NCBI GenBank assembly: GCA_963706025.1
Contig: CAVPLM010000017.1
Span: forward strand, 8,058 to 72,057
Reading direction: 5' to 3'
Length of the DNA stretch: 64,000 nucleotides
From: an uncultured Actinomycetes bacterium
GTDB lineage: Bacteria; Actinomycetota; Thermoleophilia; RBG-16-64-13
A model generated the notes under the pieces. That model was not told where the DNA came from. It made no database searches and saw only the letters and a list, made by a program, of their open reading frames with translations. Below are positions 1-64,000 of the stretch, one piece after another. The number at the start of each line of letters is the position of its first letter. Within the stretch, counting starts at the first letter, position 1. The position numbers and the translations under genes were made by a program.

Positions 1-497
1 CTACCGTGGTAGCAGCCGTCGAATACGAGGACCAGGTTCCTTCCCGTAGCCATGCGGGCGAATCTGATGGCGAATCTGTCGGCATCGGTGGCGGTGGTGT
101 AGATCTGCCAGTAAGGCAGGCCGAAGCGGCGGGCAAGCTCTTCACCGACCCAGATGGCGTCCTCGGAAGGCAGCATGGTGGTCATGCCTCTGTAGACCTG
201 TCTGCAAATCGCTTCGGCAGTGGCTGCGGGAGAATGACCGGTCAGGGACCCGGAATCGCCCAGAGCCAGGTCGACGTAGGTGTGACCGTCCAGGTCTTTC
301 AGGCGGGCGTTCTTCGCCTCGCTGACGAAGATGGGGAAAGAACCAGGCCACTCCGTCATCCAGCCCATGGGGACGCCTCTGAACAGCGACTTCTTGGCGC
401 GCTCGAAAAGGTCGCGCGACTGGGGACGGTCGGCGACGTAGCGCTCTTCTTCACGCCTCGTGAGCGCACCGATCTTGTCTCTGGCGATCACTGACAT
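1..497 (-). CDS. Class III PLP aminotransferase, glutamate-1-semialdehyde aminomutase-like (5' part; runs off window edge)
   Basis: Read manually from ATG at 497: MSVIARDKIG...GVPMGWMTEWPGSFPIFVSEAKNARLKDLDGHTYVDLALGDSGSLTGH...LVFDGCYHG; GAAGGAAGG RBS upstream. Confidence 0.8.
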   Translation of the reverse strand, partial: MSVIARDKIGALTRREEERYVADRPQSRDLFERAKKSLFRGVPMGWMTEWPGSFPIFVSEAKNARLKDLDGHTYVDLALGDSGSLTGHSPAATAEAICRQVYRGMTTMLPSEDAIWVGEELARRFGLPYWQIYTTATDADRFAIRFARMATGRNLVLVFDGCYHG

Positions 498-563
498 GGT
501 GCCTTCCTTCGTCTCGCGAGCGGACCTAGCCCAAGCGGTGGGTCTGCCGCCGTTCCCGGCAGC

Positions 564-1818
564 CTAAGGGGCCGGAGTCTCGTGCAGCAAACGCCGTCGC
601 AGCAGATCGAGAGCGGCCAAGGCCGCCCGCTCCCTGATCTGGTCTCGGCGCCCGAAGAGGCGGAGCCGCTCCACCTCGGTGACACCGTGCACCACACTGC
701 CGATGAAGACCAGCCCGACCGGCTTCTCCTCGCTCCCGCCGTCGGGGCCGGCGACACCCGTGGTGGAGAGGGCGCAGCTCGCACGCAGCAGTCGTGCCGC
801 TCCCTCGGCCATGGCCGCCGCCACCTCCTCACTCACGGCTCCATGGGCGGCCAGCAGCTGCGCGGGCACGCCGAGGACTTCGGTCTTCACGTCGTTGCCG
901 TAAGCGGTGACCCCGCCGACGAAGTAGTCGCTGCTGCCCGGGACGTCGGTGAAACGCTTGGCGACCAGACCCCCCGTGCACGACTCGGCGACGGCTACCG
1001 TCAGTCCGGACCGGCGAAGAAGCTCACCCGTGATCTCCGGCAATCCCTCGCTGTCCACGCCGAACACCCTGTCGCCCAGGAGCGCGCAGATGCGCTCCTG
1101 CAGGGTCGTCCAGCTTCCGGGTCCCTTCGGGGGTCGCCGGGCCCCGCAGGATCACGGTGAGGCCGTCCAGCTGGGCTCGGGTCCCGATGTCCACCTCCGA
1201 GCCGCGCCAATCGAACTCCGCGAGCATCTCCGCCACCATCGACTCCCCGATGCCGAAGGTGCGTATCCGCCTGACCGCGTGGCCGCCCTCCGCGCCCGCG
1301 CGGGCGCGGAGCAGCGGCTCCACGGTGCCTTCCCACATCTCCTTGAGCTCCCAGGGCACCCCGGGCAGGGCGACCACGAGAGTGTCTCCGTGCTGCACGA
1401 GGAAGCCGGGCGCCGTGCCCGAGATGGGGATGGCGGAGGCTCCTCGGGGAAGCGAGGCCTGCTTGCGGTTGCTATCGCCCATGGTGAAGCCCCGGGAGGC
1501 GAAGCGCTCGCGGATGAGCTCCAGCAGGTCCTCGTGGTGTTCGAGCGGACGGCCGAGGGCTTCGGCGGCGGCTTCGCGGGTGAGGTCGTCTTCGGTGGGG
1601 CCCAGCCCGCCCGAGAGCACGAGCACCGCCGGGCCGCGCGCCAAGCTGTCCCGGATGGCCGCGACGATGGCGGGGAGTTCGTCGGCCACACAGAGGGCGT
1701 GAGTGGCGAGGATGCCCAGATCCAGTAGCCGCTCTCCCAGGTAGGCCTGGTTGGTGTTGACGGCGTCGCCGCGCAATAGCTCGTCGCCGGTGAAGATCAT
1801 CTCGGCCGCATTGTCCAT
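564..1818 (-). CDS. cinA: CinA competence/damage-inducible protein (MoCF-like domain + PncC NMN deamidase domain), split by a frameshift near 1100
   Basis: ORF 1024-1818 has TGDELLRG...SGGLGPTEDDLT; ORF 564-1067 has AESCTGG...STTGVAGPDGGSEEKPVG. Confidence 0.9.
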
Positions 1819-1836
1819 CGGTCATCCGCTCCGTTC

Positions 1837-1865
1837 TTCACAAGGGTCGCGTGACCCTGTATCAT
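1837..1865 (+). promoter_or_regulatory. Putative sigma70 promoter of the his/trp operon, with an inverted repeat in the spacer
   Basis: TTCACA (1837-1842), 17 nt, TATCAT (1860-1865); spacer contains AGGGTC-GCGT-GACCCT. Confidence 0.55.
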
Positions 1866-1903
1866 ACCCGGTCACCACCGAAGTGCTGATGGAGAACGAT
1901 GAG

Positions 1904-2029
1904 ATGAGCGACACGACCACACGCGCAACCGAGCGGCGCACCAGCGCCCAGCTCCCCACCGGGGCCGGTTTGCGGTGGCATCGTCAGCACCTTGGTCCTT
2001 TCCGCGGCTGGCAGCCTTCGTGGTTCTAG
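1904..2029 (+). CDS. Putative Trp-rich leader peptide (attenuator-type)
   Basis: MSDTTTRATERRTSAQLPTGAGLRWHRQHLGPFRGWQPSWF with 3 Trp near the C-terminus; GGAG upstream; followed by hairpin CCCCTCGCG-GTA-CGCGGGGGG; lies between the promoter and hisI-trpE. Confidence 0.5.
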   Translation: MSDTTTRATERRTSAQLPTGAGLRWHRQHLGPFRGWQPSWF

Positions 2030-2145
2030 CCCCTCGCGGTACGCGGGGGGCGCCTCCAGCGGCCGGATGATCCCGCGATCATCGTGGCCGGGTTCGGGCG
2101 CAGAGATGCGCCATCTGGCTGGCAAGTGACCACGAAAGGGATACA

Positions 2146-2660
2146 GTGCAAGATCGAGACGACAACCCAGAAGCCGTGAGCGCCGCCATTGGTGCGCCGG
2201 CCGCCGATGCAGCCGGCGCTACCGATGCGGCGCCGCCGACGAGGCCGGCGGTGCTCATGCCGAGAACACCGGTGCCACCGGCCTCGGCGCTCCTCTCGAC
2301 CTCTCCGGCATCAAGTACGACTCCCGAGGCCTCGTGCCGTGCATCGTCCAGGAATGGACCACGGGCGAGGTCCTCATGCTCGCCTACATGAACGCGGAGT
2401 CGCTTCGCCGGACTCTCGAGACCGGCACCACCTGGTTCTTCAGCCGCTCGCGCAACGAATTCTGGAACAAAGGGGCCACCTCCGGCCATTTCCAGAAGGT
2501 GCGCGAGCTCCGCTACGACTGCGACGGCGACACCCTGCTCGCCCTGGTCGAGCAGACGGGCGCCGCCTGCCACACCGGCGACTTCACCTGCTTCGACGGC
2601 CGATGGCTCAGCTCTCCCGCCGGAGAGCGGCCCCCGTTTCTCGCCCGCCGAGAAAGGTAG
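2146..2660 (+). CDS. hisI: Phosphoribosyl-AMP cyclohydrolase (frameshift near 2295; start uncertain)
   Basis: VLMLAYMN...[17 protein letters not shown]...DCDGDTLL...ACHTG motifs. Confidence 0.9.
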
Positions 2661-2666
2661 GCGGCC

Positions 2667-4203
<1,537 letters not shown>

Positions 4204-4206
4204 GTC

Positions 4207-4959
<753 letters not shown>

Positions 4960-4974
4960 GGGCCGGTGACGGCG

Positions 4975-6056
4975 ATGGCGACCGAACTGCTGACGCCGAT
5001 GTTGACGCCGACGCTGACGTTCACCGAAGTGCTGCAGCGTCTGGCCGAGGGGCGAGACCTCGCCGCGAGAAGAGGCCGCCGCGGCGCTCGACGAGCTGGT
5101 CGACGGCGAGGTCAGCGATGCTGAAGTCGGCGCCTTCCTCATGGGCCTTCGCGCCAAGGGGGAGACCGCCGACGAGATCGCCGGCCTGGCGGAGGCCATG
5201 CGCCGGCGGGCCGTGCGGGTGAGTCGTCCCGGAGCGAGGATGCGCTGGTCGACGTCGTCGGCACCGGAGGGGACGGCCGCGGTACGTTCAACATCTCCAC
5301 CACGGCGGCCTTCGTGGTGGCGGGGGCGGGGGTGAAGGTGGCCAAGCACGGGAACCGAGCGGCCAGTTCGCGCTGCGGCTCGGCGGACGTGCTGGAGGCT
5401 CTGGGGGTGCGGGTGGACCTCCAGCCGGCGGAGATCGCCGCCTGCATCGAAGAAGTGGGCATCGGGTTCATGCTGGCTTCGCTCCACCATCCCGCTTCGG
5501 GCAGGGTGGCAGGCGTGAGGAAGGCTCTGGGGGTGCGGACGGTCTTCAACTTCCTCGGCCCGCTGACCAACCCCGCCGGAGTCCGCAGATTGCTGCTGGG
5601 CGTGAGCGCGCCGGAGTACCTGGAGGTGCTGGCGGGGGCGCTCGCGCGCATGGGATGCGAGCGAGCGCTCCTCGTCCACGGTGAGGAGGGGATCGACGAG
5701 TTGTCGGTGACCGGAGCCAGCACGGTGCTGGAGGTGAACGAAGGACAGCGTGGCGCCGGCCCGCACCTTGTGCCCCGAGGAGCACGGGATCGCCCGTCAC
5801 GAACCGGCGACCTTGACCGGGGGCGATCCGCAGGAGAACGCGGCCATCACCCGGAGCGTCCTCGGCGGTAAGCGCGGCGGTCCTCGCGATGTGGTGCTGC
5901 TGAACGCGGGGGCGGCTCTGTACGTGGCCGGGGTCGGCCGGTTCCATAGACGAGGGCATAGGGCTGGCCCGGGCGTCCATCGACTCCGGCCGGGCCTCCC
6001 GGGTCTTGGAGGAGATGGTGCTGTTCACCAACCGAGCGGGGGCTGCATCAGGATGA
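4975..6056 (+). CDS. trpD: Anthranilate phosphoribosyltransferase (several frameshifts)
   Basis: [68 protein letters not shown]. Confidence 0.9.
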
Positions 6057-6981
6057 GCCCATCCGGCCATATCGCGAGCGGCGCCGAGGCCGGAAGGTCC
6101 GCCGGCGCGTCCACAGGCGCGCCGCCGTCGCGCTTGCGGCGCGCCGACTGGAACGCCGACCTACCTGGACCGGATCGTGCCTTCCGTCGTCGCCCGCCTG
6201 GAAGCACGGAAGCGGCAGGTCCCGCTGAGCGGAGCTCGAGGCTCTGCCCGCGCCGCGTCACCGATCTTCCTTCGCCGATGCTCTGCGGGCCGCGGACGTG
6301 TCGCTCATCGCCGAGGTCAAGCGGGCCTCACCCAGCAAGGGTCCGATCCGTCCGGGACTGGAAGTGGGTCCCCTGGTGAGGGCCTACGAGGCGGCCGGCG
6401 CCCGGGCGGTCTCGGTGCTCACCGAAGAGGACCACTTCCTGGGCGGTCCGGATGATCTCCGGGCGGCCGCGGCCGCAACTCAGCTTCCTCTGCTGCGCAA
6501 GGACTTCATAGTGGACGCGTACCAGATCCACGAGGCCCGGGCCTGGGGAGCCGACGCCGTACTTCTTATTGCCGCCCTGCTTTCTGACGAGGAGCTGCAT
6601 CGTTTCGCGGGACTGGCCGTCGAGCTGGGGCTCGACGTGCTGCTGGAGGTGCACGACCGGCCGGAGATGATCCGCGCGTTGTCGCTCGAGATGGTGATCA
6701 TCGGGATCAACAATCGCGACCTGCGCACGTTCACGGTCTCTCTGGGGGTGACACTCGACTTGGCCGGCCTCGTCCCGCCTGAGCGGCTTCTGGTGAGTGA
6801 GAGCGGGATCTGGACGCATGCCGATATCGTGCGGCTGGCGGCCTGCGGGGTTAGCGGAGTGTTGGTGGGGGAAAGTCTCCTGCGAAGCCCCGACGTGGGG
6901 GTCGCCGTCGAGGAGCTGATGCGACCCGTTCCGGTGGTGGCCCGAAGACCGATCGTCACTGTGAACAGAGAGGAGGCCTGA
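6053..6981 (+). CDS. trpC: Indole-3-glycerol phosphate synthase (5' frameshifts; intact core 6298-6981)
   Basis: IAEVKRASPSKG, SVLTE, LLRKDF, GINNRDL, VSESGI, LVGESL. Confidence 0.92.
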
Positions 6982-7818
6982 TGATCAAATCGCTGTTGGT
7001 GCCCATCGACTCGTCCGCCCATGCTCGGGCCGCACTGGATCATGCCTTGGGGCTCGGCAAGCTCTACAAGGCCAGGTTGACCGGCCTGTACGTTCTCGAT
7101 ATCCGATACTTGGAGATGCCGCCCTATCTCGACTATTCCTACACCTTCGAGGCAGTGCCTCCGACTCTCGTCACTCTCGACGTCATGGAGAAGTTCAGGG
7201 TCAAGAGCGAACGCATCCTCAACGATTTCCGCGAGGCGGTCGAGAGGGCGGGGCTATCGGTGGAGACTCGCACCGAGGAAGGGGTCCCGAGCCAGGTGAT
7301 AGCCGATGTCGGAGACTCTCACGACCTGGTCGTGATGGGCAAGCGAGGCGAGCATGCCAAGTGGGGTCGCGATCTTCTGGGTTCGACTGCTGAGCAGGTA
7401 GCCCGCCATTCGGCGACGCCGGTGTTCTTGGCGGAGGGCGATTCCCGGCCCATGGACAGAGCGCTGGTCCTCTTCGACGGCAGCCATCCGGCGAACCGGG
7501 CCCTCAAGCTGGCGGCCGATGTGGCCGCACATAGCGGTATGAGATTGAAGGTCGTGACCGCGGACGACGACGCCTCCCAAGGACAGTTCACTCAGGAAGA
7601 GGCCAAAGCCTATCTGGAACCGCGCGGCCTCGAGGTTACGTACACGGTGGTGCCCGGGCGGGCGGCCAAGGCCGCCGCGGGCCTCCTGGCAGAGGAGCCT
7701 GCCGACCTGGTGATACTGGGCATGCGTGGTCACTCGGCGCTCCACAATCTCATCCTGGGTAGCACGGCCGAGCATCTGCTGCGCTCGGTGGAGACTCCCG
7801 GTCCTTCTCGTGCCATGA
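6981..7818 (+). CDS. Tandem-domain universal stress protein
   Basis: Two USP domains (LLVPIDSS...VMGKRG...LGSTAE; LFDGS...LGMRG...LGSTAE). A +1 shift near 7800 restores VETPVLLVP* and separates it from corA. Confidence 0.85.
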
Positions 7819-8831
7819 CCGCCGTGGACATGAGAATACGGGTGCTCACGCCCGACGGCAGCCGGGATCTGGCACCGGAAGACCTGCCGGCTGTGCTCGC
7901 CGGGCTGGCGGCACCCGGCTGCCCGATCACCTGGGTCCACGCCGATCTGCAGGCACCCGTGGTCCAGGCGCTCGACGACATGGGCCTGGATGAGATCGCG
8001 GTCAAGAGCCTGCGCGATGGACCGGAACGTCCCCGTGTGGAGGAGTTCGCCGACCATCTCTACATCTCCCTTTTCTCAGCCGAGACGCCGATAGGCCGCG
8101 CCAAGAGCCCTTCCGCCGGCGTTGAGCCGGTCGCAGCAAGGGTCGACCCTGCTTGAGCTGCGGGAACTGAGGCTGTTCCTCGGTCCCGGTGGCTCATATC
8201 GGTCGGGCGCGTCGACGATGCCGACTACGAGACTCTCGCGGACAGGATGAGACGGCAGGTGTTCTCGCGGGAGAGGGGGGCCAGTTTCATCGCCTATCAC
8301 ATCTGTGAGTGGCTGGTGGAGAGCCTGCAGCCGGCCCTGGAGCGACTGGACGACCGGATAGACGCTCTGGAGGACCAGGTGATACTGGCCACCGGCGAGG
8401 CTTCCATGCAGGAGCTGTTCGGCCTCAAGCGCGATCTTGTCGACCTGCGCAGGCGGGTGGCGCCTTTGCGGGACGTGATGCAGCGGCTGGGGTCGCACGG
8501 GGTGCTCTATGTGGAGCCTGAGGCCGAGGTCTACTTCCGCGACGTGCACGACGACGTCATGCGGGACATCGAGCTCCTCGACACCTATCGCGACATCCTT
8601 TCGTCGGCCCTGGATCTGCACCTCTCCAGCGTGTCCAACCGGCTGAACCGGGTGATGAAGCAGTTGGCCGTGGTGGCCACCATGTTCATGCCCCTGTCGT
8701 TCATCGTCGGCCTGTTCGGCACCAACTTCTTCGGCATGCCCTACAGGAGCAATACCTGGTTCGTCATCATGTTCGTGCTCATGTTCATCTCGGTCGTGGC
8801 CATGCTGGTCTATACGTGGCGGAGGGCCTGA
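7815..8831 (+). CDS. corA: CorA/ZntB-family divalent cation transporter (frameshifts around 8090-8190)
   Basis: RPRVEEF, LKRDLVDLRR, YFRDVHD, NRLNRVMKQL...MPLSFIVGLFGTNF, two C-terminal TM helices. Confidence 0.85.
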
Positions 8832-8849
8832 GTCATCGGCGGCCCGGAT

Positions 8850-9752
8850 GTGATCGCGCGCCGGTCGATGCGACCGGATGGTCTCCCGCCGGGCCCGGTG
8901 GTGAAGATCTGCGGCCTCACCCGGGCGGAGGATGTCGTCTTGGCCCGCGACCTGGGAGCCTGGGCGCTGGGCTTCGTGTTCGCGCCCAGCCCGCGCCGGC
9001 TCACGCCGGCCGCGGCTCGGGAGCTTGTCGACCGTGTCGCGGCGACCCTCTGTCCAGCGCCGGGATCTTCGTCGGGCCTGTGCGCTGGGCGGCCCCTGCG
9101 TACAAGCGGCGACCGCAGCTCCTCTCGCCGTCGGCGTGTTCGGAGACGTGCCGGCCGCGGAAGTCGCGCGGATCGTGGAGCAGGTGGGGCTGGACGCGGT
9201 GCAATTGCACGGGGGATCGGGGCCCGAGGCCGGGTTGGTCAGGGAAGCGCTGGCAGGGTGGGAACCTCCTTTGCGGCTCGCCGGTCCGTGTCCGGTCGCA
9301 GGGCGGTCCGAGGGCGGCTCGAACCCCAGCCAGCCCCCGACAGGTTCTGCGCCCGAAGAAGGGTCGCTCGGCGTCTTGATCATCCAGGCCGTCCCGGTGG
9401 CTCTCGCCAGAATGACCGGGGCGCTCTCCGGGATTTGGTCGAGCGCGCGCGTGCCGGCGCCGACCTGGTCCTGCTCGACACCCGGGACGGCGGGGCGCTT
9501 CGGAGGTACCGGCACCCCCTTCCCCTGGGGACTGGCTCGAGAATCAGCGGTAGGGTCTCCGCTCCTGGTGGCCGGAGGCATCGATCCGGACAACGTGCTG
9601 GCGGCCCTGGAGGAATCCTCCGCTTGGGGGGTGGACGTGTCGAGTGGGGTGGAGGTGTCGCCGGGAGTCAAGGATGCCCGACTCATGGAACGGCTCTTTG
9701 CCCAGGTGGCTGAGGCGCGGCGCGCCGCCACTCGCGCGGATGGACCACGGAC

Positions 9753-9756
<4 letters not shown>
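8850..9756 (+). CDS. trpF: Phosphoribosylanthranilate isomerase (frameshifts; long insertions)
   Basis: VKICGLT, LGFVFAPSPR, VQLHG, LLDT, GGTG, VAGGI, GVDVSSGVE...PGVKD. Confidence 0.85.
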
Positions 9757-10935
<1,179 letters not shown>

Positions 10936-10939
<4 letters not shown>

Positions 10940-11736
10940 GCGCTCTCACCGAGGTCTTCCGAGATGCCGGGCACCCACTGCTCATGCCGTACGCGGTAGG
11001 TGGCTATCCCGATCCGGACTCGTGTCTCGAGATCCTCCGTACCTATGCCCAAAACGGGGCCGGCATCATCGAACTGGGGATACCCTTCTCTGATCCACTG
11101 GCCGATGGGCCTGTGATCCAAGCGGCCTCGCAGGTGGCGCTCCGGCAGGGGGTGCGGCCGGCACAGGTGCTCGATCTGGCCGGCCAAGCTGCCGGTGAGG
11201 GCGCGAAGGTAGTCCTTCTCAGCTATCTCAACACCATCCTGGCTCTGGGGGCCGCTGAGTTCTTCGACCGCTGTCGCGATCGCGGTGTCCTTGGGGTGGT
11301 GATACCCGACCTCCCGGTGGAAGAGGCCGGGGAGTTGCAGGCCGTCGCCGGGGCCAGGGGAGTGGACCTGATCCTGCTTGCGGCTCCCACCAGCACGGAC
11401 GCACGGCTGGCCCGCATCGCCGCGGCGGCCTCGGGTTTCATCTACTGCGTGTCCACCACCGGAGTGACGGGGACCAGGGCCGCGCTCCAAACCGGTCTCC
11501 CTGAGTTCGTGGCCCGGATCCGGCGGCACACCGACCTGCCTCTGGCGGTGGGATTCGGCGTGTCGACCGTAGAACAGGCGGCCACAGTGGCAACGTACGC
11601 CGATGGCGTCATCATCGGTAGCGCCTTGGTCGAGATGGTGGCCGCCGGCGAGGGCTTGGCCGCCTCTTTGGTCCGTATCGGCTCCTTCCTCCGGGAGACG
11701 GACGCGGCCATCGAGGCGACGAGAAAAGCCGGGTGA
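10936..11736 (+). CDS. trpA: Tryptophan synthase alpha chain
   Basis: ELGIPFSDPLADGPVIQ, PDLP, GFIYCVS..GVTG, VGFGVS, DGVIIGSA; GTG overlaps the trpB stop. Confidence 0.95.
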
Positions 11737-11778
11737 GGATACAGATGCGACTGAAGCGCCGGGTGAGGGCGCCTCTCC

Positions 11779-12279
11779 CTACTGGGTGATAAGGATGCCC
11801 TCGGTCGTAAGGTAGTCTTTGAGCGCCTGCGGCCGCACCCCGTACAGCCCTGAAAGATAGGCCAAGTCGTCCTTGCGGATGGTCAGCAGGTCGCGGGAGG
11901 GATCGTTCCTCAGTTCCCGGAGGAATCCCAAGTAAGTCTCCAGAGGCCGCCGCTCCTCAGGGGCCAACCTGTCCAGATGGTCAAGGCGGATGCGAAGCGG
12001 TCCGTTGCGGGTGAGGGTGCGCTGGAACTCGGCGTCGTCTTCTATGTCGAGCAGAGACATGGGTGACTGGCCGTAGATGGAGGCCAGCTCGTAGAGCCGC
12101 TCGAGGCTGAGGCTGCGCTTTCCGCGCTCATAGGCGCTGAGCGTCGACACCACGAAGGAGCCGCCCGACCGTTCGCAGACCTCCTGCAGGCTGAGGCCTC
12201 GGTCTTGGCGCAACCGGCGCAGCTTCTCGCCTACCAGTTCCGCGTAGCGCTTCTCTGTCGCTTCCTGCGCTCTCTCCAT
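11779..12279 (-). CDS. bldD: BldD-like XRE-family regulator with c-di-GMP-binding C-terminal domain
   Basis: N-terminal HTH (LRRLRQDRGLSL...SAYERGKRSLSLERL); C-terminal RND-PSRDLLTI-RKDD matches the RxD-x8-RxxD signature of BldD. Confidence 0.8.
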   Translation of the reverse strand: MERAQEATEKRYAELVGEKLRRLRQDRGLSLQEVCERSGGSFVVSTLSAYERGKRSLSLERLYELASIYGQSPMSLLDIEDDAEFQRTLTRNGPLRIRLDHLDRLAPEERRPLETYLGFLRELRNDPSRDLLTIRKDDLAYLSGLYGVRPQALKDYLTTEGILITQ

Positions 12280-12315
12280 AGCAATGAGTGTAGCAGCACT
12301 CCCTCAGGATATCTA
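12280..12315 (-). promoter_or_regulatory. Putative promoter giving a leaderless bldD transcript
   Basis: Minus strand: TAGATA, 17 nt, TACACT with extended -10 TG; the -10 ends 7 nt before the ATG; no SD. Confidence 0.5.
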
Positions 12316-12446
12316 TACCTTTTTTTATGCAACGACAGCGTCGTCTCTCACGCCTTGACTCTTGTTTCGTGAGGTCCGTGGAGATTCCTTCCCTGTCCTC
12401 CTCGGTCGTGAGCCCGAAACCGCTCGAACAGGGGAGGGAAAGCCGA

Positions 12447-12532
12447 TGCCGAAGGCGGGGGTCGAACCCGCACGAGGTGTGAGCCTCACTGGAGTTTGAG
12501 TCCAGCGCGTCTGCCAATTCCGCCACTTCGGC
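12447..12532 (-). tRNA. tRNA-Leu(CAA)
   Basis: GCCGAAGTGGCGGAATTGGCAGACGCG-CTGGA-CTCAAAC-TCCAG, long variable arm, GGTTCGACCCC, CTTCGGCA; CCA not encoded. Confidence 0.95.
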
Positions 12533-12694
12533 GCATCCGTGAACAGCAGGTAGCGGCGAATATTATAGTCGACGGCGACCGGATCCCATGGGCGTGGGCA
12601 AAAAGCCGTCCCCGAAGGCCCCGGACTGAGGAGCCGGGAACGTCCTGTGCGTGCCGAGCTTCCGCGGCCGGGCCTCCTTATGCAGCGGAATCGC

Positions 12695-12711
12695 ATTCCA
12701 TCAAGCGGGAT
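12695..12711. promoter_or_regulatory. Putative operator ATTCCR-N5-CGGRAT (copy 1)
   Basis: ATTCCA-TCAAG-CGGGAT; related sites at 17217 and 30756. Confidence 0.45.
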
Positions 12712-12921
12712 GGAACCATGCACAACCCCTGGAGTGGCGCGGCTGTCCTTATCCTTCGAATCCGAAATGATGTAGAGTAGAAATCACACTCGTACCTTAC
12801 CCGAGTGGAGTTAGGATCCATCATCTTGGGTATTTCTCTTACTGCCCGTCGAGGTCGTTGTGGTGCGTCCACACGATCGGGCGTCCAGGTAGGCAGGAAA
12901 CTGAAGCGTGGAGGTTGACGT

Positions 12922-13746
12922 ATGGAGAAACTCATCATCACCGTGGCGACGACCGGAGCCATGACCACCAAGGACAACACACCTTATCTGGCCACGGCTC
13001 CCGAGGAAATAGCCGAAGAAGTCTACATGGCCTACCAGGCCGGCGCCTCGATCGCTCACATCCACGTGCGCACGGACGAGGGCAAGGCCACCATGGACAT
13101 GGATAAGTTCCGCCAGACCGTCGGCCTAGTCCGGGAGAGGTGCGACATCATCATCAACATGACCTCGTCCGGGGGCCTCGGCTTCAGCGATGAAGAGCGC
13201 ATCGCTCCTCACCTCGAGCTCAAGCCCGACATGGGCACTTTCGACGCCGGCTCCATGAATTTCTACAAGGGGGTGTTTCTGAACCCCCCCGGTTTTCTGG
13301 AGAAGTTGGGCACGGCCTACATCGAGAACGGCATCAAGCCGGAGGTCGAGGTTTTCGACGCCGGCATGGTCTGGAACGCCAAGCGCCTGCTGAAGGACGG
13401 CTTCCTGAAGGCTCCCATTCACTTCCAGTGCTGTCTGCAGGTGCACGGGGGTATGGAAGGGACTCCCAAGAACCTTCTGCATCTGGTCGAGTCCCTTCCG
13501 CCGGGGTCTACCTGGTCGGCCTTCGGCTGCGGTCCCACCGCCCTCGCCATCACCACCATGGCCCTCCATATGGGCGGCCACGTGCGCGTGGGTATGGAGG
13601 ACAATGTCTACTTGACCAAAGGCGTGCTCGCGAAGCACAACTACGAGTTCATAGAGAGGGTCCAGCGTCTGGCTAAGGAATTCGAGCGGCCGGTGGCCAC
13701 TGTGGCCGAAGCCCGCGAGATACTTGGACTGCCGCCCAAGAAGTAA
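12922..13746 (+). CDS. Beta-keto acid cleavage enzyme (BKACE/DUF849); probable triacetate acetoacetate-lyase
   Basis: LIITVATTGA, AGASIAHIHVR, KPEVEVFD, GGHVRVGMEDN; phloroglucinol-pathway context. Confidence 0.85.
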   Translation: MEKLIITVATTGAMTTKDNTPYLATAPEEIAEEVYMAYQAGASIAHIHVRTDEGKATMDMDKFRQTVGLVRERCDIIINMTSSGGLGFSDEERIAPHLELKPDMGTFDAGSMNFYKGVFLNPPGFLEKLGTAYIENGIKPEVEVFDAGMVWNAKRLLKDGFLKAPIHFQCCLQVHGGMEGTPKNLLHLVESLPPGSTWSAFGCGPTALAITTMALHMGGHVRVGMEDNVYLTKGVLAKHNYEFIERVQRLAKEFERPVATVAEAREILGLPPKK

Positions 13747-13828
13747 GGTGTCATACCGTCCCGGTCGCGGGGAGGGTTGCCGGATCGAAATTGCGACGAC
13801 GGTCGCGGAAGGCAGGAGCGAGGGAAGG

Positions 13829-14171
13829 ATGAAAAAGGTCTCGGTTAGTGAAGCAGTGGAGTATGTGGCCCCCAAACACCACGGTTGCACCACGCTGCGG
13901 CTACAGGGTAAGGATGAGACGGGTATCTCGAAGTTCTCGGTAGGCTATTCGCATTTCCTGCCGGGCGGCGGAGCCGACTTCGACGCTTCCCCGACAGAGA
14001 AGGTCTATTTCTGCACTGCCGGTGAGATCACCATCACCGACAAGGACGGCAAGGACATAGTCCTCAAGCCGTTCGACTCGATCTTCATCGGTCGCCGACG
14101 AAGGCCGGTCCGTCAAGAACAAGACGCAGTTTCCCGCCAGCATGCTGGTGGTGATCAACTACCCGGCCTAA
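13829..14171 (+). CDS. Cupin-domain protein (frameshift near 14092)
   Basis: YVAPKHHG...SHFLPGGGA...EKVYF...GEITI; restored C-terminus ...PASMLVVINYPA*. Confidence 0.75.
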
Positions 14172-14247
14172 GGCTGGATCCGAGGCAGGACCTGGAGCCG
14201 TGACGGATGTCACGAGCAGCGTGTGAACATGAATCTGGAGGAGAGAA

Positions 14248-15048
14248 ATGGCTGAACCAGCAAGACTGACGGTTGACGAGCTCCGTAACATCTTCGATCT
14301 GACCGGCAAAGTGGCGGTAGTGACCGGCGGGGGCGGTGCGCTCGGCCAGGCCTGCGCGAGAGGTCTGGCAGCGCACGGCGCCGATGTCGCCGTCGTCGAC
14401 CTGAAGGTCGACCTCATGGACACGATCGTCTCGGAGATCACCGCCTTGGGCCGCAAGGCAGTCCCGTACGGGTGCAACGTTACCGACGAGGCCGGTGTCC
14501 AGGGCGTGATGGACGGTGTCGCCAAGGAATTCGGGAAGGTGGACATCCTCGTCACCACGGCGGGCATCGCCGGGAACCGCCAACCCGCCGAGACGTTCGA
14601 CATGGCCGAATGGCAGAAGGTGATGGACGTCAACGTCCGCGGCACCCTCCTTTGCGCGAAGGCCGCCAGCGGCTACATGATCAAGCAGGGCGGGGGCAAG
14701 GTCGTCACCATCGGCTCGGTACGGGGCTTCCTCGGCCATCCCGGCGGGTATGCGGCATACGGCACTTCCAAGGGTGCCGTTCAGCTGCTCACCAAACAGC
14801 TGGCGACTGAGTGGGCGAAGTATCACATCAACGTGAACTCCATCGCCCCCGCCATCTTCTGGACGCCGCTTACGCAGCAGATCCTCGACGACCCGAAGAT
14901 GTATGAGCTCTTCATGCAGCGTATTCCCTGGGGCCGGGCCGCAATACCGGACGATTTCGTGGGTGCCGTCGTCTATCTCTCGTCTCGAGCCTCTGATTTC
15001 GTGACCGGTCTCATCCTGTCCGTCGACGGCGGCGCGGTGGCCGGATGA
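14248..15048 (+). CDS. SDR oxidoreductase; probable phloroglucinol reductase
   Basis: TGGGGALG, YGTSK catalytic motif, INVNSIAP; next to the cyclase and transhydroxylase. Confidence 0.8.
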   Translation: MAEPARLTVDELRNIFDLTGKVAVVTGGGGALGQACARGLAAHGADVAVVDLKVDLMDTIVSEITALGRKAVPYGCNVTDEAGVQGVMDGVAKEFGKVDILVTTAGIAGNRQPAETFDMAEWQKVMDVNVRGTLLCAKAASGYMIKQGGGKVVTIGSVRGFLGHPGGYAAYGTSKGAVQLLTKQLATEWAKYHINVNSIAPAIFWTPLTQQILDDPKMYELFMQRIPWGRAAIPDDFVGAVVYLSSRASDFVTGLILSVDGGAVAG

Positions 15049-16007
15049 TGAAGCTGGAAGATGTCAAGAGGATCGCCATTATCGGTGGCGGCAACATGGG
15101 CCACGGCTGCGCCATGGTGTTTGCCGGCGCCGGCTACCCGGTCGGTCTCTACAGCCGCAGGGCCGAGACTCTGCAGAAGGCCGTCGAAGGCATGCGCGCC
15201 GACCTGACTTTCTTGGCCGAACGTGGTCTCGGAAAGCTCGAGGAAGTCGAGGCGACCATGGCCCGCGTGACGACCACGCAGGTCATGGAAGAAGCGGCCG
15301 CCGATGCCGACTTCGTGCTGGAGTGCGTCGCCGAGGATATGGCCCTCAAACAGGACACCTTCCAGAAGCTGGACCAGATGTGCAAGCCGGATGCGATCCT
15401 GGCCACGAACACCTCGGTGATGAGCCCGACTGAGATCGCGAGCAAGTCGGCCATAAGGCAGAGGATCCTGGGCACCCACTGGTGGAACCCGCCCTTCCTG
15501 ATCCCGCTCGTCGAGGTAGTGCAGACGGAAGAGACGCCACCCTGGGTGATCGATGTCACGATGGATCTTCATCGTGCGATCGGCAAGCACCCGGTGCATT
15601 GCCGCAAGGACGTGCCCGGCTTTGTCGCGAACAGGCTGCAGCACGCGCTGTGGCGGGAGGCCGTGTCGATCGTGGAGCGGGGCATCGCCGACGCCGCCAC
15701 CGTGGACGAGAGTCTCAAGTACGGCCCGGGTCTCAGGTTGCCCGTGCTGGCTCCGCTCGAGAACGCCGACATGGTCGGCCTGGACCTTACCCTGTCCATA
15801 CACAGCTATGTGCTAAAACACCTGGAGGATTCCCACGAGCCTTCCCCGCTCCTCAAGGAGAAGGTGGAGAAGGGCGAGCTGGGCTTCAAGACCGGCGGGG
15901 TCGGGTTCCAGGAATGGACGCCGGAGGCGCAGAAGGCGCTGCGCGCCAATCTACTCACCTACTTGACCAAGGCCGTCCGTGAGATGAAGGAGGCCGAGGC
16001 CACGTAA
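15045..16007 (+). CDS. 3-hydroxyacyl-CoA dehydrogenase-family protein; probable 3-hydroxy-5-oxohexanoate dehydrogenase
   Basis: IIGGGNMG, ECVAEDMALKQ, ATNTS, GTHWWNPP, PGFVANRLQ. Confidence 0.85.
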   Translation: MMKLEDVKRIAIIGGGNMGHGCAMVFAGAGYPVGLYSRRAETLQKAVEGMRADLTFLAERGLGKLEEVEATMARVTTTQVMEEAAADADFVLECVAEDMALKQDTFQKLDQMCKPDAILATNTSVMSPTEIASKSAIRQRILGTHWWNPPFLIPLVEVVQTEETPPWVIDVTMDLHRAIGKHPVHCRKDVPGFVANRLQHALWREAVSIVERGIADAATVDESLKYGPGLRLPVLAPLENADMVGLDLTLSIHSYVLKHLEDSHEPSPLLKEKVEKGELGFKTGGVGFQEWTPEAQKALRANLLTYLTKAVREMKEAEAT

Positions 16008-16112
16008 CGGCCGGCGCGCCACGAAGAGCGAGCCGGCGACGACGGACAATCCGGGCGCACTGGACGCCCGTATGTCGAAACTGTAACGAGAAGAAGGAGA
16101 AAAAGGAACACC

Positions 16113-17072
16113 ATGGGAAAGAAAGTATTCGTAGACCTGACCCATCCATTCAGTGCGGAGATTCCTCGCTGGCCGTATTTCGTTAAGCCGGTCATCGATT
16201 CGATGCACACCTTGGCAAAGGGCGGCGTCCTCACGCAGAGAGTCGATTGTGTTCAGCACACAGGTACTCATGCGGACGCACCTCGTCACGTTATGGAACG
16301 CGAATTCAACGGCAAAAGAGCTCGTTATACCCATGAAATGCCTGTTGACGCGTACACGGGTGACGCAGTCTGCCTCGAGATCAAGATCCACAAGTGGGGC
16401 CTGATCCTGCCCGAGCATCTCGAGGATGCCTGCAAGAGGGCGAACATCAAGCCGGAAGAGCTCAAGGGCATGGTTGTCTGCCTGAATACCGGCATGCATC
16501 GCCTGTTCGACGACTCCAAAGACTACTACCACTATGCCTGCGGTACCGGCGTCGAGGCCGGCAAGTGGTTCGTGAAGCACCAGGTCAAGTGCGTTGCCAT
16601 GGATTCGCAGGCACTGGATCATCCGCTTCATACGGCTATGGGCAAAAACGGCCCACCGCAGATGAATCTGCCCGGAGCTTCGGGCAAGCCTATCACGGTA
16701 GAATATGCCGAGCAGTTCGGTGAAGAAGCGTATGCCGAATTTGAGAAAGCGGCCTACATCAAGCTGCATGGCCAAGCCGCTTATGATGCCAAATTCGGTG
16801 ATCTCGAAGCGCTTGGAAATGAGGGAACCTGGGAACCCTGCCACAAGCAGATGCTGGGTCACGGCATCGTCGGCGTCGAGAACCTGGGCGGAGACTTGGA
16901 CAAGGTGTCCGGCAAGCGCTTCCGCTTCTTCTGCTTCCCGATCCGCTGGTACATGGGTGACGGCTCGATGGTCCGCTGCGTGGCCGAGATCGACGAAGAC
17001 GACCTGAACGACGTTCCGGATAGGACGTACACGTACTGCGGTACTGGGTACGGCCCGATCTCCGGTTATTGA
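16113..17072 (+). CDS. Cyclase-family metal hydrolase; probable dihydrophloroglucinol cyclohydrolase
   Basis: VDLTHP, HTGTHADAPRH (HxGTHxDxPxH), GVENL, GDGSMVR. Confidence 0.85.
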   Translation: MGKKVFVDLTHPFSAEIPRWPYFVKPVIDSMHTLAKGGVLTQRVDCVQHTGTHADAPRHVMEREFNGKRARYTHEMPVDAYTGDAVCLEIKIHKWGLILPEHLEDACKRANIKPEELKGMVVCLNTGMHRLFDDSKDYYHYACGTGVEAGKWFVKHQVKCVAMDSQALDHPLHTAMGKNGPPQMNLPGASGKPITVEYAEQFGEEAYAEFEKAAYIKLHGQAAYDAKFGDLEALGNEGTWEPCHKQMLGHGIVGVENLGGDLDKVSGKRFRFFCFPIRWYMGDGSMVRCVAEIDEDDLNDVPDRTYTYCGTGYGPISGY

Positions 17073-17135
17073 CATTCGGTCCGGCCTCGCTCGTCGTAAG
17101 GCGAGGGGGTCGGTCCGGTACGGAATGTTGTATGC

Positions 17136-17170
17136 AGCCCCCCGCCGGTTATTCGGCGGGGGGCTTTCTT
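17136..17170 (+). terminator. Intrinsic terminator after the cyclase gene
   Basis: AGCCCCCCGCCG-GTTATT-CGGCGGGGGGCT-TTCTT. Confidence 0.75.
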
Positions 17171-17216
17171 GGTGCGGCTCCCGCTCCCCCGACAGCGGTT
17201 CACTTGCTGGGATGTT

Positions 17217-17233
17217 ATTCCGCAGAACGGGAT
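17217..17233. promoter_or_regulatory. Putative operator ATTCCR-N5-CGGRAT (copy 2)
   Basis: ATTCCG-CAGAA-CGGGAT, upstream of a TAGAAT -10 box and athL. Confidence 0.5.
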
Positions 17234-17380
17234 ACTGCATTGAGAAGCCTGCGGGATGCCCGTGGAGACCGCGGGTGCCCGTGGGTTTCGCGTGTAGAAT
17301 GAAGCCGATACCAGAGTCCGAGTGCCGGTCGTGCCACAGGGGGCAAGGGCCGCAACAAGGTGAACGGAGGTAAGGCACGC

Positions 17381-19981
17381 ATGGGAAAAGTGGAACGGCT
17401 GACAAACTGTACGACGGGCGGTCCCGTATTCGTGGATGTGAAAGACGGCAAGATCATCCGCATGACGCCCATCGACCTGGATGAGCACGATGCACAGGGC
17501 TGGACGATCGAGGCTCGGGGGCGCGAATTCAAGCCCCGGAGGCGGACCACGCTGTCTCCACACGCCGTGGCTCAGAAGTCGATGGTCTACTCACCCAAAA
17601 GGATCCTGACCCCGCTCAAGCGGGTCGATTTCGACCCGAAGGGCGCCCGCAACATGCAGAACCGGGGCGTGTCTGGATACGAGCCCATTTCGTGGGACGA
17701 GGCCCTTGACATCGTCTGCGATGAGGTCGTCCGGGTGAAGAGGGAGGTCGGTCCGGCGGCGATCCTCTCTACTCCGGGTTCCCACCACCTGTGGGGGAAT
17801 GTGGGTTATCGCCACAGCACGTATTTCCGCTTCATGAACCTGGTCGGCTTCACCTACGGTGAGCACAACCCCGACAGCTGGGAAGGTTGGCACTGGGGCG
17901 GCATGCACATGTGGGGCAACAGCCACCGTTTGGGCATCCCCGAGCAGTACGATCTGCTCGAGGACGCCCTCAAGCACACCGACATGGTCGTCTTCTGGTC
18001 CTCAGACCCGGAGACCAGCGGGGGCGGCATCTACTCGGCCTTCGAGAGCACCCCGCGCCGCTTCTGGATGAAGGAGCTCGGGATCAAGATGGTGTTCGTC
18101 GATCCCTACTTCAACCACACCGCCGGACTGTACGCCGACAAATGGTTCTCGCCTCGTCTGGGGACCGACGTGGCTTTCGGGCTGGGCATCGCCTTCACCT
18201 GGCTCACCGAGGATCTCTACGACAAGCAGTATGTGACCGATCGCACCGTCGGCTTTGACGAGTGGAAGGACTACGTGCTCGGTAAGAGCGACGGCGTTCC
18301 CAAGACGCCGGAGTGGGCCGAAGTCGAGAGCGGCATCCCCGCGCGTGAGATCCGGGCTCTGGCTCGCGAGTGGGGCTCCAAGAAGACCATGCTGGCCGCC
18401 GGCGGCCTGGGCGGCTGGGGCGGCGCCTGCCGTGCGGCCACAGGCAACGAGTGGGCTCGGGTCATGATCGCCCTAGCGGCGATGCAGGGTTACGGCAAGC
18501 CGGGCAGCAACATCTGGGGCACCTCGCAGGGTGCTCCGGCCGACGAGTCGTTCTTCTTCCCGGGCTACGCGGAGGGCGGAATCTCCGGCGACGTCGACAA
18601 CTCGGCCGCTGGGTACGAATTCGTGTATCGGATGTTCGCGAACACCCGCGGGGCCACTCGGACCGCTCATCACTCGACCGAAGGCCAGACGGTGCCGCGG
18701 ATCCGGATCCCCGAGGCCATGATGCACGAAAAGGTGGAGTGGAGAGGCAAAGGCTTCTGCGGCTCGTCCATCGAGTCGCAGTTTCAGAAGTACGAGTATC
18801 CCGCACCAGGCTATCCGCATGTGGAGATGTACTGGAAGTACGGCACCTCTTTCATCGGCACGATGACCGAGACCAACCGCTATGTGACGGCGTATCGGGA
18901 AGGCAAAGTGCCTTTCGTGGTCAACCAGTCCATCTGGTTCGAAGGGGAAGCCCGGTTCGCAGACGTCATCCTGCCGGCCTGCACCAACTTCGAGCGCTGG
19001 GACATCAGCGAGTTCGCCAACTGCTCGGGCTACATCCCTCATACCGGTGCCGGCCAGTGCAACCACCGGATGATCGTATTGCAGAAGAAGTGCATCGAGC
19101 CCCTTGGGGAGAGCAAGTCGGACTACGAAATCTACCGCATGTTCGCGGAGCGGCTGGGCATCGGCGAGATCTTCACGATGGGCGGCAAGGACGAATACCA
19201 GTGGGTCAAGGACTACTTCGACGCCACCGACCTGCCGAAGAACATCAGCTGGAAGGATTTCGAGAAGAAGGGCTACTACGTGGTGCCCTTCCCGGCCGAC
19301 CACAAATCCACCCCGGCCATGCGCTGGTTCGCCGAAGGGCGCAAGAAGGACACGCCGGACTGGGGCCCGCATCCCGCGGACACCGTCGCGCTGGAAGGTC
19401 TGCAGACTACGACCGGCAAGATCGAGTTCGTGTCGAGCAGCCTGAAGCGCTTCGAAGCCGGCGGGGTCGTCGATCCCGAACGGCCGATCATGGGCCCGCA
19501 GTACATCCCGTCCTGGGAGGGCCATCGCACCGAAGAGCTTGTCGTCAAGTACCCGCTGCAGATGGTCTCCCCGCACCCGCGCTTCAGCTTCCACACCATG
19601 GGCGACAGCAAGGAGAGCTGGCTGAACGAGGTGAAGGACCACCGGGTGCTGGTGAACGGCCACCGCTACTGGATCATGCGCCTGAACACCAAGGACGCGG
19701 AGGCTCGTGGCATCGAAGAGGGCAACCTCATCCGGGCGTTCAACGATCGCGGCTCGGTGATCCTCGCCGCCCAGGTGGGCGAGCGGGTACCCGCGGGCAC
19801 GGTGCACTCCTACGAGTCCTGCGCCGACTACCTGCCGCTGGGTGAACCCGGGTATTCGCCGGACACTGCAGGGTGCGTTAACATTCTCGCGCCTAAGCGC
19901 TTCATAACGCCGACGTCCACGGCCATGGCCAACAACTCCTGCCTTATCCAGGTGGAGAAATGGGAGGGAGAAACTAAATGA
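17381..19981 (+). CDS. athL: Pyrogallol:phloroglucinol transhydroxylase alpha (Mo-bisPGD) subunit
   Basis: Recalled Pelobacter AthL motifs are retained: TGGPVFV, SHHLWGNVGYRHSTYFRF, HNPDSWEGWHWGGMHMWG (Ser ligand), GGLGGWGGACR, FPGYAEGGISGD, ANCSGYIP. Confidence 0.92.
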   Translation: MGKVERLTNCTTGGPVFVDVKDGKIIRMTPIDLDEHDAQGWTIEARGREFKPRRRTTLSPHAVAQKSMVYSPKRILTPLKRVDFDPKGARNMQNRGVSGYEPISWDEALDIVCDEVVRVKREVGPAAILSTPGSHHLWGNVGYRHSTYFRFMNLVGFTYGEHNPDSWEGWHWGGMHMWGNSHRLGIPEQYDLLEDALKHTDMVVFWSSDPETSGGGIYSAFESTPRRFWMKELGIKMVFVDPYFNHTAGLYADKWFSPRLGTDVAFGLGIAFTWLTEDLYDKQYVTDRTVGFDEWKDYVLGKSDGVPKTPEWAEVESGIPAREIRALAREWGSKKTMLAAGGLGGWGGACRAATGNEWARVMIALAAMQGYGKPGSNIWGTSQGAPADESFFFPGYAEGGISGDVDNSAAGYEFVYRMFANTRGATRTAHHSTEGQTVPRIRIPEAMMHEKVEWRGKGFCGSSIESQFQKYEYPAPGYPHVEMYWKYGTSFIGTMTETNRYVTAYREGKVPFVVNQSIWFEGEARFADVILPACTNFERWDISEFANCSGYIPHTGAGQCNHRMIVLQKKCIEPLGESKSDYEIYRMFAERLGIGEIFTMGGKDEYQWVKDYFDATDLPKNISWKDFEKKGYYVVPFPADHKSTPAMRWFAEGRKKDTPDWGPHPADTVALEGLQTTTGKIEFVSSSLKRFEAGGVVDPERPIMGPQYIPSWEGHRTEELVVKYPLQMVSPHPRFSFHTMGDSKESWLNEVKDHRVLVNGHRYWIMRLNTKDAEARGIEEGNLIRAFNDRGSVILAAQVGERVPAGTVHSYESCADYLPLGEPGYSPDTAGCVNILAPKRFITPTSTAMANNSCLIQVEKWEGETK

Positions 19982-20817
19982 AGAAGTGGAACATGGTCAT
20001 CGACCTTGCCCGCTGTCACGACTGCAACGACTGCTTCTTGGCCGACAAGGACGAGTTCGTAGGCAATGACTTTCCGCCGTACTCCCTGGCTCAGCCCTGG
20101 TCGGGTCACCGCTGGATGAACATCGAGCGCAAAGAGCGGGGCCAGTATCCCATCGTCCAGGTGTGCTACCTGCCGCGTCCCTGCATGCACTGTGACGAGC
20201 CCCACTGCCTGAGGGACTCGCCCAAGAAGACGATCGAGAAGCGCAAAGACGGCATCGTTCTCATCGATCCCAAGAAGGCCAAAGGCCACCCGGAGATCGT
20301 AGACACCTGCCCCTACGGCTCCATCTACTGGAACGAGGAAGCTCAAGTGGCCCAGAAATGCACGGGCTGCGTGCATCTGCTCGAGGATGACTGGACCGAG
20401 ACCCGCTGCTCGCAGGTGTGCCCCACCGAGGCCATCAAGCTGGTCATGGCCGAGGACGAAGACATGGCCGCGATGGTAGCCGCCGAAGGACTGGAGGTCA
20501 TGCATCCCGAGTTCGGCACCAAGCCTCGGGTCTACTATAAGAACCTCTACCGCTGGACGAAGGTGTTCGTTTCCGGCAGCGTGGCCTACGCAGACACCGA
20601 TGAGTGTGCAGAAGGCGCCCGCGTGATGGTGGCCGAAGTGGGCCATTCGGTGGGCGAGGGCGTGGTCAACAACTACGGCGAGTTCGTTGTCGACAAGCTC
20701 GAGCCGGGCAAAACGTACACCGTCGTCGTAACCGCCGGGGGGTACCAACCCTATTCGGCCGATGTCACCCTGGACAAGAGCCTCAACATAGGGCTGATAC
20801 AGCTCGAAAAGGCCTAG
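19978..20817 (+). CDS. bthL: Transhydroxylase beta (Fe-S) subunit
   Basis: CHDCNDC, CMHCDEPHC, degenerate IDPKKAKG...TCPY, CTGC...CSQVC; C-terminal beta-sandwich domain. Confidence 0.88.
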   Translation: MKKWNMVIDLARCHDCNDCFLADKDEFVGNDFPPYSLAQPWSGHRWMNIERKERGQYPIVQVCYLPRPCMHCDEPHCLRDSPKKTIEKRKDGIVLIDPKKAKGHPEIVDTCPYGSIYWNEEAQVAQKCTGCVHLLEDDWTETRCSQVCPTEAIKLVMAEDEDMAAMVAAEGLEVMHPEFGTKPRVYYKNLYRWTKVFVSGSVAYADTDECAEGARVMVAEVGHSVGEGVVNNYGEFVVDKLEPGKTYTVVVTAGGYQPYSADVTLDKSLNIGLIQLEKA

Positions 20818-20872
20818 ACCGCGAGTATCCGACCGCCGCGGCCGCATCGCGGCCGCGCGTGCTGCGACCATC

Positions 20873-20896
20873 GGGGCCCGCCGCAAGGCGGGCCCC
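20873..20896 (+). terminator. GC hairpin after bthL
   Basis: GGGGCCCGCC-GCAA-GGCGGGCCCC; no U-tract. Confidence 0.5.
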
Positions 20897-20977
20897 GAAG
20901 CCTTGGGCGAAACGCCAGAGGGCGCGCCGCTCTGTCGGGGGATCGACCCTCGCAGCCGTCTATGCGTGGCCCCCACA

Positions 20978-21022
20978 CGCCGCTAAACTGGGATTCGTCG
21001 ACGCCCAAGCGAAGGGGGATGC
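20978..21022 (+). promoter_or_regulatory. Repeated promoter/RBS cassette, copy 1
   Basis: CGCCGC-TAAACT...GTCGACGC...AAGGGGGA; -10 starts 39 nt before the ATG. Confidence 0.65.
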
Positions 21023-23629
21023 ATGCCAGACGGGAAGGAGCGGGCCGGAGGGGGCGAGAAGACCATAGTCCGCGACCTCAGTTGGTGCGGGGTGGGTGCC
21101 GGTGCTAACGCATCGATGGTGGACGTGAAGGGTGGCAAGATACTCCGCATCCGTCCCGCCCGCTATTACGAGCGGTACAGCAAAGAAGAGGTCAAGCCCT
21201 GGGTCATGCACGCTCGGGGCAGGACTTTCGAGCCCAGCGAAAAGAGCCTCATCCCTCCGCTCAGTATCGCCTACAAGAAGCGAGTCTACTCCCCGGCCCG
21301 CATACGCTTCCCTATGAGGCGGGTCGATTTCGATCCCAGGCGCCAAGCGGAGAGGCGCAACCCTCAGAACCGGGGAGCGAGCAAGTACGTCCGTATCTCC
21401 TGGGACGAGGCCCTCGAGATCATCACGAGCGAGATGCTCCGCATCAAGGAGACGTACGGTCCCACCGCCCTCCTCTACCAGTCCGACCAGCACGGCGAGA
21501 ACAAGGTGGTGCACGGTCCCCACGGCTGCGGGCGCAAGCTGCTCAGGCTCTTTGGCGGCTACACCCTTCAGGTCCGCCAGCCCGACAGCTGGGAGGGCTG
21601 GTGGTGGGGGGCGAAGCACGTGTGGGGCTGCGAGCCGGTCGGCCAGCAGATGCCTCAGAAGAATCTCCTTCTCGACATCTCCGAGAACGCCGAACTCCTC
21701 CTCTTCTGGGGTTGCGACCAGGAGACCAACACGTGGGGATGGCAGGGGCAACTGCCCAGCCGCTTGACCTATTGGTGGACCGAGCTCGGCATCAAGCAGA
21801 TTTATGTCGCCCCGGACTGCAACTACGCCAACGCGGTCCACGCCGACAAGTGGATCCCCGTCCTTCCCAACACCGACGCCGCCCTCTATCTGGCCATCGC
21901 CCATCACTGGTTCAAGAACGGGACCTACGACAAGGAGTACCTCCACAGCCACGCCTACGGGGTGGACAAGTTCGAAGCCTACGTCATGGGCGAGGAAGAC
22001 GGGGTCGCGAAGACCCCCGAATGGGCGGCCCCGATCACCGGGGTTCCTTCGCGCACCATCAAGGCGCTGGCGCAGGAGTGGGCCTCCAAGCGCACCACGG
22101 TCGTTATCTGCAACGGGGGCCCGGGCATCCGCGGCCCCTATGCGACCGAGCCGGCCCGGCTGCAGGTGCTCTGCCTGGCCATGCAGGGACTGGGCAGACC
22201 GGGCTGCAACCAGGCCAAGATGATCGAGTGGGGTCTGCACCATGACCTGGAACAGATGTCGCCCCCGGCGCCCTCGGTGTTCACCAGCCTGCTCGACGCC
22301 TACACGGGTGGTACTCCGGCCGACACCAATCACCCCTCGTTCCTCCCCAAGACCCTGGTGCCCAAGGCCATCCTGGAAGGGTCGTGCGACTGGTGGGGCA
22401 ACGAGAGCGAGTTTGCCGTCCGCGAGAACCAGTTCGTGCACTACAAGTACCCGGCCGACGGCTGCTCGCGGGTCCACATGATCTGGACCGATTCCCCCTC
22501 CTGGATAACCTGCTGGAACGACGGCAACAACTTCATCCGGGCCCTGCGCGACGAGTCGATCGAGTTCATCTTCTGCCAGCACCCCTGGCTGGAGAACGAC
22601 GCCCTGTTCGCCGACGTCATCCTACCGGTGAACACCAAGCTGGAGGAGGACGACATCGGCAGCGACGTGTTCGGAGGGCAGATGAACCTGCTCTTCCCGG
22701 AGCCTAGGTGTATGGAGCCCCTGGGCGAGTCATGCAGCGACTACGAAGCTGTGTGCAAGATCGCCGAACGGCTGGGGCTGCTGGAGGAGTACACAGGGGG
22801 TAAGACCATCCCCGAACTGATCAAGCTCGGCTACGAGACTTCCGGCGCCGGCCATCTTGTGACTTGGGAACGATTGCAGGAGAAGGGCTACTACGTGGTC
22901 CCGCCCGATCCCGACTGGGAGAAGATCCCAGCCGGGCTCATCCAGTTCTACGAGGATCCAGAGGGGAAACCGCTCACCACGCCTACCGGCAAGCTGGAGT
23001 TCTATGCGACCGGCCTGGCCGAGCATTTCCCCGACGACGACGAGCGAGGGCCCGTGCCGAAGTGGATCGCGCAGGGCGAGACTCACGAAGAGAGCTTGGG
23101 GACCGAGCGGAGTAATAGGTATCCCCTGCTGGTCATGAGCAACCATCCCCGCTGGGGGGTCCACTCCCAGCACGACGACATCACCTGGTTTCGGGAGATC
23201 GAGACCTGCAAGGTTCGGGGCTCGGACGGCTACCAGTATCATCCCCTGTGGATGAACCCCAAGGACGCCGAAGCCCGAGGCATCAAGAAGGGCGACGTGG
23301 TCGGCATCTTCAACGAGCGGGGCATGGTCCTCGCCGGCGCCTACGTGACCGAACGCATAATGCCTGGGGTGGTGGGGATCGACCACGGGGCGAAATACGA
23401 CCCCATCGTCCCCGGTGAGATCGACCGGGGCGGAGCTATCAACACCATCGTCCCCCGCAACACGACCTCCAAGAACGCGGTGGGAATGGTCGTATCCGGT
23501 TTTCTCGCGGAAGTGGAAAAGGCCGATCTGGAGGCTTTGAAGGCCAAATACCCCGAAGTCTTCGGGCGCGAGTGCCACCCGGCTGCCGGCCCGTGCCTGG
23601 CCGGAGTGCTCATGGAGGCTGTGGAGTGA
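21023..23629 (+). CDS. AthL-family Mo-bisPGD enzyme alpha subunit, paralog 1 (substrate unknown)
   Basis: VDVKGGKILRIRP, ISWDEAL, QPDSWEGWWWG, SNHPRWGVHSQ; no Tat signal, no FS0 motif. Confidence 0.88.
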   Translation: MPDGKERAGGGEKTIVRDLSWCGVGAGANASMVDVKGGKILRIRPARYYERYSKEEVKPWVMHARGRTFEPSEKSLIPPLSIAYKKRVYSPARIRFPMRRVDFDPRRQAERRNPQNRGASKYVRISWDEALEIITSEMLRIKETYGPTALLYQSDQHGENKVVHGPHGCGRKLLRLFGGYTLQVRQPDSWEGWWWGAKHVWGCEPVGQQMPQKNLLLDISENAELLLFWGCDQETNTWGWQGQLPSRLTYWWTELGIKQIYVAPDCNYANAVHADKWIPVLPNTDAALYLAIAHHWFKNGTYDKEYLHSHAYGVDKFEAYVMGEEDGVAKTPEWAAPITGVPSRTIKALAQEWASKRTTVVICNGGPGIRGPYATEPARLQVLCLAMQGLGRPGCNQAKMIEWGLHHDLEQMSPPAPSVFTSLLDAYTGGTPADTNHPSFLPKTLVPKAILEGSCDWWGNESEFAVRENQFVHYKYPADGCSRVHMIWTDSPSWITCWNDGNNFIRALRDESIEFIFCQHPWLENDALFADVILPVNTKLEEDDIGSDVFGGQMNLLFPEPRCMEPLGESCSDYEAVCKIAERLGLLEEYTGGKTIPELIKLGYETSGAGHLVTWERLQEKGYYVVPPDPDWEKIPAGLIQFYEDPEGKPLTTPTGKLEFYATGLAEHFPDDDERGPVPKWIAQGETHEESLGTERSNRYPLLVMSNHPRWGVHSQHDDITWFREIETCKVRGSDGYQYHPLWMNPKDAEARGIKKGDVVGIFNERGMVLAGAYVTERIMPGVVGIDHGAKYDPIVPGEIDRGGAINTIVPRNTTSKNAVGMVVSGFLAEVEKADLEALKAKYPEVFGRECHPAAGPCLAGVLMEAVE

Positions 23630-23635
23630 TGCCTG

Positions 23636-23680
23636 CGCCGTTACACTAGGATCTGTCGACGCGTGACGTAAGGGGGACAT
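23636..23680 (+). promoter_or_regulatory. Repeated promoter/RBS cassette, copy 2
   Basis: CGCCGT-TACACT...GTCGACGC...AAGGGGGA; -10 starts 39 nt before the ATG. Confidence 0.65.
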
Positions 23681-26306
23681 ATGCCTGACGGTGAAAAGCG
23701 GGGCAACGGAGACGAGAGGACCGTCGTCCGCGACATGTGTTTCATCGGGATCAGTTGGGGCGGCAACGCCTGCATGGTCGATGTCAAGGACGGCAAGGTG
23801 CTGCGCATCCGCCCGGCCCGCTTCTACGACAAGTACACCAAGGAAGAGGTCAAGCCCTGGGTCATGGAAGCCCGGGGCAAGACCTTCGATCCGGGGGAGA
23901 AGACGCTGCCGCCGCCCTTCAGCATCGCTTACAAGAAACGGGTCTTCTCGCCCGCCCGCATCCGCTACCCCATGAAGCGGGTGGATTTCGACCCGGCTGG
24001 CGCCCCCGGCTCTGTCGGCCCGGGGGGCCGCAACATCCAGAAACGCGGTGTGAGCAAATACGTACGCATATCCTGGGACGAAGCCCTCGACATCATCACC
24101 GGCGAGATGCTCCGTATCAAGGAGACCTACGGCCCCACCGCCATCCTCTACCAGAACGACCAGCACGGCGAGAACAAGACCGTCCACGGACCGCACGGCT
24201 GCGGGCGCAAGCTGCTCGACCTCTTCGGAGGCTACACCCACCAGGTCCGTAACGCCGACAGCTGGGAGGGCTGGTACTGGGGAGCCAAGCACGTGTGGGG
24301 CTGCGAGCCCATCGGCCAGCAGCTCCCTCAGAAGAACCTGCTCCTCGACATCTCGAGAAACGCGGAGCTCCTCCTCTTCTGGGGCTGCGACCCGGAGGCC
24401 ACCCCCTGGGGCTGGGGCGGGCAGTTGGTCAGCCGTTTCAACTATTGGTGGACGGAGCTGGGGATCAAGCAGATCTACATCGCCCCGGACGTGAACTACG
24501 GCAACGCCGTCCACGCCGACAAGTGGATCCCCGTCCTTCCCAACACCGACGCCGCCTTGTATTTAGCCATCGCCCATCGCTGGTTCACGAAAGGCACCTA
24601 CGACAAGGCCTATCTGGAGACCCACGCCTACGGGGTGGAGGAGTTCGAGGCCTACGTGATGGGCGAGGAAGACGGGGTGCCCAAAAGCCCGGAGTGGGCG
24701 GCTCCCATCACCGGGGTGTCGGCCCGCATCATCAAGGCCCTGGCCGACGAGTGGGCTTCCAAGCCCACCACCATCGTCATCAGCAACGGGGGCCCGGCCA
24801 TCCGCGGCCCCTATGCCACCGAACCGGCCCGTCTACAGTGCCTCTGTCTGGCCATGCAGGGGCTGGGCAGACCGGGCTGTAACCAGGCCAAGATGATCGA
24901 GTGGGCGCTCGCCCGCGATCCCGAGAACCAGGCAGCGCCCAAGCCCGAGGTCTCCATCAGTCTGGACGCCGCCTACCGGGGCGACGGACCGCCCGAGTAC
25001 AAACGCGACTCCTGCATCCCCAAGACCCTGGTACCCAAGCTTATCCTGGAGGGCGAGGGCACCTGGTACGGCAACCGCTACGGCATGCGGAGCGACCGGC
25101 TAGACCAGTTCGTCCAGTACAAGTATCCCGCCGACGGGGCCTCCAAGATCCACATGATCTGGACCGACTCCCCCTCCTGGATCACCTGCTGGAACGACGG
25201 CAACAACTTCATCCGAGCCCTCAGGCACCCCGACATCGAGTTCGTCTTCTGCCAGCACCCCTGGCTGGAGAACGACGCCCTCTTCTCAGACGTCATCCTG
25301 CCGGTGAACACCAAGCTGGAAGAGGACGACATCGGCAGCGACATCTTCAGCGGGCAGATGGATATGCTCTTCCCCGAGCCCCGCTGCATGGAGTCGCTGG
25401 GCGAGTCGTGCAGCGACTACGAGGTGGTCTGCAAGCTGGCCGAGCGCCTGGGACTGCTGGAGGAGTACACGGGGGGAGAGAGCATCCCCGAGATCATCAA
25501 GTCCGGCTGGGAGTATTCCGGCGTGGCCGACAAGATCAGTTGGGAGGAGTTGAACGAGAAGGGCTACTACGTGGTCTCCCCCGATCCCGACTGGGAGAAG
25601 ATCCCCGCCGGCTTCATCGAGTTCTACCAGGACCCGGAAGGACATCCCCTCTCCACCCCCACCGGCAAGCTGGAGTTCTACTCCACCGGCCTGGCCGAGC
25701 ACTTCCCCGACGACCCGGAGCGCCCCCCCGTGCCCAAGTGGATCCCGGAAGGGGAATCCCACCAGGAGACGCTGGGGACCGAGAGGTCGAAGAAGTATCC
25801 CCTGCTGGTCATGAGTAACCACCCCCGCTGGGGGGTGCACTCCCAGCACGACGACGTCACTTGGCTTCGGGAGATCGAGACCTGCAAGATCCGGGGGAAG
25901 GACGGGTACCATTACCATCCCCTGTGGATCCATCCGCTCGACGCCGAAGCCCGGGGCGTCAAGCACGGCGACGTGGTCTCCATCTACAACGAGCGGGGCA
26001 CCGTGCTGGCCGGGCGCCTACGTGACCGAGAGGATCATGCCCGGCGCCGTGGGCATCGACCACGGGGCCAAGTACGACCCCATCGTCCCCGGGGAGATCG
26101 ACCGGGGGGGGGTGATCAACACCATCGTCCCCCGCAACTGCACCTCCAAGAACACCGTGGGCATGGTGGTCTCCGGCTTCCTTGTCGAGGTGGAGAAGGC
26201 CGACCTCGAGGCGCTGAGGGCGAAGTATCCGGAGGCCTTCGAACGCGAATGCCACCCCACCGCCGGCCCGTGCCTGGCCGGAGTGCTGATGGAGGGGGTG
26301 GAGTGA
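23681..26306 (+). CDS. AthL-family Mo-bisPGD enzyme alpha subunit, paralog 2 (frameshift near 26012)
   Basis: NADSWEGWYWG; the true C-terminus continues in ORF 26022-26306 (DHGAKYDP...GVLMEGVE). Confidence 0.88.
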
Positions 26307-26351
26307 TACCTGCGCCTGCTGGGCCGCAACGCTCTGGGCGCGCCCGGCCGG

Positions 26352-26396
26352 CGCCGTTACACTGAAGACCGTCGACGCTTGACCGAAGGGGGATAC
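26352..26396 (+). promoter_or_regulatory. Repeated promoter/RBS cassette, copy 3
   Basis: CGCCGT-TACACT...GTCGACGC...AAGGGGGA; -10 starts 39 nt before ATG 26397. Confidence 0.65.
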
Positions 26397-28991
26397 ATGG
26401 CGGGAAGCGAGAAGCGTGGCAAGGGAGGCGAGAGGACGATCGTCCGCGACATCAGCTGGTGCGGCGTCTTCAACGGCGCCAACGCCTGCATGGTGGATGT
26501 CAAGGACGGCAAGATGCTTCGCATCCGACCGGCCCGCTACTACGAGCAGTACACCAAAGAAGAGGTCAAGCCGTGGGTGATGCATGCCCGGGGCAAGACC
26601 TTCGAGCCTAGTGAGAAGAGCCTCGCGCCTCCGCTCAGCCTGGGCTACAAGAAGCGGGTTTACTCCCCCGCCCGCATCCGCTACCCCATGAAACGGGTGG
26701 ACTTCGATTCCAACGGGGAGCGCAATCCCCAGAACCGGGGCGTCAGCAAGTACGAGCGCATCAGCTGGGACGAGGCCCTCGACATCATCGCGAGCGAGAT
26801 GATCCGGATCAAGGAGACGTACGGCCCGACCGCCATCCTCAACCAGTCCGACCAGCACGGCGAGAACAAGTGCGTCCACGGCCCCCACGGCTGCATGCGC
26901 AAGCTGCTGAACCTGTTCGGCGGTTACACCCTGCAGGTCCGCCAGCCCGACAGCTGGGAAGGCTGGTGGTGGGGGGCCAAGCACGTATGGGGTTGCGAAC
27001 CGGTGGGCCAGCAGATGCCGCAGAAGAACCTGCTCTACGACATCTCCAAGAACACCGAGCTTCTGCTGTTCTGGGGGTGCGACCAGGAGACCACGGTCTG
27101 GGGCTGGCAGGGTCAACTCACGAGCCGCCTCAGCTACTGGTGGACGGACCTCGGCATCAAGCAGATCTACATCGCCCCCGACGTCAACTACGCGGCTGCG
27201 GTGCACGCCGACAAGTGGATCCCCATCCTGCCCAACACCGACGCGGCCCTCTATCTGGCCATCTGCTATCAGTGGTTCAGAAACGGCACCTACGACAAGG
27301 AGTACCTGGAGACCCACGCTTATGGCGTCGACAAGTTCGAGGATTACGTGATGGGCAAGGAGGATGGGATTCCCAAGACCCCGGAATGGGCCTCCCCGAT
27401 CACCGGCGTGCCCTCGCGCATCATCAAGGCTCTGGCCGATGAATGGGCCTCCAAGCGGACCACCATATGCATCGGCAACGGGGGCCCCGGCATCCGCGGC
27501 CCCTATGCCACCGAGCCCGCTCGGCTGCAGGTCATCTGCCTGGCCATGCAAGGCCTGGGCAAGCCCGGCTGTAACCAGTCCAAGATGATCGAGTGGGGCC
27601 TGCTCGACAACTTCGAGCAGATGTCGCCGCCGGCTCCGTCGGTGTTGACCCACCTTGTCGAGGCGTACACCGGCAGCACCCCCATGGAAACGAATCATCC
27701 GTCGTTCCTGCCCAAGACCCTGGTGCCCAAGGCCATCCTGGAGGGCGCGTGCGATTGGTGGGGGAACGAGCACGAGTTCACCTCTCGGGAGAACCAGTTC
27801 GTCCACTACAACTACCCGGCCGAGGGCTGCTCGCGGGTCCACATGATCTGGACCGACTCGCCCTCCTGGATCACCTGCTGGAACGACGGCAACAACTTCA
27901 TCCGGGCCATGCGCCATCCCGACATCGAGTTCATCCTGTGCCAGCATCCCTGGCTGGAGAACGACGCTCTCTTCGCCGACGTCATCCTGCCGGTCAACAC
28001 CATGTTGGAGGAAGACGACATCGGTAGCGACATCTTCAGCGGGCAGATGAATCTGCTGTTTCCAGAGCCGCGATGCATCGAGCCTCTGGGCGAGTCCCTA
28101 AGTGATTACGAGATCGTGTGCAAGATCGCCGAGCGGTTGGGGCTGTTGGAGGAGTACACGGGCGGGAAGACCATCCCCGAACTGATCAAGCTCGGCTACG
28201 AGACTTCCCGGGCCGCTCACCTCGTCAGTTGGGAAGAGCTGAACGAGAAGGGCTACTACGTGATCCCTCCCGACCCCGATTGGGAGAAGATCCCCGCCGG
28301 CCTCATCGACTTCTACAACGATCCGGAGAGGTATCCGCTTTCCACGCCGACCGGCAAGCTCGAGTTCTACTCCACCGGCCTAGCCGAGCACTTCCCCGAC
28401 GACCAAGAGCGGGGGCCGGTGCCCAAGTGGATCGCGAAGGGGGAGAGCCATGAGGAGACCGTCGGCACAGAGCGCAGCAAGAAGTATCCGCTCCTGGTCA
28501 TGAGCAACCACCCCCGCTGGGGAGTGCACTCCCAGCACGAAGACATCACCTGGCTGAGGGAGATCGAGACTTGTAAGGTCAGAGGACCGGACGGCTATCA
28601 GTACCACCCCCTGTGGATCAACCCGGTGGACGCCGCAGCCCGGGGCATCAGGAAGGGCGACGTGGTCAGCGTGTTCAATGAGCGGGGCACGGTCCTCGCG
28701 GGGGCCTACGTGACCCAGCGCATCATGCCCGGGGTAGTGGGCATGGACCATGGGGCCAAATACGATTGCATCGTCCCCGGGGAGATCGACCGGGGCGGGG
28801 CCATCAACAGCATCGTGCCCAGGAACACCACCTCCAAGAACGCCGTGGGGATGGTGGTCTCCGGCTTCCTGGCGGAAGTAGAGAAGACCGACCTGGAAGA
28901 ACTGAAGCGCAAATACCCGGAAGCCTTCGAAAAGCCGTTCCATCCGTGTGCCGGACCGGGGCTCGAGGCCTGCATCCTAGGAGGAGAATGA
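26397..28991 (+). CDS. AthL-family Mo-bisPGD enzyme alpha subunit, paralog 3
   Basis: QPDSWEGWWWG; highly similar to paralog 1. Confidence 0.88.
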   Translation: MAGSEKRGKGGERTIVRDISWCGVFNGANACMVDVKDGKMLRIRPARYYEQYTKEEVKPWVMHARGKTFEPSEKSLAPPLSLGYKKRVYSPARIRYPMKRVDFDSNGERNPQNRGVSKYERISWDEALDIIASEMIRIKETYGPTAILNQSDQHGENKCVHGPHGCMRKLLNLFGGYTLQVRQPDSWEGWWWGAKHVWGCEPVGQQMPQKNLLYDISKNTELLLFWGCDQETTVWGWQGQLTSRLSYWWTDLGIKQIYIAPDVNYAAAVHADKWIPILPNTDAALYLAICYQWFRNGTYDKEYLETHAYGVDKFEDYVMGKEDGIPKTPEWASPITGVPSRIIKALADEWASKRTTICIGNGGPGIRGPYATEPARLQVICLAMQGLGKPGCNQSKMIEWGLLDNFEQMSPPAPSVLTHLVEAYTGSTPMETNHPSFLPKTLVPKAILEGACDWWGNEHEFTSRENQFVHYNYPAEGCSRVHMIWTDSPSWITCWNDGNNFIRAMRHPDIEFILCQHPWLENDALFADVILPVNTMLEEDDIGSDIFSGQMNLLFPEPRCIEPLGESLSDYEIVCKIAERLGLLEEYTGGKTIPELIKLGYETSRAAHLVSWEELNEKGYYVIPPDPDWEKIPAGLIDFYNDPERYPLSTPTGKLEFYSTGLAEHFPDDQERGPVPKWIAKGESHEETVGTERSKKYPLLVMSNHPRWGVHSQHEDITWLREIETCKVRGPDGYQYHPLWINPVDAAARGIRKGDVVSVFNERGTVLAGAYVTQRIMPGVVGMDHGAKYDCIVPGEIDRGGAINSIVPRNTTSKNAVGMVVSGFLAEVEKTDLEELKRKYPEAFEKPFHPCAGPGLEACILGGE

Positions 28992-29815
28992 TGGGCAAGG
29001 TAATGGTCATTGATCTGGCCATCTGCAACGGCTGCCACAACTGCCAGGTGGCCTGCAAAGACGAGCACGTGGCCAACGACTGGTCGCCTATCGCCAAACC
29101 GCAGCCCGATACGGGCCAGTTCTGGAACAAGGTGATCAACCTGGAGCGGGGCACGGTGCCCAAGGTGCAGGTGACCTACCATCACTCCATCTGCCAGCAC
29201 TGCGAAGAGGCTCCGTGCATCGAGTCCTGTAACGCTCATGCCATCTACCGTCGAGCGGACGGCATCGTCATCATCGACCCAGAGAAATGCCGGGGAAACC
29301 AGCTCTGTCTGGAGGCCTGCCCCTACGAGAACGTCATCTACTTCAACGACGACCTCAACATCGCCCAGAAATGCACCTTCTGCGCTCACCTTCTGGACCA
29401 GGGCTGGACGGAGACCCGCTGCTCGGATGCCTGTCCCACGGGAGCATTCACCTTCGGAGACGAAGACGACCTCGCCGAAGTGATCGCGAAAGCCGAGCTC
29501 CTGAAACCGGAGCTCCCTACCCGCCCCCGGGTCTACTACCTACACCTGCCCAAGAAGTGGATCGCCGGGGCCGTCTATGACTCCGAAGCCGATGAGTGCA
29601 CGGAAGGAGCCACCGTCACCGCCACCAACCGGGAGACAGGGGAGAAGGTAGCCGCGACCACCGATAACTACGGCGACTTCTGGCTCAAGGACCTCCCGGA
29701 TGGCACCTACACGCTGCTCATCGAGAAGGAGGGGTATCTCACCCAGAAGCTGGGTCCCGTAGACGCCACCCAAGAGGACCAGAACCTGGGCGATATCGTG
29801 CTCTGGAAGGCCTAG
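28988..29815 (+). CDS. BthL-like Fe-S beta subunit (four Cys groups)
   Basis: CNGCHNCQVAC, CQHCEEAPCIESC, CRGNQLCLEAC, CTFC...CSDAC; start overlaps the alpha stop. Confidence 0.88.
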   Translation: MMGKVMVIDLAICNGCHNCQVACKDEHVANDWSPIAKPQPDTGQFWNKVINLERGTVPKVQVTYHHSICQHCEEAPCIESCNAHAIYRRADGIVIIDPEKCRGNQLCLEACPYENVIYFNDDLNIAQKCTFCAHLLDQGWTETRCSDACPTGAFTFGDEDDLAEVIAKAELLKPELPTRPRVYYLHLPKKWIAGAVYDSEADECTEGATVTATNRETGEKVAATTDNYGDFWLKDLPDGTYTLLIEKEGYLTQKLGPVDATQEDQNLGDIVLWKA

Positions 29816-29869
29816 GGCGGGGTCCTGGAGACGACCCCGGGCATCTGATCGCCTACCCAACGGAGGAGA

Positions 29870-30703
29870 GTGTCGATGGCAAGGTCCGGGGGCCGGCCGA
29901 GATCACCCGTTCATGATCAGTCAGGGGAGGAGAGCGATCTCTTCGTCCAGGCTCTTGCCCGCGGTCTCACGATCCTGGCGCTCTTCGACATCGAGCATCC
30001 CCAGTGGAGTCTGAGCGAGATCTGTGCGCGCACCGGCATCTCCAAGACCACGGCCTACCGCATGTTGCGGACCCTGGAGTGGAAGGACTTCGTGGTCTTC
30101 GATCCCGAGACCGACCTCTACCATCTGGGCAGGGCCACGATCCCGGGGGCCTACCTGGCGCTGTCGTCCGTCAGCTTCGTACGTGCCGTTCATCCGTTCC
30201 TGGAGGAATTGGCCGAAGCTACGGGGGAGACGGTGGAGCTCACGGTGGAGGGGGCCGGAGGAGCGGTAGTGGTCGATCAGGTTGCCACCACCCATCCGTT
30301 CAAGCCCAACCTCCCCATCGGCCGTGTCCTCTCCAGCGTGGCCAATTCATCCTTTCGCATGCATGTGGCTTTCAGGCCTGAAGCGGAGCGACAGAAGATC
30401 TTGCGTTCCGCCCAACTGAGGTTCACTCCGAACACCGTGACCGATCCCGAAGAGATCGAGAACCAACTGGCCGCGGCCATCCGCGACGGCGTCTCGTACG
30501 ACATCGAGGAGCAGGACCTCGGCGTGTGCGCGGTCTCCGCGCCGGTCTTCGGCGCAGATCGCGGCGTGAGGGCGGTTGTCACCGTCGTGGCGCCATCCGA
30601 GCGTTTCGGGCAGCGAGAAAAAAGGAAGAACACAGAGGCGGTGAAGAACATCGCGGCGGAGATGACCCGCTACCTGAGCCGGGTGACATCCACCGCTCGT
30701 TGA
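29870..30703 (+). CDS. IclR-family transcriptional regulator
   Basis: VQALARGLTIL...GISKTTAYRML HTH; EEQDLGVCAVSAPV. Confidence 0.9.
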   Translation: MSMARSGGRPRSPVHDQSGEESDLFVQALARGLTILALFDIEHPQWSLSEICARTGISKTTAYRMLRTLEWKDFVVFDPETDLYHLGRATIPGAYLALSSVSFVRAVHPFLEELAEATGETVELTVEGAGGAVVVDQVATTHPFKPNLPIGRVLSSVANSSFRMHVAFRPEAERQKILRSAQLRFTPNTVTDPEEIENQLAAAIRDGVSYDIEEQDLGVCAVSAPVFGADRGVRAVVTVVAPSERFGQREKRKNTEAVKNIAAEMTRYLSRVTSTAR

Positions 30704-30755
30704 CTCCGGCCTCGGACAGTGGCATAGTGTACCAGCGGACGAAGGCGGAATAGAG

Positions 30756-30772
30756 ATTCCGCTAGTCGGAAT
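30756..30772. promoter_or_regulatory. Putative operator ATTCCG-N5-CGGAAT (copy 3, perfect)
   Basis: ATTCCG-CTAGT-CGGAAT just upstream of the paralog 4 RBS. Confidence 0.55.
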
Positions 30773-30811
30773 AGGGGAGTAGAAGAGAGCAAGCAGTACT
30801 AAGGAGGCACT

Positions 30812-33412
30812 ATGGCGGAAGACCGGGCCAAGAACAGCAAGTCGGGCGAACGCACGCTGATACGGGACATCAGCTTCTGCGGCGTGCCCGAGAACGGCTC
30901 CAACGCATCGATGGTGGACGTCAAGGACGGCAAGATCATCCGTATCCGCCCGATGCACTACGACTGGAAGTACGATCCCGAGAAGGATATGAACCCGTGG
31001 AAGTTCGAAGTGCGCGGCAAGACCTTCGAACCCAGCATGAAGACCCTCATCCCACCGTACTCCATCGCCTACAAGAAGCGCGTCTATTCGCCTGCCCGCA
31101 TCCGCTATCCCATGATGCGGGTCGACTTCGATCCGAACGGAGAGCGCAACCCGCAGAACCGGGGCGTCAGCAAATACAAGCGCATCTCCTGGGACGAGGC
31201 TCTCGACATCATCACCGGCGAGATGAGCCGCATCAAGGAAAAATACGGGCCCACCGCCGTTCTCTACGAGAGCGACCAGCACGGCGAGAACAAAGTGGTG
31301 CAGGCCTGCCACGGCGCCGGCCGGAAGCTGCTGCGTCTGTGGGGCGGCTTCACCCAGCAGAACCGTCAGCCCGACAGCTGGGAAGGCTGGTGGTTCGGGA
31401 GCAAGCACTTCTGGGGTTGCGAGCCCGTCGGTCAAGGGAAGCAGAGCAACCTGCTCTACGACATGTCCAAGAACGCCGAACTGCTCCTGTTCTGGGGCTG
31501 CGACCAGGAGACGACCCCATGGGGCTGGCAGGGCCAGCTCCCCAGCCGTCTCAGCTACTACTGGACGGAACTCGGCATCAAGCAGATCTACGTGTGCCCC
31601 GACCTCAACTACGCCGCCGCCGTCCATGCCGACAGGTGGATCCCGGTCCTGCCGAACACCGACGCGGCACTGTATCTGGCAATCACCTACCAGTGGTTCA
31701 AGGACGGCACCTACGACAAGGAATACCTCGCTACTCATGCCGTCGGCGTGGACAAGTACGAGGCCTACGTCATGGGCGAAGAGGACGGCGTTCCCAAAAC
31801 GCCTGAGTGGGCGGCGCCGATCACCGGCGTGCCTGCACGTGTGATCAAGGCGCTGGCCAAAGAGTGGGCCTCCAAGCGCACTACCGTCGTCATCGGTAAC
31901 GGCGGCCCCGGCATCCGCGGACCTTATGCGACCGAAGCGGCTCGTCTGCAGTGCGTTTGTCTGGCCATGCAGGGCCTAGGCAAGCCGGGTGTCAATCAGG
32001 CCAAGATGATCGAGTGGGGGCTCTTCGACAAGCCGGATCAGTACGCTCAACCCAAGCCACTGCGTGTGCCCAACCTGCGTGCTGCGTACACCGGCGGTCA
32101 CCCGGACGAGACCAACCATCCGTCTTTCATCCCCAAGACGTATATCCCCAAGGCCATCCTTGAAGGCGAATGCGATTGGTACGGCGTCGAGTGCGAGACG
32201 GCCGACCGCACAGATCAGTTCGTGCACTACAAATACCCGGCCGACGGCTGCTCCCAGGTCCACATGGTCTGGACCGACTCGCCGTCCTGGATCACATGCT
32301 GGAACATGGGCAACGAGTATATCCAAGCCATGCGCCATCCCTCCATCGAGTTCATGTTCTGCCAGCACCCGTGGCTCGAGAATGACGCCCTGCTGGCCGA
32401 CATCATCCTGCCGGTCAACACGAAGCTCGAAGAGGACGATATCGCCGGCGACATCTTCAGCGGCCAGTACAACCTGCTCTTCCCCGAGCACAAATGCATC
32501 GAGCCGCTGGGTGAGTCCTACAGCGACTACGAGATCGTCTGCATGATCGCCAAGCGTCTAGGCCTGTACGAGGAGTACACCAAGGGCAAGTCCATCCCCG
32601 AGCTGATCAAGTACGGTTGGGAGACCTCCCGTTGCGCCGACCTCATTACCTGGGAGGAGCTCAACGAGAAAGGCTACCTCGTGATCCCAACCGCCGATGG
32701 CTGGGAGAACGAACCGGCCGGCTTCGAACTCTTCTACAAGGACCCGGAGAACTACCCGCTCTCAACACCGACCGGCAAGCTCGAGTTCGAGTCCACCGGC
32801 CTACTCGAGCACTTCCCGGACGACCTGGAACGGCCGCCGGTACCGAAGTGGATCGCCCAAGGCATCAGCCACGAGGAGACCATCGGCACCGAGCGCTCCA
32901 AGAAGTATCCGCTGCTCGTCTGTTCCAACCACCCGCGTTGGGGCGTGCACTCGCAGCACGACGACATCACCTGGCTGCGTGAGATCGAGACCTGCAAGAT
33001 GACCGGTCCGGACGGCTACCAGTACCACACGGTCTGGCTGCATCCGTCGACGGCCGAGTCACGCGGCATCAAACACGGGGATATAGTGTCCATCTTCAAC
33101 GAGCGCGGCACCGTGCTCGGCGGCGCGTACGTCACCGAGCGCCTCATGCCGGGCGTCGTCTACATCGACCATGGCGCCAAGTGGGACCCGATCGAGCCAG
33201 GCGTGATCGATCGTGGAGGCGCCATCAACACCATCGTTCCCAAGAACACCACCTCGAAGAACGCGGTGGGCCATGCGGTCAGTGGCTTCCTGGCCGAAAT
33301 CGAGAAGACCGACATGGAGGAGCTGAAGCGCAAGTATCCGGAAGCCTTCGAAAAGCCCTTCCACCCCTGTGCGGGTCCCGGTTTAGAGGCCTGCATCATG
33401 GGAGGTGAATGA
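30812..33412 (+). CDS. AthL-family Mo-bisPGD enzyme alpha subunit, paralog 4
   Basis: QPDSWEGWWFG, SNHPRWGVHSQ, DHGAKWDP. Confidence 0.88.
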   Translation: MAEDRAKNSKSGERTLIRDISFCGVPENGSNASMVDVKDGKIIRIRPMHYDWKYDPEKDMNPWKFEVRGKTFEPSMKTLIPPYSIAYKKRVYSPARIRYPMMRVDFDPNGERNPQNRGVSKYKRISWDEALDIITGEMSRIKEKYGPTAVLYESDQHGENKVVQACHGAGRKLLRLWGGFTQQNRQPDSWEGWWFGSKHFWGCEPVGQGKQSNLLYDMSKNAELLLFWGCDQETTPWGWQGQLPSRLSYYWTELGIKQIYVCPDLNYAAAVHADRWIPVLPNTDAALYLAITYQWFKDGTYDKEYLATHAVGVDKYEAYVMGEEDGVPKTPEWAAPITGVPARVIKALAKEWASKRTTVVIGNGGPGIRGPYATEAARLQCVCLAMQGLGKPGVNQAKMIEWGLFDKPDQYAQPKPLRVPNLRAAYTGGHPDETNHPSFIPKTYIPKAILEGECDWYGVECETADRTDQFVHYKYPADGCSQVHMVWTDSPSWITCWNMGNEYIQAMRHPSIEFMFCQHPWLENDALLADIILPVNTKLEEDDIAGDIFSGQYNLLFPEHKCIEPLGESYSDYEIVCMIAKRLGLYEEYTKGKSIPELIKYGWETSRCADLITWEELNEKGYLVIPTADGWENEPAGFELFYKDPENYPLSTPTGKLEFESTGLLEHFPDDLERPPVPKWIAQGISHEETIGTERSKKYPLLVCSNHPRWGVHSQHDDITWLREIETCKMTGPDGYQYHTVWLHPSTAESRGIKHGDIVSIFNERGTVLGGAYVTERLMPGVVYIDHGAKWDPIEPGVIDRGGAINTIVPKNTTSKNAVGHAVSGFLAEIEKTDMEELKRKYPEAFEKPFHPCAGPGLEACIMGGE

Positions 33413-34242
33413 TGGGCAAGGTCCTTGTCATCAACTATGACATCTGTAACGGCTGCTACAACTGCCAGGTGGCCTGCAAGGACGAGCACGTGGCCAACGA
33501 CTGGTCGCCTATCGCCAAGCCGCAGCCGGACACCGGCCAGTTCTGGAACAAGGTCTACGACAACGTCCGCGGCCAGGTACCCAAGGTCAAGGTGACTTAC
33601 GAGCACAGCATCTGCCAGCACTGCGACGAGGCTCCCTGCATCGAGGCCTGCAACGTGCACGCTATCTACAAGCGCGACGATGGGGCGGTCATCATCGACC
33701 CCGACAAATGCCGCGGCAACCAGATGTGCATCGCGGCCTGCCCGTACGAGAACGTGATCTACTTCAACGACATGCTCAACATCGCTCAGAAGTGCACCTT
33801 CTGCGCACACCTCCTGGATGACGGTTGGGCGGAGCCCCGTTGCGCGGATGCCTGCCCCACCGGTGCCTTCACGTTCGGCGAGGAGGACGATCCCAAGATC
33901 AAGGAGCTCATCGCCAAGGCGGAGCCGCTCAAGCCGGAACTGGAAGTCAAGCCGCGGGTGTACTACATCGGTCTGCCCAAGAAGTTCATCGCCGGGGCGC
34001 TGTTCGATCAGGAGGTCGACGAGTGCGCCGAAGGCGCTACCGTCAAGGCCACCAACACCGAGACAGGCGACAAGTACCAGGCCACGAGCGACAGCTACGG
34101 CGACTTCTGGCTGAACGGCCTGAAGAACGGCACCTACACCTTGCTGATCGAGAAGCCCGGGTACCTGACGCAGAAGTTCGGCCCTGTCGATGTCACTCAG
34201 AAGGACATGAACGTGGGCGACATCGCCATCTGGAAGGCGTAG
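33409..34242 (+). CDS. BthL-like Fe-S beta subunit (four Cys groups)
   Basis: CNGCYNCQVAC, CQHCDEAPCIEAC, CRGNQMCIAAC, CTFC...CADAC. Confidence 0.88.
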   Translation: MMGKVLVINYDICNGCYNCQVACKDEHVANDWSPIAKPQPDTGQFWNKVYDNVRGQVPKVKVTYEHSICQHCDEAPCIEACNVHAIYKRDDGAVIIDPDKCRGNQMCIAACPYENVIYFNDMLNIAQKCTFCAHLLDDGWAEPRCADACPTGAFTFGEEDDPKIKELIAKAEPLKPELEVKPRVYYIGLPKKFIAGALFDQEVDECAEGATVKATNTETGDKYQATSDSYGDFWLNGLKNGTYTLLIEKPGYLTQKFGPVDVTQKDMNVGDIAIWKA

Positions 34243-34292
34243 CCGCCGCTCGATCGACCTCGGGAGCGCTGTGTTAGACAGGATGACCGACT

Positions 34293-34322
34293 GGGGGCCC
34301 GCCTTCTAGGAGGCGGGCCCCC
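34293..34322 (+). terminator. Hairpin/terminator after the molybdoenzyme array
   Basis: GGGGGCCCGCCT...AGGCGGGCCCCC. Confidence 0.55.
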
Positions 34323-34478
34323 GCCGCTCTGTTGCGTGGTGCGTGGACTTGGCGAAGTGACTAGAATGTAAGTGCGCACTAAGTTACAGAAAGGGGGTTG
34401 GAGCAGGCTGGTTCGGTTAGGACTATGAGCGATTGCAGACGCGACGAGGAACGGGACTAGTCCTAGGAGGAGGGAACC

Positions 34479-35950
34479 ATGGATGACCGTGATAGAGACG
34501 TGAGCATCCGACAAGTAAGCCGCCGCGAGTTCCTGAAGATAGCAGGTGCCGCCGGCGCAGCCGTCGGCCTGGGCGCAGGACTTGGCGGCCTGGTGGCCGC
34601 ATGCGGCGAAGAAGAGACTACGACTACCACTGCGGCGCGCCACTACTACCACCGCGGGTGCGACCACGACCACCGCCGGAGCCACCACGACTACAGCGGG
34701 CGCGCCGGCGGCCGGCAGAGAGATCAAGATAGGCTTCGTGGCGCCCCTCACAGGCCCTCTGGCCAGCTTTGGGGTGGCCGACCGATACTGCCTGGAGCGC
34801 TGGGAGGAGTATGTCGTCGACGGGCTGGATTGCGGAGACGGCAAGACGCACCCGATCAAGTTCTACCTCCAAGGACAGCCAGTCCGATACCAACCGCGCA
34901 GCGCAGGTGGCCGGCGACCTCATCCTCAACGAGAAGATCGACATCATGATGGTCGCCTCCACTCCGGAGACGGTCAGCCCGGTGGCGGATCAGTGCGAGG
35001 CCGATGAGCATGCCCTGCTACAGCAACGATGCGCCGTGGCAGGCCTACTTCTTCGGTCGCGGCGCGAGCGTGGATACGCCCTTCAAGTGGACCTACCATC
35101 ATTTCTGGGGTCTCGAGGACATCATCGCCGTCTACTTGGCCGCCTGGGAGAAGTCGGGCAACGAATAAGATCGTCGGGGCGATGTGGCCGAACGACTCGG
35201 ACGGGAACGCGTTCTCCGATCCCAACACGGGTTTCCCGGCCGCCATCATGCCCGCTGGGCTACACGATAGTCGACCCGGGTCGGTATCAGAACGGCAGCG
35301 AGGACTTCACCGCTCAGATATCGCAGTTCAAGAACGAGGGATGCGAGATCATCACCGGGGTACCCATCCCCCCCGATTTCACCAACTTCTGGAAACAGGC
35401 CACGCAGCAGGGCTTCCAGCCTAAGGTTGGCAGCATCGCCAAGGCCTTGGACCTCCCTTCGGGCGTCGAGGCGCTGGGAGACGCCGGCAACAACTTCACG
35501 GTCGAGTGTCAGTGGACCCCGCGGATGCCGTTCAAGTCGTCACTCACCGGTGAGACCTGTCAGCAGTTTGCCGACGAGTTCGAGAAACGTGCCGGCATTC
35601 AGTGGGCCCAGTATCTGCTGCACTATGCCGTCTTCGAGGTGGTCGCGGATGCGCTCGGGCGGTGCGCGGATGTCGACGACAAAGAAGCCATCATCGAAGC
35701 GATCGGCACTACGAAGTTGGATACGATAGCGGGTCCGGTCGACTTCACCTCGCCGGTATGCGAAGGCACCATGCATCCGGTCAAGAACGTATACCGATCC
35801 CCGCTGGTGAGGGGCCAGTGGGTCAGGAGTGAGCGAGCAAAGTACAAGTACGAGTTCGTCGTAGTCGACAACACCAACTACCCGACGATCGAGGTCGATG
35901 CGCGAGCTCCTGCCGCTGGAGTACTGAACGCCGACCCGACCTTGAGATAG
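34479..35950 (+). CDS. Tat-lipoprotein ABC substrate-binding protein (Liv/PBP1 type) 1; several frameshifts, true end possibly 35927
   Basis: SRREFLKIAG...LVAAC, Thr-rich linker, IKIGFVAPLTGPLASFG, DSQSDTNRAAQVAGDLI, PPDFTNFWKQ. Confidence 0.8.
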
Positions 35951-36131
35951 GAGAGAGGTGCGACCCGCGGGTAGCCCGCGGGTCGCGGGTCATGGCCGAG
36001 GCTCGGTGCTCTGGGGATTTGGGCGTGTTCCAGTGAAAGGGGGCTTGGAAGGCTGATCTCGTCAGGAAAATGGCCCTGAAGAAGAGGGGCAGCGCGCGTG
36101 ACTACAATCACCACAGCCCAGGGAGGAATCA

Positions 36132-37634
36132 ATGGATGGCGGAACAGAAGAATTGAGCGCCCCTAGCGAAGACCGCGTCGACGAGCTTGAGCGCAACTGC
36201 GTCAGTCGCCGCGAGTTCCTCAAACTGGCCGGGATTGCCGGCGCTGCCATCGGCATGGGTGCCGGTCTTGGCGGAGCCGTGGCTGGGTGCGGCGGAGGAG
36301 GAAGAAACTACTACCACCGCGGGCGCCACGACGACGGTGGCGGGCGCCACGACGACTACGGCAGGCGCCACGACCACGACCAGCGCCGGAGCGGAGCTGG
36401 GTCGAGAGATCAAGGTGGGCTTCTCGTCTCCGGGGACGGGGATCTATGCGTCGTTCGGGGTGCCGGATGGCTGGTGCGTGGACAAGTGGAACGCGATCTT
36501 CAAGGACGGGCTTCTGTGCGGAGACGGCCTGGTGCATCCCATCACGATCATCGTCAAGGACAACCAGTCCGACTCGAACCGGGCCTCACAGGTTACTGGA
36601 GACCTCATCAACAATGACAAGGTGGACATCGTCATCTGCGACTCGACTCCCGATACTCGTCAACCCGGCATCCGACCAATGCGAAGCAGCCGGGAATGCC
36701 GTGCGTGTCCAATGACGCCCCCTGGCAGGCCTACTTCTTCGGGCGAGAACGGGGACCCCGAGGTAGGTTTCAAGTGGACATATCATCATGTTCTGGGGGC
36801 TCGATGAGATACATCGCCAACTTCCTCGACATGTGGGCGAAGATTCCGACACGAACCAGGTCGTCGGCGGTATGTGGCCAAATGATGCAGACGGGAACGC
36901 GATGGTAGATCCGGCATGGCTGACAGAGAGTTCGAGGAGCTCGGCAGGACTGGACCGATCATCGATCCCGGCGCCTATCCAGCTGGGAACTGAGGACTTC
37001 ACGGCCAGATGATCTCGCTCTTCAAGAACGAGGGGTCGAGATCATCACCGGCGTCATGCCTCCCCCGGACTTCACAAACTTCTGGAAGCAGGCTATACAG
37101 CAAGGTCTTCCAGCCTAAGGTCTTTCTCACCATGGCCAAGGCCCTGCTCTTTCCGCAGTCGGTCGAAGCTCTGGGTGAGATTGCCGCCAACTACGACAAC
37201 GCGAGTGCTGGTGGTCTCCATACCATCCCTTCAAGTCGTCGCTGACCGGCGAGACCACTGCCGAACTGGCCGCCGACTTCGAGAGCACGCGCCGGCACGC
37301 AATGGACCCAACCCATACTGCACTATGCGCTCATGGAGGTAGTCGCGGATGCGCTTGAAGCGCACGGCCGACGTTGACGACAAGGAGCAGATCTCGAGGG
37401 GGTGCGCGACTACCAAGATGGATACCATGGCCGGTCCTATCGATTTCACCGAGCCCGTCGATCCCATGGGACAACGCATCCGGTGCCCGAACGTCTACAA
37501 GACTCCGCAGGTCGGCTCCCAGTGGGTCAAGGGAACTGGAGAGTGGCTCGTTCGAGCTAGGCGATAGTGGCGAACCCGGATGGCACCGATGGTCCCGGTC
37601 CAGGCGGAAGTCCTGCCGATGCCGAAGATATTGA
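36132..37634 (+). CDS. Tat-lipoprotein ABC substrate-binding protein 2; heavily frameshifted
   Basis: SRREFLKLAG...VAGC, TTTAGA linker, DNQSDSNRASQVTGDLI, WPNDADGNA, AKALLFPQSVEALG. Confidence 0.75.
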
Positions 37635-37885
37635 AGCAGCGGCCCAGGCGGACGTTGCTGGTGTTGAAGTACTGCATGGCCAGGGCGGCTGCCCCAGGGC
37701 GGAATCGTCGTGACCGGATAGCTCCGAGTCACGAATCTGTGTGGACGAAGGCAGATCCAGCTTCTGCCGGTTATGAAAGGGCCGCCGAATGGGATCTCGG
37801 ATGAGGGAAGTCCAGCGACCGGGGCCGCGCCACTTCAAGGCCACGAACGTGCCCAGGGCCGCGCCGATTCGCGACCAGCGAAAGG

Positions 37886-38746
37886 GTGAGCATGGAAGGC
37901 TACTCTATCTTCAGTGAGACCATTGCCGATATGACCTGGCCTGCGGTCGAGGAGGCGGCGCGCCGGAAGGCTCTCATGCTTGTTCCCATCGCGGTGATCG
38001 AGCAACATGGACCGCATCTGCCGCTGGCCACAGACACCTACGGGGCGTATCTCCTAGTTGTCCACATCAGGGCCCGGCTGGCCGAGGCCGGGGTCGAGGC
38101 GCTCATCGCGCCTCCGTACTACTTCGGCATGAATCCGACGACGGCCATGTTCACGGGGTCACTGCACATCGATCGCGAGACTATGGTCAGCATGCTTACC
38201 CAGCTATTCCACAACTACAACCGCTGGGGTTTTCAACGACAATTCATCCTGAACCATCATGGCGATCCCGCCCACAACGACGCGATAATGGAGGCCATCC
38301 GTGCGGTACGGTCCCAGGGAGTCGACGCCGTTTACACGATGGGCGGTTTCGTCCAGCAATTCATCGAGGAGGGCTACGCCTCTGCTTTCCACAAGCCGTT
38401 GCCGCTCCCGGAATCCGCGCTCCTCAAGGCTCCCGAGTCCGAGGCGACCAGGCTGGCCCGTGAGCGGCTTGCCAAGTCGGTCCTCCACGTTCATGCCGAG
38501 GAGTTCGAGACCAGCATGATCATGCGCTGGTATCCGGATGTGCTCGATCCTCAGACCGAGGTCGGGAACCTCCCGCCGGTGCTGCCCACCCCGAAGGAGT
38601 TCGATCAGGCCATCCAAGCCGGCAAATGGAGAGAGCTTTCGCCGGCCGGCTATATCGGGGATCCATCAGTGGCGGCGGCGGAGACCGGAGAGATCTACGC
38701 GTTGGAGGCGGCCGACATCGCGCGCGCCATCGCAGCGCGGTTGTGA
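37886..38746 (+). CDS. Creatininase/cyclic-amide hydrolase family protein
   Basis: DMTWP, EQHGPHLPLATD, NHHGD, HAEEFETS, GYIGDP. Confidence 0.88.
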   Translation: MSMEGYSIFSETIADMTWPAVEEAARRKALMLVPIAVIEQHGPHLPLATDTYGAYLLVVHIRARLAEAGVEALIAPPYYFGMNPTTAMFTGSLHIDRETMVSMLTQLFHNYNRWGFQRQFILNHHGDPAHNDAIMEAIRAVRSQGVDAVYTMGGFVQQFIEEGYASAFHKPLPLPESALLKAPESEATRLARERLAKSVLHVHAEEFETSMIMRWYPDVLDPQTEVGNLPPVLPTPKEFDQAIQAGKWRELSPAGYIGDPSVAAAETGEIYALEAADIARAIAARL

Positions 38747-38833
38747 TGGCAGGGTTCGATCGAGATTCGCCTGTAAGGTAGGGGGAGAGCGGGACTAGGT
38801 GATCAGCGCAGTTGAAAAGAAAGGAGCGAACAG

Positions 38834-39262
38834 ATGAGCGTCAAGATCGAGCACATAGAGTGGCCAGACCGGCCGGATGTGATGATGCCCTATTCACCGG
38901 CCATCAAAGTCACGGGAGGGAGCCTGTTGTTCTTCGCGGGGGTGACGGCCGCTCCCGTCTATCACAGCCACCCCCACATTCCCGCGGAGTTCGACAACAT
39001 ACCCCCGGATATGGCCACCCAAGCCCGAATGACCATGGAGAATCTCAAGAAGTCGGTAGAAGCCGCCGGTGGCACCCTAGAGAACGTCGTGCACTGCAAG
39101 CGCTTCTTGACCAATCTCGACCTGCAGGACGATCTGAACAAAGTCTGGAACGAGTACATGGGCAAGTACAAGCCCACCTCCACCACCGTCCAGGTACAGC
39201 GACTGGCCACCGACCCTCGCTGTCTGGTGGAGATAGACGCCATCGCCGTGGTAGACGACTAG
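38834..39262 (+). CDS. Rid/YjgF-family protein
   Basis: PYSPAI, QARMTMENL...AAGG, LVEIDAIA. Confidence 0.88.
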   Translation: MSVKIEHIEWPDRPDVMMPYSPAIKVTGGSLLFFAGVTAAPVYHSHPHIPAEFDNIPPDMATQARMTMENLKKSVEAAGGTLENVVHCKRFLTNLDLQDDLNKVWNEYMGKYKPTSTTVQVQRLATDPRCLVEIDAIAVVDD

Positions 39263-39301
39263 GGGCGGCGGCTGCATCCACCCACGTCACAAGGAGTCGC
39301 C

Positions 39302-40167
39302 ATGGAGAGGAAGCCCAATTGGGCGGCGCAGACCTTTCTCATCCTTCATCCCGCTGCGGTGGGATGCCTTCTCGGAGCCCTGATTCTCGACCCGGGCGGC
39401 GAGACTCGGGTGTTCGTGATCGCCTGCGTCACCGTCGCCCTGATCTTCGCGGTGGTGGGGGCGATGGTCCCTGTCCTAGCCATCAAGAAGCCGCTCCGAT
39501 CGTATCGCTTCCTCGCCGGAGTCGGGCATTCCCCGCTCAGCCGCCAGGCGGCACTGGTGGGATTGTTCACGTTGCTGTTGCTGGTCTATTGGGTCCTGGT
39601 GCTCGCCGAGGTCAGCGCCCTATGGTTGGGTATCGTCACCGTGGCGGCCGGCGCGGCAGCCGTGCTGGCTGCCGGCCTGGTCTATCTGCTGGGGTCTCAG
39701 CCCGGCTGGCGCCATTGGTCGACTCCGCTGTTGCTCTTCGGTGATCTCTTGGCCCTGGGGGTGTCCACCGGCCTTGTGGTCGCCCTAGGGTGGCGAGACG
39801 TTCTGCTCGCCGGTTCGACCGGCGCCGTTGCCGCGCAGATCTTGGTGCTCGTGGGGGTGGTCGTCCTGGAAACCGGGATCTGGGGAAGGATCGGTCGTGT
39901 CGCCGGACGGGAGCCTCGGACGCAGGACCCGGCACTCGCCCAGGGCGGCCGAGGTTGGACGCCTCTTGCGAGCGCGGTGCTCGTGGCTGTGGCCGGCGTG
40001 CGGCGGCGGCCAGCTTCGCCTGGGAGTGGGCGATCATAGTCTGCTTCACCTGTCTGCTGGCGGCGCTGCTCGTTCATTGGCGAGCGTTCTTCGTCTCTGC
40101 TGCTCCCCATAGCTGGAGGGCCGAGGTGAACTGGTACGCGCCCACGCCTGTCGCCGGGAAGGAGTGA
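39302..40167 (+). CDS. DmsC/NrfD-like membrane anchor subunit (frameshift near 40005)
   Basis: Multiple TM helices, GVGHSPLSRQ (DmsC-like), VY...PGW; directly precedes the Mo subunit. Confidence 0.7.
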
Positions 40168-42825
40168 CGGCCATGACGGAGAGCAAACCGCAGACCCTGG
40201 TCAACCCTGCTCTCGCCGGCGGGCAGTGGAAGAGGGTCATGTGCAAGCTGTGCGGCAATAAGACCTGGTGCACGGCCCAAGCCTACGTGAAAGACGGGAT
40301 CATTCTCAGCGTGGCCGGCGATCCGGAGAACCCGATGAACGGCGAGACGCTCTGTGGCCGGGGCCAAGCGGCCATGATGAACGTCTACAACCCCTATCGG
40401 GTAAAGGCGCCCATGAAGCGCACCAATCCCAACAAAGGGCTCGACGAAGACCCCGGCTGGGTGGAGATAAGCTGGGACGAGGCCCTCGACACGGTGGCGG
40501 CAAAGATGCGGGAGATCGCCGAGCGCGGCGACCCTCGCCGGTTCGGCCACTGCTTCGGGTTCGCCGCCTGGGCCAACATCGTCTCGGACGAGGCCTTCTG
40601 CCGCGCCTTCGGCAGCCCGTACGACATACAGGGCAGGGGCCACCTGTGCCCGGTCCACATCGGGGCCTCCTTCGTCAACGGGACCTTCCTGGATAAGCAG
40701 GACGTGGAGTACGCGAACTACTTCCTCACCATCGGTGGTAGCTTGGGCCCCAACTCCGGCAGCGCCCACGGCATGCGGGCCGTGTCCCGGGCCATGGAAC
40801 GGGGCATGAAGCTGGTGGTCGTCGATCCGCGGATGAGCCCGGAGGCGGCCATGGCCCAGGAGTGGGTACCCATCCGGCCCGGGGGCGACCTGGCCTTCAC
40901 CCTCAGCATGCTCCACGTGATGCTCCACGAGATGCCGGTGACCGATCTGGATCTACGCTTCATCAAGGAACGGAGCAACCTGGTCTACCTCATCGGCGAG
41001 GACAAGCTGTACCTCACCGATCCGGAAACCGCCAAACCGCTCGTGTGGGATCCGGTGGACGATGGTGCGAAGACCTTCGACGATCCGACCATCAAGGACT
41101 ACGCGCTCGCCGGTTCTTACGGGATCGACGGGCGTGTAGGCACGCCGGCCTTCGCTCTTCTCAAGGAACGGATGGCGGAATACACGCCCGAATGGCAGGA
41201 GCAACACACCACGGTCCCCGCCGAGACCATCCGCCGCATCACCCGGGAGTTCGTGGACGCGGCCCAGGTCGGAGCCACCATCACTCTGGACGGTTTTGAG
41301 TTCCCCCTGCGCCCGGCCGTCATCAAGTCGGAGCGGGGTGCCTACTCCACCACCCATGGCGCCTATCAGCACTTCGCCGTCAAGATCGTGGCCGGCCTGG
41401 TGGGAGCCACCGACGTGCCCGGCGGCTTCCTGGGTTCGGAGCAAGGACCCGTGCTCAGCCCCGGACCGGACGGGGTGGTATCGCCCAAGCAGGAGGCCCA
41501 GCCGATTCCCTGGCAGCAGCCTCCTTCTCTGGACCTGCGGGAATTCTACCCCCACCGGCACACCGGCCCCTATCTAGTCTGGAAGACGGTGCTCGATCCA
41601 GAGAAATACGGGGTCGACCACAACCTCGACATGCTCATGGTCTACGGCAGCAATCCCATCCACTCGAACTGCACGCCCATGCGCGCCATCGAGGCGTTCA
41701 AGAAGATCCCGTTCATGGCGGTCGTCGCTTTGGTCTACGACGAGACCACCCAGTTCGCGGATATACTTCTGCCCGAGAGCACCATCCTTGAGCGGCATGC
41801 GCTCCTCGAGTACGGCGACCACGTCGTGCACGCGGCCGATGAGGCCATCCTGCGTACCCGTACCGTGCAGGTCACCAAGCCGGTCATCGACCCGGTCTGG
41901 AACACCCGCCAGGCTGACGACATGTACATAGAGATCGCCGAGCGGGCGGGATTCCTCTTTGGCGAAGGCGGACTGAACGCGGAGCTCAATCGGACCCTCA
42001 ACCTGTGCGACGAGCACAAGCTCGACCTGAACACCAAGTACCTGACTCCCGATCTGATCGACCGGATCACCCGCTGCCATTTCGGCGACGAGTACGGGAT
42101 GGACTACTTCGACGAGCACGCCCTGATCCCCGATCTCCTGCCCAAGGCCGAGGCCTACAACTTCTACTATTTCCCCTGGGGAAAAACCCGTCATCCGCTG
42201 TATCTGAACCAGTTCTACGCGAACGGTCAGGAGTTCAAGAGGAATCTGGCCGGCGCCGGTCTCGAAGCTCCTCCCGGATGGGACCCCGCTACCTACTGGG
42301 ATCACTGGGAGCCCATCCCGCGGTGGGTCGGACGCTGCGACGAAGCCTACGCGGAGGAATACGATCTCAGGGCCATGGTCTGGACCACGCCGCAGACCCG
42401 GATGTGCTCAGGCGACCAGATAGGCAATCCCTGGGTGCGGGAGCCGGTGGACGAGTTCGACCCTTACGATCTCGCCATCCTCATCAACAGCGAGACCGCC
42501 CGCAGGAAGGGTCTTAAAGATGGGGATCAAGTGAAGGTGGAGGCTTTCTGGGGCGGTACAGCTCAAGGCATGCTCAAGGTAACGGAATTGATCCACCCGG
42601 AGGCGCTCGGGTTTCCCCGGCCACCATGGCTTCAAGGGGCGCCTGCGCAACCCCATCACCTGGAAAGGACCCGATTTCAACGATCTCCTCTCCGATAGGG
42701 AGGGAGAGTTCGATCCCATCTCCTGCGCGACCGACATCAGTCCCCGGGTGCGCGTGGTGAAGCTGGGCGCCGATGGTGCGAGTGCCGCCCGGGCGAACCC
42801 CGAGGGTCAAGGAGGTGCGCCATGA
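40164..42825 (+). CDS. Mo-bisPGD oxidoreductase catalytic subunit with FS0, PadB/ArrA/PsrA-like (frameshift near 42615)
   Basis: CKLCGNKTWC...LCGRG FS0 motif, KRTNPNKG..EDPGWVEISWDEAL, GHLC putative Cys ligand, ADILLP; no Tat signal. Confidence 0.85.
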
Positions 42826-43475
42826 GATACGGCATGGTCATCGATCTCTCCAAGTGCTCTGGGTGTATGTCGTGCGACGTGGCCTGCAAGCGCGAGAACT
42901 TCACCCCTCCGGGCGTGCACTGGAGCAAGGTGCACATCTACGAGACCGGCCGGTATCCTCACTCCAAGCTGCGTTCGCTTCCGGACCACTGCATGCACTG
43001 CGAAGAGCCGGCCTGTGAGAAGGCCTGCCCCACCGGGGCCACCAGCCACCGGGCCGACGGCGTGGTGACCATCGACAACGATTGCTGTGTGGGCTGCGGC
43101 TACTGTGCCCTGGCCTGTCCCTACCAAGCCCGGGTGCTGAACCGTGGCGAACCTAGACCTTACCATGAGCCTCATGGTTTTACGCCGTTCGAGGAGATAG
43201 GCTACTTCCAGCGCTTGGGACCGGTGGAGCACGGCAAGGGGGTCATTGAGAAGTGCACCTTCTGTGTCCACAGGCTCGACCAGGGAGGAGAGCCGTCCTG
43301 CGTGAGCACCTGCCCCGCAGGCGCCCGGACCTTCGGCGACCTCGACGACCCCGAGAGCGAGGTGGCACGGCTGGCGGCCGGCGGCGCGAAGGGCCGCCTG
43401 GACGAGCACGGTACCAAGCCCAAGGTCTTGTATCTCTTCCTGGACGAGCATCTGGGCAAGGGGATGGCTGAATGA
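42822..43475 (+). CDS. 4Fe-4S dicluster electron-transfer subunit (DmsB/NrfC-like)
   Basis: CSGCMSCDVAC, CMHCEEPACEKAC, CVGCGYCALAC, CTFC...CVSTC. Confidence 0.92.
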   Translation: MRYGMVIDLSKCSGCMSCDVACKRENFTPPGVHWSKVHIYETGRYPHSKLRSLPDHCMHCEEPACEKACPTGATSHRADGVVTIDNDCCVGCGYCALACPYQARVLNRGEPRPYHEPHGFTPFEEIGYFQRLGPVEHGKGVIEKCTFCVHRLDQGGEPSCVSTCPAGARTFGDLDDPESEVARLAAGGAKGRLDEHGTKPKVLYLFLDEHLGKGMAE

Positions 43476-44116
43476 CGGCGTTCGAAGAGATCGCGGAGGC
43501 CCTGGATCGGTTGGACGAGGACACGGTCGAGCTCGTTCGCGAGGCTCTGGCTCGGGGTGAAGACCCGCTCGAGATCATCGAACAGGGCATCGTGGTTGGC
43601 ATCCGCACCTGTGGGGACAAGCTGGCCGCCTACGAATACGGGGTGCCGGAGCTCCTCGTGGCCGGTGAGCTGGCTCAGGAATGCATCAAAGTGGTGAGGC
43701 CCCACCTGGACCCCAGCAAAGCGCCGGCCAAGGCCACAGTCGTTATAGCCACCGTCCAGGGCGACATACACGAATTGGGCAAGAACCTCGTTGCCCTCTT
43801 GCTGGAGCTTGCGGGTTTCACGATCGTCGATCTCGGGGTGGATGTGGCTCCGATGGCCATCATCGACAAAGCGGAGGAGACGGGCGCGACTGTCATAGCT
43901 CTCTCGTCTCTGATGGTGACCACGATGCCGGCCCAGCAGGAAGTCATCACCTATCTCAGGGATACAGGGAAGCGAGAGAGGTTCCGAGTCATCGTCGGCG
44001 GGGCGCCTACCTCGCAATCCTGGGCGAATTCGATCGGTGCTGACGGCTGGGCGGCGGATGCCCAAGCTGCCGTCGCGCTGGTCGAAGGCCTGTGCGGATC
44101 CGGTGATCGGCAGTGA
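43472..44116 (+). CDS. Methyltransferase cognate corrinoid protein
   Basis: GDIHELGKNLV (DxHxxG), DLGVDV, LSSLMVTTM, VGGAP. Confidence 0.92.
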   Translation: MTAFEEIAEALDRLDEDTVELVREALARGEDPLEIIEQGIVVGIRTCGDKLAAYEYGVPELLVAGELAQECIKVVRPHLDPSKAPAKATVVIATVQGDIHELGKNLVALLLELAGFTIVDLGVDVAPMAIIDKAEETGATVIALSSLMVTTMPAQQEVITYLRDTGKRERFRVIVGGAPTSQSWANSIGADGWAADAQAAVALVEGLCGSGDRQ

Positions 44117-45492
44117 TCGGGACCCGGGACATATTGGAGAGATCTCTCACCGGACCGGTGATGAAAGAGCGCGATTTCGACCTAGCCTTTGCCAAGAAAC
44201 TCCGCCAACTCTACGCCGACGTGACCGGTTCTCGGGGGATGCCCGACCCCGACCGGGTAGTTCCCGACGACGAGACCGCCGACCTGGTGTTCGCGGCAGC
44301 GGTGGAGTTGCTGGCCGAAGTGGGTCTATATAACAAGGACAGCCAGCGTGTCGTACAGGTCACTCGGGAGGAGATCCTGGAGATCGCGTCAAGCCGCCTC
44401 TCCGAGATCGAGCTGGGCACTGGGGCCGAGCGCGTCACTGTACGGGAAAGAAAGCCGGGCTCCACTTTTCCCCCGGTCATAGTGACCGGCCCGGTGGGAG
44501 GGCCCTTCACCGAGGAGTGCTATCTGCCCTGCCACCTCTCCTACGCCCAGGAACCCACCTGCCAGGGCCTGCTCGGCGGCGTTCTCCTGAGTTGGCAGGG
44601 AATCGAGAACATGGCCGGCCGGCCCAACGAGCTCATCGTGACCGCTGCGGAAGGCGAGCTCATCGCCCGGGCGGCAGAGGCTGCGGGGAAGCCCGGTCTT
44701 TACCTGGGGCCCTTCCCGCCGGGCGGGATCTCCCCGGAGGCGATCTTCTGCAACCACTCGGCGGCGGGACTCCCGCCGGCACGGACTCAGATCCCCATCC
44801 AGCTCATGCCGGAGCTGAAGCTCAGTTGGAGCAAGATCGATCTGGCCCTCTATTGTCAGGCCCATGGGGTCCACCCGTGGACCGACATCGTCTCGGTGAT
44901 CGGGGCCTTCTGCCGGAACGCCCTGGAGAGCTCCATCTCTCAGACGGCTGGGGTGCTGGGCGCCTGGACCTTTACCGGGGGATCCACCGCTTCGGTCTGG
45001 AGCACCGACATCGAGGGTCTCTGTACCCGGAAGCGGAACCTGTGGGCCAACTGCGCGACCACGCGGGCACTGGAGCGTCACGTGGGAAACCCGGTCTTCC
45101 TGCTCGGGTACGCTTCGGCCGGACCGTGCACCGAGATGGCCTTGCTCGAGACGGCGGCCTATTCCGTCGCCTACACGGCCAGTGGAGGCGAATTGATATG
45201 GGGGGGATCCACCTGCAACGGCGTGGATACGAATGCCTACGCGGGCCTGCAGGGCCGGATGGTGGGGGAGGCGGCTGAAGGCGCGTGCGGTCTCTCGGTC
45301 GACCGAGCCAATCAGATCATCGAAAGGCTTTTCGCCGCTTTCGAGGCCGACCTCCCCGTCGCGCCCAAAGGGCTCACGTTCGACCGGTGCTACGACCTAG
45401 ATTCGATCCGGCCCACGCGTCAGTATGCTCAGCTATACCAGAGGACGAAAGACGCGCTGAGCGCGGACTTTGGGCTGAGTTTCACCCTTTAG
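44113..45492 (+). CDS. mtmB: Monomethylamine:corrinoid methyltransferase (MtmB) family protein lacking pyrrolysine
   Basis: SYAQEP, AGKPG, ELK, AGPCTEMALLE, ASGGE, GRMVGE, APKGLTFDRCYD align to recalled MtmB; no in-frame TAG in the 459-aa ORF. Confidence 0.85.
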   Translation: MIGTRDILERSLTGPVMKERDFDLAFAKKLRQLYADVTGSRGMPDPDRVVPDDETADLVFAAAVELLAEVGLYNKDSQRVVQVTREEILEIASSRLSEIELGTGAERVTVRERKPGSTFPPVIVTGPVGGPFTEECYLPCHLSYAQEPTCQGLLGGVLLSWQGIENMAGRPNELIVTAAEGELIARAAEAAGKPGLYLGPFPPGGISPEAIFCNHSAAGLPPARTQIPIQLMPELKLSWSKIDLALYCQAHGVHPWTDIVSVIGAFCRNALESSISQTAGVLGAWTFTGGSTASVWSTDIEGLCTRKRNLWANCATTRALERHVGNPVFLLGYASAGPCTEMALLETAAYSVAYTASGGELIWGGSTCNGVDTNAYAGLQGRMVGEAAEGACGLSVDRANQIIERLFAAFEADLPVAPKGLTFDRCYDLDSIRPTRQYAQLYQRTKDALSADFGLSFTL

Positions 45493-45732
45493 TGGTGGGG
45501 CCTGGGGGTTTTTTTCGTAGGCTTGGTGTATATTCAGCCACGCACACGAATGGCAGCCGGTGACTTTCGGCCGAGCGACTCATCGCATCGGTTGACCCTG
45601 GAGTACGGCGGTCGTGTGCGAACATGGGGGAGCGAGCAGCGCTGAGGGGGGTGATCCGAAACCACGGGGATCCATTTCTAACTCGAGCTGTCGTCTTCGT
45701 CTAGTGGCAATCTCTGCAAATAGGAGGGGAAC

Positions 45733-47186
45733 ATGTCTGACAAAGAGGAGAACGGTCTTACTGAGAAAAGCGTGAGTCGGCGCGAGTTTCTCAAGATCGC
45801 AGGTATCGCGGGAGCAGCCGTAGGCGTCGGGGCCGGCCTCGGTGGGCTGGTGGCCGCGTGCGGCGAAGAAGAAGAGACCACCACCACGGCGGGCGCGACC
45901 ACCACCACGGCGGGCGCGACCACCACCACGGCGGGCGCAACCACCACCGTGAGCACCGGGGCCGAAGTGGGCCGGGAGGTCAAGATCGGCTTCGTCACCC
46001 CGCTCACCGGCCCGCTGGCTTCGTTCGGCGTTCCCGACAAGTACTGCGTGGAGCGGGCCCAGGAAGCCATCGGTGACGGCGTCGTCTGTGGCGACGGCAT
46101 GAAGCACCCGGTCACCATCATCACCATGGACAGCCAGTCCGACTCCAACCGGGCCGCGCAGGTCACCGGCGACCTGATCAACAACAACAAGGTCGACATG
46201 GTGACCGCCGCGTCCACGCCGGACACGGTCGCGCCCGGTGGCGGACCAGTGCGAGGCCAACGGGATGCCCTGCATCACCAACGACTGCCCGTGGCAATCG
46301 TATATCGCCACCGGCAGCGGCGGGGACATCACCGCCGTCTTCAAGTGGACCTACCACACCTTCTGGGGCCTCGAGGACGTGCAGGCCAACTTCCTCGACA
46401 TGTGGAGCCAGGTGCCCAACAACAAGGTCGTGGGGGCCATGTTCCCCAACGACGCCGACGGCAACGCCTGGCTGCCGGGATGGGCGCCGGTCTGGGAGCC
46501 GGCCGGCTATACGGCGGTCATTCCCAGCCAGTTCCAGAACCTGACGGAGGACTTCACCGCCCAGATCACCGAGTTCAAGAATGCGGGCTGCGAGATCGGC
46601 GTGGGTGTTTTCCTCCCGCCGGACTTCACCAACTTCTGGAAGCAACGGGCCCAGCAGGGCTGGAATCCCAAGATCGGCACTTATGCCAAGGCCCTGCTCT
46701 TCCCGCAGTCCATCGAGGCGCTGGGTGATCTAGGGACTGGGCTGACCACTGAAGTCTGGTGGACCCCGGCCCACCCGTTCACCTCTTCGCTGCTTGGTGA
46801 GACCTGCCAGCAGTTCGCCGACGAGTTCACCAAGCGTACAACGCCAGCAGTGGACCCAGCCGCTGCTGCACTTCATCGTCTTCGAGATGGCGGTCGACAC
46901 CCTCCAGCGGGCGACCAGCGTTGACGACAAGGAAGCCATCCTGGCTGCTATCAAGACCACCAAGCTGGACACTATCGGCGGTCCCGTCGACTTCACAGCG
47001 CCGGTGATCGGTGCCACCCCGCCCTTCCAGGTGGGTCCGTGCCACATCGTCGAGAACGTCTACAAGACCCCGTTGGTCGGTGGACAGTGGCGTAAGGGCA
47101 CCACGTGGCCGTACGAGCTGACCATCTGCAGCAACGCTGCCGGCCCGATGATCCCGGTGCAAGACAAGGTGCAGTCGCTGGTCTAG
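45733..47186 (+). CDS. Tat-lipoprotein ABC substrate-binding protein 3 (frameshifts near 46235 and 46840)
   Basis: SRREFLKIAG...LVAAC, TTTTAGA x3, KIGFVTPLTGPLASFG, PPDFTNFWKQ. Confidence 0.85.
45877..45948 (+). repeat. 21-nt tandem repeat encoding the TTTTAGA linker
   Basis: ACCACCACCACGGCGGGCGCR x3 plus a partial copy. Confidence 0.85.
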
Positions 47187-47220
47187 GCCTCACAGATCAG
47201 AGGTTCGGTCTCGGCTTGCA

Positions 47221-47264
47221 GAAGGGGCCGCGACACGCGGGCGATCGCGTGTCGCGGCCCCTTC
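47221..47264 (+). terminator. 19-bp perfect hairpin between the SBP and ABC ATPase genes (mRNA stabiliser or partial terminator)
   Basis: GAAGGGGCCGCGACACGCG-GGCGAT-CGCGTGTCGCGGCCCCTTC. Confidence 0.7.
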
Positions 47265-47428
47265 GCTGGCCGGGTCCGAAGTCGCGCTGGGCGTGTTTCT
47301 TGACCTCGGACCGCGCAGTGTGACATCCTGTTACGTTGTGCGTCAGAGTCTTCTCCGGTCGGACCGGCGCTCAGTCTAATCTAAGAGGATCAAGGGGGAG
47401 TGGGGGATTCGCATGGAGGTGATTCCAC

Positions 47429-48154
47429 TTGACGGTAGCGCTTGAAACCCAAGGCCTTCGGAAGTCTTTCGGCGGGGTCTTGGTGATCGACGACCTGAGC
47501 ATCAGCGTGGACCAAGGGGAGGCTCTCGGCATCGTCGGTCCCAACGGGGCAGGCAAGACCACTTGGTTCAACCTGATCACCGGCGCAGTGAACGAAGACG
47601 CCGGCAAGGTGATCTTCGAGGGCAGGGACATCACCGATCTCTCTCGGCACGAACGGTGCCGCATCGGCTTGGGCCGCACCTTCCAGATTCCGAGGCCCTT
47701 CACGGGCATGACCGTCTTCGAGAATGTCCTGGTGGGTGCCACCCACGGCCGCAAGATGGCGGCCCGGGCTTCTTACGCCCATTGCGTGGATATTCTGGAG
47801 TGGACCGGCCTGCACAAGAAGGTGAACGTTCTCGCCGGGTCGCTTAGCCTGCTCGATCGCAAACGCTTGGAGCTGGCCCGGGCTCTGGCCACCGATCCCA
47901 GTTTGCTGCTTCTGGACGAGATCGCCGGCGGCCTCACCCAGGTCGAGGTCGAAGAACTGATCGAAGAGATCAAGAAGCTCAGGACCAGGGGCGTCACCAT
48001 TGTCTGGATCGAGCACATCGTTCACGCTCTCCTGGCTGTGGTCGATCGCATCACCGTCATCCAGTTCGGCCGCAAGCTGTGCGAGGGAGACCCTCACGAG
48101 GTCATGAACAGCCAGGAAGTCCAGGCCTGCTACATGGGAGGGACGCCGGCATGA
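47429..48154 (+). CDS. Branched-chain-type ABC ATPase (LivG-like)
   Basis: GPNGAGKTT, RTFQIPRPF, LLLDEIAGGL, WIEH. Confidence 0.92.
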   Translation: MTVALETQGLRKSFGGVLVIDDLSISVDQGEALGIVGPNGAGKTTWFNLITGAVNEDAGKVIFEGRDITDLSRHERCRIGLGRTFQIPRPFTGMTVFENVLVGATHGRKMAARASYAHCVDILEWTGLHKKVNVLAGSLSLLDRKRLELARALATDPSLLLLDEIAGGLTQVEVEELIEEIKKLRTRGVTIVWIEHIVHALLAVVDRITVIQFGRKLCEGDPHEVMNSQEVQACYMGGTPA

Positions 48155-48849
48155 GTCTGCTCGAGATCGACAACGCCAGCGTCTTCTACGAGGACTTCCA
48201 GGCTCTCTACGACCTCTCCCTCAAGGTGGAAGAAGGTGAGATATTCGCCTGCATCGGCGCCAACGGGGCAGGCAAGTCCACCCTGCTCAGGACCATCTCC
48301 GGCGTGCTCGTCCCCCGTATGGGACGCATCCTCTTCGATGGGCAGTCCATCGATCATATGCCCCCCCACAAGCGGGTGGAGCTGGGTATCTCCATGGTGC
48401 CGGAAGGTCGCCGGGTGTTCCCCAGCCTGAGCGTGCACGAGAACCTGCAGATCGGTGCCTGGCGTAGCCGCAAGGGTCCCTGGAGCACGGATGCCGTCTA
48501 TGACATGTTCCCCCTCCTACAGCCCCTCAGGAAGCGTCAGGCCTCCGGTCTTTCCGGCGGCGAGCAGCAGGCTCTGGCGATCGGGCGCTCGCTCATGAGC
48601 AATCCCAGGCTCATCCTGATGGACGAGGTCTCGTTGGGTCTGGCTCCGGTGGTCATCAAACGGATCTACGACGCCTTCCCGAAGCTCCTCAGTTCTGGCT
48701 GTACCATCCTCGTCGTCGAGCAGGACGTCCAGCACGTGCTCACAGTGGCCAATCACGTGGCCTGCTTTCTTGAGGGTCGGATCGCCCTTGAGGGTGAACC
48801 CAAGGATCTGACCACCGACCAGATAACCGCGGCCTACTTCGGAGTGTAG
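48151..48849 (+). CDS. Branched-chain-type ABC ATPase (LivF-like)
   Basis: GANGAGKST, VPEGRRVF, LSGGEQQ, DEVSLGLAP. Confidence 0.92.
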   Translation: MSLLEIDNASVFYEDFQALYDLSLKVEEGEIFACIGANGAGKSTLLRTISGVLVPRMGRILFDGQSIDHMPPHKRVELGISMVPEGRRVFPSLSVHENLQIGAWRSRKGPWSTDAVYDMFPLLQPLRKRQASGLSGGEQQALAIGRSLMSNPRLILMDEVSLGLAPVVIKRIYDAFPKLLSSGCTILVVEQDVQHVLTVANHVACFLEGRIALEGEPKDLTTDQITAAYFGV

Positions 48850-48851
48850 AT

Positions 48852-49724
48852 ATGGACTGGATCAACGCAGCTGTCCAAGGCATCCTCCTGGGTGGCCTCT
48901 ATGCTCTGTTTGCCACGGGCTTGGCCCTCGTCTTTGGGACGATGCGCCTGGTCAACCTGGCTCACGGTGACCTGACGGTCCTGCCCGCGTACGTAGCGCT
49001 GATGCTCGTGAACGCGTTTCGCTTCAACCCGTTCTACTCCATCCCGATCACCATGGTGGTCATGTTCGTCGTCGGCTACTTGCTCCAGCGGGGCCTTCTT
49101 AACCTTATCGTAGGCAAGGGGGACGTAGCCGGGGTGATCGTGACCTTCGGTCTCTCGATCGTGATCCAGAACGCCTTGTTGCTGGCTTTCACGGCCAACT
49201 CCCAGGGGCTCGACGCCGGCACGGTCGAGAACTTGAGCATCAAGGTCAACGACCGGCTGGCCATCGGCTGGTTGCCGCTGATCATCTTCCTCATGTCCCT
49301 GGTGGTCATCACCGGTCTGCAGATGTTCCTGAGCCGGACCAAGATGGGGCGCGGCTTCCGTGCCATATCGGACGATACCGATGCCGCCCGGCTCATGGGC
49401 ATCAACACCAAGCACGTGTGGGCGATCGCCATGGGCGTGGCGCTCGGCATCGTTGCGATCGGCGGGGTGATGATGGGCATCCGCACCACCTTCGATCCTT
49501 TGCTCGGTACCCAACGCCTGATCTACGCGTTTGAGGCCGTCATCATCGGCGGCATGGGATCGGGATGGGGGACCCTTTTGGGTGGTGTGATTCTGGGGTT
49601 ATCTCAGACCTTGGGCGCACAGGCCTTCGGCTCGGCCTGGTCCATCCTGGTCGGGCACGTGGTCTTTGTGGCCATCCTGGCGTTTAGACCACAAGGCCTC
49701 CTCGCGAAGACGGTGACGACATGA
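48852..49724 (+). CDS. ABC permease (LivH-like)
   Basis: GLALVFGTMRLVNLAHGD, GRGFRA...MGIN, IIGGMGS. Confidence 0.92.
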   Translation: MDWINAAVQGILLGGLYALFATGLALVFGTMRLVNLAHGDLTVLPAYVALMLVNAFRFNPFYSIPITMVVMFVVGYLLQRGLLNLIVGKGDVAGVIVTFGLSIVIQNALLLAFTANSQGLDAGTVENLSIKVNDRLAIGWLPLIIFLMSLVVITGLQMFLSRTKMGRGFRAISDDTDAARLMGINTKHVWAIAMGVALGIVAIGGVMMGIRTTFDPLLGTQRLIYAFEAVIIGGMGSGWGTLLGGVILGLSQTLGAQAFGSAWSILVGHVVFVAILAFRPQGLLAKTVTT

Positions 49725-50797
49725 ACGCCAAGGCAACTACAGCCGAAACCGGCGGCAGGCAGTTCTCAGTCCATGTCGCTACTCGGACGAACTACATGAT
49801 CCTCGTTTTTGGGGTGCTGGTCCTTATCGTGTTGGCCGTCTTTCCGCTTTTCGGAGGGATACCGTGGACCCGCCGGCTGGTCGACTTCTTCACCCTCCTA
49901 GCTCTGGCTCAACTCTGGAACCTCATGCTTGGCTATGCCGGCATCATCTCGGTGGGGCAGCAGGGTTTGATCGGCATGGGGTCCTATGCCCTGTGGTTTT
50001 TTGCAGATGTCCTGCACATCAACCCCTTCATCAGCGTGGTCTTCGCCGGCATCGGCGGCGCGATCATCGCCCTCCCGGCGGCGGCCCTGGTGTTCAGACT
50101 CAAGGGTGGCTACCTCGCCATCGGCACCTGGGTCATAGCGGAGATCCTGCGGTTGATCGTAGCCAACATCAAGAGGACCGGCGGCGGGTCGGGGATCACC
50201 ATCCAGGCGGCTACTCAGTTGGGTACGGAAGTGCGGGTGCCGGGAACGTACTGGTGGGGACTGGCCTCGGCGATGCTTTCCATGGGGGTCATCTACTTCT
50301 TGCTCCGATCGCGCACCGGTCTGGCCTTGAAGGCCATGCGTGACAACGACCTGGCCGCGGAGAGTTCCGGAGTGAACCTGTGGCGCGCCAAGCTCTACAC
50401 CTACGTGATCGCCGGGGCCGGGTGCGCCGTGGTGGGAGCGATCGTGGCCATCCACCTCCTGAGGGTCCAGCCCGCCGCGGCCTTCAGCATCAACTGGACG
50501 GCATACATGCTCTTTATCGCGGTCATCGGGGGGGTAGGCACGATCGAGGGGCCGGTCATCGGTACCATCATCTACTTCGTCCTCCGAGAGACGACCAGCA
50601 AGTATGGAGAGTGGTACTTCATCATTCTGGGTCTCCTGGCCATCGTTGTGACCGTGTGGAGCCCAAGCGGCATCTACGGTTACATCTACCGGAAGACCAG
50701 TTTCCTTCTGTTCCCGCTCCAGCGCAAGCTCGCATATAGGGATGAGCCGGGACGAGCGACCCCCGTCGCTGCGGAGAGCGGCGAGACGCCCGGCTAG
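49721..50797 (+). CDS. ABC permease (LivM-like)
   Basis: WNLMLGYAGIISVG, RLKGGYLAIGT, TGGGSG, IGGVGTIEGP. Confidence 0.92.
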   Translation: MNAKATTAETGGRQFSVHVATRTNYMILVFGVLVLIVLAVFPLFGGIPWTRRLVDFFTLLALAQLWNLMLGYAGIISVGQQGLIGMGSYALWFFADVLHINPFISVVFAGIGGAIIALPAAALVFRLKGGYLAIGTWVIAEILRLIVANIKRTGGGSGITIQAATQLGTEVRVPGTYWWGLASAMLSMGVIYFLLRSRTGLALKAMRDNDLAAESSGVNLWRAKLYTYVIAGAGCAVVGAIVAIHLLRVQPAAAFSINWTAYMLFIAVIGGVGTIEGPVIGTIIYFVLRETTSKYGEWYFIILGLLAIVVTVWSPSGIYGYIYRKTSFLLFPLQRKLAYRDEPGRATPVAAESGETPG

Positions 50798-50827
50798 ACC
50801 GCATTGCCACAGACTGATCGCGTGCCC

Positions 50828-50853
50828 GGGAGGCCGCCGCAAGGCGGCCTCCC
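50828..50853 (+). terminator. GC hairpin after the ABC operon
   Basis: GGGAGGCCGCC-GCAA-GGCGGCCTCCC. Confidence 0.55.
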
Positions 50854-51086
50854 GATCGTGGTTGATGTCAGACCGAGTCTGTATACTGCGGCGCGCTGTT
50901 TCGAGCCCACCTGCGGACCAACCGCAAAACACTCGGTCGAGCCGCGCACACTGCAGCACAAACGGCCGGATGCAGGGAACGGACACGGTGGCTGAAGGTT
51001 CCGCATGTCAGGACCAGACCCAGCGCGGTTCGTCTCGTCGGTAGGCTGCGAAGCGACCCCGGGGGCCCGAAGGGAAGGGGGTAGGG

Positions 51087-51956
51087 ATGAGTGCTGATCC
51101 GAGCGTACGTTCTGTCGCCCGTGCAGTGTCCATCCTGGAACAATTCACGGTCGACCGCCCCGAGCTTACTTTGACCGAGATAAGCGTGGGTATCGGCCTT
51201 AGCAAGAGCACCACCCACCGCCTACTGGGCACCCTCGAAGCCGCTGAGATTGTGGAGCTCGACAAGCGGACCTCGCGGTATCATCTCGGTCTCAAGATCT
51301 TCCGCTTGGGCAGCGTGGTGTCCAAGAGCATGGATCTCGTCAAGCAGGCCGACCCTCTGCTTTCAAACGTTACCGAGGAAACCGACGAGTCCTCGTTCCT
51401 GCAGGTCGCCGACGGCAACGAGGCCCTTTGTCTTCGCCGCTTCGACGGCACCCATCACGTGCGGGTGCTGTTCATGGAAGCGGGCAGGCGCTCGGCTTTC
51501 AACTGCGGCGCCGGCCAGCGAGTCCTCCTCGCCCACCTGCCGGAATGGCGTTGGGAGGAGGTCGTGACCAGTCACACCCGCCGCATGACCCAGTATTCCC
51601 TGGTCAGCCGGGAGGAGTTGGAGCGCGACCGGCGCGAGATCCGGGAACGGGGCTACACGGTGAGCTGGGAGGATGTAACCCTTCACGCCTGCGCTCTGGG
51701 AGCCCCGGTACGCGACGCGACCGGTGCCGTGGTGGCGGCAGTAAGCATCTCCGGGATCGTGCAACGATTCTCGGCCGAACGCCTGCCCACCCTGATCCGT
51801 AGGATCATGGAAGTGGGAGACGAGCTGTCCCGTAGGCTAGGGTATCTGCTCCAAGAGACGGATGGCCGCTCCGCGGCCCCCTCGCGGTCCGGTGGAGATA
51901 TGCCGGGCGCGAAGAGTTCCAGCGAGAGACGCGATCGTCCGTCAACTGAGGGTTAA
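51087..51956 (+). CDS. IclR-family transcriptional regulator
   Basis: VRSVARAVSIL...GLSKSTTHRLL; IRERGY...ALGAPV...VAAVSISG. Confidence 0.9.
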   Translation: MSADPSVRSVARAVSILEQFTVDRPELTLTEISVGIGLSKSTTHRLLGTLEAAEIVELDKRTSRYHLGLKIFRLGSVVSKSMDLVKQADPLLSNVTEETDESSFLQVADGNEALCLRRFDGTHHVRVLFMEAGRRSAFNCGAGQRVLLAHLPEWRWEEVVTSHTRRMTQYSLVSREELERDRREIRERGYTVSWEDVTLHACALGAPVRDATGAVVAAVSISGIVQRFSAERLPTLIRRIMEVGDELSRRLGYLLQETDGRSAAPSRSGGDMPGAKSSSERRDRPSTEG

Positions 51957-52080
51957 CGGACGCTTCGGCCCTTTCTCTCATGCGCAATGCGGGTCGAGAG
52001 TATGGTTTAATACTCGAGGGTGAGTTGTGGGTGTTGCTGGGTTTTGCCGGGGTGTGAGGGCGATAAGGAGGAATCGACTG

Positions 52081-52356
52081 ATGCCCAGCTGGATAGGACC
52101 GTGGGAGATAGCGATCATTCTGGTGTTGATCTTGCTCATCTTCGGCCCGAGGAAACTGCCCGAACTCGGCTCGTCGCTTGGCAAGTCCATCCGCGGCTTC
52201 AAGAGAGGCATGAAGGACGGCCAGGACGAAGGTGAGGCGACGGTCTCCGAAGCGCACGAAGCGGCGGAGCAGAAAGCCCCCGAGCCGCCCAAAGCTGAGG
52301 CCCAACCAGCCCCGTCCGAGTCTGTGAAGTCGGACACGATCGAGAAGACCGGATAG
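52081..52356 (+). CDS. tatA: Twin-arginine translocase TatA/E
   Basis: IGPWEIAIILVLILLIFGPRKLPELGSSLGKSIRGFK; AAGGAGG RBS. Confidence 0.92.
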   Translation: MPSWIGPWEIAIILVLILLIFGPRKLPELGSSLGKSIRGFKRGMKDGQDEGEATVSEAHEAAEQKAPEPPKAEAQPAPSESVKSDTIEKTG

Positions 52357-52386
52357 GGGCGATGCCGCCCCCAAGGCGGCGCCTTC

Positions 52387-53520
52387 ATGTCCACCGGCGA
52401 GAGCTTCGTCTATCTCGAGATCGCAGAAGCGATCCGTAGGCTCATCGTATCCGGGGAGCTCCAGCCCGGGGACCGCCTACCTTCCGTCCGGGCCATGGCC
52501 CAACGCTGGAGATGCACACCCAACACGGTCAGCCGGGGCTATGCCCTGCTTTCACGCGAGGGGCTGGTGGTGGGCCATCGGGGCGGCGGCACCCGCGTGG
52601 TGTCGACCAGGGCCGAGTCAAGTGCGTTCGCGCCTCCGGAGTGGGAGTGGGCCAATCTGGTCAATCGGGCCGAGAACTACCTGCTCGAAAGCCTGAGTCT
52701 GGGTCATAGCCCGGGGCACGCCGAAGCCGCGCTGGCCGCGGCCATATCCCGCTGGCAAGATCTGCGACGGCCGGCTTCTCCCCAAAAGGTCGTGACGCTC
52801 GCGGATCGGAACGATCGAGAGGTGCGATTCTCCGGCAGCCACGATCTTTCCGTCGAACTGCTGGGACGAGCGCTCCTCGAGCGGACGCCTCCGGTGATGC
52901 TTTCGATCGACTTCATCGGCAGCCTGGGGGGGCTCATGGCCCTGGCCCGAGGCGAGGCCGACATCGCCGGCACGCACTTGTTCGACGAAGCCACAGGGGC
53001 GTACAACACGCCTTTCGTGCGGCGTGTCCTTCCCAATCGCAGAGTGGTGCTTCTGAACCTCGCGCAGCGGGTGCAGGGGCTTATCGTGCCGGCAGGGAAC
53101 GCCCAGGGGCTGCGGTCGATCGCCGATCTGGCCGGGCCGGCGGTCCGCTTCATCAACCGCCAGCCGGGCTCGGGTACGAGGGTGTGGCTGGACATCCGTC
53201 TGAGACACGAGGGCATGTCTTCCGAGGACATCTCGGGGTATGACCAGGAGGAGTCGACCCACCTGGGAGTAGCCCGCGCCGTAGCCGAAGGCCGGGCCAC
53301 CGCTGGTGTCGGCATCAGTGCCGCGGCAGCCGCGTACGGCCTGGGTTTCGTACCCCTGGGCGAGGAACGTTACGATCTGGTGATCCCTTCGGAGATCTGG
53401 GATACGCCGGCTCTGCTGTCGCTGCGGGAAGTGTTGACCTCCCAGCACTTCAAGGAGGCCATCTTGGCTCTGGGCGGCTACGACGTTTCTCAGACGGGGA
53501 GCGAGACCTTGCTCGACTGA
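52387..53520 (+). CDS. GntR wHTH fused to a molybdate-binding-like PBP domain
   Basis: GELQPGDRLPSVR...PNTVSRGY; GSHD, GSLGGL, INRQPGSGTR, EERYDLVI. Confidence 0.85.
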   Translation: MSTGESFVYLEIAEAIRRLIVSGELQPGDRLPSVRAMAQRWRCTPNTVSRGYALLSREGLVVGHRGGGTRVVSTRAESSAFAPPEWEWANLVNRAENYLLESLSLGHSPGHAEAALAAAISRWQDLRRPASPQKVVTLADRNDREVRFSGSHDLSVELLGRALLERTPPVMLSIDFIGSLGGLMALARGEADIAGTHLFDEATGAYNTPFVRRVLPNRRVVLLNLAQRVQGLIVPAGNAQGLRSIADLAGPAVRFINRQPGSGTRVWLDIRLRHEGMSSEDISGYDQEESTHLGVARAVAEGRATAGVGISAAAAAYGLGFVPLGEERYDLVIPSEIWDTPALLSLREVLTSQHFKEAILALGGYDVSQTGSETLLD

Positions 53521-53670
53521 CTCGGCGCTGCCTGGCGCCGCCCCGACTCGGCCTGCCGAGACGGCCCGACCGAGCCCCGGCTCGGCGCTGCCGACCCTCA
53601 GCCGACCGTTCGTTGTAGTCGCGTCCTCGGTGCTAGTCTTAGCTGGGAGCGGACCAGAAGGAGGAGCGGA

Positions 53671-55002
53671 GTGGGCACTACCCTGACCAAAGGCGACATC
53701 ATCCTCATGGCGGAAGAGCGCGATGTCAAGTTCATCCGCCTGTGGTTCACGGATGTGCTGGGTTTCCTCAAGAGCATTGCGATGACCCGCCGAGAGCTTG
53801 AGGGCGCCCTCGAGGAAGGGATGGGCTTCGATGGCTCGTCGATCGAGGGCTTCGCTCGGGTCCACGAATCAGATATGGTGGCCATGCCCGATCCTTCCAC
53901 CTTCGCCATCCTGCCGTCGATCCCGGAGACCGGGGGCACCGCCCGGATGTTCTGCGACATCATCCAGCCCGACGGCCGGCCCTACGATGGGGACCCCCGT
54001 TACGCGCTGAAGCGTGTACTGGCGAAAGCTGCCGACCTGGGCTATACGATGTACGTGGGTCCCGAGCTGGAGTTCTTCTACTTCAAGGACAGCGCGCATA
54101 CCGAGGTCTTGGACCGGGGGGGCTACTTCGATCTGACCTCCCTCGACCTCTCCACCAATGTGCGCCGCGACACAGTCACGGCGTTGGAGTCGATCGGCAT
54201 CGAGGTGGAGTATGCCCATCACGAGTGCGGCCCGTCCCAGCACGAGATCGATCTCCGCTATAAGGACGCCTTGACCATGGCCGACTCGGTGATGACCTAT
54301 CGCCTGCTGGTCAAAGAGGTGGCCAACGCCCAGGGTATACATGCCACTTTCATGCCCAAGCCCATGTTTGGCGAAGCGGGTTCGGGGATGCACGTGCACC
54401 AGTCGCTCTTCAGGGGGCAACGGAACGCTTTCTTCGACCCGGACGATGCTTACCACATGACCTCTGTAGGCAAGGCCTATGTGGCCGGGCTGCTCCACTA
54501 CGCCCCGGAGATGTGCCTGGTGACGAACCAGTGGGTCAATTCCTACAAGCGTCTGGTGGCCGGCTACGAAGCTCCTATCTATTGTTGTTGGGCCCGTCGC
54601 AATCGTTCGGCGCTGGTCAGGATCCCCATGTACAAGCCGGGCAAGGAGCAGGCGACCCGGGTGGAACTGCGCAATCCCGACCCGGCGGCGAACCCCTACC
54701 TGGCTTTCGCGGTGATGTTGGCCGCCGGCCTGAAGGGCATCGAGGATGGACTGGAGCTACCGCCCGAGGCCACCGACAACATCTATGAATGGTCCGCGGA
54801 AGAGCGGGATGAAGCGGGCATCCCTTCATTGCCGGGCGATCTCGAAGGGGCCATCATCGCCTTCGAGAACTCCGAACTCATGCGGGATACTCTGGGCGAT
54901 CACATCTTCGAGTATCTGATCAAGAACAAACGGGCCGAGTGGGACGCCTACAGGGCTCTGGTGACCTCCTGGGAGGTCGATCGGTATCTCGAGATCCTGT
55001 AG
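53671..55002 (+). CDS. glnA: Glutamine synthetase type I
   Basis: FDGSSIEGF, GPELEFF, HHECGPSQHEID, FMPKP...GSGMHVHQSL, NSYKRLV.GYEAP, RVELRNPD. Confidence 0.92.
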   Translation: MGTTLTKGDIILMAEERDVKFIRLWFTDVLGFLKSIAMTRRELEGALEEGMGFDGSSIEGFARVHESDMVAMPDPSTFAILPSIPETGGTARMFCDIIQPDGRPYDGDPRYALKRVLAKAADLGYTMYVGPELEFFYFKDSAHTEVLDRGGYFDLTSLDLSTNVRRDTVTALESIGIEVEYAHHECGPSQHEIDLRYKDALTMADSVMTYRLLVKEVANAQGIHATFMPKPMFGEAGSGMHVHQSLFRGQRNAFFDPDDAYHMTSVGKAYVAGLLHYAPEMCLVTNQWVNSYKRLVAGYEAPIYCCWARRNRSALVRIPMYKPGKEQATRVELRNPDPAANPYLAFAVMLAAGLKGIEDGLELPPEATDNIYEWSAEERDEAGIPSLPGDLEGAIIAFENSELMRDTLGDHIFEYLIKNKRAEWDAYRALVTSWEVDRYLEIL

Positions 55003-55053
55003 GGAGGCGCCTGCCGATGCCGGCGCGGGTCCCCGCGGGAGGAGGATAGGCAC

Positions 55054-57792
55054 ATGGAGTCCGTCTGTTCCGGCGATCAGCGGGGACCGATCTTTCTCTT
55101 GGACGGCAGCAACATCGCCTATCGGGCCTTCTTCGCTCTTCCTCAGGACATCGCCACATCGGGTGGCTTTCCCACGAACGCCCTCTACGGGTTCTGTCTG
55201 ATGATGGTCAAGATCCTGGGCGAGTATCATCCCGCGGCCGTCATCGTGGCCTGGGACTCGCGCGAGAAGACCTTTCGAGCCGAGGAGTTCGAAGAGTACA
55301 AGGCGCATCGAAAACCCATGCCCGATCTACTCTCGGAGCAGTGGCCCTACTTCTCTGAGCTCTGTTCTGCCTTCGGGTTTGTCAACCTGGTCGTGCCCGG
55401 GCTATGAGGCCGATGACATCCTGGCCACTCTTGCCCGCCAGGCTGAGGCTGAGGGCCGGCCCGCCGTCATAGTCACGGGGGACCGGGATGCGCTGCAGCT
55501 GGCCGGTCCCTGCGTGCGCATCATGGCCAACACCCGAGGCGTGACGGAGGTCAAGGTCTACGATCCCCAAGCGGTGGAGGAACGGTTCGGCGTGCCCCCC
55601 CGGCTCATCCCCGACCTGATCGGTCTCAAGGGAGACACTTCCGACAACATACCCGGCGTTCCCGGGATCGGGGAGAAGACGGCCGCCCAGTTGCTGATCC
55701 AGTTCGGCTCGTTGGAGGAGGTCCTCGCGCACACGGACGAAGTCGCCGGGGCCAAGCGCAAGGAGCTGCTGCGAGAGCATCGCGAGACCGCCCTCCTCTC
55801 CAAGAGACTTGCCCTGCTCGACCGCGATGCTCCGATCGACTTCCATACGGCTGAGGTGCAACCCCACCAGATCCAGCGCGACGTGCTGGAAGAGTTGCTC
55901 ACGCGTTTCGAGTTCACCTCGCTGCTCGAGCGACTAGAGCCGCTGCTCGCCACGTCGCCACCTTCGGAGGCGGGACCGTCTGGACCGTCCGGAGCGGCTC
56001 TGCCTTCGCCTACGTCGGCGCCGGAGGACGCCGCTGCCTGGGAGAGCCTTCTAGATTGGGATCGAGCGGTGGGGCTGGCGGCAGACCGGCAAACGGCGGG
56101 TCTCTGGCTGGCACAGCCGGGGTCGGAAGCCGCCCCCGACGCATACGAGTCGTATCGAGTGGTCGAAGTCCAAGATCCCGCGCCGCACGCTTCGGCCCTC
56201 CGCGACCTCTTCGGCCTGGGTGCGGCCGTCTGCCACGATCTCAAGTCGGCCCCGGTGCTGCGCGGATTGATCGATAAGGCCGGCCACGACACTTACGTCG
56301 CCGCGTACCTCCTGGCTCCGGGCCGCAGGGAGTACCGCCTGGAGGACTGCGCGCGCGAGGCGGCGATCCGCCTACCGTCGTGTGAGCTCGGGGTGGGGGA
56401 GGCAGCCGCGGCAGCGACCGGCGCAGCGGCCGGCGCGGCCCTCGCGCCGAGCCGGCCCTCCGGCGGCCGCCAGGCCTCGGCGCCGAGCTGGCCACCTCAC
56501 CGGGCCCGGCCGCCGCGGCGCTGACCGTCCCCGTCGCCGCCTGGCAGGAGCAGATGCTTCGCGACCAGGGTATGTGGGATCTCTTCCAGGAGATCGAGTT
56601 GCCGCTGACCGGGGTGCTCATCGCCATGGAGTCGGCCGGCATACACCTGGACTGCTACCGCTTGGGGGAGATCACCGGCAAGATCCAGGATCAGTTGGAG
56701 GAACTGGAGGCCTGCATCTTCGAGTTGGCCGGCGAAGAGTTCAACCTGGGCTCGCCCCAGCAACTGGGCCACATCCTGTTCGAGCGCCTGGGGCTTGCCC
56801 GGCAGCGCAAGATCAAGACCGGCTATTCCACCGATGCGAAGACGCTCGAAGCCCTCCGCGACAGCCACCCCATCGTGGGCCACCTTCTCAACCATCGCGA
56901 GCTTTCCAAGCTCATGTCCACCTATCTCCTCGCTCTTCCCCAGGCCGTGGATCCGGGCACCGGGCGGCTGCACACCACCTTTCACCAGACGGTGACGGCC
57001 ACCGGCCGGCTCTCCTCGAGCGATCCCAACCTGCAGAACATCCCGGTACGGACGGCGCTGGGCGCGCAGATCCGCCAGTGCTTCACAGCCGAGCCGGGAA
57101 ACATCTTGGTGGTGGCGGATTACTCCCAGATCGAACTCCGTATCATGGCCCATCTCTCGGGCGAGCCTGCTCTCCTGGATTCGTTCCGGCGGGGCGAAGA
57201 CATCCACACGCGCACGGCGGCGGAGGTCTTCGGCCTGGCGGAGGACGAGGTCGGCTCCACCCACCGGCGCTACGCCAAGGCCGTCAACTTCGGGATCATG
57301 TATGGGATCTCGCCTTTCGGGCTCAGCCAGAATCTGGGTATAGAGCGGGAGGAAGCCGCCGCCTACATCGAGCGCTATTTCGAACGCATGCCCCACGTCA
57401 AGGCCTTCATCGAGAGCACCATCGAGCTGGCCCGGCGCCAGGGATACGTGGCCACCGTTTTCGGTCGGCGCCGCCCCATTCCCGAGCTTGCCTCCGGTAG
57501 TTTCCAGGAGCGTTCGCTGGGGGAAAGACTGGCCGTCAACTCGGTCATCCAGGGCAGCGCCGCCGATATCATCAAGGTGGCGATGATCCGCTGCCACGAA
57601 AGGCTTGAGAGGGAGTCTCCCGGCGCCCGCCTGGTCCTACAGGTTCATGACGAACTGGTCTTCGAGGTGCCCGAGGCTCTTGCCCCCGAGGTGAAGGCGG
57701 CGGTGGTGGAAGAAATGATCGCCGCCTTTTCTATGGAACCGGCCCTGGGGGTCGACGCGGGCGTGGGCCCCGACTGGCTTTCCGCCAAGTAG
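55054..57792 (+). CDS. polA: DNA polymerase I (frameshifts near 55400 and 56450-56520)
   Basis: LDGSNIAYRAFFAL, YEADD, GDTSDNIPGVPGIGEKTA, TGRLSSSDPNLQNIP, DYSQIELR, LQVHDEL. Confidence 0.95.
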
Positions 57793-57804
57793 ACCGGGTG
57801 GCCG

Positions 57805-57832
57805 TTGCTTTTCCCGGGCGCGCCGGTATACT
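57805..57832 (+). promoter_or_regulatory. Putative rpsA promoter
   Basis: TTGCTT, 16 nt, TATACT. Confidence 0.5.
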
Positions 57833-57901
57833 ACCGGCTCATAAGCCACGTGAGGGCGTGGCTTGCCCATGCGTTGCTTTGCGAAGGGAAACGGAAACTA
57901 C

Positions 57902-59719
57902 ATGCCAGACGAATACACCGACGAGAGCGTACAGACACTACAGGGTGGTCAGGACCTCATGATCGAGGTCGACGGTAAGATGGTCCCCAACTACGAGGCT
58001 ACGATGATGAGCTTCGAAGAGGGGGACATCGTCACCGGGACTGTGGTGCGCGTCGACAAGGACGAAGTCCTGGTCGACATCGGCTACAAGAGCGAGGGCG
58101 TGGTCCCCGCCAACGAGCTGTCGATCAGAAAGTCGGTGGACCCCTCTGAAGAAGTGGCTGTGGGCGATATCGTCGACGCCCTCGTCCTCACCAAGGAGGA
58201 CGCCGACGGCCGGTTGATCCTGTCGCGGAAGCGGGCGCGGTTCGAGCGGGCCTGGCAGCGAATCGAGAAGGCCGCTGAGGAAGGCACTCCGGTTTCCGGC
58301 AACGTCATCGAGGTGGTCAAGGGCGGTCTCATCCTCGACCTGGGTGTGCGAGGCTTCCTGCCTGCCTCGTTGGTCGATATTCGCCGGGTAGCCGATCTGG
58401 ACGAGTTCCTCGGTCAGAGCCTCGAGTGCCGGGTCATCGAGCTGAACCGGTTCCGCAACAACGTGGTCCTCAGCCGCCGGGCCGTATTGGAAGAAGAACG
58501 CCGCGGCGTGCGCGAGCAGATCCTCGACCGCATGAATGTGGGCGACCTGGTCACGGGTACCATCTCCAACATCGTGGATTTCGGCGCCTTCGTCGACCTG
58601 GAAGGCATCGACGGTCTGATCCACATCTCCGAGCTGTCTTGGAGTCACGTGAACCATCCCTCCGAGGTGCTCACCATCGGCCAGAAGGTCGAAGTGCGGG
58701 TGCTGGATATCGACCGGGATCGGCAGCGCATCTCCCTCGGTCTGAAGCAGACCCAGAAAGACCCGTGGCAGCAGGTGTTCGAGAACCGCCAGGTCAACGA
58801 GATCGTACACGGCCAGGTCACCAAACTGGTGTCGTTTGGGGCCTTCGTCGAGATCGAAGAAGGCGTGGAGGGCCTGATCCACATCTCCGAGCTGGCCCAG
58901 CACCATGTGGAAGACCCGTCTGAGATCGTGCGTCCCGGGCAGGACGTCAACGTCAAGATCATTGAGATCGATCCCGAACGGCGGCGGCTCTCCCTCAGCC
59001 TGAAGCGCCTCGAGCCTGAATACCGCATCCATGAGGATGCCTTGGCCGAAGAGGGCGAAGAGATCGAGGAAGGCGAAGAGGGCGAAGAAGGCATGGCAGT
59101 CGCTGAGGCTGGAGAAGGGGAAGCCTACGGCAGCGAAGCGGTGGATGTGGCTGTCGTTGCCGCCGAGGTCGACGCGCCGGTCGCGGCCGCGGAATCTGAA
59201 GCCGCTGCGTCCGAAGCTGACGCAGCCACTGAGCCGGAGCCCGAGGCCGTCGTGCCAGAGGCCGTGGAGCCCGAGGCCGTCGTGCCAGAGGCAGAAGCGC
59301 CGGTCGCGGCTGCGGAATCTGAAGCCGCTGCGTCCGAAGCTGACGCAGCCGCTGAGCCGGAGCCCGAGGCCGTCGTGCCAGAGGCTGTGGAGCCCGAGGC
59401 CGTCGTGCCAGAGGCTGCGAGCGCCGGGGAAGAGGCCGCTGAGTCGGAGGCCGTGGAGCAGGAGGCCGAAGGTGCGCCTGAACCTGAAGCGGCCGCTGAG
59501 GTCGTGCCGGATGCTCCAGAAGTCCTGGAGGCGGTCGAGAATGAAGCTGCAGCTGAGGTCGAGATTACAGCCGAGGCCGCGCCCGAGGCCGTGACTGCCA
59601 CAGAAGAAGAACCCGAGGCTGCGGCGGTCGAGACTGCGGTCGAGGCGATCGAGGGTGCGCCGGAGACGTCGGTCGTTGCGGACCCCGAGACTGTCGACGA
59701 GGCCGGCGAAGAGGGCTGA
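57902..59719 (+). CDS. rpsA: 30S ribosomal protein S1 (four S1 domains + long acidic tail)
   Basis: VLVDIGYKSEG, GFLPASLV, FGAFVDL.GIDGLIHISELSW, GVEGLIHISEL. Confidence 0.95.
   Translation: MPDEYTDESVQTLQGGQDLMIEVDGKMVPNYEATMMSFEEGDIVTGTVVRVDKDEVLVDIGYKSEGVVPANELSIRKSVDPSEEVAVGDIVDALVLTKEDADGRLILSRKRARFERAWQRIEKAAEEGTPVSGNVIEVVKGGLILDLGVRGFLPASLVDIRRVADLDEFLGQSLECRVIELNRFRNNVVLSRRAVLEEERRGVREQILDRMNVGDLVTGTISNIVDFGAFVDLEGIDGLIHISELSWSHVNHPSEVLTIGQKVEVRVLDIDRDRQRISLGLKQTQKDPWQQVFENRQVNEIVHGQVTKLVSFGAFVEIEEGVEGLIHISELAQHHVEDPSEIVRPGQDVNVKIIEIDPERRRLSLSLKRLEPEYRIHEDALAEEGEEIEEGEEGEEGMAVAEAGEGEAYGSEAVDVAVVAAEVDAPVAAAESEAAASEADAATEPEPEAVVPEAVEPEAVVPEAEAPVAAAESEAAASEADAAAEPEPEAVVPEAVEPEAVVPEAASAGEEAAESEAVEQEAEGAPEPEAAAEVVPDAPEVLEAVENEAAAEVEITAEAAPEAVTATEEEPEAAAVETAVEAIEGAPETSVVADPETVDEAGEEG
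59174..59416 (+). repeat. 123-nt direct tandem duplication with nested 30-nt repeats in the rpsA tail
   Basis: APVAAAESEAAASEADAA(T/A)EPEPEAVVPEAVEPEAVVPEA x2, starting at 59174 and 59297. Confidence 0.9.
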
Positions 59720-59742
59720 CGTTCGATTCACGAAGCGTGACA

Positions 59743-59772
59743 CGGGAGCGCCTCCGGGCGCTCCTCGTTTTT
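59743..59772 (+). terminator. Intrinsic terminator after rpsA
   Basis: GGAGCGCC-TCCG-GGCGCTCC-TCG-TTTTT. Confidence 0.7.
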
Positions 59773-59784
59773 GCGGAGGAGAAC

Positions 59785-60468
59785 ATGACCAAGAAGCAGT
59801 CTCGGAGCCGGTCTCCGCTCCGGCGGGAGCCTGCTCGGAGGTCCAGGCCGTCAGAGGGCGAGACGGTCGGTGTTGTCGCCCTCGGTCTCACCGGCGGCAT
59901 GGGCGCGGGCAAGAGCACGGCGCTCGCGCTATTCCGCGAACTGGGCGCCATCACTGTCTCGGCCGATGACCTGGTGCACGAGCTCTACGCACGGCCCTTT
60001 GTAGCTGCCGAGATCGAGGCCCGGTTCGGACCGGAGGTGCTCGACTCTCGGAGGGCGGTAGACAGGAGCCGGCTTGCCGAATCGGTACGGGGCCGGCGCC
60101 GAGAGCTGCGCTGGCTAGAGAAACTGATCCATCCCTTGGTGGAGGAAGAGATCGAGAAGATGATCGCGCGAGCACCGGTGGGGTCCGTAGTCGTCTGTGA
60201 GGTGCCGCTGCTGTTCGAGTCCGGCTTGGAGCGACTGTTCGACCTCGTGGTGACGGTGGAGGCAAGCGGGGAGACCCGCCGGCGGCGGTCGACCCATGAC
60301 TTCGACATGGACATGTTCTCCGAGTTGGAGGGTCTGCAGGCCTCCAGCGAGCGGAGGATGGCGGGCAGCGATCTCAGCTTCTTCAACGATGGCGACAGAG
60401 AGCAGCTGCGCAAGTTCGTGGGGGAGGCCTACGCGAAGGCGCAGGAGCTGCTCGGGGAATGTCGATGA
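59785..60468 (+). CDS. coaE: Dephospho-CoA kinase
   Basis: GLTGGMGAGKST, LEKLIHP, EVPLLFE. Confidence 0.9.
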   Translation: MTKKQSRSRSPLRREPARRSRPSEGETVGVVALGLTGGMGAGKSTALALFRELGAITVSADDLVHELYARPFVAAEIEARFGPEVLDSRRAVDRSRLAESVRGRRRELRWLEKLIHPLVEEEIEKMIARAPVGSVVVCEVPLLFESGLERLFDLVVTVEASGETRRRRSTHDFDMDMFSELEGLQASSERRMAGSDLSFFNDGDREQLRKFVGEAYAKAQELLGECR

Positions 60469-61106
60469 CAGAGCCGCCGCCAAGTCGCCCGCGGACGAGC
60501 CGCAGGCGCCGCAGGCTCCGCCTCGCGGCGCTGCTGCTGGTCGTCCTGGTGATCGTGATCGCCGCGGTGTGGATCGCGGCATCCCGCACGGCGGTGCCTG
60601 GGGTGTCCGCGAAGATCCATCCCCTCCATTACGAGGAGAGCATCGCGCGGGTGGCCGAGCAGAACGATCTCGACCCATATCTGGTGGCGGCGGTCGCGCG
60701 GACCGAGAGCGGTTGGGACCCCGGCGCGGTCTCCCACGCGGGCGCCGTCGGTCTGATGCAGCTCATGCCCGGCACCGCCACCTGGATCACCGGTCTCGAG
60801 AGCTGGCAGGGCAGTGATGATCCCGACCTCACCGATCCCGACGAGAGCCTGGAACTGGGGGCGTTCTACCTGGCGTACCTGGTGAAGTACTTCGGGGGCG
60901 ATATCCGCTTGGCGCTGGCCGCCTACAATGCCGGCCAGGGAGCGGTGGGCCGGTGGTTGAAGGATGGAAGCCCCGGAGATTCCCTGGAGCTCGCCGACAT
61001 CCCCATCACCGAGACCCGCGACTTCGTGGAGCGGGTGGAGTACTATCGTGATCTTTACGCCCGCATACACCCCGATGCTTTCGCCGCCGGAAGCGGGGCT
61101 ACATGA
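60459..61106 (+). CDS. Lytic transglycosylase (SLT domain) with N-terminal membrane anchor
   Basis: ARTESGW...SHAGAVGLMQLMP, ALAAYNAG, ETRDFV. Confidence 0.9.
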   Translation: MSMTEPPPSRPRTSRRRRRLRLAALLLVVLVIVIAAVWIAASRTAVPGVSAKIHPLHYEESIARVAEQNDLDPYLVAAVARTESGWDPGAVSHAGAVGLMQLMPGTATWITGLESWQGSDDPDLTDPDESLELGAFYLAYLVKYFGGDIRLALAAYNAGQGAVGRWLKDGSPGDSLELADIPITETRDFVERVEYYRDLYARIHPDAFAAGSGAT

Positions 61107-61160
61107 GCGCGGCCACCTTCGCGGAGCCGCCTGAGCGCGGCCGCCGTGAGCCGCGGCCAC

Positions 61161-63182
61161 ATGAGCGTCTTCCACATACGCGCCGACTACGAGCTCAAGG
61201 GAGATCAGCCCGAGGCCGTGGCGGGGCTGGTGGCCGGGGTCGTTCGCGGTGATCGCCATCAGACCCTGCTGGGTGTCACCGGGTCGGGCAAGACCTTCAC
61301 CATGGCCAACATCATCGCCCAGGTGGGTAAGCCCGCCCTGGTGATGGCTCCCAACAAGACCCTGGCGGCGCAACTGTGCAACGAGTTCCGCGAATTCTTC
61401 CCCGAGAACGCGGTGGAATACTTCGTCTCCTACTACGACTACTACCAGCCGGAGGCCTATCTGCCGGCGAGCGACACCTACATCGAGAAGGATTCTTCCA
61501 TCAATCAGGAGATCGACCGTCTGCGCCACGCTGCCACCTCCAACCTGCTCATGCGGGACGACGTGGTGATCGTCGCCTCGGTCTCCTGCATCTACGGTCT
61601 GGGCTCTCCGCAGGAGTATCTCGGGCAGGTGGTGCTACTGAAAGAGGGCGACGAGGTCAGCCGGGACGAGGTCTTCGCCAAGCTGGTCAAGATCCACTAC
61701 GAGCGTAACGACATCGGCTTCGTGCGGGGCAAGTTCCGGGTGCGGGGCGACAGCTTCGAGGTGTGGCCTGCCTACGACGATTACGCCGTGCGGGTCAGCC
61801 TGTGGGGCGACCAGGTGGAGGAGATCGTGAAGGTCGACCCGCTCACCCAGGAGATCGTGGCCCGGCTACCGACGGTCGCCGTCTATCCGGCCACCCATTT
61901 CGTCACCTCGGAGGACGCCCTGGAGCGCTCCCTGGGCGAGATCGCCGCCGAGTTGGAGGTGCGGGTGGCCGAGCTGGAGACGCAGGGCAAGCAACTGGAG
62001 GCCTTCCGTCTCCGCCAGCGCACCCAGTACGACATGGAGATGATGCGCGAATTGGGCTACTGCAACGGGATCGAGAACTACTCGCGCATCCTGTCGGGGC
62101 GGCAGCCGGGCGAGCCGCCCTACACTCTGCTCGACTTCTTTCCCAAGGACTTCCTCGTGTTCATCGACGAGTCGCACCTGACGGTGCCCCAGCTACACGG
62201 CATGTACGAGGGAGACCGCAGCCGCAAGACCATGCTGGTGGAGCACGGCTTCCGCCTGCCCTCCGCCCTCGACAATCGCCCCCTCCGCTTCGACGAGTTC
62301 ATGGAGCGGGCGCCACAGGTGGTGTTCGTCTCGGCCACGCCCGGGGAATGGGAGATGTCGGTCTCGACCCAGGTGGTGGAGCAGCTGGTGCGGCCGACCG
62401 GGCTGGTGGATCCCCGCGTGGAGGTGCGGCCCACCCGCCACCAGATCGACGATCTGATGAACGAGATACGCGCCCGAGTGGACAGGGGTCAGCGCACCCT
62501 GGTCACCACCCTCACCAAGAAGATGGCCGAGGATCTGACCGACTACCTGTTGGAGATGGGTTTCCGCGTGCGCTATCTGCACTCCGAGGTGGACACCCTC
62601 GAGCGCATCCGCACCGTGCGGGAATTGCGCCTGGGTGAAGTGGACGTGCTGGTGGGCATCAACCTGCTCCGCGAAGGCCTCGACCTGCCGGAGGTGACGC
62701 TCGTCGCCATCCTGGACGCCGACAAGGAAGGCTTCCTGCGAGGCGAGACCGCTCTCGTCCAGACCATCGGCCGGGCGGCGCGCAACGTGGAGGGCACGGT
62801 CATCATGTACGCCGACAAGCGGACGGCGGCCATGGACAAGGCCATCTCCGAGACCGAGCGCCGGCGAGTTGCCCAGCTGGCTTTCAACGCCGAGCACGGG
62901 ATCGAGCCGCGCAGCATCGTGAAGGGCGTTTCCGATATCGCCGAACTTCTGGGCATCAGTGGCACCGTACCCTACAAGGAGCGGCGCAAGACCGACCGGG
63001 GAGAAGCGATGTCGGCCGAGGAGATCGAGCGGCTCATGGCCACCCTGGAGGAAGAGATGTTCGCCGCGGCCGAGGAGCTGCGCTTCGAATACGCCGCCAA
63101 GCTGCGCGACGAGATCAGGGACCTGGCCCGCGACCTGAGCCTCATGCGTGGGGGAAGGGCTGCCGGCTCCGGCTCCGGGTAG
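61161..63182 (+). CDS. uvrB: Excinuclease ABC subunit B
   Basis: [46 protein letters not shown]-terminal UVR domain. Confidence 0.97.
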
Positions 63183-63211
63183 AGCGTCGGGTGGCGCCAC
63201 GGCGGCTCCGG

Positions 63212-63619
63212 TTAGCGCTTCGGGGCGGCTTTGATCCCCAGGGCCGCCGCCGTGCGCGCGAGGCCCCTATCGAGGGTCGCGAGGGCGACGCCCAGTTCCA
63301 GCGCGAGTTGCAGGTACGAGGCGTCGTAGGCCGTCAAGTCCTTGTCTCGCGCCAACCTGACGACGGCGAGCCAGGAGGGCTCCACCAGCCTTACCGGCAC
63401 GCGAAGACCGGCTGCGAACGCCTGCTCGACAAGCGGTGCGTCGCCTCGCCCCACGACGCACTTGCGGACCGCCACCTGTGCCATCTCGTACCGTAACAGC
63501 GAGGGCGCAAGCAGCCGTCGCGAGCGCGTGACCGCGTGCGCTTCGGAAGATCCGGGCTCACCGAACACCATCGCCGCGAGCACCGAGGCGTCGCAGACGA
63601 CGGCGTCGTCAACGCCCAT
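63212..63619 (-). CDS. PIN-domain (VapC-type) toxin
   Basis: VVCDASVL...YEMAQ...LTAYDASYL...TLD. Confidence 0.88.
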   Translation of the reverse strand: MGVDDAVVCDASVLAAMVFGEPGSSEAHAVTRSRRLLAPSLLRYEMAQVAVRKCVVGRGDAPLVEQAFAAGLRVPVRLVEPSWLAVVRLARDKDLTAYDASYLQLALELGVALATLDRGLARTAAALGIKAAPKR

Positions 63620-63845
63620 CGCGGAGTTCCCGGATCCAACCGGTGGCCTCGTCAGGCGTGGACAGGCCTGACTCACGGACGTGCTGTACCAGGTCGTCCA
63701 CCGATAGCTCGGCTTCTCCGAAGGCGGCCGCCTCTACTATCGCCAGAAGCTCCTTCTGCAGCGACCGGTGGTTCCGCTGAGCCCGAGCGCGCAGGCGCTG
63801 GAGTATCTCTTCGGGCACGTCCTTGATCGACAGACTGACCGGCAT
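63609..63845 (-). CDS. Arc/FitA-like ribbon-helix-helix antitoxin
   Basis: SLSIKDVPEEILQRLRARAQRNHRSLQKEL...WIRELRD; overlaps the toxin start. Confidence 0.85.
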   Translation of the reverse strand: MPVSLSIKDVPEEILQRLRARAQRNHRSLQKELLAIVEAAAFGEAELSVDDLVQHVRESGLSTPDEATGWIRELRDGR

Positions 63846-64000
63846 GGTGTCCTCGGCCTGGAAGTGGTTCTGTAGTAGCGCCATTTTAGCACCGTCAGGA
63901 TCAGTGGAATTGATTCTGCGGACATGATGCCGCCCGGAATTGCGAACATGCTGGGACTTTGGACCGAGGCGGTCATTGAGGCGGCAGGGATGGAGTGCCC

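Follow-up and report, generated by a model that had tools for sequence, protein, structure and literature searches.

What do four related molybdoenzymes do when their genes stand in a row behind a gene pair for pyrogallol transhydroxylase in an uncultured Actinomycetota bacterium? The window, by which we mean the whole 64,000-nucleotide stretch of DNA that was analyzed, had been given a preliminary description that reported four ~870-aa paralogues after a canonical athL/bthL pair, and the open reading frames and their translations bear this out. The description had overlooked a frameshift in the second paralogue, the Fe-S beta subunit genes of the third and fourth, and an IclR gene between these two. 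The paralogues are referred to here as P1 to P4, and the features of the locus are as follows.

12922..13746, + strand: candidate triacetate acetoacetate-lyase (TAL), a beta-keto-acid cleavage enzyme (NCBIfam Kce-family, E 3.6e-98)
14248..15048, + strand: candidate phloroglucinol reductase (PGR), an SDR (SDR family matches; kept in related clusters)
15045..16007, + strand: candidate 3-hydroxy-5-oxohexanoate dehydrogenase (TfD), 3-hydroxyacyl-CoA-dehydrogenase-like (87-93 % identity in L002, L003, L056, L064 and L074)
16113..17072, + strand: candidate dihydrophloroglucinol cyclohydrolase (DPGC), cyclase family (weak arylformamidase/cyclase match)
17136..17165, + strand: terminator-like hairpin in the DPGC/AthL gap (13-pair stem, 11 G-C pairs, T-rich tail; a consensus match only)
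17360..19981, + strand: canonical AthL-type large subunit, 873 aa (1297 bits against PDB 4v4c_A, residues 8-871)
19978..20817, + strand: BthL-type small subunit with a three-cluster Cys pattern, lacking Cys81, Cys101 and Cys107 (numbering of the P4 beta subunit)
21023..23629, + strand: P1, DQHGENK-clade large subunit, 868 aa (group signature IEWGLHHD.., WWGNESEFA)
23681..26306, + strand: P2, DQHGENK-clade large subunit, ORF of 894 aa, frameshifted (group signature IEWALARDPENQAAP, GTWYGNRYGMRS)
26379..28991, + strand: P3, DQHGENK-clade large subunit, 870 aa (group signature IEWGLLDNFEQMSPP, WWGNEHEF)
28988..29815, + strand: beta subunit of P3, an Fe-S protein with 15 ferredoxin-domain Cys and a C-terminal carboxypeptidase-regulatory-like domain
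29870..30703, + strand: IclR-family transcription regulator (64-90 % identity in relatives)
30812..33412, + strand: P4, DQHGENK-clade large subunit, 866 aa (group signature IEWGLFDKPDQYAQP, CDWYGVECETAD, VVQACHG)
33409..34242, + strand: beta subunit of P4, an Fe-S protein with the four-cluster Cys pattern of the P3 beta subunit

The PGR, DPGC, TfD and TAL candidates and the AthL/BthL pair stand upstream of the P array. The TAL role was assigned via the pathway given in PMC10470551; for the DPGC candidate, an orthologue carries the PF04199 Cyclase domain, and identity across related loci is 78-97 %. The gene order TAL-PGR-TfD-DPGC-AthL-BthL-P-(beta)-IclR-P4-beta-SBP-ABC is repeated in loci L002, L003, L031, L056, L063, L064 and L074, and the IclR gene keeps its place after the first P gene and before P4 in these as well as in L015, L065 and L073. 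Our best explanation is that the P genes, AthL/BthL and PGR-DPGC-TfD-TAL form a putative catabolic island for polyhydroxylated aromatics, and the profile matches and related clusters agree with the earlier placement of the paralogues in a phloroglucinol/pyrogallol island. An AthL-type gene lies within 10 kb of the P4 orthologue in 21/37 loci and of the P1 orthologue in 5/6, compared with 1/18 for P2 and 2/10 for P3. A regular association with AthL and phloroglucinol genes is thus seen just for the P1 and P4 orthologues, and therefore the proposal that the array feeds the adjacent pathway is plausible for P1 and P4; the orthologues of P2 and P3 mostly lie apart from AthL and from phloroglucinol genes. 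The host is probably anaerobic: its genome (92 % complete) yielded no match above cut-off to the terminal oxidase subunit COX1 or to NarG, and it encodes five UbiD-family decarboxylases.

The P proteins belong to the AthL branch, as had been proposed. Their best sequence match in the PDB is AthL (E 2e-127, as compared to 1e-73 for DMSO reductase), and an AF2 model (pLDDT 79, pTM 0.82) finds its best fold match in 4v4c_A, the Pelobacter acidigallici AthL/BthL structure, with a TM score of 0.82; DMSO/TMAO reductases and MtsZ reach 0.75. Pfam places PF00384, PF01568 and the AthL-like domain 1 (PF21423) on the P proteins and does not find the Fe4S4 domain PF04879; no twin-arginine leader is visible in them, and their alpha subunits resemble AthL in showing neither a signal peptide nor an Fe-S site. 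The best NCBIfam matches are the S/N-oxide reductase models bisC_fam, dmsA_ynfE and TorA, all far below cut-off (for example, 333 bits against a curated 1018). Our best explanation is that these proteins are members of the serine-ligated Mo-bis-pyranopterin enzymes, as are AthL and RehL.

Several characterized relatives catalyze ring chemistry without oxygen. In PMC10100899, RehLS of Azoarcus/Aromatoleum anaerobium and DbhLS of Thauera aromatica AR-1 are Ser-ligated members of the RhL/PgtL branch; they perform water-dependent, O2-free ring hydroxylation, the same net redox kind that we propose for P3 and P4. RehL (A0N0U2), of which Data Set S1B of PMC7327174 gives the first ~400 residues, carries PSHHQWGNIGYY and YLAAGGLG, which places it with the AthL-like SHH type rather than the DQHGENK type; the DQHGE motif has no match within that data set. 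The preliminary description knew of no characterized DQHGENK member, and our literature searches likewise turned up none of known function. The catechol dehydroxylases of gut Eggerthellaceae (Dadh, Cldh, Hcdh and others) are, according to PMC7028382, Mo-bisPGD enzymes whose O2-independent chemistry targets ring hydroxyls, and are likewise strongly expanded in an actinobacterial lineage, but they form a separate clade near acetylene hydratase and not within the AthL branch. The P proteins differ from them in lacking PF04879, and acetylene hydratase is just a distant match (E 1e-12).

As first described, all four P proteins contain DSWEGW and (S/N)DQHGENK, and a 9-residue gap was found to take the place of the AthL ANCSGY region. 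The neighboring AthL-type protein retains SHH, YR, DSW, GGWGG, PGYAEGG, GKGF and ANCSGY, and also carries SHHLWGNVGYRH. SDQHGENK replaces the corresponding AthL motif at equal length and keeps its first histidine (His144 of AthL). The parts played in AthL by residues 144, 152, 153, 174, 354, 404, 468 and 560 we take to be those given in the 2004 crystal-structure paper. In AthL numbering, His144, Asp174, Ser175, Trp176 and Arg359 are invariant in 121/121 tabulated family sequences. The DQHGENK clade (82 sequences of at least 780 aa each in our tree and motif table) differs at other positions: His145 is Gly, Tyr152 is Gly or Ala and Arg153 is Pro, Cys or Asp in every member, Trp147 is Asn in 78/82, and the positions of Trp354 and Tyr560 are deleted along with their loops in all 82. 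The Tyr404 loop is rebuilt, the residue at the Phe468 position varies with the orthologous group, and an extra C-terminal tail of ~33 residues contains conserved Cys and His; overall, the P proteins are just 31-38 % identical to AthL. The fate of Tyr404 itself depends on the alignment, as it pairs with a conserved Tyr (P1 Tyr427) in MAFFT with 123 sequences and falls inside a 15-residue AthL-only insertion in HMMER, a 5-sequence MAFFT and hhalign.

The variable strings quoted in the preliminary description occur letter-exact in the translations. By HMMER, MAFFT and hhalign they map to AthL 405-420, beside Tyr404, and 463-472, over Phe468, which is consistent with the view that they lie near these residues and that the P proteins depart from AthL in stretches that would form the pocket. 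The paralogues had also been called very similar outside short segments, which is overstated: P1 shares 74-84 % protein identity with the other three, and DNA identity is 74-82 % for the four paralogue pairs compared. The quoted segments are nonetheless the most group-specific parts. When group-specific divergence was scored in 11-residue windows, the top three were P1 residues 406-416, 430-440 and 455-465, followed by 21-31, 46-56 and 160-170; the two segments rank first and third and are conserved inside each group, so that divergence is concentrated in putative pocket stretches as predicted.

Each P gene resembles orthologues from other genomes more closely than it does its array neighbors, which excludes a recent local expansion and contradicts the earlier term 'expanded' for this set. 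By their phylogeny the four are old orthologous groups that were brought together here, and we best explain them as four distinct, conserved and so far uncharacterized groups within one DQHGENK clade (n=7, 19, 11 and 38 for P1 to P4, with 7 sequences outside the groups). All four are represented in numerous uncultured Actinomycetota, Chloroflexota and Desulfobacterota; P4 is the most conserved, with 83-94 % identity in MAGs of these phyla. Genomes of the host's bacterial family have 7-26 matches to such molybdoenzyme genes. Orthologue dN/dS values of 0.05-0.15 for whole genes and 0.00-0.25 for residues 396-472 reveal purifying selection on the P genes, including their group-specific pocket loops.

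P3 and P4 each have a beta gene of their own, whereas P1 and P2 have none; in every case P1 follows BthL. The P3 and P4 beta subunits share the ferredoxin domain and C-terminal beta-sandwich domain of BthL but retain the fourth-cluster cysteines that BthL lost: Cys81, Cys101 and Cys107 are present in 16/16 P3-adjacent and 39/41 P4-adjacent subunits and absent from all 26 of the BthL type, a split that recurs within the host genome. The additional cluster hints at net redox chemistry over redox-neutral transfer. However, three-cluster beta subunits are also found with 'intermediate' paralogues of the SHH type, which carry a motif like that of the hydroxylase RehL, and cluster count alone therefore cannot separate redox from redox-neutral enzymes.

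The array is genuine. An assembly duplication, which the preliminary description had named for checking, was rejected, as independent Logan contigs from other runs span P1 to P2, P2 to P3, P3 to its beta gene, and that gene through IclR to P4. P2 is broken in this strain by one surplus G in the run at 26012-26014, a 1-nt insertion placed within 26012-26015; the frame resumes at 26016 with a stop at 26304-26306, and about the last 96 codons are affected. In X2 the contig lacks the surplus base (23.2 of 23.2 depth), and X1 has it, with 0 of 19.9 depth lacking it. Other split genes in the window are polA and genes for solute-binding proteins, and the window may contain some assembly sequence error.

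Taken as a whole, we consider it rather probable that P1 to P4 represent four groups of phenol-acting enzymes belonging to the island. An unlikely alternative is that P4 with its beta subunit, possibly along with P1, serves the AthL reaction itself as an accessory enzyme and does not admit other phenols to the pathway. It would form or consume the co-substrate 1,2,3,5-tetrahydroxybenzene, either hydroxylating pyrogallol or phloroglucinol with water or running this reaction backwards as a reduction, with electrons passing through the four-cluster beta subunit. AthL is reported to require this co-substrate (work by Brune and Schink, 1990), P4 and its beta gene adjoin AthL/BthL most often of all groups, also in distant phyla, with P4 divergent to the AthL/pathway operon in L044, L047, L050 and L052, and across phyla P4 is 83-90 % identical as compared to 59-63 % for AthL of the same loci. 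The distal Fe-S site of the P4 beta subunit is compatible with such a role, but 16 of the 37 P4 loci contain no AthL-type gene within 10 kb, and there is no conserved electron-partner gene beside P4. It is considerably less probable that the P genes encode pyrogallol-phloroglucinol transhydroxylase isoenzymes kept for dosage or regulation of one reaction. The low identity to AthL (36-38 % in this comparison), the loss of Tyr152, Arg153, Trp354 and the Tyr560 loop throughout the clade, the selection on group-specific loops and the differing beta cluster sites all argue against a single reaction, as do the adjacent canonical AthL and about nine further AthL-type copies elsewhere in the genome; what the isoenzyme reading has in its favor is the shared fold with catalytic Ser, Asp and His, the position behind AthL/BthL, and metagenome studies (PMC3971608 and PMC4959651) that annotate all such homologues as transhydroxylase.

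Source databases use S- or N-oxide reductase names for such proteins, the top NCBIfam models are of this kind, and a Ser-ligated Mo-bisPGD fold (TM 0.75) is shared with DMSO, TMAO, biotin-sulfoxide and methionine-sulfoxide (MtsZ) reductases, single-subunit enzymes as P1 and P2 may be. That the P genes have such a function, unrelated to aromatics, is very improbable, as their scores are far under the curated cut-offs, AthL is clearly better in sequence and fold, and they possess the AthL-specific PF21423 in place of the reductases' N-terminal domain, BthL-like beta partners for P3 and P4 with the same C-terminal domain, and conserved synteny with phloroglucinol genes. Least probable is that the array consists largely of decaying, non-functional pseudogenes left by family expansion. 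About 8 of the about 25 family loci in the host genome are interrupted, P2 is frameshifted, and a related population (run X5) lacks P1, one contig joining 21002 to 23670. Nevertheless, P1, P3 and P4 are intact and constrained, both run X2 and L001 carry P2 in frame, and the dN/dS of P2 is 0.05-0.14 both before and after the shift. RNA-library contigs map on AthL, P2, P3, P4 and the P4 beta gene, which is a weak hint only because DNA carry-over is possible.

On the favored reading of four phenol-acting groups, we infer cytoplasmic enzymes in which Ser189 would ligate Mo and His157 and Asp188 (P1 numbering; AthL His144 and Asp174) would form the acid-base pair. A phenolic ring hydroxyl would be added, removed or moved in a predicted pocket built from loops 157-170 and about 400-470. 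As these loops are group-specific, each group may accept a substrate of its own, with hydroxyhydroquinone, tetrahydroxybenzenes, resorcinol, gallate and dihydroxybenzoates as candidates. Given the distal Fe-S site in their beta subunits, P3 and P4 would probably catalyze a net two-electron reaction, either hydroxylation or dehydroxylation, whereas P1 and P2 may transfer redox-neutrally or borrow a beta subunit. P2 would be inactive in this strain as a result of its seemingly recent frameshift, and the products of P1 and P4 would most likely pass to AthL or the phloroglucinol pathway. With pocket loops of their own in each group, the P enzymes thus probably convert other plant phenols in an O2-independent manner.

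The four AthL-family large-subunit genes in the window, P1 to P4, lie behind a gene pair of the pyrogallol-phloroglucinol transhydroxylase type (AthL, large subunit; BthL, small subunit; PDB 4V4C) and a set of phloroglucinol-pathway-type genes. P1 to P4 belong to a group of enzymes carrying the motif (S/N)DQHGENK, referred to here as the DQHGENK clade, while enzymes with the AthL-like motif are referred to as SHH type. The features of this island are:

12922-13746, plus strand, beta-keto-acid cleavage enzyme, phloroglucinol-pathway-type gene
14248-15048, plus strand, SDR, phloroglucinol-pathway-type gene
15045-16007, plus strand, 3-hydroxyacyl-CoA-dehydrogenase-like gene, phloroglucinol-pathway type
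16113-17072, plus strand, cyclase-family gene, phloroglucinol-pathway type
17136-17165, strong terminator-like hairpin, 3' of the cyclase-family gene and 5' of the AthL-type gene
17360-19981, plus strand, AthL-type gene
19978-20817, plus strand, BthL-type gene
21023-23629, plus strand, P1, without a beta gene of its own
23681-26306, plus strand, P2, frameshifted and without a beta gene of its own
26379-28991, plus strand, P3
28988-29815, plus strand, P3-beta gene (Fe-S beta subunit), overlapping the P3 stop
29870-30703, plus strand, IclR regulator, between P3-beta and P4
30812-33412, plus strand, P4
33409-34242, plus strand, P4-beta gene, P4's own Fe-S beta subunit

The window AthL-type protein matches the crystallised Pelobacter acidigallici enzyme over its full length (1297 bits) and retains every motif named in the preliminary description, which justifies calling it canonical; the motifs and variable strings quoted there are also present exactly as written, whereas the P2 frameshift, the two beta genes and the IclR regulator within the interval had gone unremarked. 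The available part of PMC10470551 assigns the PGR, DPGC, TfD and TAL families to phloroglucinol degradation in Clostridium scatologenes, and the same four families are represented in the window. A scan for promoter- and terminator-like signals did not rise above chance (3 promoter-like against 3.3 expected, and 7 terminator-like against 11.1 expected). On the 3' side of the array are solute-binding proteins and a creatininase-family gene (37886-38746; 72-82 % in loci L057 and L074 of other genomes, where it stands beside clade genes), followed by a separate Arr/Psr/Phs-type molybdenum enzyme with an Fe4S4 domain (40164-42698, region 39302-43475) that has a DmsC-like membrane anchor 5' and a 4Fe-4S protein 3'. 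Beyond it, a corrinoid-binding protein and an MtmB-like methyltransferase adjoin each other (43472-45492), along with an ABC transporter and another IclR gene; the corrinoid and MtmB-like pair may serve to demethylate methoxylated aromatics or methylamines and to feed the same island.

P1 is 84 % identical to P3, 76 % to P2 and 74 % to P4 at the protein level, and 38 % identical to the neighbouring AthL. Its Pfam domains are the molybdopterin oxidoreductase (PF00384, E 4e-21) and molybdopterin dinucleotide-binding (PF01568, E 6e-19) domains, both of which also occur on 120 of 120 listed hits in each of two sequence searches. The AthL-like first domain, PF21423, is also recognized on P1 (34.4 bits, with the cut-off at 27), while NCBIfam returned S/N-oxide reductase models only, all sub-threshold, and the ESM Atlas generic AthL-like and S/N-oxide reductase clusters only. 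By sequence, the best solved relative is AthL (E 2e-127, versus 1e-73 for DMSO reductase). An AlphaFold2 model of P1 (mean pLDDT 79, pTM 0.82) agrees with this assignment in that its best Foldseek match is 4v4c_A (TM 0.82, 31 % identity), with MtsZ, DMSO and TMAO reductases at TM 0.75. Residues 400-439 of the model are almost devoid of regular secondary structure and of middling confidence, as would be expected for pocket loops modelled without cofactor.

Scanning one genome per species yielded 278 relatives; the best 80 of these define 76 loci, all in MAGs, from the Actinomycetota (Thermoleophilia, Gaiellales), Chloroflexota (Dehalococcoidia), Desulfobacteraceae and Geopsychrobacteraceae. A tree of the 123 large subunits of at least 780 residues from these loci and the host genome (shorter sequences were dropped) was read beside a motif table. 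Together they resolve four groups within the DQHGENK clade, one for each window gene, and leave 7 clade sequences unassigned.

Groups of the DQHGENK clade and their loop signatures
Group P1 (n=7): IEWGLHHD.EQ.SPPAPS / WWG[NA]E.EFA
Group P2 (n=19): IEWAL....PENQAAP / GTWYGNRYGMRS
Group P3 (n=11): IEWGLLD..EQMSPPAPS
Group P4 (n=38): IEWGLFDKPDQYAQPKPL / CDWWGCESETADR / VVQACHG

The matches of P1 in other organisms, at 87 % and 86 %, exceed its 83-84 % identity to P3, so the duplications predate these lineages. Members of the P4 group share 82-94 % identity in freshwater and sediment MAGs of the Actinomycetota, Chloroflexota, Desulfobacterota and Aminicenantes. The clade as a whole is large: of the 8,000 candidates that were scored, about 4,900-5,000 had E <= 1e-50 or 1e-100. 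Two clade genes occur together in 10 of the 76 loci and three or more in none, which makes the four-gene array the largest seen. Near relatives carry other combinations: AthL-BthL-P1-P2 in L001, AthL-BthL-P1-IclR-P4-beta in L002, L003, L063 and L064, and AthL-BthL-P3-beta-IclR-P4-beta in L074. The array brings together four groups that are ancient and widespread, and of which one (P2) is broken in this genome. The preliminary description had viewed the array as an expanded set of specificity-diversified enzymes; the assignment to the AthL family, the diversified pockets and the phenolic setting of the island stand, but a local burst of duplication does not.

Assembly duplication, which the preliminary description had raised as a possible undoing of its account, was examined by mapping Logan contigs from four public sequencing runs on 17300-34300. 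Contigs of run X2, from a different study, span P1 to P2 (23131-23778), P3 to P3-beta (28215-29058) and P3-beta through IclR to P4 (29544-31392), and a contig of X19, an RNA library, spans P2 to P3 (26326-26493). With these junction-spanning contigs from other runs, and with DNA identity among the paralogues of only 74-82 %, assembly duplication is ruled out as the source of the array. The RNA cover of X19 is patchy and served neither for ranking genes nor for defining transcription units, and the small-share runs X10-X20 were left out of habitat naming. In run X5, one contig passes from 21002 straight to 23670, the two being separated by 9 other letters, and P1 has a depth of 0.3-1.5 versus ~13 elsewhere; this relative is a natural variant of the array in which BthL is followed by P2, without P1. 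P3-beta and P4-beta were compared for signs of recent gene conversion; no tract emerged, the top 90-nt window having an identity of 0.89.

The break in P2 is confined to a single base. After ...VLAG (end 26014) the reading frame runs into an out-of-frame tail rich in Arg, Pro and Gly, and the true C-terminus (AYVTERIMPG...) resumes one base on, from 26016 to the stop at 26304-26306; the source is an extra G in ccGGGcgcc, within the G run at 26012-26015. Base 26015 is missing in X2 (23.2 of 23.2 depth), where P2 is consequently in frame, and the extra base is present in X1 (0 of 19.9 depth without it), the best holder of the sequence and possibly the source sample. Because dN/dS against intact orthologues is low on both sides of the shift (0.11-0.13 before, 0.05-0.14 after), the break is recent or strain-specific, or possibly a sequence error. 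Other genes in the window are also split or appear so, including polA (DNA polymerase I) in two frames (55379/56554, within 55379-57792), fragmented solute-binding protein genes and trpB/trpA ORFs that overlap (34769-36807; 45733-46728; 9795-11736); these are either assembly errors or gene decay.

The catalytic core of AthL is retained in all four groups, whereas its pocket is not. The Asp-Ser-Trp of DSWEGW is invariant in 121 of 121 tabulated family sequences, 82 of them clade members including P1-P4, as are the equivalents of His144, Asp174, Ser175, Trp176 and Arg359 (AthL numbering, taken from the HMMER alignment). We take Ser175 to be the Mo ligand, His144 and Asp174 to be catalytic residues, and Tyr152, Arg153, Trp354, Phe468 and Tyr560 to be pocket and co-substrate residues, roles that are reportedly set out in the 2004 AthL structure paper. 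The available part of PMC10100899 tabulates 'Ser' for PgtL and RhL, which supports serine as the Mo ligand. In 82 of 82 clade members, His145 is replaced by Gly, Tyr152 by Gly/Ala and Arg153 by Pro/Cys/Asp, and the positions of Trp354 and Tyr560 are deleted; Trp147 is replaced by Asn in 78 of 82. The Phe468 position holds Glu/Ser, Tyr, His/Ser and Ser in groups P1, P2, P3 and P4, respectively. Among the 32 AthL-type sequences, by comparison, the five pocket residues are kept in 21-32, depending on the position. AthL Tyr404 pairs with a conserved tyrosine (P1 Tyr427) in the 123-sequence MAFFT alignment, in a loop with pLDDT 61-78, but falls inside a 15-residue AthL-only insertion in the HMMER, 5-sequence MAFFT and hhalign alignments. 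All clade members also possess a C-terminal tail of ~33 residues that AthL lacks (window 23530-23626 in P1, 28890-28988 in P3 and 33310-33409 in P4), with conserved Cys, His and Pro in the pattern ..KYPEAF.R.CH..AGPC.AG.. or ..KPFHPCAGPGLEAC.. and modelled with low confidence (pLDDT <50). The tail of the window P3 is of the P4 type, which sets it apart from the consensus of the remaining P3 orthologues.

The preliminary description had placed the variable segments near the Tyr404 and Phe468 regions of the AthL substrate pocket. A first screen for specificity-determining positions demanded three or more residue states and no less than 80 % conservation in each of the four groups; it proved too strict, passing 1 of 868 positions only. 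A graded score took its place, in which BLOSUM similarity between groups is subtracted from that within groups, computed for all 868 positions and read in 11-residue windows. The three most group-specific windows are P1 residues 406-416, 430-440 and 455-465, and the two segments singled out earlier rank first and third. Next in order are residues 21-31, 418-428, 46-56, 858-868 and 160-170, the last being the stretch aligned to AthL 148-158. Within groups, dN/dS indicates purifying selection on residues 396-472 (omega 0.00-0.25).

The beta subunits provide a new clue to redox chemistry. P3-beta and P4-beta share the domain architecture of BthL (PF13247 and PF13620; E 2.6e-47 to 4v4c_B), a subunit with three [4Fe-4S] clusters and a beta-sandwich domain at its C-terminus, but differ from it in their cysteine pattern. 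Both contain 15 ferredoxin-domain cysteines, including Cys23, Cys81, Cys101 and Cys107, with a group III of the form C-x5-C-x3-CP and the fourth cysteine of group II present. Cys81, Cys101 and Cys107 are kept in 16 of 16 subunits beside P3-type and 39 of 41 beside P4-type genes, whereas 26 of 26 BthL-type subunits lack all three and 20 of 26 have Asp for Cys23; the crystallised BthL, once aligned, shows this loss as well. In ferredoxin-type subunits with four clusters (NarH, DmsB), these cysteines are ligands of the distal cluster, from which electrons pass to the partner, and a three-Cys version of the site is a [3Fe-4S] site. The retained cysteines suggest that the electron path is complete in P3-beta and P4-beta, pointing to net redox chemistry. 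AthL, which converts pyrogallol to phloroglucinol with tetrahydroxybenzene as co-substrate, would have a truncated path with BthL, in line with a redox-neutral reaction. Caution is warranted, as the SHH-type 'intermediate' paralogues of the host genome also have three-cluster beta subunits and their motif resembles that of the hydroxylase RehL (resorcinol hydroxylase large subunit).

Genomic neighbourhoods differ among the groups. An AthL-type gene lies within 10 kb of P1 orthologues in 5 of 6 loci and of P4 orthologues in 21 of 37, compared with 1 of 18 for P2 and 2 of 10 for P3; TfD or DPGC is found in 4 of 6, 9 of 37, 0 of 18 and 2 of 10 loci for P1, P4, P2 and P3, respectively. The earlier suggestion that the whole array feeds the adjacent pathway is thus well supported for P1 and P4 only. 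In Dehalococcoidia loci L044, L047, L050 and L052, the P4-beta pair is divergent to a PGR-DPGC-TfD-TAL-AthL-BthL operon, and cross-phylum identity is 83-90 % for P4 versus 59-63 % for AthL in the same loci. Immediately 3' of P2 orthologues, four loci have a gene for a small flavoprotein of the nitroreductase family (L010:12597-13151, L018:2650-3255, L041:3394-4026, L061:12586-13182); in L027 and L055 a beta gene stands between the two. They adjoin a gene of the Amidohydro_2 family, which includes hydroxybenzoate decarboxylases, in L012 (12214-13830), L021 and L060 (12531-13844). These neighbours are possible redox partners and substrate-supplying enzymes, respectively.

To our knowledge, genes on the AthL branch have been assigned to just two activities, pyrogallol transhydroxylation and resorcinol or 3,5-dihydroxybenzoate hydroxylation, and this in few cultured bacteria. 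Within its first ~400 residues, as given in the available part of Data Set S1B of PMC7327174, RehL (A0N0U2) carries PSHHQWGNIGYY and DSWEGW, which identifies it as SHH type and sets it apart by motif from P1-P4, which have SDQHGENKVVHG at this site. The string DQHGE has no match in the data set of PMC7327174, the searchable text of which apparently lacks whole sequences (AthL's NCSGY is absent as well). Acetylene hydratase is distant from P1 (E 1e-12, versus 2e-127 for AthL), PF04879 was not found on P1, and the catechol dehydroxylases of gut Actinobacteria are a different Mo clade, close to acetylene hydratase, according to the available part of PMC7028382. Genome and metagenome papers, in the portions available (PMC3971608, PMC4959651), name or count all such genes as 'pyrogallol transhydroxylase/hydroxytransferase'. 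In keeping with the preliminary description, which knew of no characterized member, we found no paper in the literature on transhydroxylases and resorcinol hydroxylase that characterizes or separates the DQHGENK clade.

The host genome, a 3.66 Mb MAG (92 % complete, 7 % contamination) placed in the Actinomycetota by a BldD-like domain and its nearest relatives, contains ~25 AthL-family large-subunit loci on contigs C1, C3, C5, C8, C14, C19, C26 and C29, ~8 of which are interrupted.

AthL-family large-subunit loci of the host genome
AthL type: ~10
'Intermediate' SHH type: 5
DQHGENK clade: the four window genes and one more
'GDGHGE' type: 2
Broken remnants: 4

Three AthL-type copies (C1, C8, C29) barely differ from one another and could have been duplicated in assembly or binning. 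The more distant GDGHGE[CN]K members (C3:516178-519362 and C3:654994-658428) are 52 % identical to P1-P4; the beta subunit at one locus has a group III with the full CxxCxxCxxxCP, whereas no group III motif was recovered at the other. This 92 % complete genome has five genes for UbiD-family decarboxylases, and neither COX1 nor a NarG above cut-off was found in it. Of 18 further genomes from its bacterial family, 13 have AthL-family matches (E <= 1e-100), with 1-26 each and at least 7 in 11 of the 13; elsewhere in the class, 12 genomes of other families have none. The expansion thus characterizes the bacterial family.

Other hydroxyl-transfer reactions on polyhydroxybenzenes were reportedly seen in Pelobacter extracts, in biochemistry that is ~35 years old. 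The four groups could be the long-missing genes for these transfers (among them the route by which hydroxyhydroquinone is turned stepwise into phloroglucinol, and the provision of tetrahydroxybenzene as co-substrate for AthL), with P4 and its four-cluster beta subunit forming a new water-dependent ring hydroxylase/dehydroxylase that exchanges electrons with NADPH-dependent phloroglucinol ring reduction; we consider this joint reading unlikely. If it were true of P4, phenols such as resorcinol or hydroxyhydroquinone could be fermented via the phloroglucinol pathway without an external electron acceptor. If the groups have other substrates or redox chemistry, the inferences that metagenome studies draw on anoxic polyphenol turnover would need revision, which bears on the peat 'enzyme latch' idea and on polyphenol-based methane mitigation. 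The four groups are concrete targets for finding the genes of hydroxyl-transfer reactions known from biochemistry, since each is defined by its pocket loops and two are also marked by their beta subunit. The analysis also brings to light an uncultured actinobacterial family with 7-26 AthL-family matches per 2-4 Mb genome, which parallels the catechol-dehydroxylase arsenals of the gut Eggerthellaceae.

Follow-up and report, generated by a model that had tools for sequence, protein, structure and literature searches.

A sediment actinobacterium encodes a pyrrolysine-free, B12-dependent demethylase of the MtmB type and a molybdenum enzyme in a single operon, which lies inside an island of genes for plant-polyphenol degradation. 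The operon was found in a 64,000-nucleotide stretch of DNA that was analysed as a whole (the window). The reading that explains it best, to which we give a probability of roughly 0.4, is that an N-methylated ring compound, once imported, enters its breakdown through demethylation by this methyltransferase.

Operon structure and assembly indels

The genes run head to tail from 37886 to 45492 on the + strand, as do all window features given with coordinates below. They encode a creatininase-family metal hydrolase (286 aa; 37886–38746; PF02633, E = 3e-49), a Rid protein (YjgF/L-PSP, Ribonuc_L-PSP; 142 aa; 38834–39262; PF01042, E = 3e-21), a DmsC-type membrane anchor (39302–40167; PF04976, E = 7e-9), a Mo-bisPGD catalytic subunit of the ArrA/PsrA branch (40164–42825), a four-cluster Fe-S subunit resembling DmsB/ArrB/DsrO and lacking a signal peptide (42822–43475; Fer4_11 and related families), the cognate corrinoid protein (214 aa; 43472–44116; B12-binding and B12-binding_2 in Pfam) and the pyrrolysine-free MtmB-family methyltransferase, or MT1 (459 aa, GTG start; 44113–45492; PF05369, E = 2.9e-78). 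Pfam searches of the window's proteins bore out this gene content, which an earlier note had read from the sequence, and its operon reading also stood: the corrinoid–MtmB pair is co-oriented and coupled with the Mo oxidoreductase, the creatininase-family hydrolase and Rid.

The final four junctions of the row overlap or nearly touch. Read from the DNA, ATGA overlaps join the Mo and Fe-S genes (42822–42825) and the Fe-S and corrinoid genes (43472–43475), a GTGA overlap joins the corrinoid and MtmB genes (44113–44116), and the dmsC stop codon (40165–40167) overlaps a GTG of the Mo gene at 40164, although an ATG at 40173, 5 nt past that stop, is the more likely start. The creatininase–Rid and Rid–anchor gaps measure 87 and 39 nt. 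The overlapping stop and start codons that had been claimed from the anchor to MtmB were thus recovered, but those at anchor/Mo and Mo/Fe-S hold only once single-base indels of this assembly are read through.

The anchor and Mo genes are each broken by one such indel, which the earlier note does not mention. An extra G at ~42609 shifts the frame of the Mo gene and is absent from the contigs of all four other runs, while dmsC lacks one base at ~39998, and two of the four runs (X1 and X4) have one additional base at 39998/39999. The related dmsC genes form a single ORF of ~290 aa (frames compared with L013, L014 and L015), and the locus reads without interruption in L017 (98–99% identical) and in L013–L015. 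Because polA is likewise broken into three frames, we attribute the indels to this assembly. An alternative is that the operon is decaying and non-functional in this organism, with real indels in dmsC, in the Mo gene and in the genes for binding proteins. The split state of at least four of the locus's genes in the window would suit it, but the other runs, the uninterrupted related loci, the split polA and the intact MtmB and corrinoid genes make such decay very improbable.

The MtmB homologue, its pyrrolysine column and its partners

The PF05369 match of the MtmB homologue spans profile positions 5–446 of 450, and the protein aligns with PDB 1L2Q at E = 1e-56 (HMMER). Its AF2 model has a pLDDT of 93.3 and superposes on 1L2Q with a TM-score of 0.93 and an rmsd of 1.8 Å (Foldseek). 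All 459 codons are open, with no TAG and no in-frame stop, in agreement with the earlier note. Where MtmB of M. barkeri has AGRPGMGV-Pyl-GP, the window homologue has AGKPGLYLGP (44683–44712, residues 191–200), and its local motif is GLYLGP as against GMGL-Pyl-G in the Pyl-type homologues (MAFFT). Both HMMER against 1L2Q and MAFFT against 12 TAG-containing homologues placed Gly199 (codon GGG, 44707–44709; TAG in true MtmB) in the pyrrolysine column, followed by a one-residue insertion; the site had previously been put at about residue 198. The contigs of the four other runs give the synonymous GGA here, with solely synonymous differences across the motif and no TAG.

The genome yielded no tRNA-Pyl among its 54 tRNAs, a best PylS match of 28 bits (cut-off 178) and no PylD match, and none of the four other genomes holding members of the same clade has PylS above the cut-off. 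The gene is a genuine pyrrolysine-free member of the MtmB family, and the suggested check for pyl genes detected no Pyl machinery in its genome. Family-mates of the homologue carry tRNA-Pyl and PylS beside a TAG-containing mtmB, as in genome G010 (PylS at 279 bits).

Within the MtmB family, the homologue lies deep among the non-Pyl sequences, in a small clade of high conservation. This clade, of 12 sequences at 57–100% identity, has ~150 invariant columns and is, judged from this conservation, under strong constraint. Arg224, Arg268, Tyr197, Trp256 and Trp296 are invariant in the clade and not in the Pyl group; Arg224 and Arg268 could hold a carboxylate. Asp258 of the clade is Glu in the Pyl group, and Tyr333 is kept by the clade.

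The corrinoid protein retains the DxHxxG motif as D-I-H-E-L-G, and in all 10 clade loci whose sequence extends upstream of MtmB its gene adjoins that of the MtmB homologue, in agreement with the pairing proposed before. Given the constraint on the clade, the confident MtmB-like fold and this motif, the genes at 43472–45492 are probably no relic but code for a functional, pyrrolysine-independent methyltransferase I with its corrinoid protein. The glycine at the pyrrolysine column, the missing tRNA-Pyl, PylS and PylD matches and the absence of PylS from the clade genomes argue that the methyl donor is not monomethylamine. Use of monomethylamine without pyrrolysine is hardly credible: the pyrrolysine-free enzyme MtqB is reported to demethylate monomethylamine to a small extent (PMC13044021), but the local motif differs, the methylamine-using family-mates keep TAG, pylS and tRNA-Pyl, and the gene context is catabolic for larger molecules.

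MtqB, described in 2026, is the one non-Pyl MtmB to have been characterised; it acts on tetramethylammonium and choline, the non-Pyl MttB enzymes named in the same paper also use quaternary amines, and such amines need no pyrrolysine activation (PMC13044021). The earlier note's statement that no function was assigned to a pyrrolysine-free MtmB is therefore outdated. A demethylase of aliphatic quaternary amines like MtqB/MtgB, with choline, tetramethylammonium or a betaine as its substrate and the Mo enzyme and hydrolases merely co-located, would have the only chemistry demonstrated for a non-Pyl MtmB (PMC13044021). In NCBIfam the corrinoid protein comes closest to MtgC, pyl_corrinoid and MtbC, all under cut-off, and the best of the three is the glycine-betaine-specific MtgC model. 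We nevertheless regard this explanation as improbable. In a family tree in which MtqB is not among the rows, the clade sits in a 52-row group without Pyl-type rows (support 97), and the closest homologues beyond the clade share ≤40% identity. The Mo enzyme, corrinoid protein and MtmB are translationally coupled in six loci (the window, L013, L014, L015, L017 and L025), where 4-nt overlaps bind the pair to the Fe-S and Mo genes. Betaine importers are, moreover, usually of the OpuA/BCCT type, not the Liv type found here.

The operon itself contains no MT2 and no activator gene, which counts against the N-methyl reading. The check for MT2 and RamA located candidates in trans: a RACo/RamA-type activator on contig C5 (RACo, 292 bits), eight URO-D family matches in the genome, and a Pterin_bind methyltransferase gene adjoining a URO-D gene on contig C3.

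The molybdenum enzyme and its neighbours in related loci

The Mo subunit contains Molybdopterin oxidoreductase, Fe4S4 and dinucleotide-binding domains (Pfam), and the expected membrane-anchored oxidoreductase is present as DmsC, Mo and Fe-S genes. As a Tat signal was found in neither the Mo nor the Fe-S subunit, the enzyme is now predicted to face the cytoplasm. Its closest solved relatives are the respiratory reductases ArrA (6CZ7, E = 2e-48) and PsrA (2VPW, E = 1e-38), and the cysteine aligned to the Mo ligand of ArrA is kept. This likeness, together with the coupling to the corrinoid–MtmB genes, would suit a reductase of DMSO, a methylated As/Se oxyanion or an N-oxide whose product is stripped of its methyl group by MtmB and the corrinoid protein; a related idea, the use of methyl-sulfur or methyl-selenium compounds by other corrinoid methyltransferase clusters, appears in the abstract of one paper (PMC10418091). 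The reductase reading is even less probable than aliphatic quaternary-amine use, as the Tat signal is missing, the Mo subunit scores far under the ArrA and PhsA equivalog cut-offs, the Mo enzyme is missing from L019/L020 and L016, and creatininase, Rid and the importer would be left unexplained. The Fe-S subunit matched ArrB (187 bits) and DsrO (170 bits) under cut-off, and Rid scored 61 bits against 106 for TIGR00004. No named equivalog fitted the creatininase-family hydrolase (MftE, 88.6 vs 172 bits; creatininase, 68.6 vs 235; IolN, 54.4 vs 245).

Creatininase and Rid genes occur in the window, L013 and L014; in L014 an adenine-deaminase-like amidohydrolase lies between them (TIGR01178, 370 bits; cut-off 472.5), and in L015 a DAO-type amine oxidase gene lies directly 5' of dmsC. 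L015 also contains IolN, which cleaves a C-C bond; the creatininase family is thus not limited to amides, a point against the N-methyl reading. In L019/L020 (74% MtmB identity) a pyrogallol-hydroxytransferase-like pair stands directly upstream in place of the Mo enzyme, creatininase and Rid. In L016 (78%) the upstream gene is divergent, with neither the Mo enzyme nor the pair there, and an MBL-fold hydrolase, a GMC/FAD oxidoreductase and an AhtL-like gene lie downstream. Across the clade, the Mo enzyme, creatininase and Rid are consequently variable partners, and the linkage of MtmB to the Mo enzyme is lineage-specific. This, too, speaks against the N-methyl reading, and the neighbourhood basis of the substrate guess is five closely related genomes that are not independent.

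Importer, polyphenol island and candidate substrates

A Liv-type importer usually lies 3' of the clade's MtmB homologues. In the window, a Liv-type (Peripla_BP_6, Pfam) lipoprotein solute-binding protein (45733–47186) is split by indels in this assembly; its unbroken orthologues in L013, L015 and L022 have ~490–500 aa, and the consensus begins with a Tat-like signal followed by a Cys. The ABC importer (47429–50797; ABC_tran, BCA_ABC_TP_C, BPD_transp_2) has two ATPases (47429–48154, 48079–48849) and two permeases (48852–49724, 49721–50797) and is kept in L013, L014, L015 and L019. Two more Peripla_BP_6 genes, both fragmented, lie upstream at approximately 34300–37750 (Pfam on 34769–35950 and 36187–36807), with orthologues in L013 and L014. 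IclR-type regulators (Pfam) are found downstream of the importer (51087–51956; kept in L013 and L014) and at 29870–30703, upstream of a paralogous pyrogallol-hydroxytransferase-like large subunit with its Fe-S small subunit (30812–34242; AhtL-like_1st, Molybdopterin, Fer4_11, CarboxypepD_reg). This large subunit scores 475 bits against PDB 4V4C, and the L019 pair is orthologous (91% and 88% identity).

The window also encodes a separate Pelobacter-type pyrogallol hydroxytransferase (1297 bits to 4V4C) with its small subunit, four further AhtL-like paralogues and, 25 kb upstream of the MtmB locus, four phloroglucinol-pathway families (SDR, cyclase, 3-hydroxyacyl-CoA-dehydrogenase-like and BKACE), assigned after PMC10470551. 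Besides the genes of the operon, this polyphenol island has no nitrogen-compound genes, which weighs against the N-methyl reading.

The island suggests, as the main though less probable competitor, a methoxy-aromatic O-demethylase. An imported methoxylated phenol or benzoate (syringate-, methylgallate- or methoxyhydroquinone-type) would be demethylated, and the hydroxytransferase-like Mo enzymes would rearrange the polyhydroxybenzene into phloroglucinol for degradation by the upstream pathway. An AhtL-like gene occurs near the corrinoid–MtmB pair in all three architectures (in L016 at 2.7 kb downstream), IclR regulators stand on both sides of the locus, and the best PDB relatives of the binding protein (4EY3/4EYG/4EYK, 3SG0, 4DQD and 3TX6) are what we take to be R. 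palustris aromatic-acid binders. The clade-specific invariant residues Cys140, Cys304 and Cys314 could, with His141 and His254, make up an O-methyl-activating Zn site like that of MtaB. However, with 24 AhtL-like matches above cut-off in the genome, one would fall within 10 kb by chance in about 1 in 8 cases, and architectures A and B are of common descent. To our knowledge, anaerobic O-demethylase MT1s have a URO-D-like fold, and the genome already has such a set on C5. CdmB is an enzyme with this fold (PMC13222342). The creatininase, Rid, ade-like and DAO-like neighbours would also be left unexplained.

These neighbours, the quaternary-amine precedent of MtqB and a corrinoid protein that scores best with glycine-betaine/methylamine models (1.8e-49 to 1.9e-42, vs 2.6e-30 for MtaC) favour the N-methyl reading. 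The coupling of the pair to the Mo enzyme and the activator and MT2 candidates in trans also fit it. The likeliest substrate class would be an N-methylated, positively charged or heteroaromatic nitrogen compound with a carboxylate, for example a methylated purine, a methylated pyridine or an N-methylpyridinium of the trigonelline kind. After uptake by the Liv-type system, MtmB and the corrinoid protein would remove the methyl group as methyl-Co(III), the C5 activator would hold the cofactor in the Co(I) state, and an MT2 encoded elsewhere in the genome would pass the methyl on, most likely to tetrahydrofolate. The cytoplasm-facing Mo-bisPGD enzyme may then oxidise (hydroxylate) the demethylated ring and feed its electrons into the quinone pool. 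The creatininase-family hydrolase may open a cyclic amide, and Rid may deaminate the resulting enamine or imine. The analysis shows the gene identities, the fold, the lack of pyrrolysine, the operon layout and the activator and MT2 candidates in trans, whereas the sequence of steps, the way in which the Mo enzyme runs and the choice of substrate are inferred. The N-heterocycle Mo hydroxylases known to us belong to the xanthine-oxidase family, not to that of the window enzyme, which counts against this reading. The two leading candidates are still the substrate ideas of the earlier note, N-methyl heterocycles and methoxy-aromatics upstream of pyrogallol.

In this lineage, the corrinoid–MtmB pair forms the tail of one operon. 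Were its substrate a methoxy-aromatic, the enzyme would give the MtmB fold its first O-demethylase; under the favoured N-methyl reading, the operon would represent an uncharacterised route for removing methyl groups from a ring compound.

Genes, junctions and assembly of the locus

A corrinoid protein and its substrate:corrinoid methyltransferase (MT1) form a textbook pair. In the window, genes of these two kinds were located at the end of a run of seven genes in one orientation, across 37886-45492 on the forward strand. The Pfam assignment identified a creatininase-family hydrolase (37886-38746; 168 bits), a Rid protein (38834-39262; PF01042, 76 bits), a DmsC-type anchor (from 39302), a molybdopterin oxidoreductase with an Fe4S4 domain, hereafter the Mo subunit (from 40164), a 4Fe-4S dicluster protein (42822-43475), a corrinoid protein with both B12-binding domains and a DxHxxG motif in its sequence (43472-44116), and an MtmB-family protein (44113-45492), which scored 264 bits against PF05369 (cut-off 25) over profile positions 5-446 of 450. 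At the NCBIfam cut-offs, no named equivalog was obtained for any of the seven genes. The creatininase-family hydrolase scored 68.6 bits against the creatininase model TIGR04448 (cut-off 235) and also fell under the cut-offs of the MftE and IolN models; the Rid gene reached its PF01042 family match and 61 bits against TIGR00004 (cut-off 106); and the MtmB homologue matched no NCBIfam model.

The junctions were read from the DNA. The Fe-S and corrinoid genes overlap at an ATGA, the corrinoid and MtmB genes at a GTGA, and the Mo and Fe-S genes at the ATGA of 42822-42825. The TGA of the anchor gene (40165-40167) overlaps a GTG; the likelier start of the Mo gene is the ATG at 40173, 5 nt further. 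The overlapping stop and start codons described in the earlier note are therefore real, with the caveat that two locus junctions are present only when single-base indels of the assembly are read through. The promoter scan detected no sigma-70 promoter in 34000-52000, and there was no Rfam match at gathering thresholds in 28000-52000. The 16 terminator-like sites in 34000-52000, considered as operon ends, all lay within coding sequence, and the operon is therefore not defined by them.

For the indel check, contigs of four public sequencing runs from three studies were aligned to 39200-45500. Near 42609, the Mo gene reads GGG in the window and GG in L013, L014 and L015, three related loci, and its true C-terminus (...GFPGHHGFKGRLRNPITW...) resumes in the +1 frame. 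The base at 42608/42609 was missing in all four runs, and the Mo gene reads through in L017, a metagenome contig 98-99% identical to the window. The dmsC gene changes frame near 39998 and is a single ORF of ~290 aa in L013, L014 and L015; an extra base at 39998/39999 was found in runs X1 and X4, while no difference was observed in the other two, for which cover in that bin was thin or absent. Genes split by indels were observed in the window at 34769-37750, 39998, 42609, 45733-47186 and 55054-57792, comprising the binding-protein genes, dmsC, the Mo subunit gene and polA, the last lying in frames 1, 2 and 1. Broken frames might also suggest a decaying locus. Because the extra Mo base is absent from all four runs and from L017, because the relatives read through both genes, and because polA and the binding-protein genes are split as well, the indels are taken to be errors of the window's assembly, and decay of the operon appears very improbable.

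Pyrrolysine site and family placement

The MtmB ORF contains no in-frame TAG. At the pyrrolysine (Pyl) site it reads AGKPGLYLGP (44683-44712), a motif common to five relatives. In the HMMER alignment to PDB 1L2Q, the Pyl (the X of AGRPGMGVX-GP) falls on Gly199, and a Pro is inserted after that residue. MAFFT, run on 152 family members of which 12 are TAG-bearing genes from the same class, also assigned Pyl to the Gly199 column; 49 of the 140 non-Pyl rows have Gly in this column. The codon of Gly199 is GGG in the window and GGA in all four other runs, which differ from the window at 44682, 44700, 44709 and 44730, all synonymous third positions. As these differences are synonymous and the motif recurs in the relatives, a TAG is not restored in any of the four runs, and the absence of an amber codon claimed in the earlier note holds.

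In the host genome (92% complete, 7% contaminated), no CUA-anticodon tRNA was present among the 54 tRNAs, PylS reached 28 bits against a cut-off of 178, and neither PylD nor MttB (PF06253) had a match. PylS was likewise under the cut-off in all four other genomes holding the clade, that is, the small group of Pyl-free MtmB homologues to which the window's protein belongs. The control genome G010, of the same family, was positive, with a PylS of 279 bits, a tRNA-Pyl (CUA) adjoining pylS, and an mtmB with an in-frame TAG that is open when the TAG is read through; a corrinoid gene lies beside this mtmB. TAG-bearing mtmB genes, with the TAG at G-M-G-L-TAG-G, were observed at several loci of Thermoleophilia, some of the same family, namely L070 (G010:C12:42000-56234), L033-L037, L045, L046, L049, L051-L053 and L055. 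From TAG-bearing mtmB, PylS and tRNA-Pyl together, Pyl decoding seems established in Thermoleophilia; the literature searched mentions Pyl and Thermoleophilia together only incidentally.

The AF2 model of the MtmB homologue (pLDDT 93.3) has the TIM-barrel fold of Methanosarcina barkeri MtmB, with a Foldseek E of 5e-40, a TM score of 0.93 and an rmsd of 1.8 Å to 1L2Q. In a set of 5.8 billion proteins, the clade made up 22 of the 44 matches, at 57-93% identity, and the next match was at 37%; the nearest homologues outside the clade are at most 40% identical. In a library clustered at 50%, 630 representatives matched the family at E <= 0.001, of which 102 reached E <= 1e-30; one of them (P0019) stands for the clade, and most of the 150 representatives listed were full-length. 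A FastTree tree was built from 152 rows (15 from the clade, 12 Pyl genes and 125 others of 400-500 aa from P0023-P0150), omitting P0151-P0193 and rows outside that length. The clade and the Pyl genes each formed a single branch with support 100, and the clade was nested in a group of 52 rows (support 97) that contains no Pyl genes. Among the 401 genomes sampled within the class, 76 had a family match at E <= 1e-20 and 15 a match with a single in-frame TAG, while the clade occurred in five, all of family f1.

Several residues do not vary within the clade and are replaced in the Pyl group, among them Cys140, Cys304, His254, Tyr197, Arg224, Arg268, Trp256 and Trp296. Cys314 is also clade-invariant; its counterpart is Gly in the Pyl group by MAFFT and a Cys of 1L2Q by HMMER. 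Glu234, Lys236 and Tyr333 are kept in the clade, and position 258 remains acidic, with Asp in the clade and Glu in the Pyl group; these positions presumably adjoin Pyl in the crystal structure published in 2002. The window's protein thus resembles M. barkeri MtmB (PDB 1L2Q, 1NTH, 1TV2) in Pfam family, full-length alignment (E 1e-56), fold, adjacent cognate corrinoid protein, the E-L-K motif and Tyr333. It differs in having no UAG or Pyl, in Gly199 and the one-residue insertion, in an identity of only ~28%, in its own invariant set of Cys, His, Arg and Trp, and in a host that is not a methanogen and in which no tRNA-Pyl, PylS or PylD was found. Monomethylamine is scarcely credible as the substrate.

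Other family members were noted in passing. A contig of the host bin (L002, G000:C27:1-606) begins within another MtmB gene that belongs to the clade, with a TAA where others have Tyr; its protein matches the lineage of L014, and it is probably from a second strain binned into the genome. One further genome, G318, carries four distant non-Pyl MtmB paralogues, two in tandem (L061, L062, L063), with an FAD oxidoreductase, SDRs, MoxR/VWA proteins and an MFS transporter as neighbours. At 1992-3740, L062 also encodes a protein of 582 aa whose MtrA-like domain (PF04208) is unusual for a bacterium. The G318 contexts were considered as a parallel and set aside, having nothing in common with the window operon.

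Gene neighbourhood and molybdenum enzyme

Comparison of the clade loci revealed three architectures. A corrinoid gene adjoins the MtmB homologue in every locus with upstream sequence. Architecture A (dmsC, Mo, Fe-S, corrinoid, MtmB, binding protein, ABC importer) was found in the window and in L013, L014 and L015; L017 and L025 show part of it, and MtmB identities are 84-98%. It is preceded by creatininase and Rid genes in the window, L013 and L014; in L014 an adenine-deaminase-like amidohydrolase lies between the two, and L015 has a DAO-type amine oxidase at its contig end. Architecture B, in L019 and L020 (74% identity, 640-kb contigs), has orthologues of window 30812-33412 (91%) and 33409-34242 (88%), then 210 nt, the corrinoid and MtmB genes, two binding proteins and the same importer; creatininase, Rid and DmsCAB are absent. 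Architecture C, in L016 (78%), has a divergent gene upstream and, downstream, an MBL-fold hydrolase, a GMC/FAD oxidoreductase and a gene like the large subunit of pyrogallol hydroxytransferase (AhtL). L021 (67%) and L023 (57%) keep the corrinoid gene, where their short contigs end the view.

Since the corrinoid gene is shared by all three architectures, its protein is the invariant partner; the importer is frequent, and a Mo enzyme of some kind tends to lie close by. The combination of the anchored Mo enzyme, creatininase and Rid is confined to the window's lineage. The linkage described in the earlier note is thus conserved only in part: the anchored Mo enzyme, creatininase and Rid are missing from L019/L020 and upstream of L016. 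A creatininase-family gene downstream in L015 was considered as part of the system and rejected, as it is an IolN equivalog beside transketolase and PFK in an inositol module. Such a module (PFK, split transketolase and an IolN equivalog of 320 bits) lies downstream of the importer in L015 (13238-17486) and L019 (19170-21360), and is absent from the window.

The Mo subunit remained under the NCBIfam equivalog cut-offs, with 199 bits for PhsA (cut-off 694), 187 for ArrA (1600) and 129 for dmsA_ynfE (778). Among solved structures, ArrA (6CZ7) and PsrA (2VPW) are closest to it; a Cys is kept in alignment with the Mo-ligand Cys of ArrA, and the N-terminus carries a C-x2-C-x5-C motif. The molybdopterin domains, the Fe4S4 Cys motif, the ligand-position Cys, the Fe-S subunit and the DmsC anchor are together those of the three-subunit, membrane-bound type of the Mo-bisPGD (DMSO reductase) superfamily. 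No Tat signal was found on the Mo subunit, whose N-terminus (MTESKPQTLVNPALAGGQWKRVMCKLCG) has no RR motif, as in L013, L014 and L015, and no signal peptide was found on the Fe-S subunit in the window or these three relatives. As neither subunit has a signal peptide, the Mo complex should be located on the cytoplasmic face of its anchor.

The complex is like ArrAB, PsrABC and DmsABC in its catalytic subunit with an N-terminal Cys cluster and ligand-position Cys, its four-cluster Fe-S subunit and its DmsC-type anchor. Unlike them, it has no Tat signal, is predicted to face the cytoplasm, scores far under their equivalogs and is joined in an operon to a corrinoid methyltransferase pair. We take phenylacetyl-CoA:acceptor oxidoreductase, PadBCD, as a working analogue. 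That the Mo enzyme is a reductase generating the methyl donor, a role its place in the operon would allow, is quite unlikely. A literature search found no description of a Mo enzyme in an operon with a corrinoid methyltransferase pair. A search with the Mo subunit across 401 Actinomycetota genomes gave no informative foreign context, as it returned only paralogues of at most 37% identity, in four other genomes and on contig C5 of the host.

Substrate and host context

The findings are best explained by a working, Pyl-independent MT1/corrinoid pair that acts on an imported compound other than monomethylamine, a prediction to which we assign a probability of about 0.85. Precedents exist for this. 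According to PMC13044021 (2026), MtqB/MtqC of Methanococcoides methylutens Q3c acts on tetramethylammonium and choline, and MtqB, for which a conserved Met/Cys/aromatic pocket is described, is the first non-Pyl MtmB whose function was demonstrated, the other non-Pyl MtmBs of a 1,061-sequence tree having none assigned. The earlier statement that Pyl-free MtmB has no assigned function is thus superseded. Compared by description, MtqB likewise lacks Pyl, has a corrinoid protein encoded next to it and relies on a second methyltransferase (MT2) encoded in trans, and indicates that the family works without Pyl; it is, however, archaeal and methanogenic and feeds CoM, whereas the window's pair is from Thermoleophilia, where a Mo enzyme and a Liv-type importer are coupled to it. 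Aliphatic quaternary amines, the MtqB type of substrate, are an unlikely choice here. In PMC9768040, a non-Pyl MtmB-superfamily protein, ~30% identical to MtmB, is the most induced on dichloromethane in 'Ca. Formimonas warabiya' DCMF; by description it is also Pyl-free, but from a Firmicute and in a different context. The non-Pyl MttB superfamily (e.g. MtgB, glycine betaine) similarly comprises Pyl-family MT1 proteins using another methyl donor without Pyl, but is a different family, PF06253, remotely related through TIM barrels (2QNE, 9YCE, 4YYC; Foldseek TM ~0.5).

Candidates for the remaining parts of such a system, which the earlier note had asked to look for, lie elsewhere in the genome. 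A reductive activator of RACo/RamA type (292 bits) lies on C5 in a URO-D, corrinoid, URO-D, RACo cluster, the genome has eight URO-D matches, and on contig C3 a Pterin_bind methyltransferase adjoins a URO-D gene. Since none of these lies in the operon, we infer their pairing with the MT1/corrinoid pair of the locus. The predicted system resembles three-component anaerobic O-demethylases (CdmBCA) in its overall MT1, corrinoid, MT2 and activator scheme, and the genome has a set of that type on C5; it differs in its MT1, whose fold is that of MtmB and not of URO-D, and in that MT2 and the activator are outside the operon. The C5 cluster (L057, G000:C5:1019500-1039400) also adjoins an encapsulin gene (Linocin_M18 with DUF5661), with polyphosphate kinase and CYTH/CHAD genes upstream. 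No acetyl-CoA synthase (CdhC) was found in the host genome, and for this reason the methyl group would more likely be oxidised or assimilated than converted to acetate.

The window itself is a polyphenol island. BKACE (TAL), SDR (PGR), 3-hydroxyacyl-CoA-dehydrogenase-like (TfD) and cyclase-family (DPGC) genes occupy 12922-17072, and PMC10470551 names BKACE, SDR, 3-hydroxyacyl-CoA-dehydrogenase-like and cyclase proteins as the four families of the anaerobic phloroglucinol pathway. The large and small subunits of a pyrogallol hydroxytransferase follow at 17360-20817 (1297 bits to PDB 4V4C, full length), so that 12922-20817, which also holds a cupin gene, forms a complete anaerobic pyrogallol to phloroglucinol to acetoacetate module. 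Four further AhtL-like paralogues lie at 21023-33412, and IclR regulators are present on both sides of the locus. Two long ORFs without a Pfam match, at 3523-5766 (-; 747 aa) and 8076-10472 (-; 798 aa), have high third-position GC.

For the substrate, an N-methylated, cationic or heteroaromatic nitrogen compound is our tentative choice, held at somewhat under even odds. It is suggested by the MtqB and non-Pyl MttB precedents, by four nitrogen-chemistry families that cluster with architecture A (creatininase, Rid, adenine-deaminase-like and DAO-like), and by the likeness of the corrinoid protein to betaine and methylamine types. A methoxy-aromatic substrate, the main alternative, is rather unlikely, though the polyphenol island, the AhtL-like neighbours in all three architectures and a possible predicted Cys/His metal site speak for it. 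So do the relatives of the binding protein, whose ligand class appears from sequence matches to be of the aromatic-acid type, the ligands of its PDB relatives being aromatic acids; its AF2 model (6-row alignment, pLDDT 53) was too poor for a structure search. The 24 AhtL-like matches over the cut-off in the 3.66-Mb genome, a striking expansion, mark the host as a hydroxybenzene specialist on its gene content, yet weaken the argument from proximity.

The locus is as the earlier note described it, assembly indels apart, and its interpretation is partly supported: the Pyl-free pair lies in a Mo operon, but the linkage is not conserved clade-wide. A fuller proposal is that the Pyl-independent MtmB-fold methyltransferase, translationally coupled to a cytoplasm-facing, quinone-linked Mo-bisPGD enzyme, gives Actinomycetota that are neither methanogens nor acetogens an anaerobic route, so far undescribed, into methylated plant compounds of the aromatic or N-heteroaromatic type. 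We regard this as doubtful at present; if true, it would provide the first non-aliphatic substrate for the MtmB family and, were the substrate O-methylated, the first O-demethylase of the MtmB fold, possibly with a clade-specific Cys/His metal site replacing Pyl. The literature search found no link between an MtmB homologue and a Mo enzyme, O-demethylation or polyphenol pathways, and the terms MtmB, molybd-, DMSO and non-pyrrolysine were not found in the text of PMC10418091.

The clade belongs to a known kind of enzyme, is itself uncharacterised, and occurs in an operon context that is new and informative. The library representatives illustrate how numerous the non-Pyl MtmB homologues are, and only one has an assigned function. 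The setting of this clade is unusually informative: besides an importer of its own and Mo enzymes of two kinds, it includes ring-opening hydrolases and the whole pyrogallol/phloroglucinol pathway, and it narrows the substrate to something that a small compound panel can test. If confirmed, the system would mean that corrinoid-dependent demethylation in anoxic sediments and soils also involves Thermoleophilia, and would tie methyl removal to the turnover of polyphenols or N-heterocycles, which bears on carbon preservation in anoxic soils.
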